A stretch of 64,000 nt of DNA, taken from assembly GCA_018818425.1 (NCBI GenBank), contig JAHISB010000018.1, positions 16,390 through 80,389 of the forward strand, given 5' to 3'. Every line of letters begins with the position of its first letter. Positions within the stretch are counted from its first letter, which is position 1. The notes beneath the pieces were generated by a model. The model did not search any database. It worked only from the letters and a program-made list of their open reading frames with translations, and was not told where the DNA came from. This stretch comes from Patescibacteria group bacterium (GTDB lineage: Bacteria > Patescibacteriota > Patescibacteriia > UBA1558 > UBA10009). The position numbers and the translations under genes were made by a program. Positions 1-64,000 of the stretch are shown one piece after another.

Positions 1-389
1 ATGATGAAGAATCAGAGGTGGATGAATGGCTTGAATTTTTCCTTGAAGGCATAGTTGAAATTGCGAATTCAGGCATAGAAACATGCACAAAAATTACCGC
101 GTTGCGTGATCGAGATTTTGCTAAAATGCAAAAACTTGGCAAGAAATCTGCTGCCTCAACACTAAAAATTGTCCATAATTTATTTAGTCAACCAATCGTT
201 GGAGTAGCAGAGATAATGAAATGGACAAAGTTTACCGCACCCGGCGCATATAATGTCATTGAACGACTCAAGAATTTGGGAATCCTTGAGCCTCTTGGCG
301 ATGCCGATTATGATCAAAAATATATTTATGCTGATTATTACGAAATCTTTGATGATTCCTTCAGAGAAGCGCGAAAAATGAAAAAATAA
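1..389 (+). CDS. Fic/DOC-family protein, C-terminal fragment (5' end lies beyond the window start)
   Basis: The reading frame is open from the window edge. The C-terminal segment carries the same W-L-E-F-F-L motif as the C-terminal winged-helix region of the Fic protein at 40569..41627. No Fic catalytic motif falls inside the window. Confidence 0.45.
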
Positions 390-391
390 AT

Positions 392-1561
392 ATGAAAACA
401 ATTTTAAAAACCAACATCACTGTTAGAGATATTTGCGAAGGGTTCGTCTATAACGAACTGGAAGGCAAGGGTTTGTTTGGATTATCCGGCAAGCTCACTA
501 TTCAGCCGGAATACCAACGCAATTATATTTATGCGTCTGACGGCGGCAAAAGAGAAATGGCCGTCATTGAATCAATTCTCAAGGGCTATCCGATCGGCCT
601 GATTTATTTTAATAAAGTGAGTGACAAAAATTTGGAAGTTTTGGACGGGCAACAGCGAATCACCAGTCTTGGACGTTTTGTGACTGACAAATTTGCCATC
701 AAAGATGAAAACGGTATGGAACAATATTTTGGCGGTATGGCAAAAGACAAGAAAGCCAAGATTTTGGAAACTAAACTGCTCATTTACGAATGCGAGGGAA
801 CAGAAAGCCAAATAAAGGAGTGGTTTAAGACGATAAATATTGCCGGAGTTCCGCTCGTCCCCCAAGAATTGTTAAATGCGATTTACTCTGGACAATTCGT
901 GACACTCGGCAAGGAGGAGTTTAGTAATAGCCAAAATGCAAATATTCAAAAATGGAGCGCGTACATAAAAGGAAGTGCAAACCGACAGGCTTTTTTTGAG
1001 AGGGCTCTGGACTGGGTAAGCAAAGGAAATATTGATGATTACATGAGTATTCATCGCCATGACAAAAATATCAATGAGTTAAAAAAATATTTCAACAGCG
1101 TGATCGATTGGATTTCTAGTGTGTTTACCGACGTAGAAAGCGAAATGTGCGGACTTGAGTGGGGCCGACTGTATGAGCAGTATCATAAGAAAGCCTATGA
1201 CCCCAAGAAAGTGTCAGCCGAAGTGCACAAGCTCTATGGTGATTCGTATATCAAAAACCGCAAAGGTATTTTTGAGTTTATTCTAGGTGGTTCAGTAGAC
1301 ACTAAACTGCTGGAGGTTCGCGTCTTTGACGAGGCAACCAAAAAATCAGTTTACACAATACAGACAGAAACTGCCAAAACCAAAGGCAAATCAAATTGTC
1401 CGCTTTGTGCTATCGGGCACGATGCCAATAAGGAGAAAATCTGGAGTTTGAGCGAAATGGACGCTGATCATGTTGCGGCTTGGAGTAAAGGTGGCGCGAC
1501 TGCGGCCAAAAACTGCCAAATGCTTTGCAAAACACATAATCGAGCAAAAGGAAATCGGTAA
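392..1561 (+). CDS. DUF262 (ParB/GmrSD-like nuclease-NTPase domain) fused to a C-terminal HNH endonuclease
   Basis: The N-terminal half has the DUF262 hallmarks ([20 protein letters not shown]). The C-terminus has an HNH-like Cys/His/Asn cluster (CPLC..H..DHV..W..GG....[10 protein letters not shown]). Confidence 0.6.
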
Positions 1562-1930
1562 AAAGTGAAGAGTTTTCGGTCGGGGCAATTCACCCCTTTT
1601 GTTCCCCTCTTGCCCCCCTCCCTCAAACAGAATAAGGAGTTTTGGATTTTGGGCATTCACTCCTAACCCCTCTGCCCAAAATCCAAAACAGAAAAAGAAA
1701 TTTGAAAATTTTTTAAAACAACCGACTATCGTCGGAAAAAGAAAAGGAATACATCAGCTAACAACGAGTATCCGGTTACGGCTTTTTACAAAAGCCTCCA
1801 CCCAAATTTTTCCTCCGTTCCGCTCCAGAAAAACTTCAGATACTCGAAACGTTATATGCTGTTCAAAATTGCTCCTAATCGTCGCAACTTCGGATCAGCA
1901 AGGAACGTTAGATAAAATAAATAAAAATAA

Positions 1931-4705
1931 ATGCCTAAACAACAAAAATTCATAATAATCGACGGTAATGCGCTTTTGCACCGCGCTTTCCATGCCCTGC
2001 CGCCTATGACTTTAAAGAACGGCACTTTGGTTAATGCTGTTTATGGCTTTACTTCCATTCTGTTAAAGATTATTAAAGAGCTGAAGCCGGACTATATCTG
2101 CGCCGCTTTTGACAGAAAAGGCGTTACTAAACGAGCCGAGGAATTTGCCGATTATAAAGCCCAGCGCAAAAAACAGCCCGACGAACTGTATCAGCAGATT
2201 CCGATTATTGAGGATATTCTGAAAGCTTTTAAAGTGCCGGTGATTGATTCTAAAAAAGAGGGCTACGAAGCTGATGATGTTATTGGCACGGTAGTCGCTA
2301 AACTTAAAAAGGATGAACCCGACATTAAATCGGTGATCGTCACCGGCGATTTGGATACTCTGCAGCTGGTTGATGAAAACGTGGAAGTCTTTACGCTTAA
2401 AAAGGGTATTTCCGATACCATTACCTATGCTCCCCAAACAGTTAAAGAAAGGTACGGCCTGGAGCCGGAGCAACTGGTGGACTTTAAAGCTCTGCGGGGA
2501 GACCCTTCCGACAATATCCCGGGGGTCAAGGGCATTGGCGAAAAAACCGCTGCCAAGTTGATTCAAAAATTCGGCGCTTTGGAAAATTTATATCAAGCCA
2601 TAAAGAATGATGATAAAAAACTGGATGATTTTAAAGAAAGAATTATCAACCTGCTTAAAGAGCGGGAAAAAGAAGCTTTTTTAAGTAAGCGGCTGGTTAC
2701 GATTCAAACCGACTTACCCACTAATTTTAAATTGGCTGATACCAAAATTCAGGGCTTTGACCAAAAAGCGGTTATTAAATTATTTACCGACCTTGAGTTT
2801 AAAAGCTTGATGAATAGAATCCCGATGGCAATGGCCGGCGATGTTGAAAAATTGCCGGATGGTGAAAAAACAAAAGGTTCGCAAAGTAAAATGGAATTTA
2901 TGAAATTGGAGACCAGGCCGAAAAATAAAAAATTCAAATATCAATTAATTGATAATGATGATAAATTCAATAAATTTTTTGATGATTTAAAAAAACAATC
3001 TTTATTTGCTGTTGATACCGAAACTACTTCTTTGGATGTTTGGCAGGCAGAGCTTTTGGGGTTAAGCATTTCCTGGCAAGCAGATGTTGCCTACTATATT
3101 GTAAAGAATGGCGAATGGCTGAAAAAATTAAAACCGATTCTGGAAGATCCTAAAATTAAAAAAGTCGGCCATCATTTAAAGTATGATTACGAAGTCTTGA
3201 TGCAAAATGACATTGTTATTGATGGAATTGAATTTGACACTTTGCTGGCCGCCTATTTATTGACTTCGGGCAACCGCAATTTAAATCTTGATGATCTGGT
3301 TTTCAGCGAGCTTAAGTATCAAATGCAGCCCATTGAAGAGCTGATTGGCCCTAAGGGTAAAAAACAAATGTCAATGAAAGATGTTCCGCTGGAACAGCTT
3401 TCGTGGTATGCCTGCGAAGACGCGGATTTTTCTTTAAAGCTTTATAAAAAACTAAAGCCGCAGCTGGAGCAGGCGGCTAATCTGGGCCTGCTGCAAAAAA
3501 TGGAAGTTCCTTTAATTCCGGCGCTGGCAATTATGGAAAAAACCGGCATTAAAATTGATGTTGATTTTCTCAAAAAGATGAATCAAAAATTTAATCAGAA
3601 AATTAATTCTCTGGAAGATAAAATCTATAAACTGGCCGGCGCTAAATTCAATATTGCTTCGCCTCTTCAGCTTAAAGAAATCCTTTTTGAAAAGTTGAAA
3701 ATTTCCACCGCCGGCTTGAAAAAAATTAAAACCGGCATCTCCACGGCCGCCGCGGAGCTGGAAAAAATGAGAGGCAAGCATCCAATTATCGACCTGATTT
3801 CTGAATTTAGAGAATATGCCAAACTGCAAAACACCTATATTAAAGCTCTGCCTAAATTAGCTGATCCCCGAACCGACCGAGTTCATACCAGCTTCAACCA
3901 GACCATTGCGGCCACCGGGCGTTTTTCTTCTTCTGATCCTAATTTGCAGAATATTCCTATCCGGACGGAAATTGGCAGAGAAATTAGAAAGGCCTTTATT
4001 GCCGAGCGGGGCTATCGGATTATTTCGGCCGACTATTCGCAGATTGAACTGCGGGTAATTGCTTCTTTAGCTGGTGACCAGAAAATGATTGACTATTTTA
4101 AAAAAGGCGAGGATATCCATGCCCGCACCGCCGCCAATATCAACAAGATTGATATTAAAGAAGTCACTCGCCAGCAGCGCCGGGCCGCCAAAGAAGTCAA
4201 TTTCGGGGTAATTTACGGCCTGGGCTATGTTGGCCTGGCCCAACGCACAGGCATTAGCCGCGAAGAGGCCCAAAGTTTTATTGACCAATATTTTGCCGTC
4301 CATCCGCAGATTAAAAACTGGCTGGCAGAAACCAAAAAAATAGCCCACAAGCTCGGCTATGTTGAAGACCTTTTTGGCCGCCGCAGATATCTGCCCGATA
4401 TTAATTCCGGGGTGCAGATGCTTAAAGCGGCGGCCGAACGCATGGCTATTAATATGCCGATTCAGGGCACAGCCGCCGATCTTTTAAAACTTTCGATGAT
4501 TGAAATTGATAATCAACTACCGGCCTTCTCACCTAAATCTAAAATGCTCCTGACTGTTCATGATGAACTGGTTTTTGAAGCGCCGGCCAAAGAAGTTGAC
4601 AGAGTCTCTAAATTAGTTAAAAATATAATGGAAAATATTTATAAATTAAAAGTCCCCATAGAGGTTGATGTCCATTCAGCCAAAAACTGGGGTGACTGTA
4701 AATAA
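1931..4705 (+). CDS. polA: DNA polymerase I (5'-3' exonuclease, 3'-5' exonuclease and polymerase domains)
   Basis: 924 aa. The N-terminus matches the 5'-nuclease domain (IIDGNALLHRAFHAL, GVKGIGEKTA). The C-terminus has the polymerase motifs (RRAAKEVNFGVIYG, LLTVHDELVFE). Confidence 0.95.
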   Translation: MPKQQKFIIIDGNALLHRAFHALPPMTLKNGTLVNAVYGFTSILLKIIKELKPDYICAAFDRKGVTKRAEEFADYKAQRKKQPDELYQQIPIIEDILKAFKVPVIDSKKEGYEADDVIGTVVAKLKKDEPDIKSVIVTGDLDTLQLVDENVEVFTLKKGISDTITYAPQTVKERYGLEPEQLVDFKALRGDPSDNIPGVKGIGEKTAAKLIQKFGALENLYQAIKNDDKKLDDFKERIINLLKEREKEAFLSKRLVTIQTDLPTNFKLADTKIQGFDQKAVIKLFTDLEFKSLMNRIPMAMAGDVEKLPDGEKTKGSQSKMEFMKLETRPKNKKFKYQLIDNDDKFNKFFDDLKKQSLFAVDTETTSLDVWQAELLGLSISWQADVAYYIVKNGEWLKKLKPILEDPKIKKVGHHLKYDYEVLMQNDIVIDGIEFDTLLAAYLLTSGNRNLNLDDLVFSELKYQMQPIEELIGPKGKKQMSMKDVPLEQLSWYACEDADFSLKLYKKLKPQLEQAANLGLLQKMEVPLIPALAIMEKTGIKIDVDFLKKMNQKFNQKINSLEDKIYKLAGAKFNIASPLQLKEILFEKLKISTAGLKKIKTGISTAAAELEKMRGKHPIIDLISEFREYAKLQNTYIKALPKLADPRTDRVHTSFNQTIAATGRFSSSDPNLQNIPIRTEIGREIRKAFIAERGYRIISADYSQIELRVIASLAGDQKMIDYFKKGEDIHARTAANINKIDIKEVTRQQRRAAKEVNFGVIYGLGYVGLAQRTGISREEAQSFIDQYFAVHPQIKNWLAETKKIAHKLGYVEDLFGRRRYLPDINSGVQMLKAAAERMAINMPIQGTAADLLKLSMIEIDNQLPAFSPKSKMLLTVHDELVFEAPAKEVDRVSKLVKNIMENIYKLKVPIEVDVHSAKNWGDCK

Positions 4706-4848
4706 CTTGATTATTAGACTATTTGAGTATTTGAATATTAGAATATTTGATTATCTAAATATTAAATTATTAGAATAATGGTAATAAACTAGATAATCAA
4801 ATATTCCACCGGTCAAATAATCTAATAATCTATGAATCTAATAATCTA

Positions 4849-5346
4849 ATGTTTCTAACGGTCCACGCCGCATCAGGAATTTTTATCGGCAGCCAGGTTT
4901 CTGCCCCTTGGCTGGCTTTTATTTTGGGTTTTGTATCCCACTGGCTTTTGGACTTTATACCGCACGGCGATGAAAAAGTGATTGACCGCTCAAAATTTTC
5001 CGAAAGCCGGCTAAAAAAAATGCTTTTTTATGTGGCTGCCGCAGATACCTTGGGTATTATTATTCTTTTTTACTTTCTTATCTCAACAGAAACCATTGTC
5101 TTGACTTCAGGCATTCTTTGGGGCATGCTGGGAGCAGTGGCTCCGGATTATTTATGGGGTCTCCATAAAATTACCCGCATCAGGGTCTTAAAGCCCCTGC
5201 ATAAAATTCACAACTGGTTTCATCTTAAGCTGACTAATCCCCGATACCCCCGATTAAATCGGGGACGGGGACTGCCTTTCAAGCTTGGCAGTTTAATCCA
5301 GCTGGCCGCTTTTATTGCTTTTTTTCTCTTGATTATTTACTTATAA
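4849..5346 (+). CDS. hypothetical polytopic membrane protein carrying an in-frame palindromic mini-element insertion
   Basis: Hydrophobic helices throughout. The segment 5225..5280 encodes NPRYPRLNRGRG and contains the perfect palindrome ccccgattaaatcgggg. Confidence 0.45.
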   Translation: MFLTVHAASGIFIGSQVSAPWLAFILGFVSHWLLDFIPHGDEKVIDRSKFSESRLKKMLFYVAAADTLGIIILFYFLISTETIVLTSGILWGMLGAVAPDYLWGLHKITRIRVLKPLHKIHNWFHLKLTNPRYPRLNRGRGLPFKLGSLIQLAAFIAFFLLIIYL

Positions 5347-5366
5347 TTGACTTTTGAATCTTTATT

Positions 5367-6314
5367 ATGTTCATCTTTTTATATGGCGAGGACTCGTACC
5401 GCTCCGGCCAAAAGCTTAAGGAAATAAAAAATAATTTTAAGGAAAAAACCGACCCTTCGGGCCTTAATATTGCCGTTTTTGAAGATGAGAATTTTGATTT
5501 GGAAAAATTTAATTCTGCTGCCGGCCAAAGCGGTTTCTTAGTTGCCAAAAGATTAATTATTATTAAAAACCTGTTATTAAATAAGCCGGCTAAAGAACTT
5601 GCTGAAAGCTTAGTTGAATTATTAGACAGGCTAAAAGGCAGTGAAAATATTTTTGTTTTTTACGAAAACGGTATTCCTGACCGGAGAACCGGGCTGTTTA
5701 AAAAACTTGGCCAAAGCAAATTGGTCCAGACTTTCGAACCTCTGGAAAATACCAAACTTGATAATTGGATTAAAAAATATATCGAGGAATCGGGCGGTAA
5801 AATAGAAAAAGACGCTTTGGACTTGCTGCTTTCTTTTGTGGGCGACAATCTGTGGCAATTAACCAGCGAGCTGGATAAATTAATGGCTTTTAAAAATAAT
5901 CAGGCCATAAAAAAGGAAGATGTTGAACAGTTTGTGACGGCAAAATTAAATGAGAATATTTTTGGCTTATCCGATGCCTTGGCCGTTGATAATAAAAAAG
6001 AAGCCGTTAGACTCCTTAAAGAACAGCTGGCCGTGGGCCTAAACGAAATTTATTTATTGACTATGATGACCAGGCAATTTAGAATTTTGGCCGAAATAAA
6101 ATCCCTGCTGTCCCAGGGAGTGCCACAGGCCCACATTGCTTCTAAATTAAAACTCCATCCTTTTGTAGTAAAAAAAGCTCTGCCGCAAGCTAATAAATTT
6201 ACTCTGGCTAAATTTAAAAAAATCTATCAGCAGTTGGTTGAACTTGATAAAAAGATGAAGTCCACCTCCCTGCCGCCGGCTACGCTTCTTAATCAATTTA
6301 TTATGCAAATTTAA
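5367..6314 (+). CDS. holA: DNA polymerase III delta subunit
   Basis: N-terminus is LYGEDSYR, and the central LWQLTSELDKL motif is typical of HolA. About 315 aa. Lies just downstream of polA. Confidence 0.75.
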   Translation: MFIFLYGEDSYRSGQKLKEIKNNFKEKTDPSGLNIAVFEDENFDLEKFNSAAGQSGFLVAKRLIIIKNLLLNKPAKELAESLVELLDRLKGSENIFVFYENGIPDRRTGLFKKLGQSKLVQTFEPLENTKLDNWIKKYIEESGGKIEKDALDLLLSFVGDNLWQLTSELDKLMAFKNNQAIKKEDVEQFVTAKLNENIFGLSDALAVDNKKEAVRLLKEQLAVGLNEIYLLTMMTRQFRILAEIKSLLSQGVPQAHIASKLKLHPFVVKKALPQANKFTLAKFKKIYQQLVELDKKMKSTSLPPATLLNQFIMQI

Positions 6315-6330
6315 AAAGGCCTTGCCTTAC

Positions 6331-6462
6331 TCTGTCATTGCGAGCGGAGCGAAGCAATCCCCTTGGTCGAATGAACGTTCGTTCAACTAGGGAATCGCCG
6401 CGTCGTCGAGCTTTGCTCGTCTCCTCGCGATGACAATGAAAGGCAAGGCCTTTTTTGATTCT
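6331..6462. terminator. long imperfect nested hairpin with T-runs on both sides, likely a bidirectional terminator between convergent holA and rpsT
   Basis: The outer arms aaaaaggccttgcctt...aaggcaaggcctttttt enclose the inner complementary arms gtcattgcgag...ctcgcgatgac. Flanked by A-runs and T-runs. Confidence 0.5.
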
Positions 6463-6466
6463 TAAA

Positions 6467-6733
6467 TTACTTCTTTATTTTTCTGACTCTGGCAACTAAG
6501 CGCGACTTTTTCCGATTGGCTGTATTCTTTTTAATTACGCCCCTTTTAACCGCTTTATCAATAGCTTTTTGGGTTTGTTTAAGCAAATCCTGAACCTTGT
6601 CCATTTCTCCGGCTTCTGCGGTTTTTAAGGTTTTTTTAATTAAATCTTTGACAGTTTTTTTACGCTTGATATTTCTGACTGTTCTCTTTTGGTCCCGGCG
6701 CAGCGCTTTTTTTGCTGATGGTGTTGTTGGCAT
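6467..6733 (-). CDS. rpsT: 30S ribosomal protein S20
   Basis: 88-aa basic protein. Starts MPTTPSAKKALRRDQKRTVRN, which is the S20 signature. Confidence 0.9.
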   Translation of the reverse strand: MPTTPSAKKALRRDQKRTVRNIKRKKTVKDLIKKTLKTAEAGEMDKVQDLLKQTQKAIDKAVKRGVIKKNTANRKKSRLVARVRKIKK

Positions 6734-6865
6734 ATTGTTGGTTGATTAAGTTTTATAAGTTATTAACGATAAATTTTATCATTGTTCATTTATCATTGTT
6801 CATTTATAATAAGGGTGTGAGAGATAAAACGATACTAACATAATCATAATAATAAATCAACTAAT

Positions 6866-7111
6866 ATGAAAGTCGAATACATTTCATCCAAAGAACAAAT
6901 GCTGATTGCCGAAAATTTGTATAATATTACCGATTCTATAGAAGCGGCTAAACGATTAGAAGAAGAATGCGGTATCAAAATTACATACGGCAAATCAGTT
7001 GAGCTTAGGGACTTTGCCCGCAAGCTGGATAAAACCAAGTTCTTTAATTGGGAAATTGAAAAAGCTATCGAAAAACATAGCGGGCATAAAATTCGTTTAC
7101 GCGATTTATAG
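6866..7111 (+). CDS. small hypothetical protein (81 aa, charged and helical)
   Basis: ORF only. It converges on and overlaps the 3' end of the truB fusion gene by about 47 nt. Weak RBS. Confidence 0.25.
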   Translation: MKVEYISSKEQMLIAENLYNITDSIEAAKRLEEECGIKITYGKSVELRDFARKLDKTKFFNWEIEKAIEKHSGHKIRLRDL

Positions 7112-8405
7112 CTTCCAGCGGCTTAATCAAATATTTAGAATAATTATCTTTTGTAAGCTGATCCAACCGAACCGCCTCATTAATATTAAAATCCCCGATC
7201 GCGGTTCTTTTTAGTTCTTCAAGAATTGCCCCGGTACCCAACTTTTGACCAATGTCATGCGCCAGCGTTCTGATATATGTTCCGGTTGAACAAACGATTC
7301 TAATTTCAAAATTTGGGATTTGGGATTTGGGATTTGGGATTTGTTTGTTTCTTGCTCCGCCTTGAGCTTGTCGAAAGGTGGGTTGTATCTTGTATCTTAA
7401 TAATTCAATCTTATATATTTCAATCTCCGATGGTTTCCGAGCAATGGTTTTACCCTGACGAGCAATCTCATATAATTTTTTTCCATCGACCTTCTTGGCC
7501 GAAAACATCGGCGGCAACTGCTGCTGTTTACCAATGAACGATTTTAAAATGTTTTGGATTTTGGATTTTGATATTTGAGAATTATTTAGTCCCCGATTTA
7601 TTCGGGGATGGAATTTAGGATTTACCTCTCGGCCATGAGCTCGAGGCCGAATGGGAATTTTACCCGTCCTATCATAAGTATCCGACGTAACTCCCAAAGT
7701 AATGGCCGCTTCGTAAATTTTTGACAGCACATTAAACACTCCTGCAATTTTAGTTGCCTGTCCTATAGCGCAAATCAAAAGCCCGGTGGCAAACGGATCG
7801 AGCGTGCCGGTATGGCCGATTTGTTTGATGCCGGTGATGGAACGAAGCTTGGCCACAACATCGTGCGAAGTCCAATCCATGGGCTTATTAATTAATAAAA
7901 ATCCTGCTCGCCTCGATTCGGCGAAGCGGGCCTGCTCATCCTCTAATGCTTTCCTAATGCTTTTACCCTTGCAGACATCTTCTTTAAACGGTTTAAGTCT
8001 CTCTATTTTAAAATGTAAATCGGAGTTAACCGCTAAATCATGCAAGCCCTTAACATAGTTCTGCTGATCATAGCCCATGCCAATAACATCGGGTTTTTCT
8101 TGTTTAATGATTTTATAAGGATCGTCCAGATCGCCTAAAACAACCTTCCAATCCCCCGGTCTTTTGGTCTTTGATAAAACATCCTTTAATTGATTCAATC
8201 TTTTATTTTCATCAAAGTAAGGATTCCTGCCTTTCATTTTTTTTACATTTTCGTCTCTGGCAATTATAACAACTAAAAAATTATCTGACCCTAAACCGGA
8301 GCGTAGCGACTGGTTTAGGGCACCCAGCTCTTTAGCTTGTTCAATTAAATTGATATGTCCGGGATGGATTATATCAAAAGTTCCCGCAACTAGTACTTTA
8401 GTCAT
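7065..8405 (-). CDS. truB: fusion protein: N-terminal cytidylyl/adenylyltransferase-like domain (HxGH) + C-terminal tRNA pseudouridine(55) synthase TruB
   Basis: The N-terminus GTFDIIHPGHINLIEQAKELG is a nucleotidyltransferase HxGH motif. The TruB catalytic motifs lie further on (GHTGTLDPFATGLL, KIYEAAITLG, QLPPMFSAKKVDGKKLYE). Two in-frame repeat inserts at 7312..7380 and 7552..7660. Confidence 0.8.
   Translation of the reverse strand: MTKVLVAGTFDIIHPGHINLIEQAKELGALNQSLRSGLGSDNFLVVIIARDENVKKMKGRNPYFDENKRLNQLKDVLSKTKRPGDWKVVLGDLDDPYKIIKQEKPDVIGMGYDQQNYVKGLHDLAVNSDLHFKIERLKPFKEDVCKGKSIRKALEDEQARFAESRRAGFLLINKPMDWTSHDVVAKLRSITGIKQIGHTGTLDPFATGLLICAIGQATKIAGVFNVLSKIYEAAITLGVTSDTYDRTGKIPIRPRAHGREVNPKFHPRINRGLNNSQISKSKIQNILKSFIGKQQQLPPMFSAKKVDGKKLYEIARQGKTIARKPSEIEIYKIELLRYKIQPTFRQAQGGARNKQIPNPKSQIPNFEIRIVCSTGTYIRTLAHDIGQKLGTGAILEELKRTAIGDFNINEAVRLDQLTKDNYSKYLIKPLEAINRVNEFYARYVFR
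7312..7380. repeat. (TTTGGGA)4 heptamer array + mini-element half, in frame inside truB
   Basis: atttgggatttgggatttgggatttgggatttgtttgtttcttgctcc... Confidence 0.8.
7552..7660. repeat. (TTTTGGA)3 + palindromic mini-element (tccccgatttattcgggga), in frame inside truB
   Basis: Homologous to the uvrB insert and to the intergenic copy at 34558..34614. Confidence 0.8.
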
Positions 8406-8433
8406 AATAAATATTATTTGAAATTTGACCTTG

Positions 8434-8462
8434 ACATTATTGAAATTTCTGCTATCATAGTT
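8434..8462 (+). promoter_or_regulatory. sigma70-like promoter TTGACA-N16-TATCAT upstream of the lipoprotein gene
   Basis: Direct sequence read: ccTTGACAttattgaaatttctgcTATCATag. A GGAGGA RBS sits before the GTG start at 8504. Confidence 0.45.
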
Positions 8463-8503
8463 GATTAGGCAATTATATCAAAAAATGGAGGAGGAACAAA
8501 ACC

Positions 8504-9085
8504 GTGAAAACAATCGTTCTTTTCACTTTAGCGCTCTGCCTGCTGCTAAGCGGTTGCAACCGCATCGAGCCGCCGGTTGTTCGGGCGGAAAAACAGTTCT
8601 GCCAGCTGGAAAATCAGTTCTGGCTTAAGGCAATCGATAGCGCCACCCAACTAGCCTATAACTGGGTGACAATCGATACCTTGAAAAGTGGGTTTTTTAT
8701 CCCTTCCAACTGCATCAAACAAATGAGCGCAATTTTCACTGACACCTTGCAGGGAGACTCAGTGCAAATCAATGCCTACCGGCTAGCCCAACTAACTTCA
8801 GATGAATACTGCATTATAATTTTGGAATTAGTCCGTCGGTCAACAGATTGGCATCGGACGGTGCGCTGGCCAATGGATACAACCTGGGTAGAATTTACCC
8901 CTAATCTGCCAGATACGATTAGCTTGGGAGTACATAAAATTGCTCATCAGCAATACTGGTACGCCATTACCATCGGCGCGACCAGCGGTCCGGCTTTTGT
9001 CCGCTCCGGTTTCGTCAAAATGCTGTTGGAGAAGATGCGTCTAGATCTTTATCCGCCAACTGCGGCGTCAAAAAATCCAAAATAA
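8504..9085 (+). CDS. lipoprotein (GTG start; lipobox LLLSGC)
   Basis: Signal peptide MKTIVLFTLALCLLLSGC followed by a hydrophilic body. A GGAGGA RBS lies 9 nt upstream. Confidence 0.55.
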   Translation: MKTIVLFTLALCLLLSGCNRIEPPVVRAEKQFCQLENQFWLKAIDSATQLAYNWVTIDTLKSGFFIPSNCIKQMSAIFTDTLQGDSVQINAYRLAQLTSDEYCIIILELVRRSTDWHRTVRWPMDTTWVEFTPNLPDTISLGVHKIAHQQYWYAITIGATSGPAFVRSGFVKMLLEKMRLDLYPPTAASKNPK

Positions 9086-9117
9086 TATGCGAGATAAACT
9101 GAAAAACAGACTGGACA

Positions 9118-11286
9118 CTAAAGTTCAGTCTTTTTATTTCTTAATTTTTTAAAATCAGCAATTTGGTCTCTTAATTCCGCTGCTTTTTCAAACTCTAAAT
9201 TACTCGCGGCCATAGCCATCTGATTCTCCAAGTCCTCAATAAGATGTTTAAGCTCGTCTTTGGGAATATCTTTGAGTTTATCGGTCCTTGGTCTTTGGTC
9301 TTTGGTTCTCTCCCGCACATTCTCAACCTTAACATCTTTCTTAATTGATTGAGGTTCAACGTTGTGCCTGCGATTATATTTCTCCTGAATTTTCCGGCGG
9401 CGGTTGACTTCTTTAATGGCCCTTTTCATCGAACCGGTTTGTTTATCAGCGTACATTATAATTCTACCTTCAATATGCCTGGCAGCTCTGCCCATAGTTT
9501 GGACTAATGATGTTTCGCTACGAAGAAATCCTTCTTTATCAGCGTCTAAAATAGCAATCAGCGAGACCTCGGGCAAATCAAGGCCTTCGCGAAGTAAGTT
9601 GATGCCCACCAAAACATCGTATTTTCCAAGCCGAAGATCCCTGATAATTTCAATCCTTTCTAAAGTGTGAATTTCGGAATGCAAATACTGAACTTTAAGG
9701 CCTTTTTCCTGCAGATATTCTGTAAGATCTTCGGCTAAACGTTTAGTTAAAGTGGTAACTAAAACTCTTTGCTTTTTTTTGACTGTAGCTGTGATCTCTT
9801 TAATTAAATCTGCCACTTGATTCTTGGTTTTTTTGACTTCCACGCTTGGTTCCAAAAGTCCGGTCGGACGAATGAGTTGTTGGGCGACTGCGGAATTTGA
9901 GTCTTCAATCTTCAGTTTTAAATCTTCGTAATCCACCACCTCTTTTGTAAGCGCCCCGGCCTTCATTTTTTTAGTTTTAATTCCCGACATGCGATACTCG
10001 TAAGCAGCCGGCGTGGCCGAAACAAAGACTGCTTTGCTTATATGATTTTCAAACTCCTTGAATTTTAACGGCCGGTTATCTAAAGCTGATGGCAAACGAA
10101 AGCCAAAATCGACCAGGGTCTGTTTTCTGGCCCGGTCGCCATTATACATAGCGTTAAGTTGAGGCACCGTCATATGCGATTCATCAATGAACAGCAGAAA
10201 ATCATCAGGATAATAATCAATCAATGTCGCCGGCTGTTCCCCCGGTTCCCGGTTGGTCAGGTACCTTGAATAGTTTTCTATGCCGTTGCAGTAGCCGGTT
10301 TGTTCTATCATTTCTAAATCGTACTTGGTTCTTTCTTCGATTCGTTGGGCTTCTAGTAGTTTATTTTGATTCTTAAGTTGAGTGGCTCTTTCCTTCATTT
10401 CTTTTTTGATGGATTCCAGCGATTGTTTTAATCTTTCCTCGGGCGTGACAAAATGCTTGGCCGGAAAAACTTCAATGTTTTGGATTTTGGATTTTGCTCG
10501 CCCTGAGCGAAGCCGAAGGGGAATTTGAGATTTGTTTGTTTCTTGTCCTCGATTAAATCGGGGATTGGAACTTGGTACTTGTTGACCTGTGATTAGGTCA
10601 ATGATAGATAACTTTTCAATAAGATCGCCATTAAATTCAACCCTTATTACCTCATTCTTCTCTTCAATTGGAAAAATATCCAAAACATCGCCTTTGACTC
10701 TAAAATTGCCGCGGTAAAAATCATAGTCATTTCTTTTGTACTGAAGATCGGTTAAGTGACGGAACAACTTATCGCGCTTAATTTTTTGTCCGACAGCCAA
10801 CTTGATTCTCATATCCTTATAATCTGCCGGACTGCCTAAACCATAAATGCACGAAACTGATGCCACAATCAATACATCCTGACGGGTTAATAAAGCGTTG
10901 GTTGAAGCGTGGCGCAGTCTGTCGATTTCCTCGTTAACATCAGTTTCCTTTTCTATATAAGTGCCGGACTGGGGAATGTAAGCTTCGGGCTGATAGTAAT
11001 CGTAATAGCTGACAAAATAATGCACCGCATTTTCCGGAAAAAATTCCTTGAATTCTGATGCTAATTGAGCGGCCAATGTTTTGTTATGAGAGATAACCAG
11101 GGTTGGTTTTTGGATTTTCTCAATAACACACGCTACAGTGTAAGTCTTGCCACTGCCAGTGACTCCCAACAAAGTTTGATGTTTATAGCCCCTTTTTATT
11201 CCGCTGGCTAATTTATCAATAGCTTGCGGCTGGTCGCCAGTCGGCTTGAACTTGGATTTTAACTTAAATTTTGGCATAATTAACAA
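9118..11286 (-). CDS. uvrB: excinuclease ABC subunit B, with an in-frame mini-element insertion of about 110 nt
   Basis: Walker A GVTGSGKT, helicase motifs, the UvrB/UvrC interaction domain at the C-terminus (ELRDQIADFKK). The insert at 10477..10585 encodes NPRFNRGQETNKSQIPLRLRSGRAKSKIQN. Confidence 0.95.
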   Translation of the reverse strand: MLIMPKFKLKSKFKPTGDQPQAIDKLASGIKRGYKHQTLLGVTGSGKTYTVACVIEKIQKPTLVISHNKTLAAQLASEFKEFFPENAVHYFVSYYDYYQPEAYIPQSGTYIEKETDVNEEIDRLRHASTNALLTRQDVLIVASVSCIYGLGSPADYKDMRIKLAVGQKIKRDKLFRHLTDLQYKRNDYDFYRGNFRVKGDVLDIFPIEEKNEVIRVEFNGDLIEKLSIIDLITGQQVPSSNPRFNRGQETNKSQIPLRLRSGRAKSKIQNIEVFPAKHFVTPEERLKQSLESIKKEMKERATQLKNQNKLLEAQRIEERTKYDLEMIEQTGYCNGIENYSRYLTNREPGEQPATLIDYYPDDFLLFIDESHMTVPQLNAMYNGDRARKQTLVDFGFRLPSALDNRPLKFKEFENHISKAVFVSATPAAYEYRMSGIKTKKMKAGALTKEVVDYEDLKLKIEDSNSAVAQQLIRPTGLLEPSVEVKKTKNQVADLIKEITATVKKKQRVLVTTLTKRLAEDLTEYLQEKGLKVQYLHSEIHTLERIEIIRDLRLGKYDVLVGINLLREGLDLPEVSLIAILDADKEGFLRSETSLVQTMGRAARHIEGRIIMYADKQTGSMKRAIKEVNRRRKIQEKYNRRHNVEPQSIKKDVKVENVRERTKDQRPRTDKLKDIPKDELKHLIEDLENQMAMAASNLEFEKAAELRDQIADFKKLRNKKTEL
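10477..10585. repeat. (TTTTGGA)3 + palindromic mini-element (cctcgattaaatcgggg), in frame inside uvrB
   Basis: tttgtttgtttcttgtcctcgattaaatcggggattggaacttggtacttg aligns with 34558..34614. Confidence 0.8.
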
Positions 11287-11404
11287 TCTTTATAAAAAAA
11301 TTTGTTGATTAAATAGACCTCGAGCGAATATAACGAGCCGAGAGGTTGGACGGAAATTAGATCGAAGTTTGAATTTCATAGTCAATATATAATATCATTA
11401 CTCT

Positions 11405-11470
11405 TAATTTTTTAAAAGCGAACGTCAAGTAGGTACGCGCCGTGGCGCGTACCTACAAAAGTGCCGTTCG
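11405..11470. promoter_or_regulatory. nested perfect palindrome between divergent uvrB and ruvA (operator or bidirectional structure)
   Basis: The outer arms agcgaacg...cgttcgct enclose the inner 13-bp arms gtaggtacgcgcc-g-tggcgcgtacctac. Confidence 0.4.
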
Positions 11471-11514
11471 CTAAAAAGAATTGATTTTTACCCCAAAAAC
11501 TGCTACATTATACG

Positions 11515-11590
11515 AGCATGGGAGCATGGGAGCAAGTGTTCTAATGTTCTAATGTTCTAATGTTCCAGTGTTCCAATGCTCTAATGAAAA
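11515..11590. repeat. (ATGTTCTAATGTTC)-type tandem array upstream of ruvA
   Basis: gagcatgggagcatgggagcaagtgttctaatgttctaatgttctaatgttccagtgttccaatgctctaatg. Confidence 0.7.
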
Positions 11591-11594
11591 AAAT

Positions 11595-12179
11595 ATGATT
11601 AGTCACCTTACAGGCAAAATCATTCTCAAAAAACCAACATATATAATTCTTGAAGTCAACGGCGTTGGCTACCAGATTTTTTGCAACGAAAAAACTCTTA
11701 ACGGGCTAAAGGAAGGTGCCGAAGCTGTTATCCATACTCATCACCATGTTAAAGAAGATCTGCAGGAGCTTTACGGCTTTTTAAATTTACCCGAACTGGA
11801 ACTTTTTAAAAATGTCATCGGCATATCCGGCGTTGGGCCCAAAACAGGGCTGGCTGTTCTGGCTGTGGCTTCGGTGGAAGATATTATCCAGGCCATTCTT
11901 TCCGAAAATCCCGGGCTGCTGCGGACGGTTTCCGGCATCGGCACTAAAACAGCAGAACGTTTAGTGGTAGAACTTAAATCTAAAATCGGCTCGCTAGCCA
12001 AAGAAATTACCGGCAAAGACCTTTCGGCCGCCTCACCCAATGCCGATGTTATAGAAGCTTTAATAGGTCTTGGCTATTCCAGAAAAGAGGTAATGGAAGT
12101 AGCGCGGCAAGTGCCGAATGATATTACCGATGATTCGGAAAGGATTAAAGGAGCGTTAAAATTATTAGGGAAAAGATAA
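11595..12179 (+). CDS. ruvA: Holliday junction DNA helicase RuvA
   Basis: The N-terminus MISHLTGKI...LEVNGVGYQIF matches the RuvA OB-fold start. Two HhH motifs (GISGVGPKTGLAVL and VSGIGTKTAERL) and a C-terminal domain III. Confidence 0.9.
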   Translation: MISHLTGKIILKKPTYIILEVNGVGYQIFCNEKTLNGLKEGAEAVIHTHHHVKEDLQELYGFLNLPELELFKNVIGISGVGPKTGLAVLAVASVEDIIQAILSENPGLLRTVSGIGTKTAERLVVELKSKIGSLAKEITGKDLSAASPNADVIEALIGLGYSRKEVMEVARQVPNDITDDSERIKGALKLLGKR

Positions 12180-12182
12180 GGC

Positions 12183-12252
12183 CTTGCCTTGTTGTGTTGC
12201 GGCCAATTTAATGTAGCGACGCAAAATTTTGCGTCGCTACAAAAGGCAAGAC
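12183..12252 (+). terminator. nested hairpin after ruvA
   Basis: The inner arms tgtagcgacgcaaaa/ttttgcgtcgctaca are perfect. The outer arms ggccttgcc/ggcaagacc share a stem with the element at 6331..6462. Confidence 0.45.
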
Positions 12253-12272
12253 CACACGATAACCCATAAACC

Positions 12273-13298
12273 ATGGAAATAACTCTTTTAAATAAGCCAC
12301 GATTTGATGAATTTGCCGGCAATCAAAAATACAGTCAATTTTTACAGTCTTGGGACTGGGGCGATTTCCAAAAAAACGTCGGCCATAGAGTCTGGCGACT
12401 GGGCGTTGCTTTAGATAATCAGATTATTGCCTCGGCCCAAATTATTGAGCATCTTTTGCCTTTTAATAAAAGTTATCTTTACTGCCCTCGCGGTCCGGTA
12501 ATAGCAGAAAATTTATCTGACAAACAAAAACTCACGGCCTTAAAACTGATTCTAAGCAAAGCCCGCGACATTGCCATTTCAACTCCCCAAACCGAAGAAA
12601 TCTTCTTCCGCCTAGAGCCAACCCATCGTCTACAACCTACAACCTACCCACTACAACCTACACCCTACAACCTAAGAAAAACAAAGCCCATCCAGCCCGC
12701 CGATACTCTGATTTTAGACCTAACTTTGCCGAAAGAACAATTGCTGACAAACATGCGCCAAAAAACCAGATACAACATCCGCCTGGCCGAAAAACATGGA
12801 GTAACAATTAAAGAAGAGAGTGGCTTTTCCAAAGTCTGGCCATTTTTCGAACAAACTTCTAAAAGAGATAAATTCGGCCTTCATCCCAAAAAATACTATC
12901 AAAAAATGGTTGAGGATTCCGATTTAATAAGGATGTGGGCCGCAGATTATAAAGGAAAAATAGTTGCCGCTAATATTGTCAGTTATTTCGGCAATACCGC
13001 CACTTATGTTCACGGCGCTTCTGACTATCAGCAACGTTCAATGATGGCGCCGTTTCTTTTACAATGGGAAGTGATTAAAAACGCCCAGGAGCAGGGCTAT
13101 AAATATTATGACTTTCATGGAATTGCGCCAAACCATAACAAAAATCACCCTTGGCACGGCATCACTAGATTTAAAAAAGGCTTTGGCGGCCAAGTAATTC
13201 ATTATCCCGGAACTTTTGATTTTATTTATCAGCCATTGAGTTATAATATATATAAGGCCTTGCGAAAATTAAACCTTCTTATCAGAAAAATTTATTAA
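12273..13298 (+). CDS. FemAB-family aminoacyltransferase (peptidoglycan interpeptide bridge formation), with an in-frame (ACAACCTAC)n repeat insert
   Basis: SWDWGDFQ...LYCPRGPV and the C-terminal GFGG region resemble the FemABX family. The repeat at 12630..12675 encodes LQPTTYPLQPTPYNL. Confidence 0.65.
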   Translation: MEITLLNKPRFDEFAGNQKYSQFLQSWDWGDFQKNVGHRVWRLGVALDNQIIASAQIIEHLLPFNKSYLYCPRGPVIAENLSDKQKLTALKLILSKARDIAISTPQTEEIFFRLEPTHRLQPTTYPLQPTPYNLRKTKPIQPADTLILDLTLPKEQLLTNMRQKTRYNIRLAEKHGVTIKEESGFSKVWPFFEQTSKRDKFGLHPKKYYQKMVEDSDLIRMWAADYKGKIVAANIVSYFGNTATYVHGASDYQQRSMMAPFLLQWEVIKNAQEQGYKYYDFHGIAPNHNKNHPWHGITRFKKGFGGQVIHYPGTFDFIYQPLSYNIYKALRKLNLLIRKIY

Positions 13299-13307
13299 TC
13301 TTATAAT

Positions 13308-14330
13308 ATGCCCGATCCAACAAACCAAAATACCCTGCCCGCCCCCGAAAAAAAATATCCGCCGGAAACTGCCGGCCGGCTGATGATTGGCAATGTGCCA
13401 ACGGTTTCACCCGACGATACCATTAGTAAAATTGAAGAGCTTCTCCTAAAAAGAGTAAAGGAATTCGAAACCATCAATTATATATATGTAGTTCTTAAAA
13501 ATGGCAAACTGGCCGGAGTAATATCTATTAAAGATATACTAAGGCAGCCCAAAAGCGCCAAGGTTTCCCAAGTTATGATAAAAGATTTAATTGTCGCTCA
13601 TCCTTACACCGACCAGGAGCACGTGGCAAATTTAGCTTTGCAAAACAATATCAAGGCCGTGCCGGTGGCAGATAAAGACAATATTTTTTTAGGCGTTGTG
13701 CCCAGCGATACTATTTTAAAAGTTGTTTATCAAGAAGCTTCCGAAGACATTTTAGGCCTGGCCGGTATGACTAATTTTAAAATGGCCAGGCGCGGCCTGG
13801 ATGATACCATGAAATTGTCTATTTTTACGCTTCTCAAACACCGTCTGCCCTGGCTTATTATCGGCCTGTTCGGCGGCCTGCTGACCGCTAAAATTATCGG
13901 TTTATTCGAGTATACTTTAGAAAAAAATATTATCCTGGCTTCTTTTATCCCGCTGATTGTTTATATGGGCGGGGCCACTCTGGCCCAAACTCAGGCTTTT
14001 TTAATCAGGGACATGGCCCTTAATCCGGCCTTAAAATTTGGTAAATATTTTCTGAAGCAATTGCTGGTTATTTTTTTTATAGCCATTTTTGCCTCAGTTA
14101 TTATGTTCGGCTTTGGCTTGCTGATTTATAAAAACCTTTTTATTATTCAAATAATCGCCTCGGCCCTGTTTGCAGCAATTATATCCTCTATTTTTACCGG
14201 GCTGGCGGTGCCGTATTTTTTCAATAAATTAAAGATGGATCCGGCCAATGCCAGCGGTCCGATTGCCACTATTATTCAGGATCTTTTGGGTGTAACGCTC
14301 TATTTTTTAATCGCCTCTTTATTCATTTAA
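13308..14330 (+). CDS. mgtE: magnesium transporter MgtE
   Basis: An N-terminal domain, then CBS pair, then a 5-TM C-terminal domain. The layout is typical of MgtE. Confidence 0.8.
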   Translation: MPDPTNQNTLPAPEKKYPPETAGRLMIGNVPTVSPDDTISKIEELLLKRVKEFETINYIYVVLKNGKLAGVISIKDILRQPKSAKVSQVMIKDLIVAHPYTDQEHVANLALQNNIKAVPVADKDNIFLGVVPSDTILKVVYQEASEDILGLAGMTNFKMARRGLDDTMKLSIFTLLKHRLPWLIIGLFGGLLTAKIIGLFEYTLEKNIILASFIPLIVYMGGATLAQTQAFLIRDMALNPALKFGKYFLKQLLVIFFIAIFASVIMFGFGLLIYKNLFIIQIIASALFAAIISSIFTGLAVPYFFNKLKMDPANASGPIATIIQDLLGVTLYFLIASLFI

Positions 14331-14337
14331 AAATTTT

Positions 14338-14697
14338 ATGATCAAACAGCCCCGTGAATATCATCAACGTCTTGAGCAGTTCCGCCGAACCAGATTAAAA
14401 ACAACGGAAAAAACAGCGGATTTAGTGGCCCGCTGGTGCGGCTCGTGGAGTTTTCTGATAATTCATCTTATTGGTTTTATTCTCTGGTTGAGTTTTAATC
14501 TTAATTTCAACTTTTTAACCCTGATTGTTTCTTTCGAAGCCATTCTGCTGATGAATGTTTTATTAATGGCCCAGAACCGCCAAGCAAAAAAAGACGATTT
14601 AAGGGACGAGGCCGACTACCAGGCCGACAAACACGCTGCCAAAGGCATTGACGAAATCAAAAAAAATGTCCAGGATATTCAAAGCAAGCTAAAATAA
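14338..14697 (+). CDS. small two-TM membrane protein (DUF1003-like)
   Basis: 119 aa with a charged N-terminus, two hydrophobic helices and a charged C-terminus. Confidence 0.4.
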   Translation: MIKQPREYHQRLEQFRRTRLKTTEKTADLVARWCGSWSFLIIHLIGFILWLSFNLNFNFLTLIVSFEAILLMNVLLMAQNRQAKKDDLRDEADYQADKHAAKGIDEIKKNVQDIQSKLK

Positions 14698-14763
14698 AAA
14701 AATTTTGCTTATGTACGTACGCGCCGCGGCGCATATCTACAGCAAAACTTCTTTTAATAGAAT

Positions 14764-16080
14764 ATGAAAACTTTTGTAAAGAAACTTCTACCTCCTTTTA
14801 TTCTGGGCTGGTACCACCAAGTACTGGCATTTTTAGCTATGGTCATTTATGGTTTTCCTTCTAATAAATTGATTGTTATTGGCGTAACCGGCACCAACGG
14901 CAAATCAACGGTCGTCAATTTAATCGGCGAAATTTTAAAAATTTCGGGCCATCAAGTTGCCTGGACCGCCACCACCAACTTTTTTCTTGACGGCCAGGAG
15001 CGGCTTAACGACCAAAAAATGACCATGCCGGGCAGATTCAAAACTCAAAAATTCTTAGCAGATAGCGTAAGGGCCGGCTGTAAATATGCCATAATCGAAA
15101 CTTCATCGGAGGGCATTAAACAATACCGGCATTGGGGCATTAATTATGATCTGGCGGTTTTTACTAACCTGACTCCCGAACATATCGAAGCCCACGGCAG
15201 TTTTGAAAACTATAAAAAAGCCAAAGGCAGACTCTTTAAGCATCTGACAAAATTCCCAAAGAAAAAAATCAACAATCAGCTGATTGATAAAACGATTATA
15301 GTAAATACTGACGATCAATATGCCGATTACTTTTTAAATTTTCCGGCTGACAAAAAATTGGCTTTCTCAATTAAAAAAAAATCCGACTTTAGGGCAACCA
15401 GCATTAAGCTTGATTCTAACGGCACTTCTTTCACCCTACAACCTACCCCCTACAACCTACCCCCTACAACCTACAAAACTAATTTACTGGGGAAAGTTAA
15501 CATCTACAACTGCCTCTCGGCTATTGCCGTTGCCAAAGCTCTTGGAATCGACAGCGATAAAATCCAGCAAGCCTTACTAAAATATAAAGGCATGCCCGGA
15601 CGTTTTGAATTTATTGATAAGGGACAAAAATTCAAAGTGATGATTGACTATGCGCCCGAGCCCGAGTCAATGAAAAAATTGTATGAAACTTTGCAATTAT
15701 TTAAGTTTAATAAAATAATTCATGTTTTAGGTTCCTGCGGCGGCGGCCGAGATAAGTCCAGAAGACCTATTTTAGGAAAATTAGCCGCAGAAAACGCTGA
15801 CATTGTGATAGTCACTAACGAAGATCCTTACGACGAAGACCCGCAACAAATTATTGATCAAGTAGCGGCCGGCGCCGAAGCTAATGGTAAAATTCTTAAT
15901 CAAAACTTATTTAAAATATTGGATAGACGCGAAGCAATTAAAAAAGCTTTGTCATTGGCTAATGATAATGATTTAGTTTTGCTGACCGGCAAGGGTTGCG
16001 AGCAGCATATTTGCGTTACTCGCGGGAAGAAAATTAAGTGGGATGATCGAGAGGTTGTTAGAGGGTTGTTGAAAATATAA
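14764..16080 (+). CDS. Mur ligase family protein (MurE-like), with an N-terminal TM segment and an in-frame (ACAACCTAC)n repeat
   Basis: P-loop VIGVTGTNGKST, the Mur ligase middle and C-terminal motifs (TGKGCEQH...WDDRE). The repeat at 15433..15477 encodes LQPTPYNLPPTTY. Confidence 0.7.
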   Translation: MKTFVKKLLPPFILGWYHQVLAFLAMVIYGFPSNKLIVIGVTGTNGKSTVVNLIGEILKISGHQVAWTATTNFFLDGQERLNDQKMTMPGRFKTQKFLADSVRAGCKYAIIETSSEGIKQYRHWGINYDLAVFTNLTPEHIEAHGSFENYKKAKGRLFKHLTKFPKKKINNQLIDKTIIVNTDDQYADYFLNFPADKKLAFSIKKKSDFRATSIKLDSNGTSFTLQPTPYNLPPTTYKTNLLGKVNIYNCLSAIAVAKALGIDSDKIQQALLKYKGMPGRFEFIDKGQKFKVMIDYAPEPESMKKLYETLQLFKFNKIIHVLGSCGGGRDKSRRPILGKLAAENADIVIVTNEDPYDEDPQQIIDQVAAGAEANGKILNQNLFKILDRREAIKKALSLANDNDLVLLTGKGCEQHICVTRGKKIKWDDREVVRGLLKI

Positions 16081-16272
16081 AAGGCGCCTGTACCGCCTCT
16101 CGCGAGAAGCGCTGTGGATAACTTGACGATAAACACCAATTTTGGGGCTAATTATAGGCCTGTTTTTATTTTCTTGACGAAATAAAATGAATTTATCTAA
16201 ATTAACGATTGTGGATAATTCAAATATTTTTGGCTAAAATTAGCAATATTTAAAATATTTAGCTAAAATCTC

Positions 16273-16301
16273 TTGACATATTTTTCATTTTGAGGTATCA
16301 T
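16273..16301 (+). promoter_or_regulatory. sigma70-like promoter TTGACA-N17-TATCAT in the rpoB leader
   Basis: Direct read: ctcTTGACAtatttttcattttgaggTATCATctg. It lies about 140 nt upstream of the rpoB start. Confidence 0.5.
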
Positions 16302-16441
16302 CTGCCTATGTTTTCGTACTCGGCTGTGTAAAAAGCCATTAAAAAAGCCCTAATTTGCAGTTTGGGCCTTATTTTTTGTCATATTTTTTAAAACAAAAAC
16401 TCGTTTATTAATTTAGAATTTATAATTTCTAATTTATTTTT

Positions 16442-19400
16442 ATGCCTCAACCCGCCTCTGAGCGCAAATATTTTACAAAATCTAAGATTGCCACTCCTCT
16501 TCCTAATTTAATAGAAATTCAAAAAAACTCTTATCAATGGTTTATTGATAATGGTTTAAAAGAACTTTTTGATGAGGTTTCCCCCATCAAAGACTTTATC
16601 GGCCGTAATCTTGAATTATATTTCGAAGATTATTATTTAGACGAACCCAAGTTTGATGAAGTAACGGCCAAAAGCAAAAACATCACTTTCGAAGCTCCTT
16701 TAAGGGTCAAAGGCAAATTAGTCAATGAAAGGACCGGCGAAATTAAAGAACAGGAAGTTTATTTAGGCGACCTGCCTTTAATGACCGAGCGGGGCACTTT
16801 TATTATTAACGGCGTCGAGCGGGTAGTGGTCTCCCAGCTTATCAGAAGCGCGGGAGCTTTTTTTACTTCGGAAAACGTCCGGGGCAAAAAGTTTTATGGC
16901 GCTAAAATTATTCCCAACCGCGGGGCCTGGCTGGAATTAGAAACTGACTCCAATCATGTTATTTATGTCAAAATTGACCGTAAAAGAAAAATTCCTATAA
17001 CTGCCCTGCTTAGGGCATTTGGCCTGCCAACGCCAGAAATTATTAAGGCCTTTCAGGAAGTCGAAACTGCGCCCGATATCAATTACACCAATAATACCAT
17101 AAAAAAAGATGTCTCCTCCAATGAAGAAGAGGCCTTAATCGAAGTTTATAAAAGAATCAGGCCGGGCGATTTAGCTACTCCCGATAACGCCAAGTCGCTC
17201 ATCTATTCCATGTTTTTTAATTTTGACCGCTACGACTTCGGCACGGTCGGCCGCTATAAGTTAAATAAAAAATTCGGCGAAGATCTGCCGATAACTAAAG
17301 ACAACCGCATTTTAAGAGTGGAAGATTTAATTAAGGTAGTCAAAGAAATCATCCGCCTTAATAACACCCAGGAAGATGCCGATGATATCGACCATTTAGG
17401 CAATCGCCGGGTTAGGGCTATCGGCGAACTGGTCCAAAATAAATTCAGAATCGGCCTGGCCAGAATGGAAAGAATAGTCAAAGACAGAATGAGCACTTTA
17501 GACATTAATAATTTAACGCCCAATCAGCTGATCAACGCCCGGCCGGTTATTGGCTCTATTAAAGAATTTTTTATGAGCTCCCAGCTTTCCCAGTTTATGG
17601 ACCAAACCAATCCTCTGGCCGAATTGGAACATAAACGGCGGCTCTCGGCTATGGGCCCCGGAGGCCTTTCCAGAGAACGGGCCGGCTTTGAGGTCAGAGA
17701 CGTTCACCGCACTCATTACGGCCGCATCTGTCCTATTGCCACGCCCGAAGGCCCTAACATTGGCTTAGTCGGCCATTTAGCGGCTTATGCCAAAATTAAC
17801 GAATACGGTTTTATTGAAACGCCTTTTAGAAAAATAATTCATAATCCTAAAAATAATCCCTCAAAAACTACTGATAAAATTGCCAGAAAAGATATAAAAC
17901 ATCCCCAAACTCAAGAAACTATCGTTAAAGAGGGGGAGATAATATCGGCCGGCCTTGCCAAAAAATTAGCGGCCCTGGCAGAATTAGAAACTATTCCCGT
18001 TAAGCCGCAGGTGACTAACGAAATTGAATACTTGGACGCCTTTACCGAGGAGCGTTATAATACCGCCTCGGCCACCACTCCTTTAGACGAAAACGGCTAC
18101 TTTATTAATAATTATGCGGAAATGAGAATTAAAGGCAAGCCCTCTTTTGCGCCGGTTCATAAAATTGATTATTTAGATGTCGCGCCCAACCAAATTATTT
18201 CGGTGGCCACCTCTTTAATTCCTTTTTTGGAGCACGACGATGCGGTCAGGGCCCTGATGGGAACCAATATGCAGCGCCAGGCTGTTTCGGTTATTCGGCC
18301 GGAAGCGCCCGTAGTCGGCACCGGCGTCGAATACCGGGCCGCTAAAGATTCGGGCCAGGTTATTGTGGCTAAAGATGACGGCCTGGTGACCGAAGTTCAA
18401 AGCAACCGGATTATTATCACCACCAGTAATGAGGAGCAAATTTATAATCTGGGAAAATTTGTCCGTTCCAATGCTTCCACCTGTATGAACCAGCACCCGC
18501 TGGTGGATAAAAATGAAAAGGTCAAAAAAGGACAGGTTATTGCCGATGGCGGCGCTACCGATAACGGTGAATTAGCGCTGGGGCGAAATGTTCTGGTGTC
18601 TTTTATGGCCTGGGAAGGCGGCAACTACGAAGACGCTATTCTAATTTCCGAACGGGTGGTGCAAAACGATCTTTATACTTCTATTCATATTGAAAACTAT
18701 TCTATTGACATCAGGGATACTAAATTAGGCCCCGAAGTTATTACCCGCGACATACCCAATGTCAGCGAAGAAAAACTCAAAGACCTGGATGAAGAAGGCA
18801 TTGTCAGAATCGGCGCTCAAGTTACGGCCAGCGATATCTTAGTCGGTAAAATCACTCCCAAGGGCGAAACCGAGCTTTCGGCCGAAGAAAAACTTTTAAG
18901 AGCTATCTTCGGCGAGAAAGCTAAAGACGTCAGGGACAGCTCCCTCTATTTAGAGCACGGCGAGCACGGCAAAGTTATTGATATAAAAATCTTCTCCCGC
19001 GAACAGGGAGACAAGCTGTCGGCCGGAGTGATAAAAACCATCCAGATAACAGTGGCCCAGCTCCGCAAGGTGCAGCCGGGCGATAAGCTGGCCGGACGCC
19101 ACGGCAATAAAGGCGTAATTTCCAGAATTGTGCCTGTAGAAAATATGCCCTTTCTAGCTGACGGCACGCCAGTCGATATTATTTTAAATCCCCTGGGCGT
19201 AATTTCCAGAATGAATTTAGGGCAACTATTAGAAACCCATCTGGGCTTTGCCGTCCAAAAACTGGGCTATAAAGTAGCCAGCCCGGCCTTAGACGGCGTG
19301 CCCATAGAAAAAATTAAGGAAGAATTACAAAAAGCCAATCTGCCGGTGGACGGCAAAATTCAACTTTACGACGGCAGGACCGGCGAACCTTTTAATAAAA

Positions 19401-19843
19401 AAACAACCGTCGGCATTATCTATATGCTTAAGCTAAATCATCTGGTAGAGGATAAAATCCACCAGCGCTCTATCGGCCCTTACTCGCTGGTGACGCAGCA
19501 GCCCTTGGGCGGCAAGGCCCAGGGCGGCGGCCAGCGTTTTGGTGAAATGGAGGTTTGGGCACTAGAAGCTTTTGGCGCCGCCTACACTCTGCAGGAAATT
19601 TTAACTATTAAATCCGATGATGTATCCGGCCGCTCTAAAGCTTATGAGTCTATAATTAAAGGCGAGCCGGTCACTAAACTAAATATTCCCGAATCTTTTA
19701 ATGTCTTAGTTAGGGAGCTTAAGGGTTTAGGCTTAGATGTCGAACTTTTAAAGAACGGTAAAAACATGTCTCAAATTAAACCCAAAAGAAGCGAGGACGA
19801 TCCCCGAGAAATAGAGTTTAGCTCAAAAAAAGAATCTAAATAA
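16442..19843 (+). CDS. rpoB: DNA-directed RNA polymerase subunit beta
   Basis: 1133 aa with canonical RpoB blocks ([28 protein letters not shown]). Confidence 0.97.
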
Positions 19844-19904
19844 AAATAATTAAATAGCTTAACTACTCACTACATACTACATACTACATACTACTCACTA
19901 AAAT

Positions 19905-22900
19905 ATGCCAACTCCTTCATCAACTAAAACAACTTTTATTGCCGAGGGCGCTGCCCAGCTTCAGGATTTTGATGCTATTAGGTTAAAGCTGGCTTCGCCG
20001 GAAAAAATCCATAACTGGTCTTATGGCGAAGTTTTAAAACCAGAAACCATTAATTATCGCACCCAAAAACCGGAAAAAGACGGGCTATTCTGCGAAAAAA
20101 TCTTCGGCCCCTCTAAGGACTGGGAATGCTATTGCGGTAAATATAAAAGAATCCGCTACAAGGGCATTATCTGCGATAAATGCGGGGTGGAAGTTACCCG
20201 TTCCATAGTCAGAAGAGAAAGAATGGGCCATATCGATCTGGCCGCGCCGGTTTCTCATATCTGGTTTTTAAGGGGCATCCCTTCTAAAATCGGCTTGGTT
20301 TTGAATCTTTCTATTCAGGAAATAGAAAAGGTTATTTATTTTGCCTCCTTTATTATTACCGAAGTTGATGAAGAGTTAAAAAAGCAAACTTACGATCAGA
20401 TTCAGGGCGAGCTAAAAAGTAAAAAGAAAGCTATTGAAAAAGAGTTTGTTCAAAAACTTAATCAGCTTAACGGCCAAAGAGAGAAAATTTCGGCCAGTCA
20501 ATTCCCTAAAGAAATGGAGCTACTGGAAAAAACTAAAGAGGAAAAAAATAAAACTTTAGAAGAAGCTTTTGATCAGGCCAAAAAAGAGCTTAAAGATTTA
20601 AAGCCCCTAAAAATAATTTCGGAAAACGAATACTATAATCTGTCCCGCCGCTACGGCCATCTTTTTGAAGCCGGCATTGGCGCCGAGGCGATTAGAAAGC
20701 TTTTGACTAAAGTTGATTTAGAAAAATTGGCTCAAGGATTAGACGGACAAACAGCCATAGCCATCCCTTCTAAAAAGAAAAAGCTGTCGCGGCAAACCAG
20801 ACTGATCAAAAGCCTGCTCAAAAATAAAATCAGGCCGGAATGGATGATTCTGACTGCCGTGCCGGTTATTCCTCCTGATCTGCGGCCAATGGTCCAGCTG
20901 GACGGCGGGCGCTTTGCCACCTCCGATTTAAACGATCTTTACCGTAGAATCATTAACCGAAATAACCGCCTTAAAAAATTAAAGGAGCTTAACGCACCGG
21001 AAGTTATCCAGCGCAACGAAAAAAGGATGCTCCAAGAAGCGGTTGATGCCTTAATCGATAATGGCGCCCGTCACGGCAAAACCGTAACGGCCTCTACCGG
21101 CCAAAAAAGAATGCTTAAAAGCATTGCCGATATCCTTAAAGGCAAGCAGGGCCGCTTTAGACAAAATTTATTAGGCAAAAGAATCGACTACTCCGGCCGC
21201 AGTGTTATTGTTATCGGCCCTAAGCTGGAAATGAGCCAGTGCGGCCTGCCTAAAACCATGGCTTTAGAGCTCTTTAGGCCTTTTGTAATTTCTAAATTAA
21301 TTCAAAGGGAGATTGTTCATAATGTCAGAAGCGCTAACCGCTATATTGAACAGGATCATCCGGAAATTTGGGATATTTTAGAAGAAGTTACTAAAAAAAG
21401 CCACGTCCTTTTAAACCGCGCTCCCACCCTGCATCGCCTGGGCATTCAGGCCTTTCAGCCGGTTTTAATCGAAGGCAAGGCCATCCAGGTCCATCCCATG
21501 GTCTGCAAGGCGTTTAATGCCGATTTCGACGGCGACCAGATGGCTGTGCATGTGCCCATTACCGAAGAGGCTAAAAAGGAAGCGGCCGAAATAATGCTGT
21601 CGGTTAATAATCTTTTAAAGCCGGCAACCGGCGAACCGGTAACCACGCCGGACCAGGATATTGTCTGGGGCTGTTACTATTTAACTTTTATTAATCCCAA
21701 GCAGGACCAGCCCGTTAAATATCTTTCTTCAGTAGAGGAAGGCAAAATAGCCCAGAGCCTTAAAAAAATCAGACTGCACGACCGGATAGCTTTAAAAATA
21801 AAGGGCAATTTAACCGAAACCACCGTTGGCCGCTTAATTTTTAACGAAATCATTCCGCCGGAAATTGGCTTTATCAACGAAGAGATGAACGCCAAAACTT
21901 TAAAAAAATTAGTGGCCGACATTCTTAACAGCTGCGGCCGCAAAGCCACCACTAAATTTTTGGATCAAATCAAAAAACTGGGCTACGAAACCATTACCTA
22001 CTCCGGCCTTTCCTGGGGCATCGACGACATACCTTCCGTTAAAGAAAAGGGTCAGTTGATAAAAGAAGGCGAAAAGAAAATCGAACAGATTCAGGAACAG
22101 TACGAGCAGGGATTATTAACTAACAAGGAGCGCTACGTTAAAGTAGTGGAAACCTGGAACGAGATCAAGGATAGAATTTATAAAATCAGCCAGGAATCTT
22201 TTGATACCTCCAGCTCGCTTTATTCGATTATTAATTCCGGAGCCAGGGGTTCCTGGGCGCAGATGATTCAAATTATGGGCATGAAGGGCCTAGTTATCAA
22301 TCCCGCCGGTGAAATTATGGAACTGCCGGTTAAAGCTAATTTCCAGGAAGGCTTGGATGTTTTAGAATATTTTATTTCTACCCACGGCACCAGAAAAGGG
22401 CTGTCCGATACCGCCCTAAGAACTGCCAACGCCGGCTACCTGACCAGGCGCTTAGTGGATGTGTCCCAGGATTTAGTAATTATGGAAGAAGACTGCGGGG
22501 ATCAAGAAGGGCTTGTTTTAACCAAAAAAGACAGGGAGGAAATGGGAGAAGATGTCGGCACCCTGATTTTCGGCCGCGTTCTTTTAAAAAACATTGTTGA
22601 TCCTAAAACTAAAAAAACTCTGATCAAGGCCGGCAAGCTGGTTGACCAAAATGATGTTAATAAAATAAAAAATATAGATATCCAGGAAATACATCTCCGC
22701 TCCTTAATTTCCTGCCAATCGACCAGGGGGGTCTGCCAAAAATGCTATGGTTACGATTTAGGCTACAATCAACCGGTTCAGAAAGGGGTGGCCGTGGGCA
22801 TTATAGCGGCTCAAAGCATCGGCGAACCGGGCACCCAGCTGACCATGAGAACTTTTCATACCGGCGGCGTGGCCGGCCAGGATATTACCCAGGGTTTGCC

Positions 22901-23768
22901 AAGAGTCGAAGAAATTTTTGAAGCCCGATCGCCTAAAAAATCGGCGATTCTGGCAGAGGTTGGCGGCCAAGTTATTATCGATAAAGATCAGCCCGGCGGC
23001 TCCAGAACACAGAGAAAAATCCAAATCCGCTATCAGGGCAAGGTTAAAAACAGTATTGCGGTTAATGAAGATTATAATGTTATAGTTAAAGACGGGCAAA
23101 ACGTTGAAAATAAAGATATCCTGATGAAGCACAAAGAGGATAAAAAAAATATTGTGGCTAATTGCGCCGGTTATATACGCCTGGCTGACAATTTGATCCA
23201 GATAATCTCCCCCGAGGAAACCGAGGAAGAAGTCATTATCCCGCCCGGTTATGTTTTATGGGTAAAAGACGGCGATGAAGTTAAAACGGGCGATTCTTTA
23301 ACCGAAGGCAGTCTGGATTTACAGAAACTTTATAAATACCAGGGCAAACAGGCCGTTCAAAAATATATTATTAAAGAAATTCTCTATATTTATTCCTCCC
23401 AGGGCCAGAAATTAAACATTAAACATATCGAATTAATTATCAGGCAGATGTTTTCCAAAATTTATATACAAAATTCAGGCGATACTGACCTGCTTCCCGG
23501 CGAGATTGTCACCAGCGCCCAATTCTCCGAAGAAAATGCCAAAGTTAAAAAAGAAAAAGGCCAGTTAGCTACAGGCACCACTCTTCTTTTGGGCATAACT
23601 AAGTCCTCCCTGGCCACCGACAGCTTTTTATCGGCCGCTTCGTTCCAGGAAACTGCCCGGGTTTTAATTGACGCGGCCATCAACGGCAAAGTAGACACTC
23701 TAAGGGGCCTTAAAGAAAATGTAATTATCGGCCGGCTGATTCCGGCCGGCACCGGCTTTAGAGAATAA
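19905..23768 (+). CDS. rpoC: DNA-directed RNA polymerase subunit beta'
   Basis: 1287 aa with a zinc-binding CxxC..CxxC N-terminus, NADFDGDQMAVH and the trigger loop region. Confidence 0.97.
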   Translation: MPTPSSTKTTFIAEGAAQLQDFDAIRLKLASPEKIHNWSYGEVLKPETINYRTQKPEKDGLFCEKIFGPSKDWECYCGKYKRIRYKGIICDKCGVEVTRSIVRRERMGHIDLAAPVSHIWFLRGIPSKIGLVLNLSIQEIEKVIYFASFIITEVDEELKKQTYDQIQGELKSKKKAIEKEFVQKLNQLNGQREKISASQFPKEMELLEKTKEEKNKTLEEAFDQAKKELKDLKPLKIISENEYYNLSRRYGHLFEAGIGAEAIRKLLTKVDLEKLAQGLDGQTAIAIPSKKKKLSRQTRLIKSLLKNKIRPEWMILTAVPVIPPDLRPMVQLDGGRFATSDLNDLYRRIINRNNRLKKLKELNAPEVIQRNEKRMLQEAVDALIDNGARHGKTVTASTGQKRMLKSIADILKGKQGRFRQNLLGKRIDYSGRSVIVIGPKLEMSQCGLPKTMALELFRPFVISKLIQREIVHNVRSANRYIEQDHPEIWDILEEVTKKSHVLLNRAPTLHRLGIQAFQPVLIEGKAIQVHPMVCKAFNADFDGDQMAVHVPITEEAKKEAAEIMLSVNNLLKPATGEPVTTPDQDIVWGCYYLTFINPKQDQPVKYLSSVEEGKIAQSLKKIRLHDRIALKIKGNLTETTVGRLIFNEIIPPEIGFINEEMNAKTLKKLVADILNSCGRKATTKFLDQIKKLGYETITYSGLSWGIDDIPSVKEKGQLIKEGEKKIEQIQEQYEQGLLTNKERYVKVVETWNEIKDRIYKISQESFDTSSSLYSIINSGARGSWAQMIQIMGMKGLVINPAGEIMELPVKANFQEGLDVLEYFISTHGTRKGLSDTALRTANAGYLTRRLVDVSQDLVIMEEDCGDQEGLVLTKKDREEMGEDVGTLIFGRVLLKNIVDPKTKKTLIKAGKLVDQNDVNKIKNIDIQEIHLRSLISCQSTRGVCQKCYGYDLGYNQPVQKGVAVGIIAAQSIGEPGTQLTMRTFHTGGVAGQDITQGLPRVEEIFEARSPKKSAILAEVGGQVIIDKDQPGGSRTQRKIQIRYQGKVKNSIAVNEDYNVIVKDGQNVENKDILMKHKEDKKNIVANCAGYIRLADNLIQIISPEETEEEVIIPPGYVLWVKDGDEVKTGDSLTEGSLDLQKLYKYQGKQAVQKYIIKEILYIYSSQGQKLNIKHIELIIRQMFSKIYIQNSGDTDLLPGEIVTSAQFSEENAKVKKEKGQLATGTTLLLGITKSSLATDSFLSAASFQETARVLIDAAINGKVDTLRGLKENVIIGRLIPAGTGFRE

Positions 23769-23794
23769 TTATCTCAACTTTTTGAATATCAAAA

Positions 23795-23826
23795 ACTCCC
23801 CGGTTTGATTTGGGGAGTTTTTTGAT
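23795..23826 (+). terminator. rho-independent terminator after rpoC
   Basis: aaactccccggtttgatttggggagtttttt: a 6-bp GC stem followed by a T-run. Confidence 0.6.
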
Positions 23827-23860
23827 TTTCTAGACTATTTGATTATAAGCGCCGTTGTCC

Positions 23861-23995
23861 GCGGATAACGCTGAGACGCGCTGACCATTAGCTGATATCC
23901 GCCGAGGCGCGCTGATACAAAATTTATCAGCGAATATCCGCCCGCTTCGACTCCGAAGCGAGGCGAGCGCGCCTCGGCGTGTCTTGGCGGTTATC
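23861..23995. repeat. 135-bp GC-rich structured repeat, copy A (direct repeat of 25462..25597)
   Basis: gcggataacgctgagacgcgctgaccattagctgatatccgccgaggcgcgctgatac...ggcggttatc. It differs from copy B at only a few positions. Confidence 0.85.
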
Positions 23996-24060
23996 AGCGA
24001 TACACGATATACGATACCCACCTCCGCTAAAGCTACGGCGAGGCAGGCACGATTTGCGAT

Positions 24061-25401
24061 TTATTCCCACATTAAAGCCGCTTGTTCATATAGAGGCAAA
24101 ACTTTCTCCAGTAATATAATTAACGGTTCTTTGCTTAAAGTTAAAGGAGGGTTAGGCCCAAGCGCTTCCCTATCCTCATCAAAAATTTTAGCAATTTCCA
24201 GATATTTTTGAGCTAATTGATAGTTGCCTTTTTCTTGAAAATAATAATACAGCGCCACCGCGCTTGGCGTATCATAATCATAAGTATAACCCCGGGAAAT
24301 GTTAAAATTGTTATCAGAATTTTTTAAATACTCAATAGTCTTTTTGATATTGGCCGGAGCTTCAACCGCATTCTTTTTATTTATAACATAAAGCTCTGCT
24401 TCTATTTTTGGCTGGCCGGTTTTTTCAAACCAGAACATTTGGTGATTATCGCTCCAAGAGCCGATAAATTCTTCGTAGGCTAAAAACCAGGTGTCTTCTA
24501 TTAAATTCGCTCCCAAGAAATCTTTAGGAAATCTTTCGTGGGAAACTTCAGGCGAACCAAGCCAGACCCCTTTATTGTTATAACCTGCCAAGGCAATAAA
24601 ACTGTCGTTCACATGAACAATGGGAATAAGACCGGCATTTAACAATTTTTTGGCAAAAAGAAACTCCTCATCAACATCTTTAAAGTAAATTAAATTTTCA
24701 AACTTAATACCGGGCACCACATTTTCCGGCGGATGGATCGGGCTGGTTGAACCGCGGTAAACTTCGTAGCCCAAATTCTTAAAAGCATAAAAATTATTCA
24801 TGCCCGGGCCGTAGCGTTCGGAACTGTTTCTGCCCGCGGTAAAAAGAATGGGCTGACCATAAAGAACATATTCATAAAGGTCAATCTCCGGCTCCAGATA
24901 ATGGATAATCCCCGAGCCGGTTTGCAGCCAGCAAAAGCCGCCGGTCGTAATTAAATAACTGGGTACCGGATATTTGACTTCGTCCAAAACCTGTTCCGGT
25001 AGTAGAGTTTTAAAGCTGGCAGCCAAATGCGCCTGATCCTTTTGATATTCCAGCTCATACTTAAAAACCCCTTTAGCCGCCAAAAGAGCTAAAGCCAGAA
25101 AAACAATCAAACCCGGAATAACAATATTCTTAAATTTAAGGCCTTTTTCTGCCTGAACTTTTCTGGCTTTGAAAAAAACATCTGCTAACGCATAAAGATA
25201 AATAAAAACCAGAGCGCCTAAAACCAAATAAGAGCGGGGATTATTAAAAACCAAAAAAGTACTGCTTTTGTAAAAAACAACAAACCATAAAAAGGAGATG
25301 GTTATAATAAAAACAGCCGCATTAGAATAACTGCCGATATACAAATGGCCAAGGCCGGGATAGAAAATGGTTAGCAACAGGGCTAGTTTTTTATTCTTCA
25401 T
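24061..25401 (-). CDS. hypothetical membrane-anchored protein (TM2-like N-terminus, large C-terminal domain)
   Basis: 446-aa ORF. N-terminus GLGHLYIG plus 3-4 TM helices. The C-terminal soluble domain is unassigned. Confidence 0.5.
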   Translation of the reverse strand: MKNKKLALLLTIFYPGLGHLYIGSYSNAAVFIITISFLWFVVFYKSSTFLVFNNPRSYLVLGALVFIYLYALADVFFKARKVQAEKGLKFKNIVIPGLIVFLALALLAAKGVFKYELEYQKDQAHLAASFKTLLPEQVLDEVKYPVPSYLITTGGFCWLQTGSGIIHYLEPEIDLYEYVLYGQPILFTAGRNSSERYGPGMNNFYAFKNLGYEVYRGSTSPIHPPENVVPGIKFENLIYFKDVDEEFLFAKKLLNAGLIPIVHVNDSFIALAGYNNKGVWLGSPEVSHERFPKDFLGANLIEDTWFLAYEEFIGSWSDNHQMFWFEKTGQPKIEAELYVINKKNAVEAPANIKKTIEYLKNSDNNFNISRGYTYDYDTPSAVALYYYFQEKGNYQLAQKYLEIAKIFDEDREALGPNPPLTLSKEPLIILLEKVLPLYEQAALMWE

Positions 25402-25461
25402 ACTATAATTTTAGCATCTTTAGGTAAAACATTAAACTCTTTGTCTGAAACGCCGATGCAT

Positions 25462-25597
25462 GCGGATAACGCTGAGACGCGCTGACCATTAGCTGATATC
25501 CGCCGAGACGCGCTGATACAAAATTTATCAGCGAATATCCGCCCGCTTCGACGAGTAAAGCGAGGCGAGCGCGCCTCGGCGTGTCTTGGCGGTTATC
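25462..25597. repeat. 135-bp GC-rich structured repeat, copy B
   Basis: Near-identical to 23861..23995. It lies just upstream of the start of the gene at 24061..25401 on the minus strand. Confidence 0.85.
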
Positions 25598-25762
25598 TGC
25601 AAACTCTGGCAAACTTATGGGCCTCCGAAAACTGTTTGGACAGGATTTCCTAAAAAAAACTTGCCGGATGATGTAAAGGCAAAAGTTAAAACTTCAGCCA
25701 TAAAAACCGCTGGCATCTACGGCCGATAAAAAACCCGCGAATACAGAGTAACAGGTCTTATT

Positions 25763-26776
25763 TTATTTACGGCTACCCCGACCCGCTAACTGCCCGCAAG
25801 CCGCCATAATATCTTGCCCAAAACTATTCCGCTGGGTTACCTTAACTCTATTGTCTTCTAAAACTTTTTTAAAGGCCATAATTTGTTTTTTATCCGAAGC
25901 TTTAAATTTTCCGGTCGGATTATAAGGAATTAAATTAACTACAAACAAATGATTGTTTATAATTTGGCTCAATTGTTTGGCCATAAATAAACTGTCGTTA
26001 ACGCCCTTAATCAGCAAATATTCAAACATCACCTGCCGGCCGGTTCTTTTTATATAATCATTGACTGTTGCCATAACTTTTTCTAAAGAATACTTTTTAT
26101 TTATGGGCATCAGTTTAGACCTAAGCTCATTGGTCGGCGCATTTAAAGAAATAGCCAAATTTATCTGAAGTTTTTCCTTAGCCAATTTTTGAATACCCGG
26201 AATTACGCCGCAAGTGGAAATAGAAAAATGCCTGGCGCCTAAATTAAAACCTTCGGAATCGTTTAAAATTTTTATGGCCCAAATAACGTTATCATAGTTT
26301 AAAAACGGCTCACCCATGCCCATAAAAATAATGTTGGTGATTTTATGGTTAGAAACATTTAAACTTTTTAAGTAACGGGCCATAACCAGCGCCTGATTGA
26401 TTATTTCGTCCGGCTCCAAATCCCGCTTATACCCCATTTGTCCGGTGGCGCAAAACCGGCAACTAATCTGGCAACCGACTTGCGATGAAACGCACAGGCT
26501 GTTCCGCCCGTCTGAATTTTTTAATAAAACTGTTTCTATTTTTTGGCCATCGGCTAAAGTAATTAAAGCTTTAACGGCCTTATTGTTTTTGGAAATAAAG
26601 AATTCCGCTTTAACTTCCAGCGGATAATCTTTGTTTAAACTTTCCCTGAGTTCTAAAGGAAAGTTGATGGCCTTAGACCAGTTATCGATTAAATCTTGGT
26701 AAACTGCTCTTTGGGCTTGTTTTAATCGATACTTAACCTGACCGATAAAATGTTGGTGTAAATTGTGTAAAGGCAT
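25763..26776 (-). CDS. rlmN: 23S rRNA/tRNA adenine C2-methyltransferase RlmN (radical SAM)
   Basis: CRFCATGQMG radical-SAM cluster, plus the C-terminal conserved Cys (MAACGQLA). Confidence 0.85.
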   Translation of the reverse strand: MPLHNLHQHFIGQVKYRLKQAQRAVYQDLIDNWSKAINFPLELRESLNKDYPLEVKAEFFISKNNKAVKALITLADGQKIETVLLKNSDGRNSLCVSSQVGCQISCRFCATGQMGYKRDLEPDEIINQALVMARYLKSLNVSNHKITNIIFMGMGEPFLNYDNVIWAIKILNDSEGFNLGARHFSISTCGVIPGIQKLAKEKLQINLAISLNAPTNELRSKLMPINKKYSLEKVMATVNDYIKRTGRQVMFEYLLIKGVNDSLFMAKQLSQIINNHLFVVNLIPYNPTGKFKASDKKQIMAFKKVLEDNRVKVTQRNSFGQDIMAACGQLAGRGSRK

Positions 26777-26896
26777 ATAAAACTTATTTTTTATTTTCTT
26801 CTGTGAATTTTTTTATATTTACGCCTTAATTCTACCAATTTCAGAGAAATTAAAAAACCCTTTTTACGATTAAACAAAGCACGGGGGGCTTTGGTT

Positions 26897-27409
26897 TTAT
26901 TTTATTTTAGCATAAAGATAATCATCGTAATATTTGCCATTTTTTTCAGCGTGCTTTTTTAACAAACCCTCCTTTTTAAAGCCCGATTTAAATAGGACTT
27001 TTTGCGAGGCCTTGTTAAAAGTAAACACATAAGCAAAAATTCTTTTTAATTTTAATCTATTAAAACCATAATTAACAACTAATCTAACGGCCCGAGTCAT
27101 AATCCCTTGGCCCCAGTATTTTTCCGCCAGCCAATAGCCGATTTCCGCCTGGTGGCCCTCGATTCTGACCAAGCCAATGCCGCCGGCTACTTCGCTGTTA
27201 ATGTCGATAGCCCATTTGAATCCACTTTTACGGTTCCTGGCCTTCATACTTCTTTTAATCCAGCTTCTGGCGCCATTGATAGTGTAGGGGTATTTGATTC
27301 TTAAAGTATTACGATAAATTTTCTTGTTATTAATATTCTTAAACAAAGAAAAAGCGTCCTCTTTTCTAAAAGGCCTTAAAGTAAATTCTTTAGTTTTTAT
27401 TATTGGCAT
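26897..27409 (-). CDS. GNAT family N-acetyltransferase (RimJ/RimL-like)
   Basis: 170 aa. FTLRPFRKEDA at the start and a WGQG acetyl-CoA binding-like segment. Confidence 0.7.
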   Translation of the reverse strand: MPIIKTKEFTLRPFRKEDAFSLFKNINNKKIYRNTLRIKYPYTINGARSWIKRSMKARNRKSGFKWAIDINSEVAGGIGLVRIEGHQAEIGYWLAEKYWGQGIMTRAVRLVVNYGFNRLKLKRIFAYVFTFNKASQKVLFKSGFKKEGLLKKHAEKNGKYYDDYLYAKIK

Positions 27410-27498
27410 ATATTTATTTTAGCAGGTTTTGGGGAAATAAAATCGAGCTCAGGCCAGCTCAGCTTTGCCTATGGCCGGCGCGATTTGCGATCGGTTCT

Positions 27499-27798
27499 TT
27501 AATTAAATACAACTTTTAATTCTTTACCAAAGGCCTTGGCTAATTTATCCAGCATTTCCACAGTAAAATTCTGCTGTCCTGTTTCCATTCTGGCAATATT
27601 ACTCTGCGTAGTGCCGATTTTTTTGGCAACTTCCGACTGGGTCATTCCCATTTTCTTGCGCAACCTAATTAGACTGAGAGAAATCTCTAGCTGTTTGCCG
27701 TAATAATCGAACAACTTTTTATATTCAGGATTTTTTAAGTCCTCCCTTAATATATCATCAAAATCCGTTAGCTTTATTTTTTTTGATTTAGAGATCAT
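27499..27798 (-). CDS. HTH XRE-family antitoxin (HigA-like)
   Basis: MTQSEVAKKIGTTQSNIARMETG helix-turn-helix. Overlaps the upstream toxin gene by 11 nt. Confidence 0.7.
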   Translation of the reverse strand: MISKSKKIKLTDFDDILREDLKNPEYKKLFDYYGKQLEISLSLIRLRKKMGMTQSEVAKKIGTTQSNIARMETGQQNFTVEMLDKLAKAFGKELKVVFN

Positions 27799-28159
27799 AT
27801 TTATGTAGATTGTTCATAAAGTCATAATAATTATTTAAAGCTTTTCTAATTTCTTTCCTTGGCGCCTTTTGGGATTTTTTAAAGAAGGCGTGTAATAAAA
27901 TTATATTTTTATTAATAAAAGAAAAATAAAATACTCTATGCCGGTTTCGCCCAAAATCAACTTTCAACTCTCGAATCTTGCCTGTTATATGCCTTGAAAG
28001 CGGTTCATCTAGATAGCCTTTACTTTCTTTTAAATACTCTAAATATTTTTCTATTTTTAACCTGTCTTTAATATTTATTTTTAATAGATAATCTAAAACC
28101 GGCTCTTTTTCGTTTCGGCTATTCTTATAGAATTTTACCTTATATTCACTATATATCAT
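27788..28159 (-). CDS. RelE/ParE-superfamily toxin of the HigB / phage Gp49-like type
   Basis: 123 aa. KESKGYLDEPLSRHITGKIRELKV...ILLHAFFKKSQKAPRKEI resembles Gp49/HigB. The toxin sits upstream of the antitoxin, as in higBA operons. Confidence 0.55.
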   Translation of the reverse strand: MIYSEYKVKFYKNSRNEKEPVLDYLLKINIKDRLKIEKYLEYLKESKGYLDEPLSRHITGKIRELKVDFGRNRHRVFYFSFINKNIILLHAFFKKSQKAPRKEIRKALNNYYDFMNNLHKYDL

Positions 28160-28320
28160 ATGTGATATGTTGTCAAATTAATAAAATAAAAAAGCCATTC
28201 CCGAGACTGGCTCGGTAAATGACCCTTTAGCCCTAAATCCATAGTGGTTCAGGGTTTAGCTGTATCTTATATAACCTGAAAATAATGTCAAATTAGAAAA
28301 GCCCCCCCCCTGTCTAAGAC

Positions 28321-28395
28321 GCTGATATGCGCGGATATGCGCTGACCATTAGCTGATGCCGACTCGCCTCGCTTCGACTCTGCAAAGCGAGGAGG
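28321..28395. repeat. partial degenerate copy of the 135-bp GC-rich repeat family
   Basis: Shares the 19-mer gcgctgaccattagctgat and the cgcttcgactc..aagcgagg block with the copies at 23861 and 25462. Confidence 0.6.
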
Positions 28396-28401
28396 GTTAT
28401 T

Positions 28402-28818
28402 TTATTTTAGCAAATATTGGACTAAATACTTTTTAATACAGCCGGGCAACAGTTTAAAAGTTGGCAATTCACTAATTTCCAGCCAGATAATGGAAATATG
28501 GCCTTCCTGGCATTTAATTGATTTGGGCTTTTTAGTTTTTAAATCAACTTGGTACAAAAAATTTATTTCGTGATGATAAACATTATTATGAGTAAAGGAA
28601 TTTTCAAAAAATTCAAGGAATTTTAAATTATTAATTTCTGCTCCCAGCTCTTCCCTGATTTCCCTTTTAAGGGCTTGCTTTATTCCCTCGCCCATCTCCA
28701 AATGCCCGCCCGGCAAATAATAAATCGGCGGATGGTCATTAGATTTACAAACTAAAATTTTATCATCATCAATAATAATAGCTCTTAATATTATTTCAAT
28801 GTGATTAGGGCGGGGCAT
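28402..28818 (-). CDS. NUDIX hydrolase
   Basis: Nudix box GGHLEMGEGIKQALKREIREELG. Confidence 0.8.
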   Translation of the reverse strand: MPRPNHIEIILRAIIIDDDKILVCKSNDHPPIYYLPGGHLEMGEGIKQALKREIREELGAEINNLKFLEFFENSFTHNNVYHHEINFLYQVDLKTKKPKSIKCQEGHISIIWLEISELPTFKLLPGCIKKYLVQYLLK

Positions 28819-28933
28819 GGATTTATTATAAATATCTATAAGTTTAAATTTATTTTTTAATCCAATTCATCCATCACTTCCGGGGCATTGGCGGTTGGCG
28901 GGAAGCCAGCGCGCCGCCTGGCAACCGCCCGGG

Positions 28934-30061
28934 TTATTTCTTTTCCAATTTAATTTTCACGATTTCCGAATGCTTGGAGGTTCTTAAAGTCGGCCCCCAG
29001 ACGCCAAGGCCGCTGGTGGTGTAAATAGCATAATCTCCCTCCTGATGCAGGCCGTAATGATACTTGCCATAAACCAAATAGCTAATAAAATTAAAGGGCG
29101 TCAGCTGTCCTGCGTGAGTATGGCCGGCCAGCTGCAGACTGATGCCGGCCGCGGCCATTGGCTTAGTTTGAACAGGGCTGTGATACAAAAGAATTGACGG
29201 CAGTTGTTGCTTAAAATCAAGCCGGCCCAAGCTTTCGTTTAAATTTTTATTTTCCCCTCTTTCGGGGAAGCTTAAGCCGATTAATTGCAGGCCGTTTAAA
29301 TTTATTATTTCATCTTTTAAAATTCTAATTTTGGTTTTTTCCAAAAGACGGTAAGTTTTCTCCGTCCCAAAGTAAGTTTCGTGGTTGCCGGTAACAAAAT
29401 AAATGCCTGCGGGAGCCTGTAACTGATTAAGCGCCGGCAAAGAAAACTCTGACCCGCTCCCCAAACTATCTAAAAGGTCGCCGGTTATAAAAATAATATC
29501 GGGCTTAAGGCCGTTAACCCGCTCAACTGCCTGTTTTAAAAAATCCTCGCCCAAAACAGCGCCTAAATGCCAATCGGAAATCTGCACCGCCGTTTTGTTC
29601 TGCCAAAATTCAGGTAAATTGCTGATCTTAACGGTTATCTCCTTTAACCGCGGATGATAAGCCGACCAAACGCCATAAGCCGAATAAATTATGGCCAAAG
29701 TTATAGCCGCAAATCCTAAGAGAGATAAATCAAATTTAAAATTAAGTTTATGGCCGATAAAAACCAGCAGCCAAACCAGGGCAAAACCGATCACTAAATA
29801 ATTAAAAACCCCCAGCCACGCGCCGGCCATAAAATAATAAAGCCGGCTGAACAAATTTTCATTGGCCTGGACCAGCAAAGAACTAACAATAAAGCTGACG
29901 GCCAAAACAAACAAAATCACGGCCAGCGCCAGCTTAAACTGCCGGCTGTTTATATTAAAAAAACTGACGGTTGAGCGGTAAATAAAATAATGCCCAACCA
30001 GCAAAATGCCAATAATGACCAGTATAGCCATTATAAAAATCAAATAACTCTGAAGGTTCAT
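28934..30061 (-). CDS. membrane-anchored metallophosphoesterase (calcineurin-like)
   Basis: N-terminal TM helices, then GDLLD...GNHE...GHTH metal-binding motifs. The start was moved to the Met (MNLQ...) because the longer ORF reads into the IS inverted repeat. Confidence 0.75.
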   Translation of the reverse strand: MNLQSYLIFIMAILVIIGILLVGHYFIYRSTVSFFNINSRQFKLALAVILFVLAVSFIVSSLLVQANENLFSRLYYFMAGAWLGVFNYLVIGFALVWLLVFIGHKLNFKFDLSLLGFAAITLAIIYSAYGVWSAYHPRLKEITVKISNLPEFWQNKTAVQISDWHLGAVLGEDFLKQAVERVNGLKPDIIFITGDLLDSLGSGSEFSLPALNQLQAPAGIYFVTGNHETYFGTEKTYRLLEKTKIRILKDEIINLNGLQLIGLSFPERGENKNLNESLGRLDFKQQLPSILLYHSPVQTKPMAAAGISLQLAGHTHAGQLTPFNFISYLVYGKYHYGLHQEGDYAIYTTSGLGVWGPTLRTSKHSEIVKIKLEKK

Positions 30062-30087
30062 AGAAATTATTTTTTTGATAAGTTTAT

Positions 30088-30967
30088 TTGTAAGAATACC
30101 TCGCGTTGTTAGCACTTTTTAGGTATAGTGTTAACAATATGACTATACATAAATGGACTAAACTTACCCCCGTCAAAAGACGGGAAATAGCTGATAAATA
30201 CTTTAAACAAGACATCAGAATAGCAACCTTAGCCAGAGATTACCAAACAAGTAGAAATACTATCTACAATGTCATCAATCGGGCAAGGATGAATGATTTC
30301 AGTATTCATAAAAGCATCAATAAGCGTTACAGGTGTTTGGAGTACGGCCTCAAACGATTATCAAAGATTGAAGCCGCATTTGAGAAAAAGCTTAAAAACA
30401 AAGCCCAACGCTACAACAAGAGCTATCCCGGGGAAATGATGCATTCCGACAACACTCAACTGCCCATGCTCAAGGGAGAAACTACTCAAGACAAGCCGGA
30501 AAAGCTCTATGTGGCCATTGATGACTTTTCCAGAGAGCTGTACGCCACCATATTGCCGGATAAAACCCAGTTTTCCTCCGCAACGTTCTTACTGCAAGTG
30601 CTTGAGGAGTGCCCTTACACTATAGAAACATGGTACACTGATAATGGCACTGAATACAAAGGTAATCCCAAAGAACATGTTTTTATGCAACTGTGTCAGA
30701 AGCATGACATTAAACAGTCGTTTACTAGGGTAAAAACTCCAAAGACCAATGGCAAGGCCGAGCGGGTTATTAGGACTCTTTTCCAGATGTGGCATTCAAG
30801 GACCAAGTTTAAAAGTAACGTGCATCGAAAGCAAGAATTGATCAGATTTGTGAATTACTACAATACTGTTAAACCCCATAAAGGTATTGATAATCTTACT
30901 CCTTTTGAAAAATTAACTAACTATTTTTATCCTAAAGAACTGTGAACAACGCTGTTACTTCTTACAA
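30088..30967 (+). mobile_element. IS481-family-like insertion sequence with imperfect terminal inverted repeats of about 26 bp, flanked by a TTTAT(T) target-site duplication
   Basis: IRL TGTAAGAATACCTCGCGTTGTT pairs with the reverse complement of the IRR at 30941..30967, TGTAAGAAGTAACAGCGTTGTT. The flanking tttatt repeats at 30083..30088 and 30968..30973. One transposase ORF inside. Confidence 0.7.
30139..30945 (+). CDS. DDE transposase (N-terminal HTH + integrase core, IS481-like)
   Basis: HSDNTQLP...YVAIDDFSRELYA...WYTDNGTEY...KTNGKAERVIRT, which is the rve DDE core. Start taken at MTIHKW. Confidence 0.85.
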   Translation: MTIHKWTKLTPVKRREIADKYFKQDIRIATLARDYQTSRNTIYNVINRARMNDFSIHKSINKRYRCLEYGLKRLSKIEAAFEKKLKNKAQRYNKSYPGEMMHSDNTQLPMLKGETTQDKPEKLYVAIDDFSRELYATILPDKTQFSSATFLLQVLEECPYTIETWYTDNGTEYKGNPKEHVFMQLCQKHDIKQSFTRVKTPKTNGKAERVIRTLFQMWHSRTKFKSNVHRKQELIRFVNYYNTVKPHKGIDNLTPFEKLTNYFYPKEL

Positions 30968-30978
30968 TTTATTGTACC

Positions 30979-31863
30979 CTAGCGGGAATGGGTAATGCCA
31001 ATTTTCCAAACATTTCTTTCTAAAAAGGCTTCGATTGTTTGCCGGCCGGCTTTATTTATTAGGTTTGAGTGTGAAAATTTATTATTTTTTGCGTAATCAA
31101 CAAGGGTCATAATTTCTTTATCTTCTAAATACGCCAATCGTTTATGATAGCTGTTAGTAAGCGCTCTTCCGACTATTTCTTCCATAATTAAAGTTCTGCC
31201 TTTTTTATCAAATTCTTTAAACGCTTCATAATATTTCTGCCTATCAATAAATTTTATATTTATAGGAACAAACCCTTCCCGTATTAATAAATAATTATTA
31301 ATAACGCGCCCAATGCGGCCGTTGCCGTCAACAAATGGATGAATATGTTCAAAAGTAAGATGTAATTTTGCTATACGATTGATAATATTTTCATGGCTAG
31401 CGGCATTATACTCGGTCAGCATTTTTTCTAAACGATACGCCACTTCTTTTGAATTGGGGGCAATGTAATTTCCGACTCTAACATATTCACCATTTTTTCT
31501 GAACCTGCCGGCAATATCATCACGAATATTTGAAATTAACATTTTGTGCAGTAATAAAATAACCTCAAGAGTGAGTTCTTGTTCCTTAGCTTTTTTACCT
31601 ATATATAACACAACTCGCGCCAAATTTTTTGCTTCAAAAAATTCTCGTTCAATAATAAATCTATCTAAGTCAATTTGTAAAAGTATTTTTTCGGTTTCTT
31701 CAAGAGTAAGAGTACTATTTTCTATAGCATTAGAGTTATATACTTGTTCGGCAACTTCGGCTTCCAAGATAAGCTTAATTAGCGCGTCCTTGCCTGTAGA
31801 CGCCTTATAGTATCTTTCCCGAAGAGAATCTATTTTATTGTAAACATTAAGTATTTTTACCAT
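30979..31863 (-). CDS. Fic family protein
   Basis: Fic motif HPFVDGNGRIGR. Confidence 0.85.
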   Translation of the reverse strand: MVKILNVYNKIDSLRERYYKASTGKDALIKLILEAEVAEQVYNSNAIENSTLTLEETEKILLQIDLDRFIIEREFFEAKNLARVVLYIGKKAKEQELTLEVILLLHKMLISNIRDDIAGRFRKNGEYVRVGNYIAPNSKEVAYRLEKMLTEYNAASHENIINRIAKLHLTFEHIHPFVDGNGRIGRVINNYLLIREGFVPINIKFIDRQKYYEAFKEFDKKGRTLIMEEIVGRALTNSYHKRLAYLEDKEIMTLVDYAKNNKFSHSNLINKAGRQTIEAFLERNVWKIGITHSR

Positions 31864-32056
31864 ATATCATCATTATATTCTTTTTTCACGATTTTGTCAA
31901 CATAACAGTGAAAAATTGTTTAAAAATGTAAATTTTCACTGTTTTGATATGTTTGTAGTATAATAGACTACACAAATAACGTGATGCGCTAATTCCCCAT
32001 TTTCCAAACACTTCCACAAAAAACCGAAAAATGCTAAAATATGATAGCATTAATCT

Positions 32057-34480
32057 ATGGCCAGACGAAGAAAAAAACGGCGACCGTACCGCAGAAGGCA
32101 GATTGAATACGAAGAAACCGGCCTGCTTTCGGCAGAAACCAAAAAGGGCATTGCCATTGTCCTGCTTTTTGTTATGGCCATCATCACCGTCCTTTCGCTG
32201 TTTAATCTGGCTGGCGCCCTGGGCAGTTATATTAAGCCGGCCTTAACTTCGGTGATGGGCTGGGGCATTTACTTTCTGCCGGTTATTTTAATTACGCTGG
32301 CCTATTTTTTATTAAGACCGGAAAAATACGAGGTCAGGCCCAGCAACTATTTAGGCCTGATAATTTTTATCTTCAGCTATCTGGGAATTCTGCAGCTGAT
32401 TAAAGGGTTTGAGCAGACCGCCGATTTAACCGGTACCGGCGGCGGCTATCTGGGCTTTATAGCCACCTATCCCCTGCAAAAATTTATGGGCCCTTTGGCT
32501 GCAGTTTTGGTCATGATCGGCTTATTTTTAATTTCTCTGCTGATTACTTTTAACACCAGTCTTAACAGCTTATTTCAAAAACTAAATTTATTCAGCCGGG
32601 CTAAAGAAAAGCTGGCTGAAGCAGAAGAAGAGTATGACGAAGAGATAGAAGAAGAGCCCGCAGAAGCAGAAGAAGGCGATGACGGCTGGATTAAAGGAAA
32701 AACTGAAGAAGACGAAGAATCCGCGGATGCCGGCGAAGAAGAGCCGGACAAAACAGGTTTATTCACCAGAAAAAAAATCGGCTCCATACCCATCAAAAAA
32801 GGGTCTAAGGCCGTTCTTGAAGATTTAAAAGTTACTTTTGCCAGAGGCATTGGCAAAAAAGTCCAGCTGCCTTTGAGCTTGCTGGACAGCAAAACTTCCA
32901 AGCCCACTAGCGGCGATATTAAAGCCAATATCGAAAAAATCAAAACCACTCTGGAAAACTTTGGCATCGAGGTTAGCATGGGCGAAGTCAATGTCGGCCC
33001 CACCATCACTCAATTCACCCTTAAGCCCATCGACGGGGTTAAGCTTTCCAATATTACCGCCCTGCAAAACGATCTGGCTCTGGCCTTGGCCGCCCACCCC
33101 TTAAGGATCGAGGCGCCGATTCCCGGCAAATCCCTGGTGGGCATCGAAGTGCCCAACCAGAGCATTGCCACCGTTAAGCTTAAAGAAATAATTGACAATC
33201 CAAAATTTAAAAAGAAAGGGGCCGGCTTAACAGCCGCTTTGGGCAAAGATGTCTCAGGCAAAATCTGGACTATCGATCTGGCTAATCTGCCCCACCTGTT
33301 GATTGCCGGCGCTACCGGTTCAGGAAAATCGGTCTGCATTAACAGCGTTATCATCAGTTTGCTGTTCCAGAATTCGCCGGAACAGTTAAGGCTGATTCTG
33401 GTCGACCCTAAAAGAGTGGAATTAACTAATTACAACGGACTGCCTCATCTGCTGGCGCCGGTGATTACCGATGTATCTAAAACCGTCAACGCCCTGCGCT
33501 GGGCCGTTAGAGAAATGGACGAAAGGTTCAAGCTTTTAGAAGCCACGGGCAAACGCAATATTAACGCCTATAATGCCGGCGTAATTACCAGCCGCCTGCC
33601 CTATATTGTCATTATCATCGACGAGCTGGCCGATTTAATGGCCGTGGCCGCCAAAGACATCGAAGGAGCCATTGTCCGCTTGGCCCAAATGGCCCGGGCC
33701 GTAGGCATCCATTTGGTAGTGGCCACTCAAAGGCCTTCTGTTAATATTATTACCGGCTTAATCAAGGCCAACATTACCTCCCGCATCGCTTTTGCCGTGG
33801 CCTCTAGCGTTGATTCCAGAACCATTCTGGATTTTAGCGGGGCCGAAAAACTTTTAGGCAAGGGCGATATGCTTTATATTTCCGCCGAATTAAGCAAGCC
33901 CCGAAGAATTCAGGGCGCTTTAGTCACCGACGAAGAAATTGAGCGGGTAACCGATTATTGGCGCAACCAGGCCGAACCGGAATTTGACGAAGGGGTCACC
34001 GAAAAACAAACCAGAATAAATTTGGCCGGCTCCGGCAGTTTTGACGAAAACGGCGATGAGCTTTTAGAAGAAGCCAAAGAAATAATCTTAAGAGCCGGCA
34101 AAGCTTCGGCCTCGTTTCTGCAACGAAGATTGCGCGTGGGCTATGCCAGAGCCGCCCGCCTGCTCGACCTAATGGAAGAGCAGGGAATTATCGGCCCGGC
34201 TGACGGCGCCAAACCCAGAGAAATCCTGGTCAACGAAAGCGTTCTTCATGGCGAACCAGCCGGCGAGGCCGATGAGTTTGCAGATGATGAAGAAGAAGAT
34301 GATGATGATGATGAATCAGCCGACGATCAGGGGCCGGACGAAGAAACAGAAACAGAGTCAGAGCTTGATGATGAAGAAGAGGAAGAATTAAACGAGGAAA
34401 TTGATGAAGAGGAAGACAATGAAGACGACAAAGAAGAGGGTAAAATAAAAATTCATTATAAAAAAGATAACAACTTCTAA
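32057..34480 (+). CDS. ftsK: DNA translocase FtsK/SpoIIIE, with an acidic low-complexity C-terminal tail
   Basis: N-terminal TM helices, an acidic linker, the motor domain with Walker A GATGSGKS, the gamma domain, and a C-terminal D/E-rich tail. Confidence 0.9.
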   Translation: MARRRKKRRPYRRRQIEYEETGLLSAETKKGIAIVLLFVMAIITVLSLFNLAGALGSYIKPALTSVMGWGIYFLPVILITLAYFLLRPEKYEVRPSNYLGLIIFIFSYLGILQLIKGFEQTADLTGTGGGYLGFIATYPLQKFMGPLAAVLVMIGLFLISLLITFNTSLNSLFQKLNLFSRAKEKLAEAEEEYDEEIEEEPAEAEEGDDGWIKGKTEEDEESADAGEEEPDKTGLFTRKKIGSIPIKKGSKAVLEDLKVTFARGIGKKVQLPLSLLDSKTSKPTSGDIKANIEKIKTTLENFGIEVSMGEVNVGPTITQFTLKPIDGVKLSNITALQNDLALALAAHPLRIEAPIPGKSLVGIEVPNQSIATVKLKEIIDNPKFKKKGAGLTAALGKDVSGKIWTIDLANLPHLLIAGATGSGKSVCINSVIISLLFQNSPEQLRLILVDPKRVELTNYNGLPHLLAPVITDVSKTVNALRWAVREMDERFKLLEATGKRNINAYNAGVITSRLPYIVIIIDELADLMAVAAKDIEGAIVRLAQMARAVGIHLVVATQRPSVNIITGLIKANITSRIAFAVASSVDSRTILDFSGAEKLLGKGDMLYISAELSKPRRIQGALVTDEEIERVTDYWRNQAEPEFDEGVTEKQTRINLAGSGSFDENGDELLEEAKEIILRAGKASASFLQRRLRVGYARAARLLDLMEEQGIIGPADGAKPREILVNESVLHGEPAGEADEFADDEEEDDDDDESADDQGPDEETETESELDDEEEEELNEEIDEEEDNEDDKEEGKIKIHYKKDNNF

Positions 34481-34557
34481 AAAACTCCAAATTAAAAGAA
34501 CTAAGGAACCAAACAATAACCAAAATCAAAAATAAAAATTTCTTATTTGAATTTTTT

Positions 34558-34614
34558 AATTTGTTTGATTCTTTTCCCTCGATTAAATCGAGGGTCGGTT
34601 CTTGGTAATTTTTA
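34558..34614. repeat. intergenic copy of the palindromic mini-element (ccctcgattaaatcgaggg)
   Basis: aatttgtttgattcttttccctcgattaaatcgagggtcggttcttggtaattttt. Confidence 0.75.
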
Positions 34615-35345
34615 CGACTATGTCCAGCTTTATCCACAAAAAACTTTCTTCAGACAAAAGTGTGGCGGAAATAATTAAAGAAGAGAGGCAGAAAAGAAAT
34701 TTAAGCTTATCGGAGGTTTCTTTAAAAACCCAAATTGCTTTAGATTATTTAAATAAACTGGAGCAGGGCCGTTATCATCAGCTGCCGGGCGATATTTATA
34801 TTAAGCAGTTTGTAAAAAAACTGGCTAAATATTTTAATTTTTCGGAAAAAAATCTTTTGGCCATTTATCAGAAAGAGAAGATCAACCAGTTAAACATTTT
34901 CCAGTCAACTCCCCTAAAGTTATCTAAAAGGCCTCAAAAAAATCTGTTATCGTTTTTAACCCCTCGGTTAATCAGACTTTCCCTGGTCAGCTTAATTATT
35001 TTAGGCCTCTTTGGTTATCTGGCTCTGGAGATTACCAATATCTTTACCCCGCCCTTGCTGGAAATTGAATCGCCCGCCGCGCAGACTATTACGGTCAAGC
35101 CGGCTATTACCATTAAAGGCAAAACCATGCCCGAGGCCCTGATTTTAATCAACCAGCAGGAAATTTTAACCAAGCCCGACGGCAGTTTTTCCCAGGATGT
35201 TAATTTAAATATGGGGCTCAATCTTTTTGAAATTTCGGCCTCCAAAAAGCATAGCAAAGAAAATATTATCACTATTTCCATTCTCCGCCAGCCGGCCACC
35301 ACCTCCGACTTAAATATGTTTGACAGATCTGTTTCTTTTCAATAA
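34602..35345 (+). CDS. HTH-domain membrane protein, RodZ-like
   Basis: N-terminal XRE-type HTH (LSLSEVSLKTQIALDYLNKLEQG), one TM helix, and a C-terminal extracytoplasmic domain. The start may lie at the downstream Met, because the 5' end overlaps a mini-element copy. Confidence 0.55.
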   Translation: MVIFTTMSSFIHKKLSSDKSVAEIIKEERQKRNLSLSEVSLKTQIALDYLNKLEQGRYHQLPGDIYIKQFVKKLAKYFNFSEKNLLAIYQKEKINQLNIFQSTPLKLSKRPQKNLLSFLTPRLIRLSLVSLIILGLFGYLALEITNIFTPPLLEIESPAAQTITVKPAITIKGKTMPEALILINQQEILTKPDGSFSQDVNLNMGLNLFEISASKKHSKENIITISILRQPATTSDLNMFDRSVSFQ

Positions 35346-35603
35346 GATAGATAAGCGCTGAAAGGTTGAATAATCATTCATCATCCTATATCCGCGCTTA
35401 TCAGCGCACCTCTCCTGCCATGCTCCGCATAGCGGGGCTGGCAGCGCACCTCGGCGAATATCAGTGATTTTTTATTTTTGAATTTGTTATTTATTTGGAA
35501 TTTGCCGACAGGCCTCGAACGCAGTCCTCGAGCGAAGTCGAGAGGGCGAAGTCGAGAGGAAATTTATTAATTAAGGGTCATTTAACTATTAATGACTATT
35601 TGT

Positions 35604-36650
35604 ATGTCCAAAGTCGCAGAAGAAGATAAAAAAATCGAGTCTGACTCTAAAATCAAGTCCGACTTGAATAAAACCATGGCTACCAACCAGGCCATTGAGC
35701 AAATAAAGCACAGGTTCGGCGAGGGCTCAATTATGAAATTCGGCGAAGCCAGAGCAACGGCTGTTGAAGCGGTGCCTACCGGCTGTTTATCTTTAGATAT
35801 TGCTTTAGGCGTAGGCGGAGTGCCCAGGGGCAGAATTATAGAAATCTACGGCCCCGAAGCTTCCGGCAAAACCACCCTGGCCCAGCATATTGTGGCTGAA
35901 GTTCAAAAAATGGGCGGCACCGCCGCCTTTATTGACGCCGAACATGCGCTGGACCCGGAATACGCCAAAAAAATCGGCGTTAATATTGATGAACTGTTAA
36001 TCTCCCAGCCCGATACCGGCGAACAGGCCCTGGAAATTGTCGAAACCCTGGTCCGCTCCAACGGCGTTGATGTTATTGTGATTGACTCGGTAGCCGCCTT
36101 AGTGCCCAAAGCGGAGATTGAAGGGGAAATGGGCGATTCCCACATGGGGCTGCAAGCCCGGCTGATGAGCCAGGCCCTAAGAAAGCTTTCCGGCATTATC
36201 AGCAAAACCAAAACCGTGGTTATATTTATCAACCAGATCAGAATGAAGATCGGAGTATTTTTCGGCAACCCCGAAACCACCACCGGCGGCATGGCTTTAA
36301 AATTTTATTCTTCGGTAAGAATTGAGGTAAGGCGCGCCGCCCAAATTAAAAAAGGCGACCAGATTATCGGCAACCGCGCCAAAGCCAAGGTGGTTAAAAA
36401 TAAAGTGGCGGCTCCGTTTAAAAATACCGAATTCGATATAATGTATAACGAAGGCATTTCTATTTCCGGCGATGTTTTAGATACCGGAGTTCAGTTCGGC
36501 GTTATTGATAAATCCGGCAACTCCTATACTTACGGCGAAGTTAAGCTGGGCGTTGGCCGCGAAAATGCCAAACAGTACTTAAGAGAAAATCTTAAACTGA
36601 TTGCCGAAATTAAAAAGAAAGTTTGGGAAAAGGTGAAGGCAGAGGAATAA
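35604..36650 (+). CDS. recA: recombinase RecA
   Basis: GSIMKFG, Walker [10 protein letters not shown] and the L1/L2 loop regions. The start is ambiguous between 35592, 35604 and the Met at MATNQ. Confidence 0.95.
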
Positions 36651-36814
36651 TGATTAATGACTGATGACCAATGATTTCGGCCAAAGGCCGACCAGCCTTT
36701 GGCTGGGATGACTGATGATTATATATTAAATTGACTAGCCGGGGGTTTAGTCGAGCTGAGCTCGATAGCCCTCGGCTTTTTGAATTACTTAACTATAAAT
36801 GCTAAAATAGGGAT

Positions 36815-36902
36815 ACTATAACATTAGAACATTAGAGCATAGGAGTAATTATTTATGTTCTAATGTTCTCATGCTCCCATGTTCTAATGTTCTCATGTTC
36901 TT
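36815..36902. repeat. the same ATGTTCTAATGTTC-type array in inverted pairing upstream of the flippase gene
   Basis: aacattagaacattagagcatagg...tatgttctaatgttctcatgctcccatgttctaatgttctcatgttc. Confidence 0.7.
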
Positions 36903-38315
36903 ATGACTTTGACTAAAACCATCGCTAAAAACACTCTCTGGCAAATAATCGGTAAAATTATCGGCACTATTTTGGGAGTTGTTACCATTGCTCTGCTGAC
37001 CCGTTATTTGGGCAAAGAGGGCTTTGGCCATTACACCACGGCTTTGGCCTTTATGCAGTTCTTTGGCGTGCTGGTTGATATGGGGCTTTATTTAATTTGT
37101 TTAAGGGAGATTTCAGCCCGGCCGGAAAAAGAAAGCTATATTACCAGCAACATTTTTACCTTGCGCTTTTTTTCGGCTCTGATTTTTTTGGGCGGCGGTA
37201 CTCTGCTGATTTTTGTTTTCCCCTACCCGCCGGTGGTTAAGTGGTCGGCTGCCATTGTTTCCGGCTCATTTTTATTTATGTCTTTGGTCCAAACTCTGAC
37301 TACGGTTTTTCAAAAACATCTTAAAATGGGACAGGTGGCGCTGGCCGAAGTAGTTGGACGGACCGGTTTTTTAATTGTGATCTTCCTCTTTATTTTCTAT
37401 AAAGGCAACTTGCCGGCTTTGATGTTGGGCAATGTGGCCAATGCTATTATTTATTTTGTCATTCTGTGGGTCCTAATTAAAAAGTATGTAAATATAAAAT
37501 GGTCATTCGACTTTGTCTATTGGAAAACAGTAATCGCCAAGGCCTGGCCCATTGCCCTGGGCGTGGTTTTCAACCTGGTTTATTTTAGGGCCGATACCAT
37601 TATTCTTTCACTCTATAAACCGGCCGGCGATGTTGGCCTTTACGGCGCGCCTTATAAAATTCTGGAGATAATCACCACTTTCCCCCATATGTTTATGGGC
37701 TTGGTGATGCCCATTTTAACGGCTGCCTGGATCAGCCGAAATATGGAAAAATTCAAAAGCATTATGCAAAAAACTTTTGATTTTTTTATTATTTTGATTA
37801 TGCCGATGGTTCTGGGAACAATTCCTTTGGCTGATAAAATTATGGTTTTAATCTCCGGCAACGAATTTGCTCCGTCAGGAAAAGTTCTGCCGGCTCTGAT
37901 GCTGGCTACCGGCATGATATTTTTAGGCACGCTGTTTACCTACACTTTGGTGATTCTGGAAAAACAAAAAACCATGCTGAAATATTTTGCCCTGGCCGCC
38001 GTGCTGGCCTTAATCGGCTACTTTATTTTTATTCCCAAATATTCCTACTTTGGCGCGGCCTGGGTCACTGTGATTATTGAGGGCTTTATCACTTTGACTG
38101 CCCTGATGCTGGCTTATAAATTTTCTAAAATTAAGCTCACTGGTAAAACTTTTATAAAAAGCTTGATTGCTTCGGTAATTATGACGGGCGCGTTATATCT
38201 GCTTTTAGATTTAAATATTATCCTGTTGCTGATTATTAGCATCTTGATTTATGGAGCGGTGATGATTATAATTAAAGGGGTTGACAAAAAGATAATTAGT
38301 GATATTATAAGGTGA
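36903..38315 (+). CDS. polysaccharide biosynthesis protein / Wzx-like flippase (MOP superfamily)
   Basis: 470 aa with about 12-14 TM helices. The N-terminus TIAKNTLWQIIGKIIGTILGVVTIALLTRYLG is typical of the Wzx/PST family. Confidence 0.7.
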   Translation: MTLTKTIAKNTLWQIIGKIIGTILGVVTIALLTRYLGKEGFGHYTTALAFMQFFGVLVDMGLYLICLREISARPEKESYITSNIFTLRFFSALIFLGGGTLLIFVFPYPPVVKWSAAIVSGSFLFMSLVQTLTTVFQKHLKMGQVALAEVVGRTGFLIVIFLFIFYKGNLPALMLGNVANAIIYFVILWVLIKKYVNIKWSFDFVYWKTVIAKAWPIALGVVFNLVYFRADTIILSLYKPAGDVGLYGAPYKILEIITTFPHMFMGLVMPILTAAWISRNMEKFKSIMQKTFDFFIILIMPMVLGTIPLADKIMVLISGNEFAPSGKVLPALMLATGMIFLGTLFTYTLVILEKQKTMLKYFALAAVLALIGYFIFIPKYSYFGAAWVTVIIEGFITLTALMLAYKFSKIKLTGKTFIKSLIASVIMTGALYLLLDLNIILLLIISILIYGAVMIIIKGVDKKIISDIIR

Positions 38316-38366
38316 TTATCTTTAGATTAATCAAGGCATAAAATCCAATATAAGGCGGAGGAAATC

Positions 38367-38783
38367 ATGAACCCTTTAAAAAAAATACTGCCGGAAAACG
38401 GACTCTTGCCGTGGTTTCCGGTATATCTCCCGGTGATAAATATTATCGCCTGCGGGATGTATCTCGCTGAGTTGATTGGGGCAGAAATTTGCGCCACGAC
38501 CACGTTATTCCAGGGGGCGCTAATTTTCCTCATCCTCTATTTAATCCCCGCTCGTTTGAAGTGGAAGCCGAAATGCAACGATCGTTGCATTATAATTTTC
38601 CACGTTTTGATAACGCTGGCACCGGCCGCCGTCATTGGCGCTGGATTCCTGGGATTAATTTGGAGGCCAACGCTCCCATTAGTATTAGGGGGGATATTCC
38701 TCAGCCTGGCGTACTTGTTCGTATTTTACCTGCTCCCAAAATGGGAGAGAGAAAATTATCACAAACAGTTAGCACTAAATTAG
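38367..38783 (+). CDS. hypothetical membrane protein in a GC-rich segment
   Basis: GGAGG RBS 6 nt upstream. Four hydrophobic helices. Competing overlapping ORFs exist in this unusually GC-rich stretch. Confidence 0.35.
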   Translation: MNPLKKILPENGLLPWFPVYLPVINIIACGMYLAELIGAEICATTTLFQGALIFLILYLIPARLKWKPKCNDRCIIIFHVLITLAPAAVIGAGFLGLIWRPTLPLVLGGIFLSLAYLFVFYLLPKWERENYHKQLALN

Positions 38784-38977
38784 CACTTGATGCTATACTG
38801 TAATAGACCGCTCCTGGATTTGAGCGGTTTTTTATCTCGCCTCTCGCCCTTCGGCTGGCTCAGGGCGCCTTGAATGAAATTGAAAGGCGACTTCGCCTCT
38901 CGACTTCGCTCGAGGCGGATTTATCTTGCCCAACAGGATGAATTGATAAAATTAGTGGGTCAAGGTAAAATACAACT

Positions 38978-40402
38978 ATGCTTTACTTATTAATCATTAT
39001 TTTTTACCTGTTATTTACCTGGGTATCGCATCGAGATATCCGCTGGGGCATTTATTTAACTCTGTTATTTTTGCCTTCTTATCTGATTCGTTTTCAGATT
39101 TTAGGAATGCCGGCGACCCTTTTAGAAGGCATGATCTGGCTGCTTTTTATTGTCTGGCTTTTAAAACTTCGCCAAGAAAAAGGCCTGACCCTAAATCCAG
39201 TAAAATGGGTAAAGAACATCCTTAATCCTCAATCCTTAATCCTCAAAGAACAAAATCCAATTCCTAGATTTTTCAGATTACCGATGATTTTATTCCTCGC
39301 CGCCGCCACTATTTCGGCCTTTGTCTCCCCCCAGCTTCAGGCCGCTTTAGGCATCTGGAAAGCTTACTTTGTTGAAGCGCTGATGTTCTTTATTATTTTT
39401 ATCTATAACATCAGAACATCAGCACAGGTAAAACAGGTTATCAGGATTTTAGGAGTTTTGACGATTGTTATAGGGCTATTTGCCATTTACCAAAAACTGA
39501 CCGGGGATTTAATTCCCCACCCCTACTGGGCAGCCGAAGCCACCAGAAGAGTAACCACTTTCTTTGGCTATCCCAATGCCAATGCGTTATTGATAGCGCC
39601 GGTTTTGATGTTGACTATTGGCAATTTGTTGACTGATAAAAAATTTAAACTGATTGTCATTAATTTACTGGTTCTAATTCTTGGAATCTTAACGATTCTC
39701 TGGGCCGGCTCAACCGGCGCTCTGCTCGGCATTGCCGCCGGCCTAATCTGCTTCCTGCTCTTCTGCAAAAAAACCAGAATTATAACCATAGCGGTTTTAG
39801 CCATAGTTCTGATTGTCAGCTTCACTCAACTGCCGGCCGCAGACTACCTAAAACAAACAGCCGGCTCGCTAGTTTACACCGATCTGCCCCTGGTGCCTTC
39901 CGACGTCCAGATCCGCTACCAGCAATGGAAAGAAACTTTAACCATGCTCAAAGACACGCCGATTTTTGGCGCAGGTCTTAACGGTTATCAAACTTTAATG
40001 ATTCCCTATCATCAATTTTGGCATATTGAAATTTTTCTTTATCCTCATAATTTCTTTTTAAATTTTTGGTCAGAAACTGGACTATTGGGATTAATCTCAA
40101 TTATATGGATTTTAGTATCCTTTTTTATTATAAGTTTTAAGTTTTCAGTTTTTAATCTTAAATCAATAAAAAACTTAAAACTGAAGACTGAAAACTATAA
40201 TCAGAGTTTCACTTACCAAATATTGACTATTACAACGTCTTGCGCTATGATTACTCTCCTTGTTCACGGCCTGGTTGATGTTCCTTATTTTAAAAACGAT
40301 CTGGCGATATTGTTTTGGATAATAATCGGAATAATAATAATTTTATACAACGAACGGAGGCGTGCGAGAGTGGTTGAATCGGACGGTCCCGAAAACCGTT
40401 AG
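38978..40402 (+). CDS. O-antigen ligase / Wzy_C-family membrane protein; its 3' end reads 48 nt into tRNA-Ser
   Basis: Polytopic. The periplasmic loop with FGAGLNGYQ...H...FW resembles O-antigen ligase family proteins. An in-frame (ATCCTTAATCCTCA)2 repeat sits at 39219..39248. Confidence 0.6.
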   Translation: MLYLLIIIFYLLFTWVSHRDIRWGIYLTLLFLPSYLIRFQILGMPATLLEGMIWLLFIVWLLKLRQEKGLTLNPVKWVKNILNPQSLILKEQNPIPRFFRLPMILFLAAATISAFVSPQLQAALGIWKAYFVEALMFFIIFIYNIRTSAQVKQVIRILGVLTIVIGLFAIYQKLTGDLIPHPYWAAEATRRVTTFFGYPNANALLIAPVLMLTIGNLLTDKKFKLIVINLLVLILGILTILWAGSTGALLGIAAGLICFLLFCKKTRIITIAVLAIVLIVSFTQLPAADYLKQTAGSLVYTDLPLVPSDVQIRYQQWKETLTMLKDTPIFGAGLNGYQTLMIPYHQFWHIEIFLYPHNFFLNFWSETGLLGLISIIWILVSFFIISFKFSVFNLKSIKNLKLKTENYNQSFTYQILTITTSCAMITLLVHGLVDVPYFKNDLAILFWIIIGIIIILYNERRRARVVESDGPENR

Positions 40403-40444
40403 GCCAGCAATGGTCTCGAAGGTTCGAATCCTTCCGCCTCCGCC
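40355..40444 (+). tRNA. tRNA-Ser (anticodon CGA) with long variable arm and encoded CCA
   Basis: Acceptor arms GGAGGCG/CGCCTCC. Anticodon stem acggt/accgt with the loop ccCGAaa. Long variable arm. T-arm gaaggTTCGAATccttc. Discriminator G followed by CCA. Confidence 0.85.
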
Positions 40445-40568
40445 AGTACATTTTTTTATCAATAGACCCGATTGCCTATATTTTTCTTATATTTTTAAAG
40501 TTTTATGAAATACAAAAAAGTTCGACCCAAGCGGGATTCGAACTTTTTTATTATTCAATGCCGTAATT

Positions 40569-41627
40569 TTATACTTTCTGATATCTTGTCGCTCTGCCCT
40601 GGCCGATGCGTTCGATCTTTTTTAGTCGCAGCAAAACTTCCAATGCCTGCGAAACAGTCGGCCGCGGCACATTTGTCGCCCTGGTTATTTCTAAAGGCGC
40701 GGCTTCGCCCGTCTTTTCCAAATATTGCCAGACAGCAAGTTGTTTTGGTGACAACAATTTTTCAATATTTTCTTTGGACAAAAAATCAACGGCCATTTTA
40801 CCCTGCACCAAACAAATATTCAGAAAAAACTCCAGCCAATTCGCAATGTCAGGCTGTTTATTTTTTAAATTTTTCTGGCTTCGCCTCAAGGCAATATAAT
40901 AATCAGCCTTATTATCCTCAATTAATTTTTCATGCGATAAGTAAGGAGCATAGGCATAGCCGGTTTTTAACATTAATAAATTGGTTAGAATCCGGGACAG
41001 TCTGCCGTTGCCGTCCTGGAACGGATGAATGGCCAAAAATTCCACCAAAAAATTGCCGATGATTAACAACGGATGGATGGTTTTTAGGGCTAAAGCTTCT
41101 TTTGTCCAGTCAACCAGTTCCTGCATTTGTTTGGGCGTAAGATAAGCCGGGGTAGTGTCGAAAACAACGCCGATTGATTTTCCAGACGCGTCAAACATTT
41201 CCACCTTATTTTCGCCTTTCTTGTACTCGCCCAAATGCCCCTTGTCTTTATCAGAGTATTTAAGCAGTTCTTTATGAAAATGTTTGATGGCGCTTTCAGT
41301 AAAAGATATGTGCTGCCAGGAGTTAAAAGTATTCTCCAAAAGTTCGTAATATCCTTTAACTTCCTGCTTGTCCCTATTGCTGAATTTTTGGGTTTTAAAG
41401 CCACGGATAAACGCCTCAACCTCTTCATCCGTCATTTTAGCTCCTTCAATGCGCGTCGAAGCTCCCGCAGAAGTGATGAGGGTCCAGCGCTTTAAACGCC
41501 CCAAGGCTTGCGGGTTTAATTTAACCCCCCCAATCCACTGGCCTTTTAACAGATCGATTTGGTTGATTAAAGACCAGATTTTTTCAGAAATATTGCTGAT
41601 TCTTTTGTTATATTGGTTCATAATCAT
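40569..41627 (-). CDS. Fic family protein
   Basis: Fic motif HPFQDGNGRLSR, plus a C-terminal winged-helix DNA-binding region. Confidence 0.85.
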   Translation of the reverse strand: MIMNQYNKRISNISEKIWSLINQIDLLKGQWIGGVKLNPQALGRLKRWTLITSAGASTRIEGAKMTDEEVEAFIRGFKTQKFSNRDKQEVKGYYELLENTFNSWQHISFTESAIKHFHKELLKYSDKDKGHLGEYKKGENKVEMFDASGKSIGVVFDTTPAYLTPKQMQELVDWTKEALALKTIHPLLIIGNFLVEFLAIHPFQDGNGRLSRILTNLLMLKTGYAYAPYLSHEKLIEDNKADYYIALRRSQKNLKNKQPDIANWLEFFLNICLVQGKMAVDFLSKENIEKLLSPKQLAVWQYLEKTGEAAPLEITRATNVPRPTVSQALEVLLRLKKIERIGQGRATRYQKV

Positions 41628-41946
41628 GTTGTTAATCTTATACTTTAACTATATGAGATTATATATGATTTATTAAAGTAAAGCAAATATTAATTTTTGA
41701 CCTCTTGTGGAGCTTGCTAATATTAGATAAAATGCAAGAGTGGCGAACCCGCGTAGTTCGGTTCCCACCCTCTCCACCATCGCCACGCTGAAGCTTTAGC
41801 GAAAGCGGGCCACCATCGCCGCTCGTGGTCTTCGACCATTCTCCTAATAAATTTATAAATTATTGAGAAGTCGAGTGCTTCGAGCGACCTTGAGCGAGCG
41901 TAGCGAGTCGAAAGGGAGTCGAGAAGCCAACATCCGCTTTTCAGCT

Positions 41947-43446
41947 ATGAATTCAAACACCAATTTAAAAATCCTTCTGGTTTATCCTAAATTCCCGGAA
42001 ACTTTCTGGAGTTTTAAATATGCTTTAAAGTTTATTATTAAAAAAGCCACTAACCCGCCCTTAGGGCTTTTGACGGTTGCGGCCATGCTGCCAACAGCAT
42101 GGGAGCAAAAGCTGATTGATCTGAACATTACCACCATGGAAGATAATGACTTAAAGCAAGCTGATTATGTTTTTCTTTCAGCTATGTCCATTCAACAAAA
42201 TTCAGCCAAAGAAATTATTTCAAGATGCCGGCAATTAGGCGTCAAGGTCGTGGCTGGCGGACCGCTTTTTACCAATAATCAAGAGGAGTTTAACGAGGTT
42301 GATTATTTGGTGCTTAATGAAGCCGAGCTTACCTTGCCCCGGTTTCTGGAAGATTTAAAAAAAGGCTCGCCCCAGCATCTCTACCAAACAGATCAATGGG
42401 CCAATTTAGAAACTACTCCTCTGCCCCTCTGGCGCCTGGCAGATATTAAAAAGTATGCTTCGTTAAACATTCAATACTCGCGCGGCTGTCCTTTTAACTG
42501 TGAGTTCTGCGATATTACTTTGCTTTATGGACACCGGCCCAGAACTAAAACTAAAGAACAGGTAATGGCCGAGCTGGACAGTCTTTATGAGCAGGGCTGG
42601 CGCAGCAGCGTCTTTTTTGTTGATGATAATTTTATCGGCAATAAAGATAAATTAAAAAAAGAAATTCTGCCGGCCATTACCGCCTGGCAACAGCGGAAAA
42701 AATACCCCTTTACTTTTTTAACCCAGGCCTCCGTCAACCTGGCGGACGATGAGGAGTTAATCCGGCTGATGGTCGAAGCGGGCTTTAATACCGTTTTTGT
42801 CGGCATAGAAACCCCGCACGAAGAAAGCTTAGCTGAATGCGCCAAATACCAAAATAAGAACCGCGATTTAATCGCCAATGTTAAAAAAATTCAGCGGCTG
42901 GGCTTGCAGGTGCAGGCCGGCTTTATCCTGGGCTTTGACAGCGACCCCTTATCAATTTTTGAAAAACAAATTAAATTCATTCAAAACAGCGGGATTGTTA
43001 CCGCCATGGTCGGCCTTTTAAACGCCCTTAAAGGCACCAAGCTGTATCAACGTTTAGATGCTGATCGCCGGCTGTTAGCCGGCATCACGGGCAATAACAC
43101 CGATTTTTCCATAAACTTTATTCCTAAAATGAACCGCCAAACCTTGATGGAGGGCTACAAAAAAGTATTAAGCACAATTTATGCGCCAAAATATTATTAT
43201 AAAAGGGTTAGAACTTTTTTACGGGAATACCAGCCGAGGCAGAAGATAAAATTCAAAATTAACGGCCGCGAGTTATGGGCCCTTGGCAAATCAATTATCT
43301 ATTTAGGCATAATCGGCAAAGAAAGATTCCAATATTGGAAGCTTGTTTTTTGGACCATCTTTACCCGGCCCAAACTTTTCCCCCTGGCGGTAACCTTATC
43401 GATTTACGGCTTTCACTTTAGAAAAATTTTTGAAAAATATCTATGA
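41947..43446 (+). CDS. B12-binding domain radical SAM protein
   Basis: N-terminal cobalamin-binding-like domain, then the CPFNCEFCD radical-SAM cluster. Start moved to the Met (MNSNTNLKILL); the upstream part of the ORF is translation of GC-rich repeats. Confidence 0.75.
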   Translation: MNSNTNLKILLVYPKFPETFWSFKYALKFIIKKATNPPLGLLTVAAMLPTAWEQKLIDLNITTMEDNDLKQADYVFLSAMSIQQNSAKEIISRCRQLGVKVVAGGPLFTNNQEEFNEVDYLVLNEAELTLPRFLEDLKKGSPQHLYQTDQWANLETTPLPLWRLADIKKYASLNIQYSRGCPFNCEFCDITLLYGHRPRTKTKEQVMAELDSLYEQGWRSSVFFVDDNFIGNKDKLKKEILPAITAWQQRKKYPFTFLTQASVNLADDEELIRLMVEAGFNTVFVGIETPHEESLAECAKYQNKNRDLIANVKKIQRLGLQVQAGFILGFDSDPLSIFEKQIKFIQNSGIVTAMVGLLNALKGTKLYQRLDADRRLLAGITGNNTDFSINFIPKMNRQTLMEGYKKVLSTIYAPKYYYKRVRTFLREYQPRQKIKFKINGRELWALGKSIIYLGIIGKERFQYWKLVFWTIFTRPKLFPLAVTLSIYGFHFRKIFEKYL

Positions 43447-43585
43447 AAAATATGCCGATTTTATAATCAAAAACGACCTTGCTCAAGCCATACCGATTAT
43501 TAAAAAATTGATGGTCAATTGACTTTTAATGTTACCTTCCCTCTCCTCCTTCGTTATATATGATAGAAGATATCTTTAAAATTCC

Positions 43586-44146
43586 ATGGAAGTAAACGAA
43601 CAACAAATTATTATCAATTGTCAGCAGGGCAATTTAGAGGAATTTAGCCGTCTTTACGACAAATATATCAAAAAAATCTATAATTTTGTCTATTACAGAA
43701 CGCACCATAAAGAAACAGCTGAAGATTTAACCAGCCAAACTTTTACCAAGTGCTTGGAAAATCTTAACAAATTCAGCGATAAAAAGGGAACATTCTCTTC
43801 CTGGCTCTACCAGATTGCCCGTAATACAGTGATTGATTATTACAGGACCTTTAAAAAAGAAACTGATATTGACGATGTTTGGGATTTACAGACTGATGAT
43901 GATGCGCCAAGAGATGTTGATACCAAAATGAAGCTTGAAAAAATTGCCGAATATCTAAAACTTTTAGACAAAGAGCAAAGAGATTTAATTATCATGCGGA
44001 TCTGGGACGGTTTATCTTACAAAGAAATTGCCGCCATTGCCAAAAAGAGTGAAGCTTCGCTAAAGATGATGTTCTCCCGAACTATAAAAAGATTGAAAGA
44101 AAAAGATGCGCTGGCCCTGATACTCTTGTTGCTATTAATTGAATAA
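43586..44146 (+). CDS. ECF-subfamily RNA polymerase sigma-70 factor
   Basis: Region 2 (FVYYRTHHKETAEDLTSQTF, YQIARNTVIDYYR) and region 4 (LSYKEIAAIAKKSEASLKMMFSRTIKRL). Confidence 0.85.
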   Translation: MEVNEQQIIINCQQGNLEEFSRLYDKYIKKIYNFVYYRTHHKETAEDLTSQTFTKCLENLNKFSDKKGTFSSWLYQIARNTVIDYYRTFKKETDIDDVWDLQTDDDAPRDVDTKMKLEKIAEYLKLLDKEQRDLIIMRIWDGLSYKEIAAIAKKSEASLKMMFSRTIKRLKEKDALALILLLLLIE

Positions 44147-44238
44147 ATATTTACCAATTCGCAATTATTCGAGAATTAGCGACATATTCGCGGGGTAAAT
44201 TCGAGATTTATTAGCATTATATTCGTAATAAAAAATAT

Positions 44239-45768
44239 ATGAACAACGAAATTCAAAAAATTCTGGAAGATTTATATCAGATTGACAAAAGTTTCAGAAA
44301 ATACGAAAAGCAGCTTATTAAAATAATTAACGAACTTATGGTTTCACGGCCGGAAACAAAGTTCGATGAAAACTTTCGGCAAGAGCTTAAAACTAAACTT
44401 TTATATCGAGCCGAAGAATTAATGAAAAAGGGGAATAAATTAACCTTTAATCTTATGAACTTAAAAAATATCTATTACTTGGCAGGGGTTGTTGCTATCT
44501 TGCTCTTAATTATTGTTCCGACTATTTACTTAACCAAACAAGGCGCAGTTATCCCCTTAAGTTTTAATCTTAATATTTCTAAAACTTCCGACAACGCTTT
44601 CGGCTCTTTGTCAGCTGAACAAGGGGATAAATCAGCAAATTTAACAGCAGAAGACGGTATTGGAGCAGCCGCTCCGATTGTTGCCTCTGAAAATATTAGA
44701 GTTCAGGGTGGCGGCGGTGGCGGCTACGCCATGCCTGCGCCTGACTTTATCAGCTACAGCTATATCTACAGCGGCGGCGAAATAACTGTGCCGGCCGATA
44801 AAATGGAGGTTTTAAAGAGAATCAAAGAAGCCGGCCTGGGCCCGAATCTGGAAGCTTTTTTAGAAAAATTCAGCTTTGATTCAGTAGACTTGGGCAAGTT
44901 TGCCGGCTCCAAACTGCAAAACATCAGCTTTGCCGAAAACAAGGAATTCGGCTATATAATAAATATTAATATGGAAGAAGGTGCCTTGGTAATTTACGAA
45001 AACTACCTTAAATGGCCCAATCCTTTTAAAGACTGCGGGGATGAAAAATGCTACCAGCAGAATCAATTAAAAATTTCCGACATTCCAGATGATCAGACTA
45101 TAATAAATATTGCCAATAAATTTGTAAACGAATACGGCATCAATACCAACGGTTATGGTCAGCCGGTAGTCGACAGCCGCTGGCGCCAATCCTACGAAAG
45201 CTATCCCGACCAAGAAAACTTTTATGTGCCCGACACCCTTAGCGTAATCTATCCTCAAACTATTAATGGCCAGCCAGTTTACGATGAATCCGGCTATGAG
45301 CAGGGTTTAACTATAAATATTAATATCAGATACAATAAGGTCAGCAACGTTACCAACTTCTTTTCCCAAAACTACCAGAGCTCCGCTTACCAAACGGCTG
45401 ATGCCGATACCATAAAAGCCTCGGCCGAAAACGGCGGCTACCATAACTATCTCTACTATGATGCTTCCGGCCAAACCGATGAGCTGGAGCTGGGCAGCCC
45501 TGAACTGGCTTATATAAAAATCTGGAACTACCGCAGCGGCCAAACCGATGAGCTGATTGTGCCCGCCTATATTTTCCCCCTTCTTAACCCGCCGGCAGCG
45601 CCGGGCTTCTATAAAAAAAACGTGGTCGTGCCGCTGATTAAGGAACTGCTTGAAGCTGACGAATCCAGGCCGATTATTGAACCAATGCCTTTGCTTAAAG
45701 AAAGTTCCGCCACCGCGCCGAGCCAAGACCAGCCCGCCGAAACTGTGATTGATACAACTGACGAATAA
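44239..45768 (+). CDS. single-pass membrane protein, putative anti-sigma factor
   Basis: Immediately downstream of the ECF sigma gene. A cytoplasmic N-terminus of about 85 aa, one TM helix (IYYLAGVVAILLLIIVPTIYL) and an extracellular domain of about 400 aa. The assignment is positional only. Confidence 0.4.
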   Translation: MNNEIQKILEDLYQIDKSFRKYEKQLIKIINELMVSRPETKFDENFRQELKTKLLYRAEELMKKGNKLTFNLMNLKNIYYLAGVVAILLLIIVPTIYLTKQGAVIPLSFNLNISKTSDNAFGSLSAEQGDKSANLTAEDGIGAAAPIVASENIRVQGGGGGGYAMPAPDFISYSYIYSGGEITVPADKMEVLKRIKEAGLGPNLEAFLEKFSFDSVDLGKFAGSKLQNISFAENKEFGYIININMEEGALVIYENYLKWPNPFKDCGDEKCYQQNQLKISDIPDDQTIINIANKFVNEYGINTNGYGQPVVDSRWRQSYESYPDQENFYVPDTLSVIYPQTINGQPVYDESGYEQGLTININIRYNKVSNVTNFFSQNYQSSAYQTADADTIKASAENGGYHNYLYYDASGQTDELELGSPELAYIKIWNYRSGQTDELIVPAYIFPLLNPPAAPGFYKKNVVVPLIKELLEADESRPIIEPMPLLKESSATAPSQDQPAETVIDTTDE

Positions 45769-45858
45769 TACATCAGAATAATTAAAAACCCCCGACTTGC
45801 TCTGAGGGTTTTTGATATTTATAAGTGTCTGTCCGTTTTTTATTTGCTAAAAAAATCA

Positions 45859-45888
45859 ATTGTCAAAATATTTAAAAAATTGTATAAT
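45859..45888 (+). promoter_or_regulatory. sigma70-like promoter TTGTCA-N17-TATAAT upstream of galU
   Basis: Direct read: aaTTGTCAaaatatttaaaaaattgTATAATaac. Confidence 0.4.
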
Positions 45889-45902
45889 AACATCATCTTA
45901 TT

Positions 45903-46787
45903 ATGATTAAAAAGGGTTCAAAACAAACAATCACCAAAGCCATTATTCCGGTGGCTGGCTATGGCACCAGGTTTTTGCCGGCCACTAAAGCCCAGCCCAA
46001 AGAAATGCTGCCCATAGTTGATAAGCCGGTGATTCAATATATTGTAGAAGCGGCAGTGGCCGCCGGCATTAAGGAAATTATTATTGTTACCAGCACCAAT
46101 AAAAGGGCGGTGGAAGACCATTTCGACAGATCGCCGGAGCTGGAAAAATGGCTAGCCAAATCGGGCAAAAAACAGCTGTTAGAAGAACTGCGCTATATTC
46201 CCCGCATGGCCAACTTTGTTTACATCCGCCAAAAAGGCCCGATCGGCAATGGCACGCCGGTTTTAAACGCCAAGCCCCTGATCGGCAACGAACCCTTTGC
46301 GGTTTTTTACGGCGATGAATTTTATACCGGCAAAACTTCCTGGATAAAGCAGATGATAAAAGTTTATGAAAAATATCAGGATCCGGTCATGGCTTTAGCC
46401 AAAGTAACTAAAGAAGAGACTAATCGTTATGGCATTGTTGACGGCATTGAAGTGGATAAGAATATCATTGAAATAAAAAGTATTGTTGAAAAGCCAGGCC
46501 CTAAAAAAGCCAAATCCAACTTAGCCAGCATTGGCGGCTATATCTTGACTCCTGATATTTTTCCAATTTTAGAAAATTTAAAGCCGGGCAAGGGCGGAGA
46601 AGTTTGGCTGGCAGATGCCGTAAAAAAATTAAGCCAAGAACGCCCGATTTATGGCTGTGAAATCAACGGCAAGCTTTATGATGCCGGCACTATTATGGGC
46701 TGGCTTAGAGCCAATGTGGAACTGGCCTTGGAACATAACAAAACCGGCGGCGAGTTTAAAAAATATCTGCGCCAACTAAAATATTAA
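45903..46787 (+). CDS. galU: UTP-glucose-1-phosphate uridylyltransferase
   Basis: [40 protein letters not shown] is the GalU signature. Confidence 0.9.
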   Translation: [294 protein letters not shown]

Positions 46788-46791
46788 AACT

Positions 46792-48162
46792 ATGAAACAT
46801 AAAATAAAATTCCTTGTTTTGATCTTGACGGGAATTTTGCTGATAACCTCTGGCTTTTCCTGCAAACTTTTTCCCAGTAAACAAGCATCAGTATCCTTAA
46901 CCCAGACTATTAATTTAGAATACTGGGGCGTTTGGGACGAAAGCGCCGACCTGCAGCCGATTATTAATGATTTTAAAAACCAGCATCCTAATATTAATAT
47001 TACTTACCGCAAATTCCGCTACCAGGAATACGAACAAAAACTGTTAGAGGCCTGGGCCGAAGACAGGGGGCCGGATTTATACAGCATTCCCGTTGAATGG
47101 TTAAAAAAATACCAGAATCGCATTACTCCCCAGCCCGCCAAAGTTCAGCTGGCTTTTCAGGAAGTTAAAAAAACACTGGGCAAAACCGAAATCAGCACCA
47201 TTGTCAGGCAGATTCCCGCCTTTACCAGCTATGATATCAAAAACCAGTTTGTAGACACTGTTTATAACGATGTGATTATTGATGGCCAAATCTATGGTTT
47301 GCCTTTAAGCGTTGACAATTTGGCTTTATTTTATAACCGCGACCTTTTGGATGCCGCCGGCATTGCCACTCCGCCAACCAACTGGACCGAAGTCAAAGAA
47401 GCGGTTAAAAAAACCACAATTTTAAATTCACAAAATAACATTATTCAGGCCGGCATTGCCCTGGGTACGGCCGAAAATATTCCCCGGGCCGTTGATATTG
47501 TTTCTTTATTAATGATGCAAAACGGCGCCCAAATGATGAAAGGCAACAGCGTAAGCTTTCAGGAAGGCGAGTCATCCGGCTTTATACCAGGCCTGGAAGC
47601 TTTAAAATTCTATATTGATTTTGCCGACCCCATTAAAGAAGTTTATTGCTGGCACGAAAATATGCCCAATGCCCTGGATGCTTTTATTGAAGGCAAGGTA
47701 GCTATGGTTTATGGCTATTCTTATCAACTGCCGGTTATTAAAGGCCGCTCGCCCAAACTGGATATTGGCATTGCGCCCATGACGCAGATTCAAGGCAGTA
47801 ATGCCTCTATTAATTATGCCAATTACTGGGTAACCACCGTCTCTCATAAAGTTAAAAATGTTGATGCTGGCTGGGGCTTTTTAAACTTTGCCGCCAGGGA
47901 TATAGAAGTCAAAAAATATCTGGAAACCACCCAGCGGCCAGCCGCTTTAAGGACTGTCATTAATCAACAAAAAACCGACCCGGAACTGGCTGTTTTCGCC
48001 GAACAAGCCCTGACTGCCACCCATTGGTATAATGGCAGCGATGCTTTAAAAATGGAAGAAATATTTTTAAAAATGATAGAAGATTTTCCCCAGGCCACTA
48101 CTCCGGAAGGACTAATTAATATAATGACTAACGCGGCTCAACAAATCAATCTTACTCTATGA
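46792..48162 (+). CDS. extracellular solute-binding lipoprotein (SBP family 1, sugar type), orphan (no permease or ATPase nearby)
   Basis: Signal peptide with a lipobox-like SGFSC, then sugar-SBP-like blocks. No ABC permease or ATPase genes are adjacent. The stop overlaps the start of the first pilin-like gene (ATGA). Confidence 0.7.
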   Translation: MKHKIKFLVLILTGILLITSGFSCKLFPSKQASVSLTQTINLEYWGVWDESADLQPIINDFKNQHPNINITYRKFRYQEYEQKLLEAWAEDRGPDLYSIPVEWLKKYQNRITPQPAKVQLAFQEVKKTLGKTEISTIVRQIPAFTSYDIKNQFVDTVYNDVIIDGQIYGLPLSVDNLALFYNRDLLDAAGIATPPTNWTEVKEAVKKTTILNSQNNIIQAGIALGTAENIPRAVDIVSLLMMQNGAQMMKGNSVSFQEGESSGFIPGLEALKFYIDFADPIKEVYCWHENMPNALDAFIEGKVAMVYGYSYQLPVIKGRSPKLDIGIAPMTQIQGSNASINYANYWVTTVSHKVKNVDAGWGFLNFAARDIEVKKYLETTQRPAALRTVINQQKTDPELAVFAEQALTATHWYNGSDALKMEEIFLKMIEDFPQATTPEGLINIMTNAAQQINLTL

Positions 48163-49064
48163 TAAAATTTATCAAAATAAGTTTAGGTTTTTCAATTCTA
48201 GGTCTGGTGATTTTACCAGGGCTGGCTTATGCCCAAATCCTGCCTCCCTGCACCGCCACCGGCAACTGCGGCATTTGCGATTTTTTGCAGACTTTTGTCA
48301 ATATAATCCGCTGGGTTTTGGGCATTCTGGGCGGCAGCGCTTTATTTTTATTAATTTGGCACGGCTTTACCTGGCTCTCTTCCGCCGGTAATAAAGAAAG
48401 GGTGGATGCGGGCAAAAAGGGCTTGATTCATACTGTTATAGGCCTGGTAATTATTATTGGTTCTTGGTTTTTGGTTAACTTAACTTTAGTTTTACTATTA
48501 ACTTCCACTGAACAAGCCAGCCAGGGGCAAGTGGTCCAATCGTTATTCAGCGGCAATGTGCCCTGGTACCAATACTGCCAAGGCGCTGGCAATGCTTTTT
48601 GCCAGCAGGGCTGGGGCGAAGGCACGCCCTGCGGCAGTGGCAAATTCTGCTTGAAAAGAGTCGGCAGCGATAATAAACCTGAAACCACCTACTCGTGTAG
48701 CAATAAAGGCGCCAATAATCAGACTGAATACGAAAATGCCTGCCATTACTGGGCCTGCCACCCGACCAGAAAGGAGTATCAATATTACAACTGCGTGAGC
48801 GATGCTAATGATTGCGTTTCTGGGAAAATTCTCGGGCCGGAATATTGCAGCGGGTCCGGCATGGTTTGCTGCGAACGTCAAGACAAGCAAAAATATCAGT
48901 GTCCGGGCGTTTCTCAATCAGAATTAAGTTCATGTTTTTCAGTTAGTTACATCTCTCAAGATAGCTGCGAAGAGGAATGCCCTGACTGGTGTGAAAGTCA
49001 AAACTGCCCTAATTATCAATGCGAAGAATCTTCTCCCTCATATCAATGTAATTGTAGCGAATAA
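48159..49064 (+). CDS. pilin-like array member a: TrbC/VirB2-like two-helix core + 190-aa Cys-rich C-terminal domain
   Basis: Signal peptide, LLIWHGFTWLSSAGNKERVDAGKK loop, a second hydrophobic helix, then a domain with more than 25 Cys. Confidence 0.6.
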   Translation: MIKFIKISLGFSILGLVILPGLAYAQILPPCTATGNCGICDFLQTFVNIIRWVLGILGGSALFLLIWHGFTWLSSAGNKERVDAGKKGLIHTVIGLVIIIGSWFLVNLTLVLLLTSTEQASQGQVVQSLFSGNVPWYQYCQGAGNAFCQQGWGEGTPCGSGKFCLKRVGSDNKPETTYSCSNKGANNQTEYENACHYWACHPTRKEYQYYNCVSDANDCVSGKILGPEYCSGSGMVCCERQDKQKYQCPGVSQSELSSCFSVSYISQDSCEEECPDWCESQNCPNYQCEESSPSYQCNCSE

Positions 49065-49091
49065 ATAATCAGCTTTTAACTTTTTAACTAT

Positions 49092-49484
49092 ATGAAAATT
49101 TTTTTAAAAAAACTGCTTTTGATAACAATTTTAGTTTTATTAATTGGCTGCCCGACAGCTATAATTATAGCTCAACAAAATACACAAAATACCCAAAGCG
49201 CCCAAGGGGGCGCGGTAACCGGTAGTTTAAACAACCCCTTAGGCAGCCCTAATTTGGGGCCCCAGCAAATTTACGGGCGGCTAATCTACTCTTTTATGGG
49301 CCTTACCGGCATAGTTGCTTTATTAATGTTTATTCTTGGCGGCTTTCAGTGGATGACAGCCGGCGGCAGTCCGGACAAAATTAAAAAGGGCAGGGATACC
49401 TTGATGTGGGCAGTGCTGGGCTTAATAGTTATTTTCTCCAGTTATGCCATTCTTAGAGCCATTCTGGAAACTCTGCAGTTTTAA
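49092..49484 (+). CDS. pilin-like array member b (core only)
   Basis: FILGGFQWMTAGGSPDKIKKGRD core. Confidence 0.6.
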   Translation: MKIFLKKLLLITILVLLIGCPTAIIIAQQNTQNTQSAQGGAVTGSLNNPLGSPNLGPQQIYGRLIYSFMGLTGIVALLMFILGGFQWMTAGGSPDKIKKGRDTLMWAVLGLIVIFSSYAILRAILETLQF

Positions 49485-49694
49485 TAATCAGCCCTAATTT
49501 TGATTGTGGATAAAAGTTGGCAAAAACTATTATTTTATTGTATAATAATATCAGTCTGACATCTAAACTATCCGCTTTATTCCACTATTTTTAGAGATTA
49601 AAATATTAAAATATTAAACTTAATTAAAATTCAATTGATTGAATAATGTCTTTAAATAAGAACATTATTTCAAATCACGAAAGGAATTAAAGAT

Positions 49695-50060
49695 ATGAAA
49701 AAATATCTAAGGAATGGACTGGCTGGCTTAAGCGGCTTAACTCTGCTGCTGGCGCCTTTGCTGGTCAAGGCCCAGATCTCTTTGGGCATCGAGTATGGTT
49801 CTGCTCTAAATTTAGGCAGCAGGGATGTTAGGGCTATGGTTTCCGACATTATTAATGTGTTGCTGGGGTTTTTAGGCATTATTGCCGTGGTTATTATTCT
49901 TTTGGGCGGCTTTAAGTGGATGACGGCCGGCGGCAACGAAGATAAAGTCGGCGAAGCTAAAAAGCTTATTGGCGCTGGCATTATCGGCTTGATTATCATC
50001 CTGGCTGCTTATGCTATTGCCACCTTTATTGTTACTCAATTGGCAGAAGTAACCTATTAA
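49695..50060 (+). CDS. pilin-like array member c (core only)
   Basis: ILLGGFKWMTAGGNEDKVGEAKK core. Good RBS (aaaggaattaaagat ATG). Confidence 0.65.
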   Translation: MKKYLRNGLAGLSGLTLLLAPLLVKAQISLGIEYGSALNLGSRDVRAMVSDIINVLLGFLGIIAVVIILLGGFKWMTAGGNEDKVGEAKKLIGAGIIGLIIILAAYAIATFIVTQLAEVTY

Positions 50061-50223
50061 CTAAAATTGATATAACTTGAGTAATAGCTCATCCTTGCTA
50101 CTTTTAAAAGGGTGGGCTAATGCTTGGATTATATTTAAGTGACAAGTGATCAACTCGGTCTAAGCCGGGTAAATGACAAATGTAAGTAATCTTGGTCATT
50201 TGTCGCTTGTCATTTTTATTTTT

Positions 50224-50688
50224 ATGATTAAGAAGGGGAAAATAGTTATTAAGATTACTCTGGCTTTATTTTTTTCCGCGCTTGTTTGTTTTACAGTAAT
50301 CGCTGGCTCGGCCATGGCTCAAACAGAGCCGCCGGCAAGCCCCGGCTCCAACGCCGCCGAGCGGGCTTTGAATATTTTAGACGCTACGGCCCAGGAGGCC
50401 AAAATAATCTCCAGCGCCCAGGCCGCGCCCACCGCTTACGGCATTATCGGCGATGTCATTAATATAATTCTTAGCTTTTTAGGAGTTGTCTTTTTGCTTC
50501 TAATTATATACGGCGGGATTACCTGGATGAGAGGCGGCACGGTTGTCGGCGGCGGCGCGACCAAAGTAGATATCAACAAGGCCAAGCAGATCATCACTCA
50601 GGCAACTATCGGCTTAGTTATTGTTCTTTTTGCCTATCTGGTAACCAACTTTGTGATTTTTAAAATTATTGAAGTCGCCGTAGACTAA
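50224..50688 (+). CDS. pilin-like array member d
   Basis: IYGGITWMRGGTVVGGGATKVDINKAKQ is a divergent core with an insertion. Confidence 0.55.
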   Translation: MIKKGKIVIKITLALFFSALVCFTVIAGSAMAQTEPPASPGSNAAERALNILDATAQEAKIISSAQAAPTAYGIIGDVINIILSFLGVVFLLLIIYGGITWMRGGTVVGGGATKVDINKAKQIITQATIGLVIVLFAYLVTNFVIFKIIEVAVD

Positions 50689-50692
50689 AACT

Positions 50693-51262
50693 ATGAATCA
50701 CTCTAAATTAACACTAGCCATGCTTATTATTATTTCCTGTTTGCTGATAACTCCGCTTATCAGTTATGCTGTCAATATTAGCGATGTTATTAACGACTTA
50801 GACAAAACCGCTCAAAATGCTAGAATAATAGGAGAAAACCCGGCCGAAGCCGCCACTATTTACGATATTATCGGCCAGATACTTAATTTGGTTTTAACCT
50901 CTTTGGGAGTCATCTTCCTGCTTTTAATGATTTATGGCGGCCTGACCTGGATGACGGCCGGCGGCAATCAGGAAAAAGTTAAAACAGCCGGCTCAATAAT
51001 CAATAAAGCGGTTATCGGCTTAATAATAATTCTATTAGCCTGGCTTTTAACCAATTTTGTTATTTTTAGAATTATTGATGTAACCACCAGCAGTACTGTT
51101 CTTAGTAATTGTAACCCCGCTGACTGCGATAACGAATGTAAAGATGCTGGCGCTCCGACGGGTTGCTGTACCAGAGGCAGCGAGGAGCCAAGCAGCCCTT
51201 ATTATGATGATATTAGCTGTGAATGCCAAACCGATCCCGATATTTCATTAATTTGCCAATAA
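50693..51262 (+). CDS. pilin-like array member e, with a Cys-rich C-terminal tail
   Basis: IYGGLTWMTAGGNQEKVKTAGS core. The C-terminus is CNPADCDNECKDAGAPTGCCTRG...CECQTDPDISLICQ. Confidence 0.6.
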   Translation: MNHSKLTLAMLIIISCLLITPLISYAVNISDVINDLDKTAQNARIIGENPAEAATIYDIIGQILNLVLTSLGVIFLLLMIYGGLTWMTAGGNQEKVKTAGSIINKAVIGLIIILLAWLLTNFVIFRIIDVTTSSTVLSNCNPADCDNECKDAGAPTGCCTRGSEEPSSPYYDDISCECQTDPDISLICQ

Positions 51263-51290
51263 ACTTTCCATAAAATATTTCTAAAACTCT

Positions 51291-51878
51291 ATGACTAAAA
51301 AAATTACTATCCTTTTTTCAATTATAATCTTAGCGGGAATTCTCCTCTTGCCGGCTTTGACTTTAGCCCAGCAAACCTGCCCCTACAGTACTCTGGAAGA
51401 ATGCCAAAAATGGGCTCTTAATAAAGTGGGTGATAAAATTGGCTATGGCTCTGCCGGCGCAGTTACATCAGCCGACTTATCTTATACCATCGGCCAGGTA
51501 GTTTCTTATGTTTTGGCTTTTTTGGGCGTGGCCTTTTTAGTTATTGTGGTTTACTCCGGCATCCAGTGGATGACGGCCGGCGGCAATGCGGAAGCCGTTA
51601 AAAAAGCCCGCGATAGATTAGTTAACGCCGCTATTGGTTTAGTCATTGTTTTAGGCGCTTATGCTATTACTTGGTTTGTGGTAAGTAAGTTACAAACTTC
51701 CGTTTCTCCACCAACTTCAACTCCTCCTTATACGCCCCCAACTGCTTCTTGTTTAGATTATACTAATTGCGCTGGTGAATTTAAAACTTGGTGTGATGGT
51801 CAAAGTGGAATAACACAATGCCCGCAAGATCCTAACGAACCAAATTATCATAAATGTTACTGTGATTTAAGTACATGA
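51291..51878 (+). CDS. pilin-like array member f, with a Cys-rich C-terminal tail
   Basis: VYSGIQWMTAGGNAEAVKKARD core. The C-terminus is a P/T-rich linker followed by a Cys-rich domain. Confidence 0.6.
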   Translation: MTKKITILFSIIILAGILLLPALTLAQQTCPYSTLEECQKWALNKVGDKIGYGSAGAVTSADLSYTIGQVVSYVLAFLGVAFLVIVVYSGIQWMTAGGNAEAVKKARDRLVNAAIGLVIVLGAYAITWFVVSKLQTSVSPPTSTPPYTPPTASCLDYTNCAGEFKTWCDGQSGITQCPQDPNEPNYHKCYCDLST

Positions 51879-51913
51879 TATAATAATTATTTTAATTAAT
51901 AACAATTTAAAAA

Positions 51914-52315
51914 ATGTTTAAAAAAATAACTATTACTCTTCTCATATTATGGACTGTTATACCAATGTATTATGCGCTAGCGGAAACTGGAGAAACACCA
52001 GCTAATCCGCTAACTATGAACCTTCTTCCTGATCTTCAACAAGCCGCTACCGGTGCACAATATGGCTCAGCCACTGAAAACACCATCCCCCAAATAGTCG
52101 GCTTAATTGTCAGGGCGGTTTTAAGCTTTGTGGGCGCCATCTTTTTTATTCTAATTATCTTTTCCGGCATCCAGTGGATGACCGCCGGCGGCAACGAGGA
52201 AAAAATAACCAAAGCCCGCGCCAGAATGACCAATGCCGCTATTGGCCTGGCCATTACCACGGCCGCCTACTTTATTACCTGGTTTATCAGCGAAGCTTTA
52301 TTATCCAATGTTTAA
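51914..52315 (+). CDS. pilin-like array member g (core only)
   Basis: IFSGIQWMTAGGNEEKITKARA core. Confidence 0.6.
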   Translation: MFKKITITLLILWTVIPMYYALAETGETPANPLTMNLLPDLQQAATGAQYGSATENTIPQIVGLIVRAVLSFVGAIFFILIIFSGIQWMTAGGNEEKITKARARMTNAAIGLAITTAAYFITWFISEALLSNV

Positions 52316-53120
52316 AATCACAGCTACAATCTGTTTTTTATTGCTGATGTTCTTTTTTATTACCGCCACTGCTTTGGCTCAAGATATCGGCATCACCAAT
52401 TCCTTAAAAACCATTGCCGACACCGGCGGTTTTAAAACCGACAGCGTAGCTGACGATGCCTTTTTAAATACCGCTGCCGGCGGATTAATAGCTATGGCTC
52501 TGGGCTTAGTAGGCCTGTTATTTTTAGGTTTAACTATTTATTCCGGCATCCAGTGGATGACGGCCGGCGGCAACGAAGAGCAGGTCGCCAAAGCCCGGAA
52601 AAAAATAATTAACGCCGCCATCGGCCTGGGCGTGGTTATTCTGGCTTATGTGATTTCCAACGCTGTTTTTGCCCTTTTTTATCAGATATCCGAACGCGAC
52701 AATACCGGCATAACTCCGCAAGGCCTAGCCTGCCAAACCAGCAACGAGTGCCCGGGCAGTTATGTCTGCGTAGACAACCAGTGCAAAAAACTTTGCAGCA
52801 ATGACGGCGACTGCGAGTACCCCGGCGAGGTCTGCAATACCTGGACCGGCGCTTGCGAAACCGGCTGGGGCTCTAACTGCGAAAACAATTCCGACTGCCC
52901 GTCCCAGGCGCCAGTTTGCCAGTCGTTTTTAATCTGGAAAATGTGCACCTGCACCGGACCTAATAGCTGTGAAGGAATTACGCCTCCCAAACCTTACTGT
53001 ATGGACATAGAAACACAATCCCAGGGCTATTCAGAAAACCCTGCTGAATGCGTTCAATGCTACGAAGACAACCACTGTCCCGGCAGCAGCTGCAACCAAA
53101 ATACTCATACCTGTAATTAA
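52308..53120 (+). CDS. pilin-like array member h, with a 150-aa Cys-rich C-terminal domain ending in CNQNTHTC
   Basis: Start at MFKITAT, which overlaps the stop of member g. IYSGIQWMTAGGNEEQVAKARK core. EGF-like Cys spacing in the tail. Confidence 0.6.
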   Translation: MFKITATICFLLLMFFFITATALAQDIGITNSLKTIADTGGFKTDSVADDAFLNTAAGGLIAMALGLVGLLFLGLTIYSGIQWMTAGGNEEQVAKARKKIINAAIGLGVVILAYVISNAVFALFYQISERDNTGITPQGLACQTSNECPGSYVCVDNQCKKLCSNDGDCEYPGEVCNTWTGACETGWGSNCENNSDCPSQAPVCQSFLIWKMCTCTGPNSCEGITPPKPYCMDIETQSQGYSENPAECVQCYEDNHCPGSSCNQNTHTCN

Positions 53121-53121
53121 T

Positions 53122-54033
53122 ATGAAACTGAACTATAAAATAATAATCATTTCTGCAACTATGGCTTTAAGCTTTTTAATTCTGCAAAATGCTGAAGCTT
53201 TTACAAATGATTTTACAAATTATTTAAACCAGGCGGCCCAGCAAGCCGATTTTCCCGCTACCCAAGCCCAGGAAAATTTTTTAAATTCTAGGGTCGGGCA
53301 GATAATCGGGGTAATTGTCAGTTTTATCGGCATTCTTTTTTTAGGATTGACTGTTTACTCCGGCATCCAGTGGATGACCGCCGGCGGCAACGAAGAAACA
53401 GTAACCAAAGCCCGAAAAAGAGTGGTTAACGGCGCCATTGGCGTTGGCTTAACCTTGTGCGCTTTTATAATTGCCAATTTCTACTTTAGTTATTTTGAAA
53501 GCAAGCTTTTAACCACGCCTTCTACAATTACCACAGGGCCTGTTGGCTACCAAGCCGCTGACTGCCAAACCAATGCCCAGTGCCAAGACCGCCAGGTTAT
53601 TACGCCCGGCGCCGGCATAGCCAACCCGTCCAATCCTAACGGACCCCGTGTAATGTTCTGCTTCGGCGGCAAATGCGTGGAATGCAGCGGCTCTTGTCCT
53701 GCTGGTTTTATGTGCGATTCTGGTTCAGGGCTATGCTTATCAGCTGCTGATGAATGTGGCAATATTGCCAGCATTTCTCAATGTGTTTTTCGCTCTGACT
53801 GCATTTGGGAAGCTGACCCTAACGGAACCGGCTGGGAAGACGGACTTTGTGTAGATTCTTCAAGTTATTCAACTAATTGTTTACCGCCCCAAGCGCCCTC
53901 CGCCGCTCCTTATTGCGTCTACGACAGTAGCCATGGCGGTTATTTATGGGTGGAGTGCGCTAATGATAATAATTGTCCTGGTTGGCTGGGCTTTAATAGT
54001 TGTAATCAAGTCACTCATGAATGTGTCCTTTAA
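53122..54033 (+). CDS. pilin-like array member i, with a 180-aa Cys-rich C-terminal domain ending in CNQVTHEC
   Basis: VYSGIQWMTAGGNEETVTKARK core. The C-terminal motif is shared with member h. Confidence 0.6.
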   Translation: MKLNYKIIIISATMALSFLILQNAEAFTNDFTNYLNQAAQQADFPATQAQENFLNSRVGQIIGVIVSFIGILFLGLTVYSGIQWMTAGGNEETVTKARKRVVNGAIGVGLTLCAFIIANFYFSYFESKLLTTPSTITTGPVGYQAADCQTNAQCQDRQVITPGAGIANPSNPNGPRVMFCFGGKCVECSGSCPAGFMCDSGSGLCLSAADECGNIASISQCVFRSDCIWEADPNGTGWEDGLCVDSSSYSTNCLPPQAPSAAPYCVYDSSHGGYLWVECANDNNCPGWLGFNSCNQVTHECVL

Positions 54034-54042
54034 TTAAAAACA

Positions 54043-54429
54043 ATGCTAAAAAAAACAAAATCAATCTGGCTGTGGCTGAATGTAATTTTCTTTTTTCTGC
54101 TGGCTAAAACCGCCTGGGCTTTTACTATTGCCAGTCCTAGGCAAACCTTGGAAAGCATCTCTGGCGGAGCTAATTTTACTGCCAGCAACAAGCCAATTCA
54201 GGAAATAGTTATAGCCATCATCTTTTTTGTGCTGGGCTTGCTGGGCATTCTTTTTTTAACCCTGATGATTATCGGCGGCATCCAGTGGATGACTTCCGGC
54301 GGCAACGAGGAGAAACTGGGCAAAGCCAAAGCCCGCGTTAAAAACGCTTTTATCGGCTTTGCCATTGTAATGATAAGCTACTCCATTACTGTCTTTATGG
54401 TTAATATGTTCAGCCGGTCAACTTTTTAA
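54043..54429 (+). CDS. pilin-like array member j (core only)
   Basis: IIGGIQWMTSGGNEEKLGKAKA core. Confidence 0.6.
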   Translation: MLKKTKSIWLWLNVIFFFLLAKTAWAFTIASPRQTLESISGGANFTASNKPIQEIVIAIIFFVLGLLGILFLTLMIIGGIQWMTSGGNEEKLGKAKARVKNAFIGFAIVMISYSITVFMVNMFSRSTF

Positions 54430-54434
54430 AATTT

Positions 54435-54848
54435 ATGTTGAAAAAAATTTTTTACTTATTTAATCTGGCTAGCTTATTCTGCTATGTTAAGATTGCCAAG
54501 GCCATTAATATTGATACTGATCCGTTAAACCGCTTAGAGTGGGCCTCGCAGCATGCCGGCTATAATGTCTATAATAAAACGCCCTTTCAGGCGGTTATTA
54601 TCACCATCATCCATTATGTGCTGGGTTTTGTGGGCATGATTTTTGTAGTCTTAATTTTAATAGCCGGCTACCAATGGATGACCTCCGGCGGCAACGAAGA
54701 AAAAATCGGCAAAGCCAGGGATAAATTAAGAGAAGCTGTTATAGGCCTAATAATTATTTTAATTGCCTGGTCCATAACCTGGTTTACAGCCAACATGCTG
54801 ATTAAATCCACCACGCCCGGTTACTACAGCTTTTTCCCTTGGCCGTAA
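54435..54848 (+). CDS. pilin-like array member k (core only)
   Basis: LIAGYQWMTSGGNEEKIGKARD core. Confidence 0.6.
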   Translation: MLKKIFYLFNLASLFCYVKIAKAINIDTDPLNRLEWASQHAGYNVYNKTPFQAVIITIIHYVLGFVGMIFVVLILIAGYQWMTSGGNEEKIGKARDKLREAVIGLIIILIAWSITWFTANMLIKSTTPGYYSFFPWP

Positions 54849-54862
54849 AATTTAATAAAAAA

Positions 54863-54888
54863 AGCGCCTCTATAACCTGAGGCGCCCT
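54863..54888. terminator. hairpin terminator shared by the convergent pilin-like array and the gene at 54870..55916
   Basis: aaaaaaagcgcctctataacctgaggcgcc: an 8-bp GC-rich stem preceded by an A-run. Confidence 0.5.
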
Positions 54889-55916
54889 GTTCCCGCTCCT
54901 TGAGGGCGGGTTTTAATTTGTAGAACGTGCCGAAAGTATATCCCTGAACCTAGGGATTTTGATTCGGCATAAATCATAAAGATTGAGTGATGGCCGGCCG
55001 GAGTTGTGCACAAAGAATCCTTAAAATACATCACCTCAACCTGAACTCTTTCTCCGGCCAAAACCTCAAACTCTTTATGTTTACCAGGTTCTAATTTTCC
55101 TTCAAACCCAGCTATGAGTTTTGCCCAGTAAGGGGTATTGTTTATAATCACGCCCTTTCGGCGCAGGGCCTTTTCCAAATCCCGGTCATAGATAACAGCC
55201 AGCCGATCTGTCTTAATGGGGGTCCACAAGCTGATGCTGCTTACAGAAACTCTTTTCCAGCTATGGATCCTATCCTCAACTCTTAATTCGCCCCTGACCA
55301 TTAAGGGTTGGCCTTCTAATACTCTAACGGCCCTTTCTTTGCCTGGGAAAATCAGATAGCGGAGATTTCTTTTGCCAAGCACAGGAACTGTTATAGGCCG
55401 GCTGGATTGATTATTCACCAATACTTTAAAGGCCTTTGCTGCCTTCTTCTTAGGAGGGCCATTCAATTCTAATTTACTAACTTTACCGGGCTGGTCTTTT
55501 ATAATTTCCTCCAAGTTATTTTTATGGTCAATAACTTTTTTGCCACCCTTGATTGTTACTATCTTAATCTTCAAACCTTTAAAGAGGGTCAATCCTTGGT
55601 CGGCAAAATAGCTAATCAGCAGGCCCGCCTTGGCCTTAGGCCACTCCCATTTTTCCCGGAATTTGACCAAAGCGCCCTGTTGATTGTACTCTTGCCTGCT
55701 GGCAGTAACTTTAGGCGTTATGGCCAGTAAAGAATCCAAACTAACCTGCTTTTGCGAACCGGGTCCTAGTACCTTAACCATAACCATTTCTGATTGATCA
55801 TACACTATGGTTATTTCCAGCCAGCAATCAGATGGATTGCTTAGCTCCAGGGTGTAATTGCCGGCCCAGCTGACTGCGGCCAGCATCAAGCCAATGATCG
55901 TTAATGATCTTTTCAT
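54870..55916 (-). CDS. secreted hypothetical protein
   Basis: Start taken at MKRSLTIIGLMLAAVSWA (signal peptide), with a GGAG RBS upstream. No recognisable domain. Confidence 0.5.
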   Translation of the reverse strand: MKRSLTIIGLMLAAVSWAGNYTLELSNPSDCWLEITIVYDQSEMVMVKVLGPGSQKQVSLDSLLAITPKVTASRQEYNQQGALVKFREKWEWPKAKAGLLISYFADQGLTLFKGLKIKIVTIKGGKKVIDHKNNLEEIIKDQPGKVSKLELNGPPKKKAAKAFKVLVNNQSSRPITVPVLGKRNLRYLIFPGKERAVRVLEGQPLMVRGELRVEDRIHSWKRVSVSSISLWTPIKTDRLAVIYDRDLEKALRRKGVIINNTPYWAKLIAGFEGKLEPGKHKEFEVLAGERVQVEVMYFKDSLCTTPAGHHSIFMIYAESKSLGSGIYFRHVLQIKTRPQGAGTGRLRL

Positions 55917-56021
55917 TTCTATCTCCATTGATTTTTTGAGAGAACAAATTATTATATTATGCACTATTAAATAAATTTTGTCAAGATATTTATTTAATCC
56001 AATCTCTGATAAAATTGAAGG

Positions 56022-58010
56022 ATGAAAATAAGTAAATTAATAAATTTTTTCAAGAAAAAAAGCTGGTTGATTCTTTGGCTGGCTATTGGCTTATATTTTT
56101 TGATTTTTTCCTTAATCTGCATCTGGAAATATTTTAATTTTGGCTACAACGGCCTGGATTTAGCCATTATTAACCAGGTTTTTTATAATTCGGCCCAGGG
56201 CAATCTTTTTGGCCTGACTATTCACCCCCATTCTTATTTAGGCGACCACTTTGCTTTGATTCTTATTCTGCTTTTGCCTTTTTATTACTTGTGGCAGCAT
56301 CCCATCAATCTTTTAATCTTACAATCTTTAATTTTAGCTCTGTGCGCCTGGCCCCTGTATTTAATTGCCAAACATAAATTATCTAATGCCTGGCCTTTAT
56401 TTATTGCCCTGGCCTGGCTGACAAATCCTTTTGTCCAGAATATTAATATCTTTGAGTTTCATTTTCTGCCCTGGGCAATTTTCTTTTTGTTCTGGACTTT
56501 TTATTTTTACCAGCAAAAAAACTTGGCGGCTTTTTTAGTCTTTGCTGTTTTGAGTTTGGCAGTCAGAGAGGATGTGGCTTTAGTTGTTTTGATGTTTTCG
56601 GCATTGGCTCTGATTAACAGACGTTCTAAAGTTTGGATTTTTACGCCCGGTTTAATGGCCCTAAGCTGGTTTGCCGCGGCCACAACATTTATTGCTTCTA
56701 TTACGCCTACCGGCAGTTACAAATTTTTTTATTACTACTCCTGGCTGGGCGGAAATTTAAACGAAATTTTGACCAATGCTTTAGTTGAACCCCAGCTAAT
56801 TTTATACCGCTTCTTGGCTTTAAATAATCTGCTTTTTATTTTAGCTCTGCTGCTGCCCTTTGCTTTTATCTTTTTTGACCTTGCGCTGCTCCTTTTAGGC
56901 CTGCTCGTTTTTCTGCAGCTTTCGCTGGGCGGCTCTAATAATTCATTGATTGTTCTTAAAACCCATTACTCCAGCTTGCTCTTGCCAGCCCTGTTTATTG
57001 GCTATGCGTATGGTTTGGCCAAGTTGGGTCAGACAAAATTCAAGTTTTTTAAATTTAAAAAATATCTCTTTAAAGAAAGAGGATTATTGGTAATGATTAT
57101 CGGCGCGGCCGCAATCTATAGCTGTCTAGCTTTGGGGCCGCTGCCCGCAGTTGTTAAACAGCTGTTTAAGCCGGGCTCCTTTTCAGAGACCAGGGAATTA
57201 AAAACTGAATTTTACCAAAGCCTGCCCCAAACACAAAGCATAGCCGCCTCTTACGAATTTTTAACTAATCTTTCCTCGCGGCCCAGCATTTATTCTTTGC
57301 ACTATGCCTATATCGGCAAAAAGCAGTTTAGCGATATTGATTATAAACTGCCGGCAGACACCCGGACTTTGCTTTTTGATTTTGACGATCTGGTGACCTA
57401 CTCGGTTCAATTCCCTAACAGCAGCCAGTGGCAGAAGTATTATTTAACTGGTGATGATAATTTTAGAAAAATTATTCAGGCGGGAAATTACGGCGTGGTT
57501 AAAATAGCCGACACCTTGGTCAGAATGGATAAAAATGCTGAAACTGATATTCATCTATATCAAACCGCTCAAAAATTTACTGATATTCAACATCCTCAAA
57601 ATATTGACTTTGGCAACGGTTTAAAATTTCTGGGCTGGTCTGATAATCCGCCTCTTTTGGATTCTGATAAAAATTTCTTGCCCGCGGCTCTTTATTTTCA
57701 AACTAAGCAAAGAATAGAAAAAGACTATCAGTTAAAGCTGACGCTTAACAACGAGGAAGGGCAGATTGTTAAGCAAAAATATTATCCTCTGGCCTATGGG
57801 CTATACCCAACCAGCGAATGGCAAGCCAACGAAATAGTCAAAATCAACTATTGGTTTTTACTGCCTCAAAAAATAGCTGACAGTAATTATCAGCTAGAGT
57901 TGCAGTTGGTCTACTTAGAGGGCTTTTTAAAACTAAACGGCCTCCGCTCGGCCGTGCCTCAAATCACTCAAGAAACTATTTTAGAACCAAAAATTACATT
58001 GATTCCCTAA
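56022..58010 (+). CDS. large polytopic membrane protein with a C-terminal extracytoplasmic domain (DUF2079 / GT-C-like putative glycosyltransferase)
   Basis: 662 aa. About 10 or more TM helices in the N-terminal 370 aa, then a soluble domain. Confidence 0.45.
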   Translation: MKISKLINFFKKKSWLILWLAIGLYFLIFSLICIWKYFNFGYNGLDLAIINQVFYNSAQGNLFGLTIHPHSYLGDHFALILILLLPFYYLWQHPINLLILQSLILALCAWPLYLIAKHKLSNAWPLFIALAWLTNPFVQNINIFEFHFLPWAIFFLFWTFYFYQQKNLAAFLVFAVLSLAVREDVALVVLMFSALALINRRSKVWIFTPGLMALSWFAAATTFIASITPTGSYKFFYYYSWLGGNLNEILTNALVEPQLILYRFLALNNLLFILALLLPFAFIFFDLALLLLGLLVFLQLSLGGSNNSLIVLKTHYSSLLLPALFIGYAYGLAKLGQTKFKFFKFKKYLFKERGLLVMIIGAAAIYSCLALGPLPAVVKQLFKPGSFSETRELKTEFYQSLPQTQSIAASYEFLTNLSSRPSIYSLHYAYIGKKQFSDIDYKLPADTRTLLFDFDDLVTYSVQFPNSSQWQKYYLTGDDNFRKIIQAGNYGVVKIADTLVRMDKNAETDIHLYQTAQKFTDIQHPQNIDFGNGLKFLGWSDNPPLLDSDKNFLPAALYFQTKQRIEKDYQLKLTLNNEEGQIVKQKYYPLAYGLYPTSEWQANEIVKINYWFLLPQKIADSNYQLELQLVYLEGFLKLNGLRSAVPQITQETILEPKITLIP

Positions 58011-58022
58011 AACACCCTAGTT

Positions 58023-59537
58023 TCATTTAAGGACTTGATAAATTTCCGCGTCCTTATTTTGATATATTAATTTTAAATAATCTTGAAGGCCAGGATTGTA
58101 ATCGCCTAATCTTTTTTCAATATCGCTGTAAAATAAATAATCTATGTTATTCTGCTGTAAAAAAATTTTCTTTTCCTGATCAAACTGATTATCTTTAAAA
58201 AACCACTCAATTTTATCAAAATTTTCCTTAAAGCTGGTAAAATAGCCGCCGGCTAAATAAGAAATGTGTCCGGTATAACCAGAGATAACTGTATTCCAAG
58301 TGCCAAAATCAGCAAAAATTCTGCTTTCTGTCGGCAAATTATCTTTCATCCAGTAAAATATTTCTATATATTTTCTTGCTATATAATGCGGGGGTCCGTG
58401 GAATTTAATAATTAATAGCTCATAACTAAAAATGGAGAAATAGCTTTGAGTTAAAAATAAAATAATTATTATAGCTGTAATTATCCTGCTGAATTGCCTT
58501 TTTAATTTTATTAAAATAAATTTAAATCCATGATAGGCTAAAATGGTCAAAGGGATCGATAAGCCTAAAACGAAGCGACGATTAAATTGAATTTGAGAAA
58601 AAATTATAAACAAAGAAGATAAACACCATAATATTAAATACCAGTATATCTCTTCCTTTCTCTTCTTTATCGCTCCAATAATAGCTAAAGGAGAAAGCAA
58701 GCCATAACCATAAATTAAAAACTGCCAACTAGGCAAGGGAGTAAAATTTTGCATAGCCCAACGGCTTAAAGCTTCTTCAGCCGAAAAGATATAATAATAG
58801 TATACAGCTCCAAGAGTTACTGATAATATAGTAATTAAAGCCGGTAAAAAATTTTTAAATTTTTTGGTGGATAAATATCTATAAATAGACCAACTTAAAA
58901 TAACTACCAATAAAGAGACGGCATCATAAAAATGAACTAAAAATAATAATAACGCCCCTAAAAAAATAGTAAAAAGATGAATATTTTTGTGAGTTTTAAA
59001 ATATTTTAAAACTGCGTGATAAATTAAGATAAATAAAACTAAAACTAAAGCAAATAAGGGGCTAAAGTATAAATTATAAAAGGTATCTTTTTCAATCAGC
59101 CAAGTAAAAATACCAGCGGCAAATATACAAAAAGGAAATAACCAAATATTTTGTTCTAAATTAAAAAACTCCTTTAAAAATTTTCTTAAAAGAATACAGA
59201 AAATAATTGCAAAGATTACTTTAAAAAGTTGATAAACTAAAAAAATGTTTAAGCTGAATATTTTAACTAGCCAGCCCATTATTAGCCATAAAGGATGAAA
59301 AAATAAGTCTCGTTGCTCTATGGGATTATATAAATTTTTAAAAAGAACTTTTCCTTGAGCCGCTTGAGTGATAAAAGAAAAGTGGCCTGTCATATCCCCC
59401 ACTCTAGTGGGTTGATTGCCAATATAATAGAATTCTTCATTAGAATAAAAATAACCCGCCAGATGAATAAAGGTAATTAAAAAAACCAAAACAATAACGG
59501 TTAAAATAAAAACTTTTCTTTCTTTATTGACAGCCAT
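58023..59537 (-). CDS. polytopic membrane protein, paralog family (GT-C-like), member 1
   Basis: The N-terminal TM helix, the YYxG/NQP..GD motif and the C-terminal block (IDYLFY...LGDYNP...YQNKDAEIYQV) are shared with 59574..61193 and 61193..62839. Confidence 0.5.
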   Translation of the reverse strand: MAVNKERKVFILTVIVLVFLITFIHLAGYFYSNEEFYYIGNQPTRVGDMTGHFSFITQAAQGKVLFKNLYNPIEQRDLFFHPLWLIMGWLVKIFSLNIFLVYQLFKVIFAIIFCILLRKFLKEFFNLEQNIWLFPFCIFAAGIFTWLIEKDTFYNLYFSPLFALVLVLFILIYHAVLKYFKTHKNIHLFTIFLGALLLFLVHFYDAVSLLVVILSWSIYRYLSTKKFKNFLPALITILSVTLGAVYYYYIFSAEEALSRWAMQNFTPLPSWQFLIYGYGLLSPLAIIGAIKKRKEEIYWYLILWCLSSLFIIFSQIQFNRRFVLGLSIPLTILAYHGFKFILIKLKRQFSRIITAIIIILFLTQSYFSIFSYELLIIKFHGPPHYIARKYIEIFYWMKDNLPTESRIFADFGTWNTVISGYTGHISYLAGGYFTSFKENFDKIEWFFKDNQFDQEKKIFLQQNNIDYLFYSDIEKRLGDYNPGLQDYLKLIYQNKDAEIYQVLK

Positions 59538-59573
59538 AAAAAATTTAATCTTTGCGCTTAAAAAGCTCTATGA

Positions 59574-61193
59574 TTAAGGTACTGGTTTCACTTGATAAAT
59601 CGCTACCTCGCTATTTTGAAAAACTTGTTTCAAATACTCTTTATTTTGAGGATTAAATTCGCCCAAAGCCATCTCCCTTGAACCGTAATAAAGATAATCA
59701 ATGCCTTCCCTCGATAACCAACGGGCTTTTAGCTTGTCCCCCCGATTATCTTTAAAAAACCATTCCTCAACATCATATTTTTTTATCAGCCAGTTATTGG
59801 TCTGAATTTTATAGCCTAAATATACAAACCTGCCCGCAATCGAAGGAATTATGCTGCCCATTTGACTTTGAGATAATATAATATCTGATTTATCTGAATT
59901 TTCCTTCAGCCACCATATAGCTTCTTTTTCTCCCTTAGTTAAGTGGAATTCTCCAATTGAAAAAAAATGATAATTTAATCCTAAAAAAAACAGGTTTGTG
60001 CTTGTCATTAAAAATATAAAAATAATTAATATAACTATTTTAATCGTAAATTTATTATTTATTTTATAGTATAGTTTTGTTTTTTTAATTTTATCCAGCA
60101 AAACAGCCGCCCCCAAAACCGCTAATAGTGCCATAGGGATATGCATGCCGTTGCCTAATCTGCGCTGAAAAGACAATGGCATATATAAAAGCAGCCAGGA
60201 AGTTAAAGACCAAACCGCTAAAAAATTTAAATATTTATTTTTGCTTTTCCATGCAGGTGAAATACCAAAAAGAAAAAAAATAAAGATTAAACCAAAACCA
60301 GCCATATAATTATGCGGCGGGGGCGACAACTGAACTAATTGTTCAGCCCAGCCTGCGAACCCGGGTGAAAAAATTCTAAAAATAAAAAAATAAAAAATCG
60401 AGGCGAAGGAAATTAAAAAGAAAATTACTAATTTAAAAAAATCCGGCCAGGGCCATAATTTATTTTTTATAATATTAACTATAAACCAAACTGATAGAAT
60501 AAAAAATGCGATAAAAACATCATATGGATGAAAAAATCCTAATAAACAGCCGATGATGCCCATGCCTATTACTTCTGGATATTTGGCGATTTTAAATCGG
60601 GCGATTGTCCACCAAAATATTAGTAAAAGACAAATTTGGGAAAGAATGAATAAAGGGGAATGAAAAAGGGTCAAAAAAGTATTGCCTTCGCTATACCAAA
60701 TATCGGCGCCAAAATAACCATTGGGATTCTTTAATATATAATTAATAAAAAAGGTGAAAAAACCAAAGCCAGAACTAATGGCTAAAGTAACAAAGGCAAT
60801 TTTTCTCCACGTCTCTTTTAAAAAAATCTTGGAAACAAACAAATACAATAAATATAAGAATATAAAACCAAAAATAACTCTAAATAAATGGTAAGTAAAT
60901 AACGGCGGCAGTTTAGTAATTCCCGAAAACCAGCCTAAGCTTGCCCACAAGGGCGAAAAATAACCGGCTTGTGGTTCGGAGGTATATAAATTATGGATAA
61001 AAAAATAACCCTGTCTAGCTTCTTCGATCTGGGAGAGGTAAACCATTTTATCAGCTGCTCCAACCAAAGTTCCGCCGGTATAATAATCTTTATTTGAATT
61101 ATATACTCCAATATAGGGCAATAAGGTAATAATTAACACAAGTACTATTATACTTATTATAAACTTTCTTTTTTTAATATTGATTATTTTCAT
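59574..61193 (-). CDS. polytopic membrane protein, paralog family (GT-C-like), member 2
   Basis: About 65% identical to member 3 by inspection. EARQGYFFIHNLYTSEPQAGYFSPLW is conserved. Confidence 0.55.
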   Translation of the reverse strand: MKIINIKKRKFIISIIVLVLIITLLPYIGVYNSNKDYYTGGTLVGAADKMVYLSQIEEARQGYFFIHNLYTSEPQAGYFSPLWASLGWFSGITKLPPLFTYHLFRVIFGFIFLYLLYLFVSKIFLKETWRKIAFVTLAISSGFGFFTFFINYILKNPNGYFGADIWYSEGNTFLTLFHSPLFILSQICLLLIFWWTIARFKIAKYPEVIGMGIIGCLLGFFHPYDVFIAFFILSVWFIVNIIKNKLWPWPDFFKLVIFFLISFASIFYFFIFRIFSPGFAGWAEQLVQLSPPPHNYMAGFGLIFIFFLFGISPAWKSKNKYLNFLAVWSLTSWLLLYMPLSFQRRLGNGMHIPMALLAVLGAAVLLDKIKKTKLYYKINNKFTIKIVILIIFIFLMTSTNLFFLGLNYHFFSIGEFHLTKGEKEAIWWLKENSDKSDIILSQSQMGSIIPSIAGRFVYLGYKIQTNNWLIKKYDVEEWFFKDNRGDKLKARWLSREGIDYLYYGSREMALGEFNPQNKEYLKQVFQNSEVAIYQVKPVP

Positions 61194-62839
61194 TATTTAA
61201 CTTTAATCCTATAAATTGTCACCTCTTGATTTTTATATACTTCCTCTAAATAACTTTTTTCGTCAGGGTTAAAATTTCCCAAAGCCATCTCCCTTGAACC
61301 ATGATAAAGATAATCAATGCCTTCCCTTAATAACCAGCGGTATTTTAAAGCGTCCCCCTGATTATCTTTAAAAAACCATTCCTCAACATCATATTTTTTT
61401 ATCAGCCAGTTATTGGTCTGGTGGCCATGGCCTAAATAGACATAACGGCCCGATATAGCCGGGATTATGCTGCCGATGGTATTCTTTGATAAAATTACTT
61501 CTGTTGTTTTTAGGTTATCCTTAAACCAAATTATTGCCTCTTTTTCGTTTTGGGTTATATAAAAGCCTTTAAGGGCATGATAAAAAAATTCAGCGCCAAT
61601 TAAAAATAAATTCGAACTTATAGCCAAAAAAACCAAAATTAAAATCGCTGTTGTTTTAATAATGTATTGTTTATTTACAATTTTAAAAAGCCATAACTGC
61701 TTTAATTTATTTAAAATTACCACTAAGCCAAAAATGGCTAATATCACCATAGGCATATGCAGCCCGTTGCCCAGTCTTCTTTGAGATTGCAAAGGGGCAT
61801 ATAGTAAAAGCCATGAAACAATAGCCCAGATAGCTAAAAAGTTGAAATATCTATTTCTGCTTTTCCAGGCCGGATAAACGCCGAAAAGAAAAAGAATAAA
61901 AATTAAACCATAACCAATCATATAATTATATATTCTTGGTGAAAGGGTAATATTTTGTATGGCCCAGCCAGCAAAGCCCGGAGAAAAATATTTTAAAAGG
62001 AAAAAATAACCTATAGGCAGAAAAGAAATAAATAAGACTATAATAAGCTTTAAAAAGACCGGCCAGAACCATTCTTTCTTTTGGACTGTTTTTACTGCAA
62101 ACCAAACTAAGAGAACAGAAAAAATAATAACTATATCATAGGGATGAATAAAGCCTAAAAAACCGCCTATTAAACCAATGGCTGCTGCTTCGGTATATTT
62201 AGCCGAAGTTAATCTGGCAATCGTCCACCAAAATATTAATAAAAGACAAATTTGGGAAAGAATGAATAAAGGGGAATGAAAAAGGGTCAAAAAAGTATTG
62301 CCTTCGCTAAACCAAATATCGGTGCCAAAATAATTATACATATTCTCCGCTGTCCAGGGCCTAATTACGGTAAATATTCCCAGCCCTGAACTAAAAGATA
62401 GCGCCAAAAAGGTAATTTTTCTCCATTTAACGCTAGAGAAGATTTGAGAAATAAAAAGATAAAGTAGATATAAAAAGATAAAACCGAAAATGATTCTAAA
62501 AAAATGTAAAGTAAATAGCGGTGATAGTTTAGTAGCTCTAGAAAACCAGCCTAAACCGGTCCACAAGGGCGAGAGATAGCCTATTTGTGGTTCGGAAGTA
62601 TATAAATTATGAACCAAAGCATTGCCTTGCCGGGCTTCTTCAATTTGGGAAAGGTAAACCATTTTATCGGCGGCAGCAATAAAAGTTCCGCCAGTAAAAT
62701 AATCATCACTAGATCTAACCCAGGAAAAAGCTAAAGGAATTAAAGTAATTAATAATACCGTAAAAGAAACTATAAATACGAATTCTTTCTCTTTTCTACT
62801 GAGTGATTTTAAAACTTGTTTTAGATAAGTCAACATCAA
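61193..62839 (-). CDS. polytopic membrane protein, paralog family (GT-C-like), member 3
   Basis: Tandem paralog of member 2. Its stop and the start of member 2 abut at 61193. Confidence 0.55.
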   Translation of the reverse strand: MMLTYLKQVLKSLSRKEKEFVFIVSFTVLLITLIPLAFSWVRSSDDYFTGGTFIAAADKMVYLSQIEEARQGNALVHNLYTSEPQIGYLSPLWTGLGWFSRATKLSPLFTLHFFRIIFGFIFLYLLYLFISQIFSSVKWRKITFLALSFSSGLGIFTVIRPWTAENMYNYFGTDIWFSEGNTFLTLFHSPLFILSQICLLLIFWWTIARLTSAKYTEAAAIGLIGGFLGFIHPYDIVIIFSVLLVWFAVKTVQKKEWFWPVFLKLIIVLFISFLPIGYFFLLKYFSPGFAGWAIQNITLSPRIYNYMIGYGLIFILFLFGVYPAWKSRNRYFNFLAIWAIVSWLLLYAPLQSQRRLGNGLHMPMVILAIFGLVVILNKLKQLWLFKIVNKQYIIKTTAILILVFLAISSNLFLIGAEFFYHALKGFYITQNEKEAIIWFKDNLKTTEVILSKNTIGSIIPAISGRYVYLGHGHQTNNWLIKKYDVEEWFFKDNQGDALKYRWLLREGIDYLYHGSREMALGNFNPDEKSYLEEVYKNQEVTIYRIKVK

Positions 62840-62840
62840 T

Positions 62841-64000
62841 TTATAAATTATGTTGATTACAATGAAAAACTCTTAGATCATCGTTAATCTGCTCGGTGGG
62901 ACATCTTTCTATAATATTTTTATAAGAGGCATTTTCAATAATGCATAATCTCTCATTATTTAAAAAGGGGCAAAAATCTTTAATATATGTAAAAAAATAA
63001 AATTCTTCTTTGGTGTTATCTAAATATTCCCGTTTCATCGCATCAATCAGCAAAACCTTATTAGGAATAATAACATTTAATGACTGATGGCAATTTCTTA
63101 AATAAATTGGTATATTTGCAGGAACATTATTATCTTGCAAATAATCTCTGGCCTGCCAAATCCAATACGGACGATACACAACTTTATAATCTATTTTAAT
63201 CGACCAAAATAAATAACCATTAATAATAATTATAAGAAAAATAAATAAATACCTAAGATTTTTTTCAAGAAATATCTTTCTAAAATAAATTACTAATAAT
63301 ATATTAAATAAAACAAAAATTGGTAAAAATATTCTATGGTGGGCAGATTCAGAAGGAACTAATAATACACTAATAAAAATATATATTATTATAAAAATTT
63401 CTAAGAATGAAAGTTTGGATAAATCAATTCTCTTTTTATTTTTTCTAAAAAAATTGAAAATAGTATTTAAAAAATAAATTGTAAAGATATAAACAAAAAC
63501 ACTAACTAACCATTGTAATTTCCAGTCTAGGGAACCTTGGGTGGAAAAGTTGACCCAAAATCTAACCAAAAAAATCCACGGAATAGTAAATAATAATAGT
63601 AATGTAAAATTAATTATAATTTGTTTATTAATTCTTTCTTTTTTATTAAAAAACCAATAATAAATAATAAATAAAGAAGTTGCCATAAAAGAAATTATAT
63701 GGGTGTGGAATAATAAAATTAAACTTAAAGTAATTAAATAGTAATATTTATTCTTGTTAGTCTGGCATAGTTTAATAAAAAAATATAAACTCAAAAAAAC
63801 TAATAAAATCAATAAAGAAAAATAACGGCACATTCGGCCGTATTCTACTAAGGGAATGTTTACTGCATAGAAAGCGCTGGCAATTAAAGCTGTCTTAGGA
63901 CTATATAACTCTCTGGTTATTAAATATAATAAGAATATCGATAATATTGAAAAAATTATAAATAGAAACCTGGCATTAAAGGTTGTAAAACCTGCGAGCT
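62841..64000 (-). CDS. polytopic membrane protein, 5' end probably beyond the window (the frame stays open upstream of Met 63833 to the window edge)
   Basis: The ORF track starts at the first Met (63833). Hand translation of the same frame for about 100 nt upstream (63834..63935) shows no stop codon. Highly hydrophobic. Confidence 0.4.
   Translation of the reverse strand, partial: LAGFTTFNARFLFIIFSILSIFLLYLITRELYSPKTALIASAFYAVNIPLVEYGRMCRYFSLLILLVFLSLYFFIKLCQTNKNKYYYLITLSLILLFHTHIISFMATSLFIIYYWFFNKKERINKQIIINFTLLLLFTIPWIFLVRFWVNFSTQGSLDWKLQWLVSVFVYIFTIYFLNTIFNFFRKNKKRIDLSKLSFLEIFIIIYIFISVLLVPSESAHHRIFLPIFVLFNILLVIYFRKIFLEKNLRYLFIFLIIIINGYLFWSIKIDYKVVYRPYWIWQARDYLQDNNVPANIPIYLRNCHQSLNVIIPNKVLLIDAMKREYLDNTKEEFYFFTYIKDFCPFLNNERLCIIENASYKNIIERCPTEQINDDLRVFHCNQHNL

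Follow-up and report, generated by a model that had tools for sequence, protein, structure and literature searches.

A RibL-type nucleotidyltransferase domain, predicted to synthesize FAD, is fused to a PUA-less TruB in Patescibacteria

The fusion gene and its copy-specific inserts

In the window, by which we mean the whole 64-kb stretch of DNA analyzed here, an uninterrupted 446-codon gene, delimited from the ORF list and the sequence itself, runs from its ATG to a stop between uvrB and rpsT (Table 1). The gene lies on the minus strand, which the first-pass annotation had left unstated. Its product is 100% identical to NCBI entry MBU1130849.1 ("Patescibacteria group bacterium") and joins a nucleotidyltransferase (NTase) domain (aa 1 to 157) to a TruB catalytic module (aa 167 to 446) in one protein. 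That a single polypeptide fuses an HxGH nucleotidyltransferase to TruB, as proposed from a first reading of the sequence, was borne out by the intact frame and by Pfam and NCBIfam domains, with CTP_transf_like, TruB_N, and TruB_C_2 all matched by Pfam. The domain junction (aa 155 to 170; DNA ∼7895 to 7940), where a missed stop or a frameshift had been considered, contained neither in the ORF sequence. The interdomain linker is short and conserved as EDxQAGFLLINKP among orthologues. An AF2 model of the fusion protein (pLDDT of 83, pTM of 0.83) was confident outside the inserts described below.

Table 1. Positions of the fusion gene, its modules, motifs, and inserts, and its conserved neighbors in the window
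Feature	Position	Strand	Basis or remark
rpsT (ribosomal protein S20), conserved downstream neighbor	6467..6733	-	ORF; Ribosomal_S20p downstream in L001, L002, L006, L088
Whole fusion gene	7065..8405	-	446 codons plus stop at 7065-7067; ORF list, sequence
TruB tRNA pseudouridine-55 synthase catalytic module (predicted), aa 167-446, without PUA	7068..7907	-	TIGR00431, T. maritima alignment, Foldseek
Insert 3, ∼aa 343-365	7311..7379	-	Absent from most orthologues; pLDDT 57-59
Variable loop plus insert 2, ∼aa 251-286	7548..7655	-	Alignment A1; pLDDT 48-64
GTLDP motif, catalytic Asp203	7794..7808	-	Invariant in alignment A1; aligns with T. maritima TruB GTLDP
Linker insert, 8 aa, aa 159-166, ARFAESRR	7908..7931	-	Absent from orthologues (EDxQ-AGF)
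RibL-type HxGH nucleotidyltransferase module, aa 1-157, predicted FMN adenylyltransferase	7935..8405	-	PF01467, RibL HMM, 3glv profile and Foldseek
Insert 1, in-frame, aa 29-41, ALNQSLRSGLGSD	8283..8321	-	Absent from all orthologues; pLDDT ∼60
HPGH, the HxGH nucleotide-binding signature, H14-H17, within G8-x-F10-D11-x-x-H14-x-G16-H17	8355..8366	-	Alignments
uvrB, conserved upstream neighbor	9118..11286	-	ORF; aligned to UvrB of L001, L003, L006

Three of these inserts carry repetitive or self-complementary DNA. The DNA of insert 1 forms a hairpin whose stem (CCCTAAACC...GGTTTAGGG) is 9 bp long, and the loop of insert 2 combines a palindrome, CCCCGAATAAATCGGGG, which encodes PRINRG, with 2.7 copies of TTTTGGA. 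A 23-nt stretch at 7548 to 7570 is identical to 10474 to 10496 inside uvrB. Insert 3 contains 4.7 perfect tandem copies of the heptamer ATTTGGG, encoding KQIPNPKSQIPN (TRF, 7311 to 7343, 100% matches). The heptamer motif was enriched in the window (13 matches versus 1.25 expected), and the palindrome pattern CCCCGA-N6-TCGGGG was not (3 matches versus 1.5 expected).

The TruB module and the recurrence of the fusion

Pfam placed TruB_N (PF01509) at aa 188 to 378 (E value of 8.4e-43) and TruB_C_2 at aa 379 to 431 (E value of 3.1e-12), and the NCBIfam TruB model TIGR00431 scored 220.5 bits against an equivalog cutoff of 151.45. The initial description of the TruB half as complete thus held for the catalytic module, which is whole though not followed by a PUA domain: the alignment covers residues 4 to 223 of T. 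maritima TruB, and since it stops at residue 223 of 309, the PUA domain is absent. Besides the GTLDP motif, Y231 and G375-T376-Y377-x-R379 (GTYIR) were invariant in alignment A1 and matched the T. maritima crystal sequence. With the AF2 model as query, the top Foldseek matches of the module were 2ab4, 1r3e, and 1k8w (E values of 2e-25 to 5e-24). The module has ∼30 to 33% identity to the TruB proteins of E. coli (1k8w) and T. maritima (1r3e) and shares with them the fold, the Asp in GTLDP, Tyr231, and GTYIR. In contrast to both, the fusion protein lacks the C-terminal PUA domain, carries an additional N-terminal enzyme domain, and has two copy-specific loop inserts within the TruB module. Judged from its sequence, in which the catalytic motifs are intact, the module is a predicted pseudouridine-55 synthase.

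A search for the same fusion in relatives recovered more than 100 independent Patescibacteria proteins that share the architecture in both domain orders, with ∼61 NTase-TruB and ∼46 TruB-NTase proteins among the top matches. Both orders occupy one genomic slot (ruvA/uvrB -> fusion -> rpsT <- holA <- polA), and UvrB was encoded upstream of the fusion in every locus examined. The reversed order noted in the first-pass annotation is characteristic of the lineage of the window but not a general rule, since in a sister set of Patescibacteria this locus encodes the two domains in the canonical order, TruB-NTase. In a close Komeilibacteria relative (L006), TruB alone was found at this position, which indicates that the NTase module is dispensable in cis or encoded elsewhere. 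We also looked for an ancestral arrangement with ribL beside truB but unfused; neither of the standalone relatives, P0267 and P0271, adjoins truB, and the TruB-only CPR loci examined had no NTase neighbor. A neighbor-joining tree of the TruB domains with midpoint rooting gave groups of 47 NTase-TruB proteins, 12 NTase-TruB proteins plus 1 TruB-NTase protein, and 45 TruB-NTase proteins. Since the orders are mixed in this tree and not cleanly split, we claim no specific number of fusion events. The NTase and TruB domain trees were roughly congruent.

The association of the two functions is also seen in ordinary bacteria, where, in agreement with the expectation voiced at the outset, truB is commonly followed by ribF: this was directly the case in 42 of 74 sampled diverse bacterial loci. 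These loci came from a species-representative scan with TruB motifs and mostly contain ordinary TruB genes; only two of them (L008 and L009) cover the fusion.

Affinity of the N-terminal domain to archaeal RibL-type proteins

The N-terminal domain matched Pfam PF01467 (CTP_transf_like) at aa 6 to 130 (E value of 1.2e-12; 48.6 bits versus a cutoff of 21) and NCBIfam TIGR00125 (cyt_tran_rel; 53.9 bits versus 27.7). Its signature GTFDIIHPGH spans aa 8 to 17, and HPGH was unchanged across fusions of either order, archaeal FAD synthases, and flavokinase-fused relatives. Further conserved residues comprise ARD, K58, R69, and LGYDQ, and the catalytic and diagnostic positions were invariant. The second NTase motif departs from the canonical ISSTxxR, a point against the RibL-type assignment: the window has KGKSIRK, whereas most fusions have KSSKIR or KSSLL and 3glv has SSSSVRK. 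A degenerate form of this motif is on record for the characterized EhFADS (PMC11423594).

An HMM built from 126 archaeal proteins, for which the label RibL stands for database names only (several of them "FAD synthase" or "FAD synthetase"; NCBI or JGI), scored the window domain at 105 to 112 bits over positions 2 to 133 of 139. Searched against the PDB, the domain profile aligned end to end with 3glv at 133 bits, followed by TagD (63 bits), PPAT (up to ∼29 bits), NMNAT/NadR (∼24 to 26 bits), and RibF (3op1; 24 bits). The fold of the modeled domain was likewise that of a nucleotidyltransferase, as first suggested, with 3glv as the best Foldseek match of the AF2 model (TM of 0.85, root mean square deviation of 2.4) and lesser matches to TagD (TM of 0.72) and HldC (TM of 0.66), the latter being the second-best fold match. 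Other HxGH families stayed below their NCBIfam cutoffs (rfaE_dom_II, 42 versus 181.5; PPAT PRK00777, 41 versus 104; TagD TIGR01518, 32 versus 165; NadD, 14 versus 315). Of the three relatives initially named, RibL was therefore confirmed as the nearest by the 3glv score, and TagD and NMNAT proved clearly more distant. By these sequence comparisons, the domain is closer over its full length to archaeal RibL-type proteins than to other PF01467 subfamilies.

The alternative origin proposed earlier, a relic of ribF, did not withstand the same comparison. An HMM of 40 RibF N domains encoded beside truB gave 17.8 bits, versus 111.8 bits for the archaeal RibL HMM. Pfam FAD_syn (PF06574), with a cutoff of 27 bits, reached only 13.8 and covered aa 3 to 29 only, and the NCBIfam RibF models were far under their cutoffs on the whole protein. 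A Pfam search of the fusion protein revealed no Flavokinase domain (PF01687). With low RibF-N and FAD_syn scores and a high RibL score, identity as a ribF relic was ruled out. Bifunctional RibF (riboflavin kinase/FMN adenylyltransferase) has in common with the window domain the predicted adenylyltransferase chemistry, the HxGH superfamily, and the partnership with truB; in contrast, the window domain is non-orthologous, lacks the flavokinase, and is fused to TruB rather than encoded next to it. The fusion mirrors the old linkage between truB and FAD synthase genes, but with a non-orthologous enzyme.

Archaeal RibL (EC 2.7.7.2; M. jannaschii MJ1179) and Entamoeba EhFADS likewise consist of a single HxGH domain of ∼140 to 150 aa. 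The archaeal RibL-type set shares with the window domain the GTFDxxHPGH, ARD, and LG(Y/P)DQ motifs, and it is an archaeal homologue, 3glv, that is closest in structure. The window domain differs in its covalent fusion to TruB, and no gene for RibK, the partner kinase, was seen near the fusion within the 64-kb window. RibL is reported to be air-sensitive, and two cysteines have been implicated in the M. jannaschii enzyme; Cys146 of the window domain is conserved only among close relatives.

A connection to flavins came from three relatives (P0304, P0314, and P0396) whose NTase is 40 to 47% identical to the window domain and is fused to Flavokinase (PF01687), so that the partner is riboflavin kinase instead of TruB. 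The archaeal RibL HMM gave them 114 bits, they possess the same invariant residues, LGYDQ among others, and the gene for P0304 immediately precedes those for riboflavin synthase and lumazine synthase (locus L091). These fusions supply the flavin link missing from the gene in the window, and since such close relatives are flavokinase fused and one lies in a riboflavin operon, FMN adenylyltransferase activity is supported for the window domain. Gene calling, with Pfam searches on ten ORFs unrecognised by eye, revealed no riboflavin kinase, flavin transporter, or flavoenzyme within the window; in another fusion locus (L088), a DAO-family flavoenzyme gene lies 5 kb from the fusion. The same NTase subfamily was also found fused to NUDIX, Ham1, DTD2, PP-loop ATPase, peptidase M15, and 5-FTHF cyclo-ligase domains, and its fusions to NUDIX, Ham1, DTD2, and PP-loop ATPase allow other nucleotide-related roles. 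The N-terminal domain is probably an FMN adenylyltransferase (FAD synthase), with FMN and ATP as its putative substrates.

Proposed function, alternative readings, and implications

We consider it likely that the protein is bifunctional, with two whole enzymes in one chain, of which the NTase half is a predicted RibL-type FMN adenylyltransferase. Using HxGH, ARD, K58, R69, and LGYDQ, the N-terminal module of ∼150 aa would transfer AMP from ATP to FMN, yielding FAD and pyrophosphate, and the short, PUA-less TruB, with Asp203 as its catalytic residue, would convert U55 of the tRNA T loop to pseudouridine. Most likely, each active site works independently of the other. The RibL-type enzyme would stand in for RibF but without a riboflavin kinase domain; because the fusion lacks this domain, FMN would need an outside source and would come from elsewhere, probably by scavenging. 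In evolutionary terms, the fusion would represent the end point of the widespread truB-FAD synthase operon linkage in the streamlined genomes of Patescibacteria.

Other readings differ in what they make of the N-terminal half. The domain could be an HxGH nucleotidyltransferase for another small molecule, such as NMN or NaMN (NadM-like), 4'-phosphopantetheine (PPAT), glycerol-3-phosphate or a phospho-alcohol (TagD/ECT-like), or heptose-1-phosphate (HldE/HldC-like), its likeness to RibL being a matter of subfamily only. Pfam and NCBIfam indeed assign nothing beyond the generic superfamily, with weak matches to rfaE domain II, PPAT, and TagD far under cutoffs; HldC is the runner-up in fold, and 3glv was deposited as "lipopolysaccharide core biosynthesis protein." A literature search on 3GLV returned nothing relevant. 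Some relatives are fused to NUDIX or adjoin Ham1 and NUDIX, which recalls the known NadM-Nudix enzymes. On the other hand, the RibL-type HMM matched end to end at 112 bits and every other characterized subfamily scored far lower, with NMNAT/NadR at just ∼24 to 26 bits and PPAT at most at ∼29; moreover, relatives with all diagnostic residues are riboflavin kinase fused and situated in a riboflavin operon, and the place beside truB mirrors that of ribF. We regard a different substrate as unlikely. Still far less credence is due to the view that the fusion arose from a sequencing or assembly error (a lost stop or a frameshift) or that the N domain is a decaying, inactive ribF remnant. We found no positive evidence for such an origin, though the copy in the window does carry four odd in-frame inserts. 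More than 100 independent assemblies, drawn from several sources, contain the same continuous ORF, and since the fusion recurred in so many independently assembled proteins, a sequencing artefact is excluded. The invariant catalytic residues of the NTase, the mere 17.8 bits with the RibF-N HMM, and a structure model that is confident except at the inserts likewise speak against this view, which we hold to be extremely improbable.

A further reading grants both enzymes but makes the fusion itself mechanistically meaningful: the NTase might help the PUA-less TruB to bind tRNA, or might make FAD synthesis responsive to tRNA or to the state of translation, for instance if tRNA binding gated FAD synthesis and so linked cofactor supply to translational capacity. 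That deeply diverged lineages have kept the fusion, in one order or the other, and that the domain trees are roughly congruent would fit such a role, as would the short, conserved linker and a pTM of 0.83, which suggests a fixed interdomain arrangement in the model. TruB lacks its PUA domain here, and in the TruB-NTase order the NTase occupies the exact PUA position; the NTase subfamily is also joined to other tRNA enzymes, namely, PP-loop ATPase and DTD2 deacylase. However, short TruB-only proteins occur at the same locus and elsewhere, the fully conserved catalytic residues of the NTase argue that it serves as an enzyme and not merely for binding, and the very diverse partners of the subfamily (NUDIX, Ham1, peptidase M15, and 5-FTHF cyclo-ligase) are typical of opportunistic fusions. 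To our knowledge, no PF01467 member acts on RNA. For a novel link between nucleotidyl transfer and tRNA modification, as the first-pass annotation had envisaged, we found no positive evidence, given the many unrelated NTase partners and the TruB-only relative at the same locus. A role in tRNA binding seems quite improbable to us, and gating of FAD synthesis by tRNA, as part of the same joint reading, equally so; if true, such coupling would provide the first mechanistic reason for the widespread and unexplained truB-ribF operon linkage.

We therefore return to the bifunctional protein with a predicted FAD synthase half. Parcubacteria retain the FAD enzymes MurB and TrxB without recognizable ribF, ribK, or ribL, and metabolic reconstructions of CPR/Patescibacteria reported no FAD synthase (PMC4508563). 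Comparative genomics found RibL to be confined to Archaea and absent from Bacteria (PMC5397151). Our literature search yielded no description of a fusion between TruB and RibL or FAD synthase in CPR, and public records label the fusion proteins "TruB" only. The fusion may be the FAD synthase that CPR bacteria were thought to lack. If the N-terminal module does have RibL-type FMN adenylyltransferase activity, much of the CPR would thereby gain the last step of FAD synthesis that had seemed to be missing, and hundreds of annotations that now read "TruB" only would need correction. An archaeal-type cofactor enzyme would then be widespread in bacteria, having displaced RibF beside truB, and the fusion protein offers a natural test case for the functional basis of the truB-FAD synthase linkage.

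A single polypeptide combining a nucleotidyltransferase and TruB

As claimed in the first-pass annotation, the gene codes for one polypeptide in which an HxGH nucleotidyltransferase (NTase) precedes TruB, and this was borne out by the open reading frame, Pfam and NCBIfam alike. The protein scored 220.5 bits against the TruB equivalog TIGR00431 (cutoff, 151.45) and 53.9 bits against the generic cyt_tran_rel domain (cutoff, 27.7), and the motif GTFDIIHPGH that had been quoted for it was present at amino acids 8 to 17. An identical protein (NCBI MBU1130849.1) is named [quoted passage not shown]; in the records checked, the public names of fusion proteins mentioned TruB only, except for one "adenylyltransferase/cytidyltransferase family protein." PF01467, PF01509 and PF16198 occurred together in nearly all of the best 120 homologues, which came from NCBI, JGI, ENA and Logan assemblies of Komeili-, Jackson-, Kuenen- and Sungbacteria and other Parcubacteria. 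Since the search for the same fusion in related genomes thus recovered it across many independent assemblies, it is not an artefact. Full NTase-TruB fusions were also present at two loci (L008 and L009) from species-representative binchicken assemblies titled "uncultured Gammaproteobacteria bacterium," a title that is probably a placeholder or belongs to a misclassified Patescibacteria bin.

Coordinates of features in the window (nucleotide positions unless marked aa)
Feature	Position	Strand	Remarks
Fusion gene	7065-8405	minus	uninterrupted ATG-to-stop ORF, 446 aa
CTP_transf_like (PF01467)	aa 6-130		Pfam, E 1.2e-12
TruB_N (PF01509)	aa 188-378		Pfam, E 8.4e-43
TruB_C_2 (PF16198)	aa 379-431		Pfam
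Inserts in truB fusion	7311-7379, 7548-7655, 7908-7931, 8283-8321
uvrB insert region	10474-10564
Shared module in ORF 4849-5346	5247-5265
Period-7 repeat sites	7311-7343, 7552-7570, 10478-10496, 12630-12674, 15434-15476, 39218-39246
GmrSD_N + HNH	392-1561		defence/mobile-element gene
Small overlapping gene pair	27499-28159		toxin-antitoxin-like, by eye only
rve-family integrase or transposase	30106-30945
Fic-domain protein	30979-31863		Pfam
Second Fic-like protein	40569-41627		by eye only

The two domains are joined by a short linker conserved in the alignment (…RKAxEDxQ-AGFLLINKP…). An AlphaFold2 model of the fusion reached a mean pLDDT of 83.4 and a pTM of 0.83, with low confidence only at segments that are extra in the window copy. 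The TruB module aligned to residues 4 to 223 of the 309 residues of Thermotoga maritima TruB, with the catalytic Asp (D203 of GTLDP), Tyr231 and GTYIR intact. [quoted passage not shown]

Affinity of the N-terminal domain and its fusion partners

Whether the PDB was searched with the single sequence or with a profile, 3glv, a structural genomics entry from Thermoplasma volcanium, was far ahead of all other entries. The profile matched it end to end with 133 bits, versus 95 bits for ECT (split over its two halves), 63 for TagD, ∼29 for PPAT, 24 to 26 for NadR/NMNAT and 24 for RibF (3op1). It was also the best fold match of the modeled domain in the PDB (TM score of 0.85, rmsd of 2.4 Å, 31% identity), ahead of HldC and TagD. 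The closest non-CPR sequences were archaeal proteins of ∼140 aa, several of them named "FAD synthase" (NCBI) or "FAD synthetase" (JGI); they included crenarchaeal DUF357 fusions and proteins from Lokiarchaeota, which were taken as RibL orthologues in a study of Entamoeba (PMC11423594).

To escape circularity, a RibL HMM was built from 126 archaeal proteins only. It matched the window domain with 105 to 112 bits over HMM positions 2 to 133 of 139, and the CPR fusions with medians of 113 to 121 bits. In contrast, an HMM trained on the N-domains of 40 RibF proteins, each encoded next to truB on its downstream side in an ordinary bacterium, yielded only 17.8 bits for the window domain, and Pfam FAD_syn stayed below its cutoff (13.8 versus 27 bits). 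The domain is therefore not the relic of ribF that had been proposed as one possibility. Residues G8, F10, D11, H14, G16, H17, K58, R69, G111, D113 and Q114 showed no variation among the archaeal proteins and the fusions of either order. On these scores and invariant residues, the N-domain is RibL-type in sequence, and it looks catalytically intact. Its second NTase motif reads KGKSIRK in the window copy and KSSKIR in most fusions (canonical, ISSTxxR); an experimentally active Entamoeba enzyme likewise has a degenerate second motif (PMC11423594).

An exhaustive phmmer search with the N-domain against 1.84 billion representatives returned 1,213 proteins at E ≤ 1e-3 and 266 at E ≤ 1e-10. Hits of unusual length proved to be the same NTase fused to other partners: Flavokinase PF01687 (P0304, P0314 and P0396, with NTase parts 40 to 47% identical to the window domain), NUDIX (P0307, P0333, P0342 and P0348), Ham1 ITPase (P0268, P0337, P0372 and P0313), a PP-loop ATPase (P0308), the D-aminoacyl-tRNA deacylase DTD2 (P0319), 5-FTHF cyclo-ligase, peptidase M15 and AsnC-type regulators. 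P0321 and P0373 belong to this set of fusions as well. The RibL-type NTase is thus a promiscuous fusion partner. Its pairing with nucleotide pyrophosphatases was recurrent, and at locus L092 a standalone NTase gene and a Ham1+NUDIX gene share 4 nt.

With the archaeal RibL HMM, the flavokinase fusions reached 114 bits, and they carry all of the diagnostic residues; at locus L091, the P0304 gene immediately precedes those for riboflavin synthase and lumazine synthase. Because a riboflavin kinase is fused to the same NTase inside a riboflavin operon, the fusion and operon context of these relatives is strong evidence that the NTase subfamily would adenylylate FMN. L091:3840-5700 harbors a compact "RibF-like" enzyme of 258 aa, in which a bacterial Flavokinase domain is combined with a RibL-type NTase instead of the FAD_syn N-domain of canonical RibF.

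Domain order, inserts and genomic context

Some relatives in the alignment have the opposite arrangement, with the NTase C-terminal to TruB; counted by motif, the hits comprised ∼61 NTase-TruB and ∼46 TruB-NTase proteins. Both orders occupy one syntenic slot (rpoB, Mur ligase, femAB, ruvA / uvrB → fusion → rpsT ← holA ← polA), NTase-TruB at loci L001 and L088 and TruB-NTase at L003, L004 and L089, and the window has the same arrangement. Across Patescibacteria lineages, this amounts to an in situ permutation of whole domains. A neighbour-joining tree of the NTase domain separated NTase-TruB, TruB-NTase and archaeal sequences cleanly, and the TruB-domain tree was roughly, not perfectly, congruent with it; the fusions are therefore old and have co-evolved. 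The order could have changed via tandem duplication and trimming, or two separate fusions could have occurred. In Komeilibacteria GCA_026396635.1 (L006:2622-3404), TruB alone (260 aa) lies exactly at the uvrB → truB → rpsT slot, with flanking gaps of 62 and 37 nt that contain no NTase module and leave no space for one. Hence, the NTase module is not indispensable in cis.

The window copy is ∼55 to 60 aa longer than its orthologues owing to four in-frame inserts, which sit in low-pLDDT loops and consist of short DNA modules, either hairpins or heptamer repeats. One 23-nt block is identical at all 23 positions between truB (7548-7570) and uvrB (10474-10496), and a second 23-nt block matches at 22 of 23; small GC-rich hairpins and a palindrome, CCCCGA...TCGGGG, that encodes PR(I/F/L)NRG make up further modules. 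The inserts were missing from three UvrB orthologues and all TruB orthologues, and similar modules occurred in other ORFs and intergenic DNA. The motif TTGGATTTTGGATTTTG had 13 matches in the window (≤3 mismatches; 1.25 expected). Tandem repeats of period 7 within ORFs included (ATTTGGG)x4.7 in truB as well as (CTACAAC)x6.4 in a femAB-like ORF and (CCTACAA)x6 in a Mur ligase ORF, both encoding LQPTPYNL; because 7 nt does not divide into whole codons, gain or loss of repeat units would put the ORF out of frame. Rickettsia RPEs are small palindromic elements that colonise coding sequence, and the truB and uvrB inserts seem to resemble such colonisation.

The genes of the window, several assigned by eye, are typical of CPR and include polA, holA, rpsT, uvrB, ruvA, femAB, a Mur ligase, rpoB/C, recA, ftsK and many small pilin-like ORFs. 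Its defence and mobile-element genes, from GmrSD_N + HNH to the second Fic-like protein, are given in the table. At 48159-54848, a run of ∼10 small ORFs, each with a signal or transmembrane segment, shares the motif ...GG(I/F)QWMTAGGN(E/A)E..., and the C termini of several are Cys-rich tails; judged by eye, the ORFs resemble TrbC/VirB2-type pilin paralogues.

Function and significance of the fusion

The premise that ribF commonly follows truB held in ordinary genomes: among 74 truB loci from diverse bacteria with sufficient downstream sequence, 42 were followed immediately, in the same orientation, by an ORF whose N terminus bears an HxGH motif, 40 of these also with a PTAN-like flavokinase motif. 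In the CPR fusion this old pairing recurs, yet the adenylyltransferase is RibL-type and non-orthologous, and the kinase is missing. The fusion protein is probably bifunctional, its two active sites working independently: the NTase module would make FAD as a RibL-type FMN adenylyltransferase and the PUA-less TruB module would make pseudouridine-55. On the bifunctional reading, the fusion would have arisen because the genes were already linked and the genomes streamlined. No kinase for FMN supply was found in the 64-kb window; FMN is plausibly scavenged from a host.

Given the flavokinase relatives, action of the N-domain on another small-molecule substrate is rather unlikely. A real mechanistic coupling to tRNA, in which the NTase might stand in for the PUA domain or provide a regulatory link, would fit the fact that both orders have been kept, the fixed linker and the fusion of the same NTase to other tRNA enzymes, but the variety of NTase partners and the existence of a TruB-only orthologue point to opportunistic fusion, and we consider such coupling unlikely. 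That the protein is an artefact or carries a decaying domain is extremely improbable.

Nelson and Stegen described Parcubacteria as lacking riboflavin synthesis and ribF/ribK/ribL and listed FAD synthase as an activity missing from their genomes, with the flavoenzymes murB and trxB conserved (PMC4508563). Comparative genomics has placed RibL in Archaea only (PMC5397151). We found no description of a TruB-RibL fusion in the literature. Both enzymes are of known kinds. That they are combined, that the combination is widespread in CPR and that bacteria have an archaeal-type FAD synthase all appear to be undescribed, and public records leave them unannotated. The mechanism is not new. The fusion is useful for correcting metabolic models of CPR and provides a hypothesis that can be tested directly.

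Follow-up and report, generated by a model that had tools for sequence, protein, structure and literature searches.

Rickettsia palindromic elements (RPEs) are dispersed palindromic repeats that occupy intergenic DNA and, in frame, unrelated conserved genes, to whose products they add peptides; the mechanism mobilising them is unknown (PMC10969869). MITEs with intragenic copies can also fuse in frame with host ORFs (PMC10969869). Here we describe short repeats from a groundwater-type Patescibacteria (CPR) bacterium with a small genome, analysed over about 71 kb of a 104.4-kb metagenome contig, namely a 64-kb window (the whole stretch of DNA under study) and 7 kb beyond it. Like RPEs, these repeats lie in frame within uvrB, truB, a membrane-protein gene and, on the related contig L110, leuS, as well as between genes in the window and at L054, L074 and L123; they leave the ORF undestroyed, and orthologues do not have the segments. 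The likeness is one of behaviour only, and common descent is unlikely, given that the host is a Patescibacteria MAG and the host of RPEs an alphaproteobacterium. The preliminary description of this DNA, which had likened the repeats to RPEs, holds with regard to in-frame placement, unrelated host genes, intergenic occurrence and absence from orthologues, but not with regard to size, architecture and frame use: RPEs are about 100-150 bp long and form discrete families with a conserved encoded peptide, whereas here 17-40-nt hairpins and 7-nt arrays are combined in variable order, translation of the palindrome uses two frames or more, and the insertion sites are shared hot spots.

With the MITEs ERIC, Correia, Nezha, QMITE1 and those of Anabaena, the repeats share a small size, an AT-rich composition, a lack of autonomy and, in the intergenic copy of about 120 nt, inverted arms; their palindrome is flanked by a 9-nt direct repeat that is perfect in L074. 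Unlike MITEs, the genic copies lack clear terminal inverted repeats or target-site duplications and are fragments or mosaics rather than whole elements, and no parent IS with matching ends was detected in the 71 kb. Short imperfect palindromes and linker motifs in varying number and order also make up the enterobacterial REP/BIME and the pneumococcal BOX repeats. Those repeats are extragenic almost by definition, and REPs are linked to RAYT transposases; several copies here are, in contrast to REP/BIME, intragenic, and neither RAYT nor Y1/HUH transposases were found among the 24 window proteins scanned. The STRR of cyanobacteria, tandem repeats with a unit of 7 nt, occur throughout the genome and are known chiefly from its non-coding parts. 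Period-7 arrays are over-represented here, about 8-fold, but they have other unit sequences, and many of them lie in frame in genes and are combined with hairpin modules. Like contingency loci, the window has non-triplet tandem repeats inside ORFs, including apparently envelope-related ones, in which slippage by one unit would shift the frame; unlike in those loci, the arrays are located mid-gene, also in housekeeping genes, and many are short or imperfect. A literature search found no published description of in-frame repeats in CPR or of peptides of the LRSGQA type.

We regard it as fairly likely that the segments are RPE-like or MITE/BIME-like selfish mosaic repeats, lineage-specific and non-autonomous, which survive in tolerant regions of proteins. 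The modules (Table 1) are repeated and dispersed, and their order and orientation vary from copy to copy, with composite inserts ranging from 24 to 120 nt. The central one, H1, is a perfect or near-perfect palindrome of 17-19 nt (CCYCGATTAAATCGRGG). Allowing up to two mismatches, its 17-nt form occurs four times in the window, as compared with 0.06 expected from shuffles, and its 11-nt core (up to one mismatch) 15 times, as compared with 2.0 expected; a repeat search recovered the identical four copies (family D14) and paired the uvrB copy with the intergenic one over 60 nt (family D19). Longer blocks are shared between uvrB 10474-10496 and truB 7548-7570 (23/23 nt), between uvrB 10523-10545 and truB 7332-7354 (22/23 nt), and between uvrB 10530-10560 and the intergenic copy at 34559-34590 (29/32). 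Pairing within H1 is kept through one compensatory change, T-A to C-G, and its translation is PR(F/I/L)NRG in the window as opposed to (P/L)DLIGG in L074 and L110; both observations speak for selection acting on the DNA and not on the peptide. These results bear out the dispersed palindrome repeat first described in uvrB, truB, the membrane gene and a spacer, and the peptides PRFNRG, PRINRG and PRLNRG appear in the translations exactly as reported. The notion of one element with one core has to be abandoned, as the copies are mosaics of modules in different orders, and two of the copies first listed need correction: truB 7312-7380 has no palindrome, and at 7591 the palindrome is present only in a degenerate form, CCCCGATTTATTCGGGG.

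Table 1. Repeat modules, inserts and tandem arrays, with positions in the window
Feature	Position	Strand	Details
H1 palindrome	5248-5264 (membrane gene); 7591-7607 (truB); 10547-10563 (uvrB); 34577-34593 (intergenic)		match to CCYCGATTWAATCGRGG, up to 2 mismatches
Module M2			GC-rich, CCCTTCGGCTTCGCTCAGGGC; reads LRLRSG
Module M3			T/G-rich motif TTTGTTTGNTTCTT, related to TTGGTTCTT
Tandem-array modules			7-nt period, T/G-rich, (TTTTGGA)n and (TTTGGGA)n; (ATTTGGG)x4.7 at 7311-7343 and (TTTTGGA)x2.7 at 7552-7570 and 10478-10496, each 100% perfect
Composite uvrB insert	10480..10581	-	in frame, aa 236-269, QVPSSNPRFNRGQETNKSQIPLRLRSGRAKSKIQ; order on + strand: (TTTTGGA)x2.7 10478-10496, M2 10497-10522, M3 10531-10544, H1 10547-10563, TTGGAACTTGG motif
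Second uvrB heptamer array	9283..9306	-	GGTCTTT x3.4, C-terminal variable region
truB variable region 1 insert	7575..7652	-	in frame, aa ~252-277, ...IRPRAHGREVNPKFHPRINRGLNNSQ; degenerate palindrome H1' 7591-7607, M2-like hairpin ~7626-7660; DNA fold z -3.05
truB variable region 2 insert	7308..7406	-	in frame, aa ~334-366, ...FRQAQGGARNKQIPNPKSQIPN; (ATTTGGG)x4.7 7311-7343, M3 7340-7353, M2-like ~7355-7380; no H1
Window-specific 39-nt insert, cytidylyltransferase domain of TruB fusion	8283..8321	-	in frame, ALNQSLRSGLGSD
Window-specific 24-nt insert, cytidylyltransferase/TruB linker	7905..7928	-	in frame, RFAESRRA
Membrane-protein insert (gene 4849-5346)	5236..5271	+	30-36 nt in frame, NPRYPRLNRG(RG)
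Full-length intergenic element (~120 nt)	34503..34620	.	between ftsK and RodZ-like gene; order: A/C-rich arm (AAGGAACCAAAC...), AT-rich loop, T/G-rich arm (M3), H1 34577-34593, GGTTCTTGG
Inverted heptamer pair	1639..1690	.	GTTTTGGATTTTGGG ... CCCAAAATCCAAAAC; spacer upstream of polA
FemAB-like gene array	12624..12674	+	in-frame 7/14-nt CTACAAC/CTACCCA, LQPTTYPLQPTPYNL
Mur-ligase gene array	15434..15476	+	in-frame perfect 14-nt x2.9 CCCTACAACCTACC, peptide TLQPTPYNLPPTTYK
Array in large membrane protein	39218..39246	+	in-frame perfect 14-nt x2.1 ATCCTTAATCCTCA
Example peptide predicted across insert			NPRFNRGQETNK

When UvrB is aligned with UvrB chains of known structure, the match is interrupted from query residue 235 to 270, and the insert segment is missing or different in 26 homologues, the closest of which, P0002 (78% identity), does not have it. 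Residues 240-268 are coil with pLDDT <50 in an AF2 model whose mean pLDDT is itself low (63.6), and according to this model the insert is unstructured. In the C-terminal variable region of uvrB, relatives hold other inserts, including a copy of M2 in L121, where an identical 21-nt block of this module is found at a different position in the gene. A separate observation concerns the UvrB homologue P0034, which contains genuine intein domains.

The truB inserts, too, fall exactly where alignment to solved structures breaks, and UvrB and TruB homologues differ in length at the same places. The closest TruB homologue, P0122 (64%), is without the truB insert segments, and region 2 corresponds to a 63-nt gap relative to contig L120. 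Next to the region-1 insert, the heptamer array at 7552-7570 is translated as SKSKIQN and can be aligned with native TruB sequence; the truB “element” as initially delimited thus includes a piece (SKSKIQNI) that corresponds to conserved native sequence of this protein. Two additional truB inserts had been overlooked at first, as had the tandem arrays within other genes. The one at 8283-8321 forms a hairpin with a 9-bp stem (CCCTAAACC...GGTTTAGGG; DNA fold z -2.6) and is missing from 21/21 aligned relatives having the N-terminal cytidylyltransferase domain; the one at 7905-7928 is GC-rich and similar to part of intergenic repeat family B, and its hairpin is not better than shuffles (z -0.57).

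Gene order in the window matches that of the relative L120, and codon alignments against this syntenic contig yield clean gaps for every segment: the one in uvrB, the four in truB and that of the membrane protein, whose L120 orthologue lacks the insert but aligns on both sides of the site. Syntenic relatives without the segments have 56-77% protein identity in these genes, and the polarity of insertion rests on relatives at 56-78%. When UvrB and TruB were aligned to orthologues, the inserts were missing from L120, P0002 and P0122, with the alignments continuing on both sides, and the in-frame repeat thereby withstands the refuting condition named in the preliminary description, save that SKSKIQNI of truB aligns with native sequence. 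The host ORFs are intact (UvrB, 9118-11286, minus strand; cytidylyltransferase-TruB fusion, 7065-8405, minus strand; membrane-protein gene, 4849-5346, plus strand), and on both sides of each insert they align with orthologues. All three (3/3) are complete proteins in the NCBI annotation, and none of the insert-bearing host genes has a frameshift or stop codon, in agreement with the earlier statement that the reading frame is kept in every genic copy. The in-frame segments sit within conserved genes such as uvrB and truB. Deletions of uvrB and truB in E. coli are viable, and the label “essential” formerly attached to the host genes is not established.

If the inserts were intervening sequences, removed from mRNA in the manner of introns or from protein in the manner of inteins, the mature proteins would be canonical. 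Introns are known in CPR rRNA and tRNA genes (PMC10221324), and real intein domains occur in P0034, but inserts of 24-102 nt (8-34 codons) are far too short for group I/II introns or inteins, the window has no Rfam intron match, and the inserts contain neither intein motifs nor Pfam matches. A length that is strictly a multiple of three and a sense frame free of stops are requirements of inserts that are translated, and not of introns, and we consider such removal extremely improbable. Because the sequence comes from a metagenome assembly (a k141 contig), one could also suspect chimeric joining at short repeats. Yet the shared blocks do not exceed 23 nt, far under k=141, on either side of every insert the sequence follows that of orthologues collinearly and in frame, and gene order is that of L120. 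The same proteins are recorded in the ENA and NCBI entries for the 104.4-kb contig, although these two records may represent one assembly, and the protein clusters for population variants contain only the present contig. The likelihood of an assembly artefact is practically negligible.

We found that the intergenic element of about 120 nt recurs in L054 and L074, in non-orthologous intergenic loci sharing no genes with the window. An nhmmer profile built from these three copies, which it matches by construction with E values of 1e-30 to 1e-35, gave independent matches to uvrB (E 6e-8), L110 (E 2e-7) and L123 (E 8e-8). The last of these (L123 702-775) is a partial copy elsewhere on the same contig as the window, which is devoid of H1 and carries two copies of TTGGTTCTT side by side; in L110 the same modules are in frame within leuS, with the palindrome in another frame. 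The flanking modules are common only to L054, L074, L110 and perhaps L056. The 17-mer alone was detected at >116 metagenome loci in very different contigs, often as the apex of longer hairpins, and its reading as a universal hairpin was considered and rejected. In viral contigs it has 14 loci, as compared with 24, 9 and 0 for composition-matched control palindromes, and its three genome matches belong to unrelated phyla; the non-CPR matches are therefore taken to be unrelated hairpins. A sediment repeat family of about 90 nt with the same apex, located between small cassette-like genes, also looked unrelated, and no match to the elements emerged from BLAST searches of phages and plasmids.

The intergenic copies of about 120 nt form an imperfect hairpin in which the A/C and T/G arms pair (AAGAACCAA...TTGGTTCTT), an arrangement conserved at three loci, where most of the pairs do not vary. 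The window copy ends at the ATG of the next gene, and it shares with the L054 copy an equal distance to the ATG of two unrelated genes. Among the inserts, those of the membrane gene (z -4.2), with H1 (5248-5264) inside a two-tier hairpin, of truB region 1 (-3.05) and of the truB N-terminal part (-2.6) fold better than shuffles as DNA, while those of uvrB and truB region 2 do not (z -1.45 and -0.68). Such properties could be those of functional cis-elements, with RNA or DNA hairpins acting in mRNA stability, processing, attenuation or protein binding and non-triplet arrays acting as phase-variation switches. The common distance to ATG, the compensatory change that keeps the palindrome, and the perfect 7/14-nt arrays in apparently envelope-related genes (FemAB-like, Mur ligase, O-antigen-ligase-like) are all in line with this. 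However, the repeats have no Rfam match (window and 18 loci, gathering thresholds), the intergenic copy has no consensus match to promoter-like or terminator-like signals, and the copies differ in module order and orientation. Moreover, the genic hairpins are degenerate (a mismatch in uvrB, an altered apex in truB) or no better than shuffles, arrays are also present in uvrB and truB, where on/off switching is implausible, and no length polymorphism was seen among the single consensus sequences. A cis-regulatory role is, in our judgement, rather improbable.

If the segments are selfish mosaic repeats, pieces of the module repertoire would be copied to new sites, coding DNA included, and the genic survivors would be those in insertion-tolerant variable regions whose length is a multiple of three and whose A/C-rich strand, poor in stop codons, serves as the sense strand. 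Sense-strand A+C amounts to 62-74% in the three large uvrB/truB inserts and 59% in the membrane insert; the uvrB insert and that of truB region 2 each leave two of the three sense frames open, and in truB region 1 no frame is open but the one in use. Translation of the surviving inserts would yield extensions of hydrophilic character that are probably disordered and contain much K, N, Q, S, P and R. The preservation of frame is expected from survivorship alone, and the peptide itself is probably not selected, since the frame in which the palindrome is read changes from host to host; we infer that the repeats are selfish or neutral and that strand and frame act as a filter.

Two candidate routes of copying may be envisaged. 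In one, a transposase acting in trans would place H1 in arrays of heptamers or of TTGGTTCTT; in the other, sites close to each other would exchange sequence by template switching during replication or by gene conversion. Direct copies of TTGGTTCTT (9 nt; 9/9 in L074), or else different direct repeats, flank H1, but since it lies inside periodic arrays, these could simply be the host array, and genic copies have no recognisable ends or terminal inverted repeats and no unambiguous target-site duplications. Within the 71 kb, no transposase could be linked to the repeats; the only transposase gene of the window is rve/IS481-like (30106-30945), and its ends are unrelated. Three of the four H1 copies are located within 5.3 kb, which fits local copying better than free transposition.

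In-frame selfish repeats are a textbook oddity of Rickettsia, and the same behaviour in Patescibacteria, on a smaller and more modular scale, suggests that the invasion of protein regions by repeats has been tolerated more than once in small genomes; it would provide a second, independent system for studying the spread of such DNA and its accommodation by proteins. Lineage-specific “insertions” and low-complexity peptides of CPR proteins (LRLRSGQ-like, KSQIPN-like) may stem from repeat DNA and not be adaptive features of the protein, and alignments, trees and domain annotation can be distorted by them.

Tandem arrays of period 7, 8 and 14 number 15, 14 and 8 in the analysed sequence, compared with 1.9, 2.5 and 0.7 in simulations (6-11-fold excess), and their abundance in genes at periods 7 and 8 raises the possibility that slippage-prone tracts are used for phase variation. 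FemAB-like orthologues have different arrays at the same codon position, and the site of the Mur-ligase array holds (GTCATCR)x4 in L121 and nothing in L120; another array lies in the gene of a large membrane protein resembling an O-antigen ligase. The insertion sites in general are hot spots at which relatives hold different inserts. All segments might be ancestral hypervariable regions that evolve in place, without any mobility, by slippage, duplication and quasi-palindrome template switching, and resemble each other through low-complexity convergence. The variation of these sites in essentially all relatives, the turnover of short arrays in the FemAB and Mur-ligase orthologues, the strong genomic enrichment of 7/8-nt arrays and the overlap of the truB heptamer block with native sequence all speak for such a process. 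Convergence, however, cannot yield a 17-nt palindrome four times over (0.06 expected), nor blocks of 23/23 and 22/23 nt between different genes, nor the 21-nt M2 identity at different uvrB positions in two species, nor the element of about 120 nt in non-orthologous loci, the profile of which also matches uvrB, L110 and L123 (E 6e-8 to 2e-7). In-place evolution is probably true for the tandem arrays, whose turnover is probably driven by local slippage, but not for H1, M2 or M3, and as an account of all the segments we consider it unlikely.

It may also be asked whether the fixed variable regions of UvrB, TruB, LeuRS, FemAB and Mur ligase are “landing pads” actively and repeatedly rewritten with non-triplet (7/8-nt) arrays, seeded or replaced, and with tiny hairpin cassettes by a dedicated system of diversification or phase switching. 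We hold this to be decidedly improbable; were it true, the envelope-gene arrays would be contingency switches in an episymbiont and not passive junk. Heptamers are also found in inverted orientation in the spacer upstream of polA, where the pair forms a hairpin with a 17-bp stem (DNA fold -17.8 kcal/mol, z -5.8).

The repeat feature within the genes is real, and its copies are a mosaic of modules (Table): heptamer arrays, all of them perfect, the GC-rich module M2 (reading LRLRSG), the T/G-rich motif M3, and H1, the 17-nt palindrome CCYCGATTWAATCGRGG, which has four matches in the window, one of them the degenerate variant H1′ in truB, against 0.06 expected. Two blocks are common to uvrB and truB, AATGTTTTGGATTTTGGATTTTG (23/23 nt) and ATTTG(A/G)GATTTGTTTGTTTCTTG (22/23 nt), and the uvrB and intergenic copies are identical at 29 of 32 nt across M3 and H1. 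The preliminary description was correct in its sequence facts, but it had assigned a palindrome to the copy at 7312-7380, where there is none, and a single core architecture to all copies, whereas module order differs between them; two further inserts in truB had been overlooked. The window has a GC content of 40% and is a segment of a 104.4-kb metagenome contig (ENA ERZ27247128 k141_561449; NCBI label "Patescibacteria group bacterium"), with Candidatus Komeilibacteria as the nearest named relatives.

Repeat copies, host genes and neighbouring features of the window (for the copies, + is only the strand along which their contents are read)
Feature	Position	Strand	Content
UvrB, complete	9118-11286	-	E 2e-256 vs solved UvrB
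uvrB copy	H1 at 10547	+	(TTTTGGA)2.7, M2 (GCTCGCCCTGAGCGAAGCCGAAGGGG), M3 (TTTGTTTGTTTCTT), H1, TTGGAACTTGG
Second uvrB array	9283-9306		
Cytidylyltransferase-TruB fusion	7065-8405	-	PF01467 + PF01509; architecture common to its relatives
truB region 1	insert 7575-7652, array 7552-7570; H1′ at 7591	+	(TTTTGGA)2.7, linker, H1′, linker, M2-like hairpin
truB region 2	7308-7406	+	(TTTGGGA)4.7, M3, M2-like module
Further truB insert, window-specific	8283-8321		39-nt hairpin ALNQSLRSGLGSD
Further truB insert, window-specific	7905-7928		24 nt, GC-rich, RFAESRRA
Small membrane protein	4849-5346	+	
Membrane-gene copy	H1 at 5248	+	only H1, within two-tier hairpin
Intergenic copy	H1 at 34577	+	A/C-rich arm, AT-rich loop, T/G-rich arm (M3), H1, GGTTCTTGG
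Octamer array	11537-11586		(TGTTCTAA)x6, immediately upstream of ruvA
Octamer array	36855-36905		(ATGTTCTC)x6, immediately upstream of polysaccharide-synthesis gene
Other 8-nt arrays	4707-4771; 4816-4850		between polA and membrane gene
rve (IS481/IS3-like) transposase	30106-30945		
Gp49-like toxin	27788-28159		
Two Fic/DOC proteins	30979-31863; 40569-41627		
GmrSD-HNH endonuclease	392-1561		
Family B repeats	23847-23995; 25448-25595; 28320-28395		intergenic spacers
T4SS-pilin-like gene array	49000-55000		about ten paralogues
Tandem duplication	59574-62839		1616-nt period

That the segments were inserted, rather than belonging to an ancestral region, is borne out by the orthologues. The syntenic relative L120 shares the gene order of the window (rpoC-rpoB, Mur ligase, FemAB, ruvA, uvrB, truB, S20, holA, membrane gene, polA) and 56-77% protein identity in the insert-bearing genes, and contains none of the insert segments, the codon alignment showing clean gaps with conserved sequence on either side. 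The segments are also absent from the closest UvrB (P0002, 78%) and TruB (P0122, 64%) homologues, and the inserts coincide exactly with the breaks in alignments to solved chains (UvrB 236-269; TruB about 252-277 and 334-366), all of which decides the refutation test proposed in the preliminary description in favour of insertion over ancestral sequence. A separate stretch of about 31 residues in UvrB (aa 433-463, window 9898-9990), inserted relative to solved structures, is conserved across homologues from Patescibacteria and missing from those outside CPR, and is therefore an old lineage-specific insertion outside the repeat family. The mini-inserts also contrast with the true intein/LAGLIDADG domains of P0034, a CPR UvrB homologue of 1231 aa. 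The N-terminal cytidylyltransferase-like domain of the TruB fusion is kept in its closest relatives, and in some more distant homologues the additional domain stands at the C-terminus instead.

All three genic palindromes in the window translate as PR(F/I/L)NRG, while in two other loci, L074 and L110, H1 is read as (P/L)DLIGG. Among three aligned intergenic-type copies (window, L054 and L074), a compensatory T-A to C-G change maintains the palindrome. Judging from these sequences, selection probably acts on the DNA, and the peptide itself is probably not selected. In the three large uvrB/truB inserts the A/C-rich strand serves as sense (62-74% A+C; the membrane insert has 59%). The uvrB and truB region 2 inserts each have two open sense frames out of three, truB region 1 has no open one besides that in use, and most antisense frames contain stops. 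Such composition and orientation would allow these repeats to be tolerated readily as hydrophilic coil, so that the preservation of frame in every case would represent a survivorship filter.

A search profile built from the intergenic copy, L054 and L074 (both Ga0180007), which themselves score E 1e-30 to 1e-35 by construction, recovered partial copies with weaker scores in uvrB and L110 and at L123 702-775, which lies on the same contig outside the window and is without H1. No protein-coding similarity to the window was found in L054 and L074, hence their copies are non-orthologous to the window's. L110 carries the modules in frame within a leucyl-tRNA synthetase, as EQPTRFDREARRASNKQIPNPTLDLIGGQTNSKLQNSNF. 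The 21-nt M2 block CCCTTCGGCTTCGCTCAGGGC is identical in the window's uvrB insert and in uvrB of the relative L121, where it comes about 400 codons later in the gene and is read as ITLRLRSGQE; M2-like "LRLRSGQA" DNA is present in non-coding parts of unrelated contigs too. The H1 17-mer occurs at >116 metagenome loci, often as the apex of unrelated hairpins; we ruled it out as a widely conserved motif, as composition-matched control palindromes were equally frequent in viral contigs (24, 9 and 0 loci versus 14). Since few sequences can form a perfect GC-clamped palindrome and the controls are equally common, only loci sharing flanking modules were counted as family.

No mobilising enzyme was identified, and the sole transposase in the window (rve) has unrelated ends. 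Direct repeats flank H1, namely TTGGTTCTT, which is free of mismatches in L074, and different sequences in the truB and L110 copies; in L123 both TTGGTTCTT copies are adjacent, with H1 missing between them. These repeats could be a target duplication, or merely the periodic array holding H1. A stretch of 5.3 kb contains three of the four H1 copies, and the uvrB/truB 23-mer spans residues KIQNI, native in TruB relatives; both observations hint that template switching or gene conversion acted locally. The hairpins within genes show some degeneration, and two of the inserts do not outdo shuffled sequences in folding, as expected of decaying selfish copies and arguing against a conserved RNA function. 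No Rfam family matched the repeats, no promoter or terminator signal was found in the intergenic copy, and comparison with phage and plasmid sequences gave no match. Several mobile or defence-type genes (transposase, toxin, Fic/DOC, GmrSD-HNH) lie near the repeats.

Nearly all relatives vary at the uvrB and truB insert sites, each having a different heptamer-like or GC-hairpin-like peptide there, or none. At one codon position of the FemAB-like gene, the window has (CTACAAC)n, L120 (CGAAATT)n and L121 an 8-nt array, and the Mur-ligase gene carries (CCCTACAACCTACC)3 in the window, (GTCATCR)4 in L121 and nothing in L120. Window arrays of period 7, 8 and 14 number 15, 14 and 8, versus 1.9, 2.5 and 0.7 in Markov-1 simulations, and many are intragenic. 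The evidence points to two joint processes, in-place turnover of short arrays and copying of hairpin modules. A functional role of the arrays and of the insert sites as landing pads has a low probability. The two octamer arrays are mutually related; they and the other 8-nt arrays may be regulatory or promoter-proximal.

Rickettsia palindromic elements (RPEs), to which the inserts had been likened, and intragenic MITEs (both reviewed in PMC10969869) are matched by the window repeats in behaviour. However, an RPE is a discrete unit of ~100-150 bp with a conserved peptide, whereas here the copies are mosaic and the palindrome is read in at least two frames, so that the likeness holds for behaviour only. 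BIME or BOX mosaics are closer in architecture, and the tandem arrays resemble cyanobacterial STRRs; REPs are extragenic, whereas several of the copies here lie within genes. Of the features that define MITEs (terminal repeats, target duplication and a parent IS), pairing arms are present in the intergenic copy but no recognisable ends in the genic ones, the direct repeats around H1 may or may not be a target duplication, and no parent IS with matching ends was found in the window. We found no description of in-frame repeats of this sort in CPR in the searchable literature.

Other repeats were also observed. Family B is GC-rich, about 75-145 nt long and without an Rfam match, and is strongly structured (-42.8 kcal/mol, z-score -6.3), with nested hairpins GCTGATA...TATCAGC and CGCTTCG-ACTC-CGAAGCG; over 16 nt it is similar to positions 7906-7921 of the truB linker insert. 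A ~90-nt repeat (gtattctgggg...cctgatttgtagcaggcctgactggtCCCCGATTAAATCGGGGattggtatggtgtccctggaattc), also without an Rfam match, is conserved in some 40 metagenome loci besides L018, L025, L034, L039, L052 and L075, and many contigs have two copies, spaced 0.8-2.6 kb. Inspection of two contigs, L025 and L034, showed it surrounded by small genes unrelated to one another, e.g. for a GNAT acetyltransferase and a radical SAM enzyme (both identified by eye), so that it resembles a cassette-array or REP-type element from sediment bacteria. In L121 (GCA_964520395.1), an RVT_1 reverse transcriptase and bAvd directly upstream of uvrB (8583-9971) look like a diversity-generating retroelement, and L011, an unrelated metagenome contig from the palindrome scan, has a group I intron beside a tRNA gene (1553-1779). 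In the window itself, the T4SS-pilin-like genes have in common a conserved 66-nt block, and the tandem duplication yields two paralogous uncharacterised proteins of ~540 aa.

Follow-up and report, generated by a model that had tools for sequence, protein, structure and literature searches.

The neuO gene of E. coli K1 carries a coding VNTR with the unit 5'-AAGACTC-3'. Its repeat number is changed by slippage, and full-length protein is made only if that number is divisible by three (PMC13001214). Heptameric long SSRs are over-represented in bacteria, with GGGAATC in Xanthomonas and GGGGAYT in Nostoc (Mrazek et al., 2007, as summarised in PMC4692102), and tandem heptamers are named from Calothrix and Nostoc in the same source (PMC4692102). 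There the heptameric SSRs are enriched at length 7, vary in length and sequence at the same locus between close relatives and show no mobile-element features; they are said to be strongly biased to intergenic regions, rich in G and potentially able to form quadruplexes.

We analysed a 64-kb stretch of Patescibacteria DNA, here called the window, in which three genes carry tandem heptamers within their coding sequence:

12273..13298, plus strand, FemAB-family aminoacyl-transferase gene, 341 aa (Pfam FemAB, E = 6.4e-48)
12630..12674, plus strand, FemAB heptamer array CTACAAC CTACAAC CTACCCA CTACAAC CTACACC CTACAAC CTA (Tandem Repeats Finder)
14764..16080, plus strand, MurE-type Mur ligase gene, 438 aa (PDB MurE 4bub, E = 3.9e-59; Pfam Mur_ligase_M and Mur_ligase_C)
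15434..15476, plus strand, perfect murE array (CCCTACAACCTACC)x3, six heptamers (Tandem Repeats Finder)
38978..40402, plus strand, Wzy_C (O-antigen ligase family) membrane protein gene, 474 aa (Pfam Wzy_C, E = 2e-20)
39218..39246, plus strand, ligase array (ATCCTTA ATCCTCA)x2 (Tandem Repeats Finder, period 14, 2.1 copies, 100% matches)

These arrays are probably slippage-generated heptanucleotide microsatellites that have been filtered by reading frame and protein tolerance and sit in permissive loops. The initial annotation had placed the three repeats correctly to within 1-2 nt; the two tandem copies of ATCCTTAATCCTCA that it read in the ligase gene are exact, and the peptide (L)QPTPYNL is common to the FemAB and MurE arrays in the same reading frame, as it had noted. 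Its nonamer unit has to be replaced by one of 7 nt, or by a 14-nt pair of variants, on the evidence of both Tandem Repeats Finder and a census of exact tandem runs. Tandem Repeats Finder gives all three arrays a period of 7 or 14, and none of them a period of 9. The FemAB array is scored as period 7 with 6.4 copies or period 14 with 3.2 copies (78-83% matches), and the murE array as period 14 with 2.9 copies and 100% matches, which makes it the longest perfect and top-scoring array of the window (score 82). The "ctacaacctac" on which the nonamer was based is one heptamer and the first four bases of the next. In the census of the window, exact runs of period 7 number seven against 0.25 expected, those of period 8 four against 0.05, and those of period 14 five against 0; enrichment is confined to these three periods, and there are no runs of period 9. 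The motif CTACAACCTAC, with at most one mismatch, has eight matches in the window where 0.39 are expected, all of them within the FemAB and MurE arrays, a number equalled in 0 of 100 shuffles. The arrays thus have the features of heptanucleotide SSRs, namely head-to-tail copies of 7 nt, occurrence above chance and, at murE only, copy-number variation by whole units. Because the unit is 7 and not 9 nt, changes by a single unit are frameshifts rather than in-frame changes of length.

The three arrays are direct repeats without a hairpin, all inside ORFs and kept in frame, which agrees with the earlier description; their single strands fold at 0 kcal/mol, no better than shuffles. A function as RNA or hairpin was considered and ruled out on this folding energy and on the lack of any Rfam match in the window. 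The coding strand of all three arrays has no G. The arrays in FemAB, MurE, uvrB and a TruB-fusion gene (the latter two described below) are free of stops whichever of the three coding-strand frames is read; on the antisense strand of the FemAB and MurE arrays every frame is stopped. For the ligase arrays at 39218 and 40170 and an array in rpoC the used frame is open and one or both of the other frames are stopped. The residues encoded by the arrays are Pro, Thr, Gln, Asn, Ser, Leu and Tyr.

Compared with the known systems, the arrays share with neuO a 7-nt tandem repeat inside an ORF and the rule of divisibility by three. They differ in other respects. In neuO the units number 3-53, are perfect and lie at the 5' end of a surface-modification gene that is dispensable and phage-borne and for which switching has been measured; in the window, arrays of 3-6 units, many of them imperfect, occupy internal loops of housekeeping genes on the chromosome, and one variant allele was seen. 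With the published heptameric SSRs they share the enriched length, the same-locus variation between close relatives and the lack of mobile-element features, but of the heptamer runs in loci from Patescibacteria 28 of 43 are inside long ORFs, and the coding strand of the arrays in the window genes is poor in G. The cyanobacterial STRR, short tandemly repeated repetitive heptamers of Calothrix and Nostoc reportedly described by Mazel and colleagues in 1990, resemble the arrays in being tandem heptamers of few sequence families at many loci of related genomes, a recurrence of families that is only suggestive here. STRR are known only from heterocystous cyanobacteria and lie mostly outside coding sequence, in contrast to the largely genic arrays of Patescibacteria. 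Rickettsia palindromic elements (RPE) are said to have been described by Ogata and colleagues in 2000 as in-frame selfish DNA in genes, and they too are short repeats tolerated in frame in surface-exposed parts of housekeeping proteins. RPE are, however, palindromic mobile elements of 100-150 bp. The window arrays are microsatellites without a palindrome, and those of FemAB, MurE and the ligase lack conserved flanks and have a fold energy of 0 kcal/mol. Separate from them, the window also holds a family of hairpin elements (at 5248, 7591, 10547, 34577 and 42858), which is the better analogue of RPE.

The FemAB-like protein matches the structures of FemX and FmhB (PDB), and a protein 100% identical to it (P0241) is recorded in NCBI, JGI, ENA and Logan. 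Its array encodes LQPTTYPLQPTPYNL (residues 120-134). The linker from FFRxEP to TKxIQP is 17 aa long in 17 of 38 FemAB orthologues, which is the modal length, and 24 aa in the window, an excess of 7 aa. Residues 122-129, all encoded by the array, are the sole segment of the AlphaFold model with pLDDT < 50. Other genomes carry other repeats at the same site: ATCCTCA/ATCCTTA in locus L082, TCATCGA TCATCGG in L083 and the octamer (AATCTTTC)x3 in L086. All of these arrays, that of the window included, end in a conserved ..CAACCT(A/T)A... In other FemAB orthologues the array site holds peptide insertions of the hairpin type.

The murE array encodes (T)LQPTPYNLPPTTY(K), a turn that joins strands 220-225 and 235-239 of the AlphaFold model (mean pLDDT 89.6) at the tip of a beta-hairpin. 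By the published E. coli MurE structure, we take this hairpin to belong to the small antiparallel sheet found at the central domain's edge. The alignment of 34 sequences shows no insert at this site in 27 of 33 MurE orthologues, which read ...GTxFxLQ-SSxYKTNLLG...; among the inserts of the window and five orthologues, five are exactly +7 aa and one is +9. The repeats at the MurE site are as follows:

window: (CTACAAC CTACCCC)x3
L083: (CTCAACC)x3
L085: (TCAATCC)x3-4
L086: (GTCATCG GTCATCA)x2
L082 and L002: no insert

The flanks of the site are conserved as CTA CAA (Leu-Gln) and AC(T) TAC AAA AC (Thr-Tyr-Lys), and the CTACAAC heptamer of the window matches both. The heptamers of L085 (TCAATCC), L086 (GTCATCR) and L083 (CTCAACC) likewise match the flanks of their own murE genes, the flank in L085 and L086 being CAG TCA TCA ATT. 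That each heptamer resembles the codons next to it in its own gene suggests to us seeding in situ and subsequent slippage. Another loop of MurE is filled by two different heptamer arrays in L006. The mapping of the inserts onto structures, which had been proposed for FemX and MurE, places the MurE insert at a hairpin tip and the FemAB insert in a predicted disordered loop; the ligase array turned out to be no insertion at all.

The ligase gene product, which has a protein 100% identical to it on record (P0121), carries the array-encoded peptide ILNPQSLIL (residues 81-89) in a loop between hydrophobic helices. This loop is of the usual length in the orthologue alignment, so the array is not an insertion. 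An orthologue that is 56% identical (P0128, locus L092) has ATCCTCA ATCCTCA ATCCTTA ATCCTTA at the same place and encodes the same ILNPQSLIL with two synonymous differences only. Another orthologue (P0123, L093) is 7 aa longer and has an (AATCATY)-periodic version. Between the window and L092, codons are identical at 7 of the 9 array positions against 49% gene-wide among identical residues, which is not significant (P = 0.08). Codon identity is not significantly above background, so ordinary peptide conservation suffices to explain it. The persistence of the array across 44% protein divergence indicates that some arrays are stable, or are selected as peptides. On this comparison the ligase array appears to be old and stable. 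The initial annotation had held that invariant copy number and presence in distant orthologues would speak against its view of unstable repeats; for the ligase, the same repeat is present in the distant orthologue, and copy number is invariant in the one other contig compared.

The conservation of ILNPQSLIL between 56%-identical ligases through synonymous changes only, and the occurrence of the same 8-aa peptide in FemAB and MurE, could mean that selection acts on the protein. On such an explanation a Pro/Thr/Gln-rich peptide (LQPTPYNL and similar) would be required and the DNA periodicity would be a by-product. This is very improbable as a general account. A period of 7 nt puts successive units in different frames, which selection for a peptide would not create; the inserts are missing from most orthologues, and where orthologues do have them, the encoded peptides are equal in length but unrelated. 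Disorder is predicted for the FemAB segment, and the codon comparison in the ligase array (7/9 against 49%) falls short of significance.

The direct repeats were initially proposed to be unstable by nature and potentially phase- or length-variable, and a comparison of copy number among reads or strains was suggested. We compared copy number at the level of assemblies: two assemblies for murE, only L001 for FemAB and only the Logan contig L089 for the ligase. L001 (ENA contig ERZ27247128:k141_561449, 104.4 kb) encodes the FemAB protein identically to the window and differs from it once in 7,026 bp aligned. The one difference is that L001 lacks window positions 15434-15447, one 14-mer of the murE array, which therefore has three copies in the window and two in L001. 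As a result murE is frameshifted in L001 and called as two ORFs, the first of which ends ...LQPTPYNLQN* right after the array. Rescue of this allele by +1 programmed frameshifting was considered and set aside on inference only, the site AAC TAA T having no recognisable slippery context. The FemAB array, both uvrB arrays and an octamer array at 11537 show no difference in L001, and the Logan contigs that cover 4438-6361, 7625-11546 and 36868-40445 do not differ from the window. Length variability was thus borne out for murE, between two assemblies; no difference was seen for the FemAB array in L001 or for the ligase array in L089. These comparisons between assemblies show length variability in one array, that of murE, seen once. 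Only the long perfect array varied and the imperfect or shorter ones did not, which is what slippage predicts.

The intact 438-aa MurE has no match in the protein collection, in which the neighbouring FemAB and O-antigen ligase proteins are both present at 100% identity. That the neighbours are recorded, also in NCBI, and the intact MurE is not suggests that the recorded assemblies carry the frameshifted form.

The difference at murE might itself be an artefact of assembly, with the arrays static. This question is separate from that of what the arrays are. The comparison at murE covers two assemblies only, de Bruijn assemblers can get the copy number of tandem repeats wrong, and the Logan contigs break at arrays of this genome. 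An artefact is nevertheless unlikely. The murE array of about 41 nt is well under the final k of 141 in the name of the MEGAHIT contig, and an assembler error is unlikely for an array of that length in a k141 contig. In addition, the change is exactly one 14-nt unit, and orthologues independently show length differences quantised in units at the same site.

If the difference is real, it is tempting to compare murE with contingency loci, in which adaptive phase variation would reversibly switch the envelope genes (murE, the femX-like gene and the O-antigen ligase) by heptamer number. The geometry of the arrays is that of neuO (PMC13001214), with a repeat inside the ORF whose unit length cannot be divided by three, so that copy number sets the frame. 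All three genes have envelope functions, an OFF-type murE allele is present in a second assembly of the strain, and the unrecorded intact MurE suggests that recorded assemblies more often carry the frameshifted allele. We regard such switching as rather improbable. murE is normally essential rather than dispensable, and the sole variant truncates it. The tracts are short (3-6 heptamers) and mostly imperfect, with only the murE and ligase arrays perfect, at the 14-nt level. The FemAB and ligase arrays are invariant in the contigs compared; the ligase array is moreover stopped in two alternative frames and conserved as a peptide. Neither switching nor reversal is seen between the two assemblies. 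Adaptive phase variation is not supported by these comparisons, and like arrays also occur in genes that have nothing to do with the envelope and in intergenic spacers.

Among these further heptamer arrays, those in genes comprise three in the TruB-fusion ORF, two in uvrB, one in rpoC and two more in the O-antigen ligase gene; one more lies in the rpoB-rpoC spacer. Those with coordinates are:

7311..7343, minus strand, perfect (CCCAAAT)x4.7 array in the cytidylyltransferase-TruB fusion ORF (7065..8405) (Tandem Repeats Finder and run census)
7552..7570, minus strand, (CAAAATC)x2.7 array in the TruB-fusion ORF, directly downstream of a hairpin element
9283..9306, minus strand, (AGACCAA)x3.4 array near the 3' end of uvrB
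10478..10496, minus strand, (CAAAATC)x2.7 array in uvrB
19862..19900, plus strand, (ACTACTC/ACTACAT) array in the rpoB-rpoC spacer
40170..40196, plus strand, (AAAACTG/AAGACTG) array in the variable C-terminal loop of the O-antigen ligase gene (Tandem Repeats Finder)

The uvrB array at 10478 closes an insertion of about 28 aa (residues 236-269) that also holds two hairpins. The array in the rpoB-rpoC spacer ends 4 nt before the rpoC ATG and is related to the CTACAAC family; the same spacer in L081 has (ATTCTAC)n, that is, a related (CTACATT)n array. The ligase array at 40170 resembles a degenerate uvrB array at 9895-9926 (minus strand). Octamer arrays are intergenic, upstream of ruvA and upstream of a flippase gene; octamer positions include 11537 and 36855. 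Since uvrB, the TruB-fusion gene, rpoC and the rpoB-rpoC spacer hold such heptamer arrays too, the repeats lose the specificity for peptidoglycan and envelope genes that they had seemed to have.

This spectrum extends beyond the window. In a sample of 86 loci from other Patescibacteria (1.29 Mb), runs of period 7 number 40 against 1.7 expected and those of period 8 number 19 against 0.3. Period 6 follows with 8 against 1.7 and period 9 with 6 against 0; for periods 3-5 the numbers match chance. Long ORFs contain 28 of the 43 heptamer runs of these loci. The heptamer sequences are very diverse, and most arrays are unrelated in heptamer. The same spectrum of periods 7 and 8 makes the window a local instance of a phylum-wide tendency, not one particular to peptidoglycan genes. 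Our literature search returned no paper linking heptamer SSRs to CPR/Patescibacteria or to internal loops of housekeeping genes.

Certain heptamers do recur. Arrays of the CTACAAC type are found at three loci of the window (FemAB, MurE and before rpoC). The 14-mers of FemAB and MurE, 2.8 kb apart, are alike but for one base, and the two arrays are identical at 23 of 24 nt, with the peptide LQPTPYNL in both. The repeat (ATCCTYA)2 is found within 1.35 Mb at five independent loci of five genomes; one site is intergenic, and the others belong to three different genes in four genomes. In uvrB and the TruB-fusion gene, (CAAAATC)n follows in each case a dispersed CCCCGAWTWAATCGRGG hairpin element, and the two sites also share the stretch CAAGAAACAAACAAATCYCAAAT. 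Possible explanations for the recurring families are selection of stop-free, loop-friendly heptamers, gene conversion, or carriage by hairpin elements.

A dispersed repeat family could account for the recurrence, the arrays being copied between loci via a small mobile element, in the manner of STRR/SDR or RPE, or by ectopic gene conversion. The nearly identical 14-mers in FemAB and MurE, the spread of (ATCCTYA)n over three genes in four genomes and an intergenic site, the position of (CAAAATC)n after the same CCCCGAWTWAATCGRGG element in both genes, and the hairpin-type insertions that the FemAB site takes in other orthologues can all be read this way. It is nonetheless improbable. The FemAB, MurE and ligase arrays have no hairpin, conserved flanks or target duplication, and their edges blend into conserved gene sequence. 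Heptamers across the 86 loci are very diverse, and within single genomes FemAB and MurE do not carry the same array (the octamer against GTCATCR in L086; TCATCGR against CTCAACC in L083).

Slippage filtered by frame, which we favour, would proceed as follows. Slipped-strand mispairing on short seeds at the site would create heptamer arrays and drive their turnover, the seeds probably being supplied in situ by the gene's own codons. They would persist where the encoded peptide forms a permissive surface loop. Only gain or loss of three units (21 nt, 7 aa) would keep the reading frame. Changes of one or two units, expected to be the commonest products of slippage, would give null or split alleles, as the 14-nt variant of murE may exemplify. 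Arrays that break the used frame would be lost, and the surviving composition of the coding strand, G-free and C/A-rich in FemAB and MurE, would be an outcome of selection; the origin of the arrays as such we infer to be non-adaptive. Because 7 is not a multiple of 3, orthologues are expected to differ by quanta of 7 aa, and such a three-unit quantum is seen in five of the six MurE inserts, in FemAB of the window and in the ligase P0123 (+7 aa each). This is the best-supported account of the location in loops, the three-unit quantum, the stop-free and G-poor coding strand and the frameshift variant. The near-identical heptamer families at unrelated loci stand against slippage purely in situ, and the preference for 7 and 8 nt over other unit lengths is not explained by the present data.

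A more far-reaching possibility is a lineage-wide process that acts on 7- and 8-nt units and rewrites the loops of housekeeping proteins, with one- and two-unit changes serving as reversible switches and murE off or split in part of the population. We give this only a slim chance; if true, it would provide episymbionts with heritable heterogeneity in envelope synthesis. The filtered slippage that we favour has consequences of its own should it be general. Many "insertions" in CPR proteins would then be microsatellite products quantised in steps of 7 aa, and the essential genes of tiny genomes would carry built-in frameshift hotspots. Where CPR metagenome-assembled genomes show split genes, as the 104-kb contig does for murE, the cause may be variation within the population or a mis-counted repeat and not gene loss, and metabolic reconstructions would be affected where frameshifted genes are taken as lost. 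The arrays also offer a large natural data set for the old question of why bacteria prefer repeat units of 7 nt.

A cyanobacterial origin, raised by the likeness to STRR, was ruled out by the homologues of MurE, of which the best is 82% identical and the best GTDB species representative 68%. The close homologues are all from Patescibacteria, the nearest being Kerfeldbacteria- and Komeilibacteria-like genomes.

A hairpin element, CCCCGAWTWAATCGRGG, is scattered over the window in five copies:

5248-5273, hairpin element
7591-7616, hairpin element
10547-10572, hairpin element
34577-34602, hairpin element
42843-42874, hairpin element

Its flanks are conserved in part, with 70% identity over 60 nt between 10524-10583 and 34554-34613. 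One copy lies in frame in uvrB (9118-11286, minus strand), as part of an insertion of about 28 aa (residues 236-269), and another, also in frame, lies in an ORF (7065-8405, minus strand) that joins a cytidylyltransferase-like N-terminal domain to TruB, a pseudouridine synthase. The element is a candidate for in-frame selfish DNA resembling the Rickettsia palindromic element (RPE), and is probably the first repeat class implied when the initial annotation spoke of a "second class". It is accompanied by another type of hairpin, which is GC-rich (CCCCTTCGGCTTCGCTCAGGGCGAGC and related sequences).

Heptamer arrays occur in both of these ORFs. The TruB fusion, which is an unusual architecture, contains three of them together with hairpin elements. 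Compared with solved UvrB structures, uvrB has a second insertion of about 29 aa (residues 433-463), within which a degenerate heptamer array (9895-9926) resembles that of the O-antigen ligase gene (40170-40201). The ORF of the latter, as listed, overlaps tRNA-Ser(CGA) (40356-40445) by its final 47 nt; the true stop or C-terminus of the gene may therefore differ from the one listed. Heptamer arrays are present in distant Patescibacteria too: a different MurE loop in locus L006 (693-750) contains (AATTTTC)x3 and (AAGTTCC)x4.7, and the rpoB-rpoC spacer in locus L081 (11429-11448) contains (ATTCTAC)x3.

Octamer arrays, with the units GAGCATGG, TGTTCTAA, ATGTTCTC and AATAATCT/TTGAATAT, lie directly upstream of the start codons of ruvA, the flippase gene and ORF 4849:

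11514-11586, octamer array
36820-36905, octamer array
4699-4850, octamer array

The ATGTTCTA family is common to the arrays at 11537 and 36856, and inverted pairs are formed by those at 4699-4848 and 36807-36904. Two matching Logan contigs end inside such arrays, one (L094) terminating at 11546 and the other (L089) starting at 36868. In the window the uvrB-ruvA interval holds octamer arrays only, whereas a related genome (locus L086) has an insertion between the two genes (2432-3820) that carries parts of a diversity-generating retroelement, namely a reverse transcriptase (RVT_1) and the accessory gene bAvd.

A 105-nt direct repeat (23847-23951 and 25448-25552, 94% identical), to which a 28-mer at 28330 is related, lies on either side of an ORF (24061..25401, minus strand) and may mark the edge of a mobile element or a duplication. 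Six to eight small paralogous genes stand in tandem at 49300-54770; they have in common a conserved block of 66-143 nt encoding ...GG(F/I)QWMTAGG..., and appear to encode a family of small proteins of membrane or pilin-like type. Two neighbouring ORFs of about 540 aa (59574-62839, minus strand; 71-77% DNA identity) are a tandem duplication, situated in a region of low GC content (28-32%).

Follow-up and report, generated by a model that had tools for sequence, protein, structure and literature searches.

What kind of element is the GC-rich repeat that stands on both sides of a single gene between rpoC and rlmN in this Patescibacteria contig? The window, a stretch of 64,000 nt, had been described in a first-pass annotation as carrying two near-identical direct copies of the repeat around a membrane-protein gene, and the termini of a mobilized cassette, a structured RNA element and a MITE family had been offered as explanations. 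A blastn self-match (95.6% identity over 136 nt, E=2e-58) and an agreeing repeat search bore out the two copies, referred to here as A and B, and the GC-rich composition claimed for them was likewise found, with values of 0.59 in copy A and 0.58 in copy B vs. 0.40 in the window. Six substitutions and one indel separate the two cores, and one hairpin, at 23952-23955 / 25553-25557, accounts for five of the seven. The copies lie in direct orientation with a period of 1601-1602 nt. While the left edge of high identity is sharp, at 23861/25462, a weaker similarity (61%) runs for ~23 nt to the left of the core (23838-23860 vs. 25440-25461). Coordinates of the features discussed below are collected in Table 1.

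Table 1. Positions of the repeat copies, their internal elements and the surrounding genes in the window.
Feature	Position	Strand	Description
Repeat copy A	23848-23998	+	core 23861-23998 (138 nt), preceded by a more diverged leading word (23848-23860)
Repeat copy B	25449-25600	+	core 25462-25600 (139 nt); 25449-25461 is the leading word
Left-arm array, copy A	23861-23917	+	six GCNGA words at 23861, 23870, 23880, 23891, 23901, 23911; spacings 9, 10, 11, 10, 10
Left-arm array, copy B	25452-25518	+	seven GCNGA words, spacing 9-11 nt
Central hairpin	A: 23911-23931; B: 25512-25532		GCTGATA / 7-nt loop CAAAATT / TATCAGC
Second inner hairpin	A: 23943-23960; B: 25544-25562		CGCTTCG-ACTC-CGAAGCG in A; holds five of the seven core differences
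11-bp GC stem	23902-23977		CCGAGGCGCGC (23902-12) pairs with GCGCGCCTCGG (23967-77), around both inner hairpins
Truncated/decayed relative T	28311-28395	+	four phased GCNGA words (with the shared 19-mer GCGCTGACCATTAGCTGAT) followed by the CGCTTCGAC...AAGCG hairpin
Bracketed gene	24061-25401	-	446 aa; N-terminal membrane helical region and BtrH/AziU-like (C39-like) domain
rpoC	19905-23768	+	
rpoC intrinsic terminator, canonical	23791-23822	+	directly precedes copy A
rlmN (radical-SAM RlmN)	25763-26776	-	copy B is 3′ of rlmN and 5′ of the presumed promoter of the 446-aa gene

Both copies are non-coding and occupy the two intergenic spaces of the bracketed ORF between rpoC and rlmN, as had been stated. 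Copy A begins just past the rpoC terminator, in the convergent gap, and because that terminator comes just before it, copy A lies outside the rpoC transcript. The 446-aa product is a hypothetical protein found only in Patescibacteria. Its structure consists of a membrane anchor and a BtrH/AziU-like fold (Foldseek E=1e-4 to AziU3/U2) and gave no link to DNA mobility. The GC content and codon usage of the gene were ordinary, and a foreign origin judged from composition was rejected. Homologs of the gene in other Patescibacteria were found in four other contexts (L004, L005/L006 and L073), with other neighbors and no flanking repeats; therefore, the element is not tied to the bracketed gene. The rpoC-rlmN synteny was absent around the closest RlmN relatives (74-77% at the amino acid level) and around the one from Komeilibacteria (64%). 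The neighborhood contains accessory genes (GNAT, a HigBA-like pair, NUDIX, Fic and an rve transposase), and the interval between B and the truncated relative T spans 2.7 kb with four genes. Many other intergenic spaces of this genome are built of unrelated tandem words.

Each copy was found to be a nested palindrome of ~140-150 nt, with two short hairpins between a left arm and a right arm that is its imperfect inverse. In both copies, the outermost 26 nt at either end make up a terminal inverted repeat that matches at 20/26 positions with one gap. The left arm strings together six or seven GCNGA(T) words, 9-11 nt apart. A chain of six was reached in none of 5000 shuffles, where the maximum was two, and chains of at least three words occurred in the window only in A, B and T. 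This strict 10-nt phasing, which an RNA hairpin does not need, hints at something else. The internal complementarity noted earlier was recovered upon folding: copy A had a minimum free energy of -81.7 kcal/mol (z -7.5) on the plus strand and -75.2 kcal/mol (z -4.0) on the minus strand, well past shuffled sequences in both cases. Comparing the two full copies, we found one compensatory change, at the outermost predicted pair (C-G in A, U-A in B). Two further changes affect one side of a pair and point to opposite strands: with 23907 G>A, a G.U pair survives on the minus strand only, and 23996 A>T creates one on the plus strand only. With only two full copies, covariation is uninformative. The main stem is not followed by a U-tract (the sole candidate flagged was a weak internal hairpin with four consecutive U), and therefore the element is not a canonical intrinsic terminator.

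The search for further copies covered 71 kb, i.e., the 64-kb window and 7.2 kb of extra contig. The truncated copy that had been proposed was confirmed by nhmmer (28320-28366, E=3e-4) and by a covariance model (28308-28413, 22.5 bits, E=6e-4). This relative, T, is located 3′ of a NUDIX gene and has neither the central hairpin nor the right arm. A degenerate copy claimed at 35380-35470 was not confirmed, as nhmmer found only a 24-nt stretch on the other strand (E=0.1) and the covariance model gave 8.5 and 6.1 bits (E=2-8); this segment has only short words in common with the repeat, e.g., TATCAGCG and CCTCGGCG. Two full copies and one truncated copy were present in the 71 kb, all inside 4.6 kb, and by our own arithmetic the chance of such clustering is ~0.01 if placement were random among ~58 intergenic gaps. 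Copies of an active MITE or REP family would be dispersed and not clustered in this way, and the dozens of copies at unrelated gene ends that would have reduced the repeat to a terminator family were not seen within the 71 kb. The only relative found elsewhere was a half-copy in a CPR-like JGI metagenome contig (L003, positions 4497-4576; 81-84% identical, E=4.5e-15) in an unrelated context. A 19-mer within the array, GCGCTGACCATTAGCTGAT, is identical in A, B, T and this half-copy; it had no match in 185,579 species genomes and a single match in JGI metagenomes, at L003. All four copies are downstream of a co-directional ORF and share one orientation relative to it, the TATCAGCG-word strand always being the sense strand. 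Viral contigs scanned with two sub-patterns yielded chance matches only, with unrelated flanks; blastn against plasmids and phages gave no match; and translating the open frames of the repeat and searching protein databases for spurious ORFs of other copies returned nothing relevant. Rfam had no match in the window (best sub-threshold E=0.46, 23 bits vs. a gathering score of 47.9), and a riboswitch or any other Rfam family was rejected on these scores.

Hairpins built of GCTGAT words (L032-L071) are common in Verrucomicrobiota, Chloroflexota, Acidobacteriota and Planctomycetota, with none in Patescibacteria. They share with A and B the arms in which decamer words (GCNGATnnnn) are phased and face an inverted array of partners, the intergenic location, the nested palindromes (there ~60-130 nt) and the absence of an Rfam family. 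Unlike A and B, they usually have 3+3 words and not 6-7, and the resemblance is at the level of words only. In a Caldilineaceae MAG (JAHBVF01), a clear MITE-like element of 126 nt with five copies has a GCTGAT-word hairpin as its core, and one of its copies is without exactly one 10-nt word. Arms from the other phyla, when compared by hand, kept their CGCNGAT cores while the spacers were often not complementary, suggesting that the words rather than the pairing are maintained.

Among the explanations offered at the outset, that of a MITE or palindromic family fits these results best, given the terminal inverted repeat, the length of ~140 nt and the sharp left edge; we also counted in its favor the folding on both strands, the decayed third copy and the half-copy in another organism. 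We give about an even chance to the reading that A and B are a low-copy ERIC/Correia/BIME-like palindromic element that was spread or homogenized locally. Most likely, the element is not a gene-specific switch but a small palindromic repeat, MITE- or ERIC-like, that was duplicated locally. The family would be older than the A/B pair, considering the decayed copy 2.7 kb away and the half-copy in another CPR-like organism, and the 95% identity of A and B together with the sharp edge would reflect a recent local duplication or gene conversion between neighboring copies. Since each copy lies 3′ of an ORF that reads towards it, it is likely transcribed, probably, judging from the sequence, as a 3′-UTR or intercistronic stem-loop. 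Such a long stem-loop may stop or protect transcript 3′ ends and could separate the neighboring transcription units (rlmN, the 446-aa gene and the convergent rpoC). The bracketing of one gene would then have arisen as a by-product of local spread rather than as a device that serves this gene in particular. Whether the short or the long boundary is taken, no direct repeat that could be a target-site duplication is shared by the flanks of A and B. No transposase whose ends match those of the repeat was found in the window; the only one present, the rve-family ORF at 30106-30945, is without GCGGATAAC-like ends and was rejected as a partner transposase because its ends are unrelated. Neither a Y1/RAYT transposase, a tyrosine recombinase nor a reverse transcriptase was present among the window ORFs scanned with Pfam, which cover 392-49064 plus 54870-55964. 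The repeat is genuine, of a broadly familiar kind and only mildly unusual, with an odd internal architecture.

An assembly artefact, i.e., a chimeric or duplicated join, might be suspected in a contig from a metagenome assembly. The copies, however, differ at seven positions and have different flanks, the same protein is recorded from NCBI, JGI, ENA and Logan sources, and a separate Logan unitig (SRR6514274) carries the bracketed gene and ends inside the repeat on both sides. Because this unitig shows the gene with parts of both repeats, the arrangement is not the artefact of a single assembler, and we regard a false join as exceedingly improbable. A gene-specific, cis-regulatory structured RNA (a leader or 3′ element, riboswitch-like) that controls the bracketed gene would agree with the stable multi-branch fold and with the change on both sides of the outermost predicted pair. 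Yet the element flanks the gene on both its 5′ and 3′ sides and also follows the unrelated NUDIX gene at its 3′ end, copy B appears on inspection to lie upstream of the likely promoter and hence outside a leader, and no Rfam family matches. The idea of a structured RNA tied to the gene, which was among those first proposed, is also left unsupported by the homologs that occur in four contexts without the flanks and by the near-total lack of covariation from two copies, and we consider it very unlikely.

A different origin would be the recombination of a circular or linear DNA, made up of one repeat copy and the 446-aa gene, with a resident copy between rpoC and rlmN, through Campbell-type homologous or site-specific, attC-like exchange. 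Such cassette boundaries, which we judge to be possible but unlikely, would account for direct copies that enclose a single gene together with its own putative promoter, for the clustered rather than dispersed copies, for surroundings rich in accessory genes, for the differing contexts of the gene family in other genomes and for ~140-nt imperfect palindromes with ...ATAAC / GTTAT... ends that, like attC sites, follow each ORF on its 3′ side in a single orientation. They are at odds with the ordinary composition of the gene, with the housekeeping gene rlmN inside the would-be array and the four genes between B and T, with R boxes and predicted stems that depart from those of attC sites, and with the lack of a tyrosine recombinase among the ORFs scanned; moreover, with a weaker similarity that extends leftward past the core, A, B and T look like long-standing residents rather than a fresh insertion. 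The phased words themselves raise the further prospect of a protein-binding array at the DNA level, in which GCNGA(T) words one helical turn apart and their inverted partners would be putative cooperative sites that organize or regulate the locus, comparable to iterons, RHH-operators or centromere sites (e.g., ParR/parC-type 10-bp repeats). Phasing far past chance, the restriction of chains to A, B and T, the retention of words without the palindrome in T and in the half-copy, with the 19-mer identical in all four, and the conserved cores seen by hand in other phyla are all in line with binding sites. On the other hand, no candidate binding protein is linked to the element, positions downstream of genes are odd for operators, phased words also arise by tandem duplication through slippage (the Caldilineaceae copy differs by one 10-nt unit), and unrelated tandem words make up many other intergenic spaces here, so that we hold a binding array to be improbable. 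A bolder proposal places the element, as its CPR member, in an as yet undescribed class of intergenic modules that spans phyla (here also Verrucomicrobiota, Chloroflexota, Acidobacteriota and Planctomycetota). The modules would be inverted arrays of GCNGAT decamers in helical phase, with words recognized by a conserved DNA-/RNA-binding or recombination protein, and the two arrays here would delimit an excisable or insertable single-gene unit, similar to an integron cassette without the integron integrase. We consider this highly doubtful.

Patescibacteria genomes are tiny and repeat-poor, and to our knowledge little is known about their transcript ends or the movement of their accessory genes. 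A structured palindrome family built of words could bear on both. Its copies lie at gene ends and are clustered near toxin-antitoxin, GNAT, NUDIX, Fic and transposase genes, where such elements could mark transcript-end or insulator sites or serve as recombination substrates. The phased GCNGAT-word hairpins of other phyla, which are absent from Rfam, may matter more broadly than the bracketed gene itself. In its present form, this is a modest finding.

Several known systems were compared with the element. In a DGR pair of template and variable repeats, mismatches are restricted to adenines of one copy, one copy lies within an ORF and a reverse transcriptase is encoded nearby. This reading was rejected, in that one of the differences is an indel and an A is found on either side of the comparison, both copies are intergenic, and the scanned ORFs include no reverse transcriptase. 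A TIGR array has regular ~36-nt units with box C/D-like motifs and an adjoining Nop-domain Tas gene (PMC12045711); TIGR-Tas was rejected on the 10-nt period, the two units 1.6 kb apart and the lack of a Nop-domain ORF among those scanned. A replication origin or DnaA-box cluster was also rejected, as the words merely resemble TGTGGATAA and GC skew was uninformative. The likeness to integron attC sites and CALIN lies in the structured imperfect palindromes (~60-140 nt) whose ends carry AAC...GTT and which stand in the same orientation 3′ of several co-directional, accessory-type ORFs. Unlike attC sites, the ends read ..TGATAAC / GTTATCC.. in gene orientation, so that only AAC and GTT fit the R″ (RYYYAAC) and R′ (GTTRRRY) boxes, and the predicted outer stems are long and near-continuous with a three-way interior, without an unpaired central spacer or extrahelical bases. 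Also unlike an integron or CALIN, there is no integron integrase among the scanned window ORFs, a housekeeping gene lies within the cluster and no site is present in several of the intergenic gaps that separate B from T.

REP-type elements lie mainly downstream of coding regions and act as RNA hairpins, and REP/BIME/REPIN sequences are 20-40-nt palindromic units, with a GTAG (or CGTC) tag at one end, that are mobilized by RAYT transposases (PMC3733652). The element resembles them as a GC-rich extragenic palindrome and multi-hairpin mosaic that is found mostly downstream of ORFs, in a single orientation relative to the upstream gene, but its units are not 20-40-nt hairpins, no RAYT was found in the ORFs scanned and it is not high-copy in the 71 kb. 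GTAG and CTAC are absent from the element and its single CGTC, on the minus strand, is not at a hairpin end; a GTAG/CGTC-tagged REP was rejected on this basis. ERIC (enterobacterial repetitive intergenic consensus), Correia/NEMIS (Neisseria) and RUP (Streptococcus pneumoniae) are lineage-specific families of MITE-like imperfect palindromes of 100-155 bp. The element differs from these in having no sequence similarity to them, no TA or other target duplication, very few and clustered copies, and an arm of 10-nt-phased words. It is similar to all three in its length of ~140 nt, its long imperfect palindrome with terminal inverted repeats, its strictly intergenic location in or beside 3′ and intercistronic regions that are here probably transcribed, and its long hairpin fold with a potential effect on mRNA ends and stability.

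In the region 23700-25800 a GC-rich sequence occurs twice in direct orientation (A and B; repeat-finder families D8 and D13), and blastn of the window against itself showed the copies to be 95.6% identical over 136 nt (E=2e-58). Base-by-base alignment of the A and B cores reveals six substitutions and one indel, with five of these seven differences concentrated in one small hairpin (23952-23955 / 25553-25557). Left of the core, identity falls sharply to 61% over 23 nt, and right of it there is none. The copies fill the two intergenic spaces of a minus-strand ORF encoding a 446-aa protein (24061-25401). The first-pass annotation had described near-identical direct copies around one gene, and this was borne out by the self-comparison, the alignment and the intergenic position, as was their high GC content in an AT-rich genome (59% in A and 58% in B vs. 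40% in the window). A truncated copy that it reported (T, ~28311-28395) was recovered by nhmmer (E=3e-4) and by an unfiltered covariance-model search (22.5 bits, E=6e-4). The observation is real except for a fourth, "degenerate" copy at 35380-35470, which shares short words alone (nhmmer E=0.1; covariance model, 8.5 and 6.1 bits). The window comes from an ENA metagenome contig of 104.4 kb (Patescibacteria bacterium), and an independent Logan unitig from SRR6514274 contains the bracketed gene and ends within the repeat on both sides, as expected of a k=31 graph at a two-copy repeat.

Coordinates of the repeat, its parts, neighboring genes and other features of the window
Feature	Position	Strand	Detail
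Copy A, high-identity core	23861-23998		138 nt; base-by-base alignment
Copy B, high-identity core	25462-25600		139 nt; base-by-base alignment
Outer stem	two ends of element		terminal inverted repeat, 20/26 positions matching
GC stem, 11 bp	23902-12 paired with 23967-77		consensus fold
Inner hairpin GCTGATA / loop / TATCAGC	23911-31		consensus fold
Inner hairpin CGCTTCG / ACTC / CGAAGCG	23943-60		consensus fold
rpoC	19905-23768	+	one side of bracketed region
RlmN, radical-SAM	25763-26776	-	other side of bracketed region
GNAT	26897-27409	-	accessory cluster
HigB-like Gp49 and HTH antitoxin pair	27499-28159	-	accessory cluster
NUDIX	28402-28818	-	accessory cluster
rve-family (rve/rve_3 integrase-core) transposase ORF	30106-30945	+	sole transposase found in scanned ORFs
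Fic	30979-31863	-	accessory cluster
Second Fic gene	40569-41627	-	
Word-built intergenic spaces	11521-11603, 36807-36914, 12619-12679, 15418-15492, 19859-19905, 4699-4848, 23999-24020, 25600-25616		
GCGAAGTCGAGAG-type words and reverse complement	35515-35565 and about 38885-38930		
DnaA-box TGTGGATAA	16113-16121, 16210-16218, 34630-34638 (-), 49505-49513		
Hairpin motifs CTGTCATTGCGAG...CTCGCGATGACA and GCTGAAGCTTTAGCGRAAGCGGG	6308-6460, 41786-41809		in contig L003: 2641-2837, 9254-9277
T4SS-pilin-domain array and ~540-aa membrane-protein paralogues	48159-54848 and 58023-63833		

All three copies are in plus orientation, surrounded by minus-strand genes (in order, Metallophos, NUDIX, T, HigB-like, HigA-like, GNAT, rlmN, B, the 446-aa gene, A), so that each is found past the 3′ end of an ORF whose transcription runs towards the copy. 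The convergent rpoC has a canonical intrinsic terminator that ends about 25 nt before copy A. Downstream of copy B, and immediately preceding the ATG with which the bracketed gene starts, is a plausible extended -10 promoter (TGCTAAAAT; read by eye and not flagged by a simple promoter scan). An accessory-type gene cluster occurs between rpoC and ftsK, with a further Fic gene at 40.6 kb. The motif GCRCGATTTGCGAT directly follows the stop codons of the 446-aa and HTH genes, both on the minus strand (24046-24060, 27484-27498), and a related motif, GATTGCGATGCGATGCGA, occurs upstream of a homologue of the bracketed gene in locus L004.

Copy A folds strongly on the plus (-81.7 kcal/mol, z -7.5) and minus (-75.2 kcal/mol, z -4.0) strands and copy B does so similarly on either strand; together with the hairpins of the consensus fold, this confirms the internal complementarity noted earlier. 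The consensus fold of A and B has four parts (see table). The left arm carries a chain of GCNGA words spaced 9-11 nt apart, numbering six in A, seven in B and four in T. No chain of six arose in 5000 shuffles of copy A, the longest having two words, and across the whole window chains of at least three words on this strand were confined to A, B and T. From the word chains and the consensus fold, the element is made up of two decamer-word arrays, one the inverse of the other, into which hairpins are inserted. Covariation cannot decide among readings, since between the two full copies only the outermost pair shows a compensatory change, and the two one-sided changes favor opposite strands.

A further 7.2 kb of the contig held no additional copy, and A, B and T all lie inside 4.6 kb out of 71 kb, a clustering with a chance of ~0.01 under random placement by our own arithmetic (~58 intergenic gaps). 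A 19-mer common to the three had no match in 185,579 species genomes and a single occurrence in JGI metagenomes, within a half-element at 4497-4576 of the CPR-like contig L003. This half-element shares 81-84% identity with A/B and, over 38 nt, 97% with T; it is flanked by two co-directional ORFs and oriented relative to them as the window copies are to their neighbors. The gene content of L003 is unrelated, yet its intergenic DNA is of like word-rich style, and two further GC-rich intergenic hairpin motifs, CTGTCATTGCGAG...CTCGCGATGACA and GCTGAAGCTTTAGCGRAAGCGGG, occur in both, which suggests that these CPR lineages draw on one shared pool of structured elements in their intergenic DNA. No relatives were found in viral contigs, plasmids or phages, and translated copies found nothing in protein databases.

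A degenerate three-word pattern fitting every copy (GCTGATANNCGCNGANNNGCGCTGA) yielded 40 sites in species genomes versus an estimated ~4-8 by chance, mostly in Verrucomicrobiota, Chloroflexota, Acidobacteriota and Planctomycetota and none in Patescibacteria. Fifteen of these sites have an inverted partner exceeding the 99th percentile of controls, and 18 had a phased inverse word chain downstream (6% background). Hairpins of 3+3 decamer words (GCNGATnnnn x3, loop, inverse x3) occur among these loci (L032-L071), none of which matched an Rfam family. In a Caldilineaceae MAG the hairpin forms the center of a MITE-like element of 126 nt that has clear outer inverted repeats; five copies are present, one lacking exactly one 10-nt word. 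Two Akkermansiaceae species (L047, L052) have the hairpin at apparently one same locus. The likeness to A and B is one of words and architecture, with homology not demonstrable.

The bracketed protein (hypothetical protein KJ840_01885) has 24 homologues, all in Patescibacteria, with 57% identity at best. Homologues in L004, L005/L006 and L073 have other neighbors (frequently a tRNA on the upstream side) and lack flanking repeats; the repeat is not tied to the gene. The proposal of a gene-linked structured RNA element is not supported, given these homologues and the repeat matching no Rfam family. The gene is typical of the window in GC (0.388) and codon usage, and its predicted structure (pLDDT 82), a membrane anchor plus a BtrH/AziU-like domain, points to no link with DNA mobility. 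In the nearest RlmN relatives (74-77% aa), rlmN is not adjacent to rpoC.

Elsewhere in the window, many intergenic spaces consist of short words in tandem, in many cases accompanied by an inverted partner (TGTTCTAATG-type 8-mers, CTACAACCTACCCC 14-mers), and this looks like a general property of the genome's intergenic DNA. CGATACA x3 and GCAAACnnnn x2 occur just right of copies A and B, ACTACAT repeats extend up to the rpoC ATG, and one space has an AT-rich palindrome with 59-nt arms. Words of GCGAAGTCGAGAG type upstream of recA recur as the reverse complement ~3.4 kb downstream, enclosing recA and two polysaccharide or hypothetical genes. The perfect DnaA-box 9-mer TGTGGATAA occurs four times (0.41 expected), twice 97 nt apart in an AT-rich gap upstream of rpoB; GC skew shows no sign of an origin. 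Other repeat families represent a T4SS-pilin-domain paralogue array (D1, D3) and three tandem ~540-aa membrane-protein paralogues with a 1616-nt period and GC of 0.28-0.33 (D4-D6).

That the repeats delimit a cassette or recombination unit is a live alternative, consistent with the clustering and direct orientation of the copies and their accessory-gene neighborhood, but the repeat does not fit the attC features that could be checked and rlmN lies inside the copy cluster. Strict helical phasing of the words would suit a protein-binding array, likewise a live reading, although slippage-type tandem duplication accounts for the phasing just as well and many other intergenic spaces in the window consist of unrelated tandem words.

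The observations would be explained most economically by a small family of intergenic palindromes of the ERIC/Correia/BIME type. Such a family would be old enough to have left a decayed copy (T) and a relative in another organism, and the near-identity of A and B would have been kept or made by recent local duplication or gene conversion, either of which is consistent with the abrupt rise in identity from 61% to 99% at the left edge. The repeat sits 3′ of ORFs in one constant orientation and its fold is stable, from which we infer that it is probably transcribed and may serve as a stem-loop for transcript ends, stability or insulation, a role proposed for REP-type elements (PMC3733652). Wider importance would follow if a protein partner proves specific to the phased-word class or if the 1.6-kb unit is mobile; otherwise the importance is modest.

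The scanned window ORFs included no RAYT, tyrosine recombinase, reverse transcriptase or Nop-domain protein. The rve-family ORF was rejected as a partner transposase, its ends being unrelated to the repeat; clear terminal inverted repeats were sought there and not found. It shares 10 nt with the end of the Metallophos ORF, and a Fic gene comes next. The interpretation in the first-pass annotation was partly supported: its MITE-family reading agrees with the palindromic form, the decayed copy and the relative elsewhere, but the repeat differs from classical MITE/REP elements in having no target duplication, no partner transposase among the scanned window ORFs, and few, clustered copies (71 kb). 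The element is an architecturally unusual new example of a known general kind.
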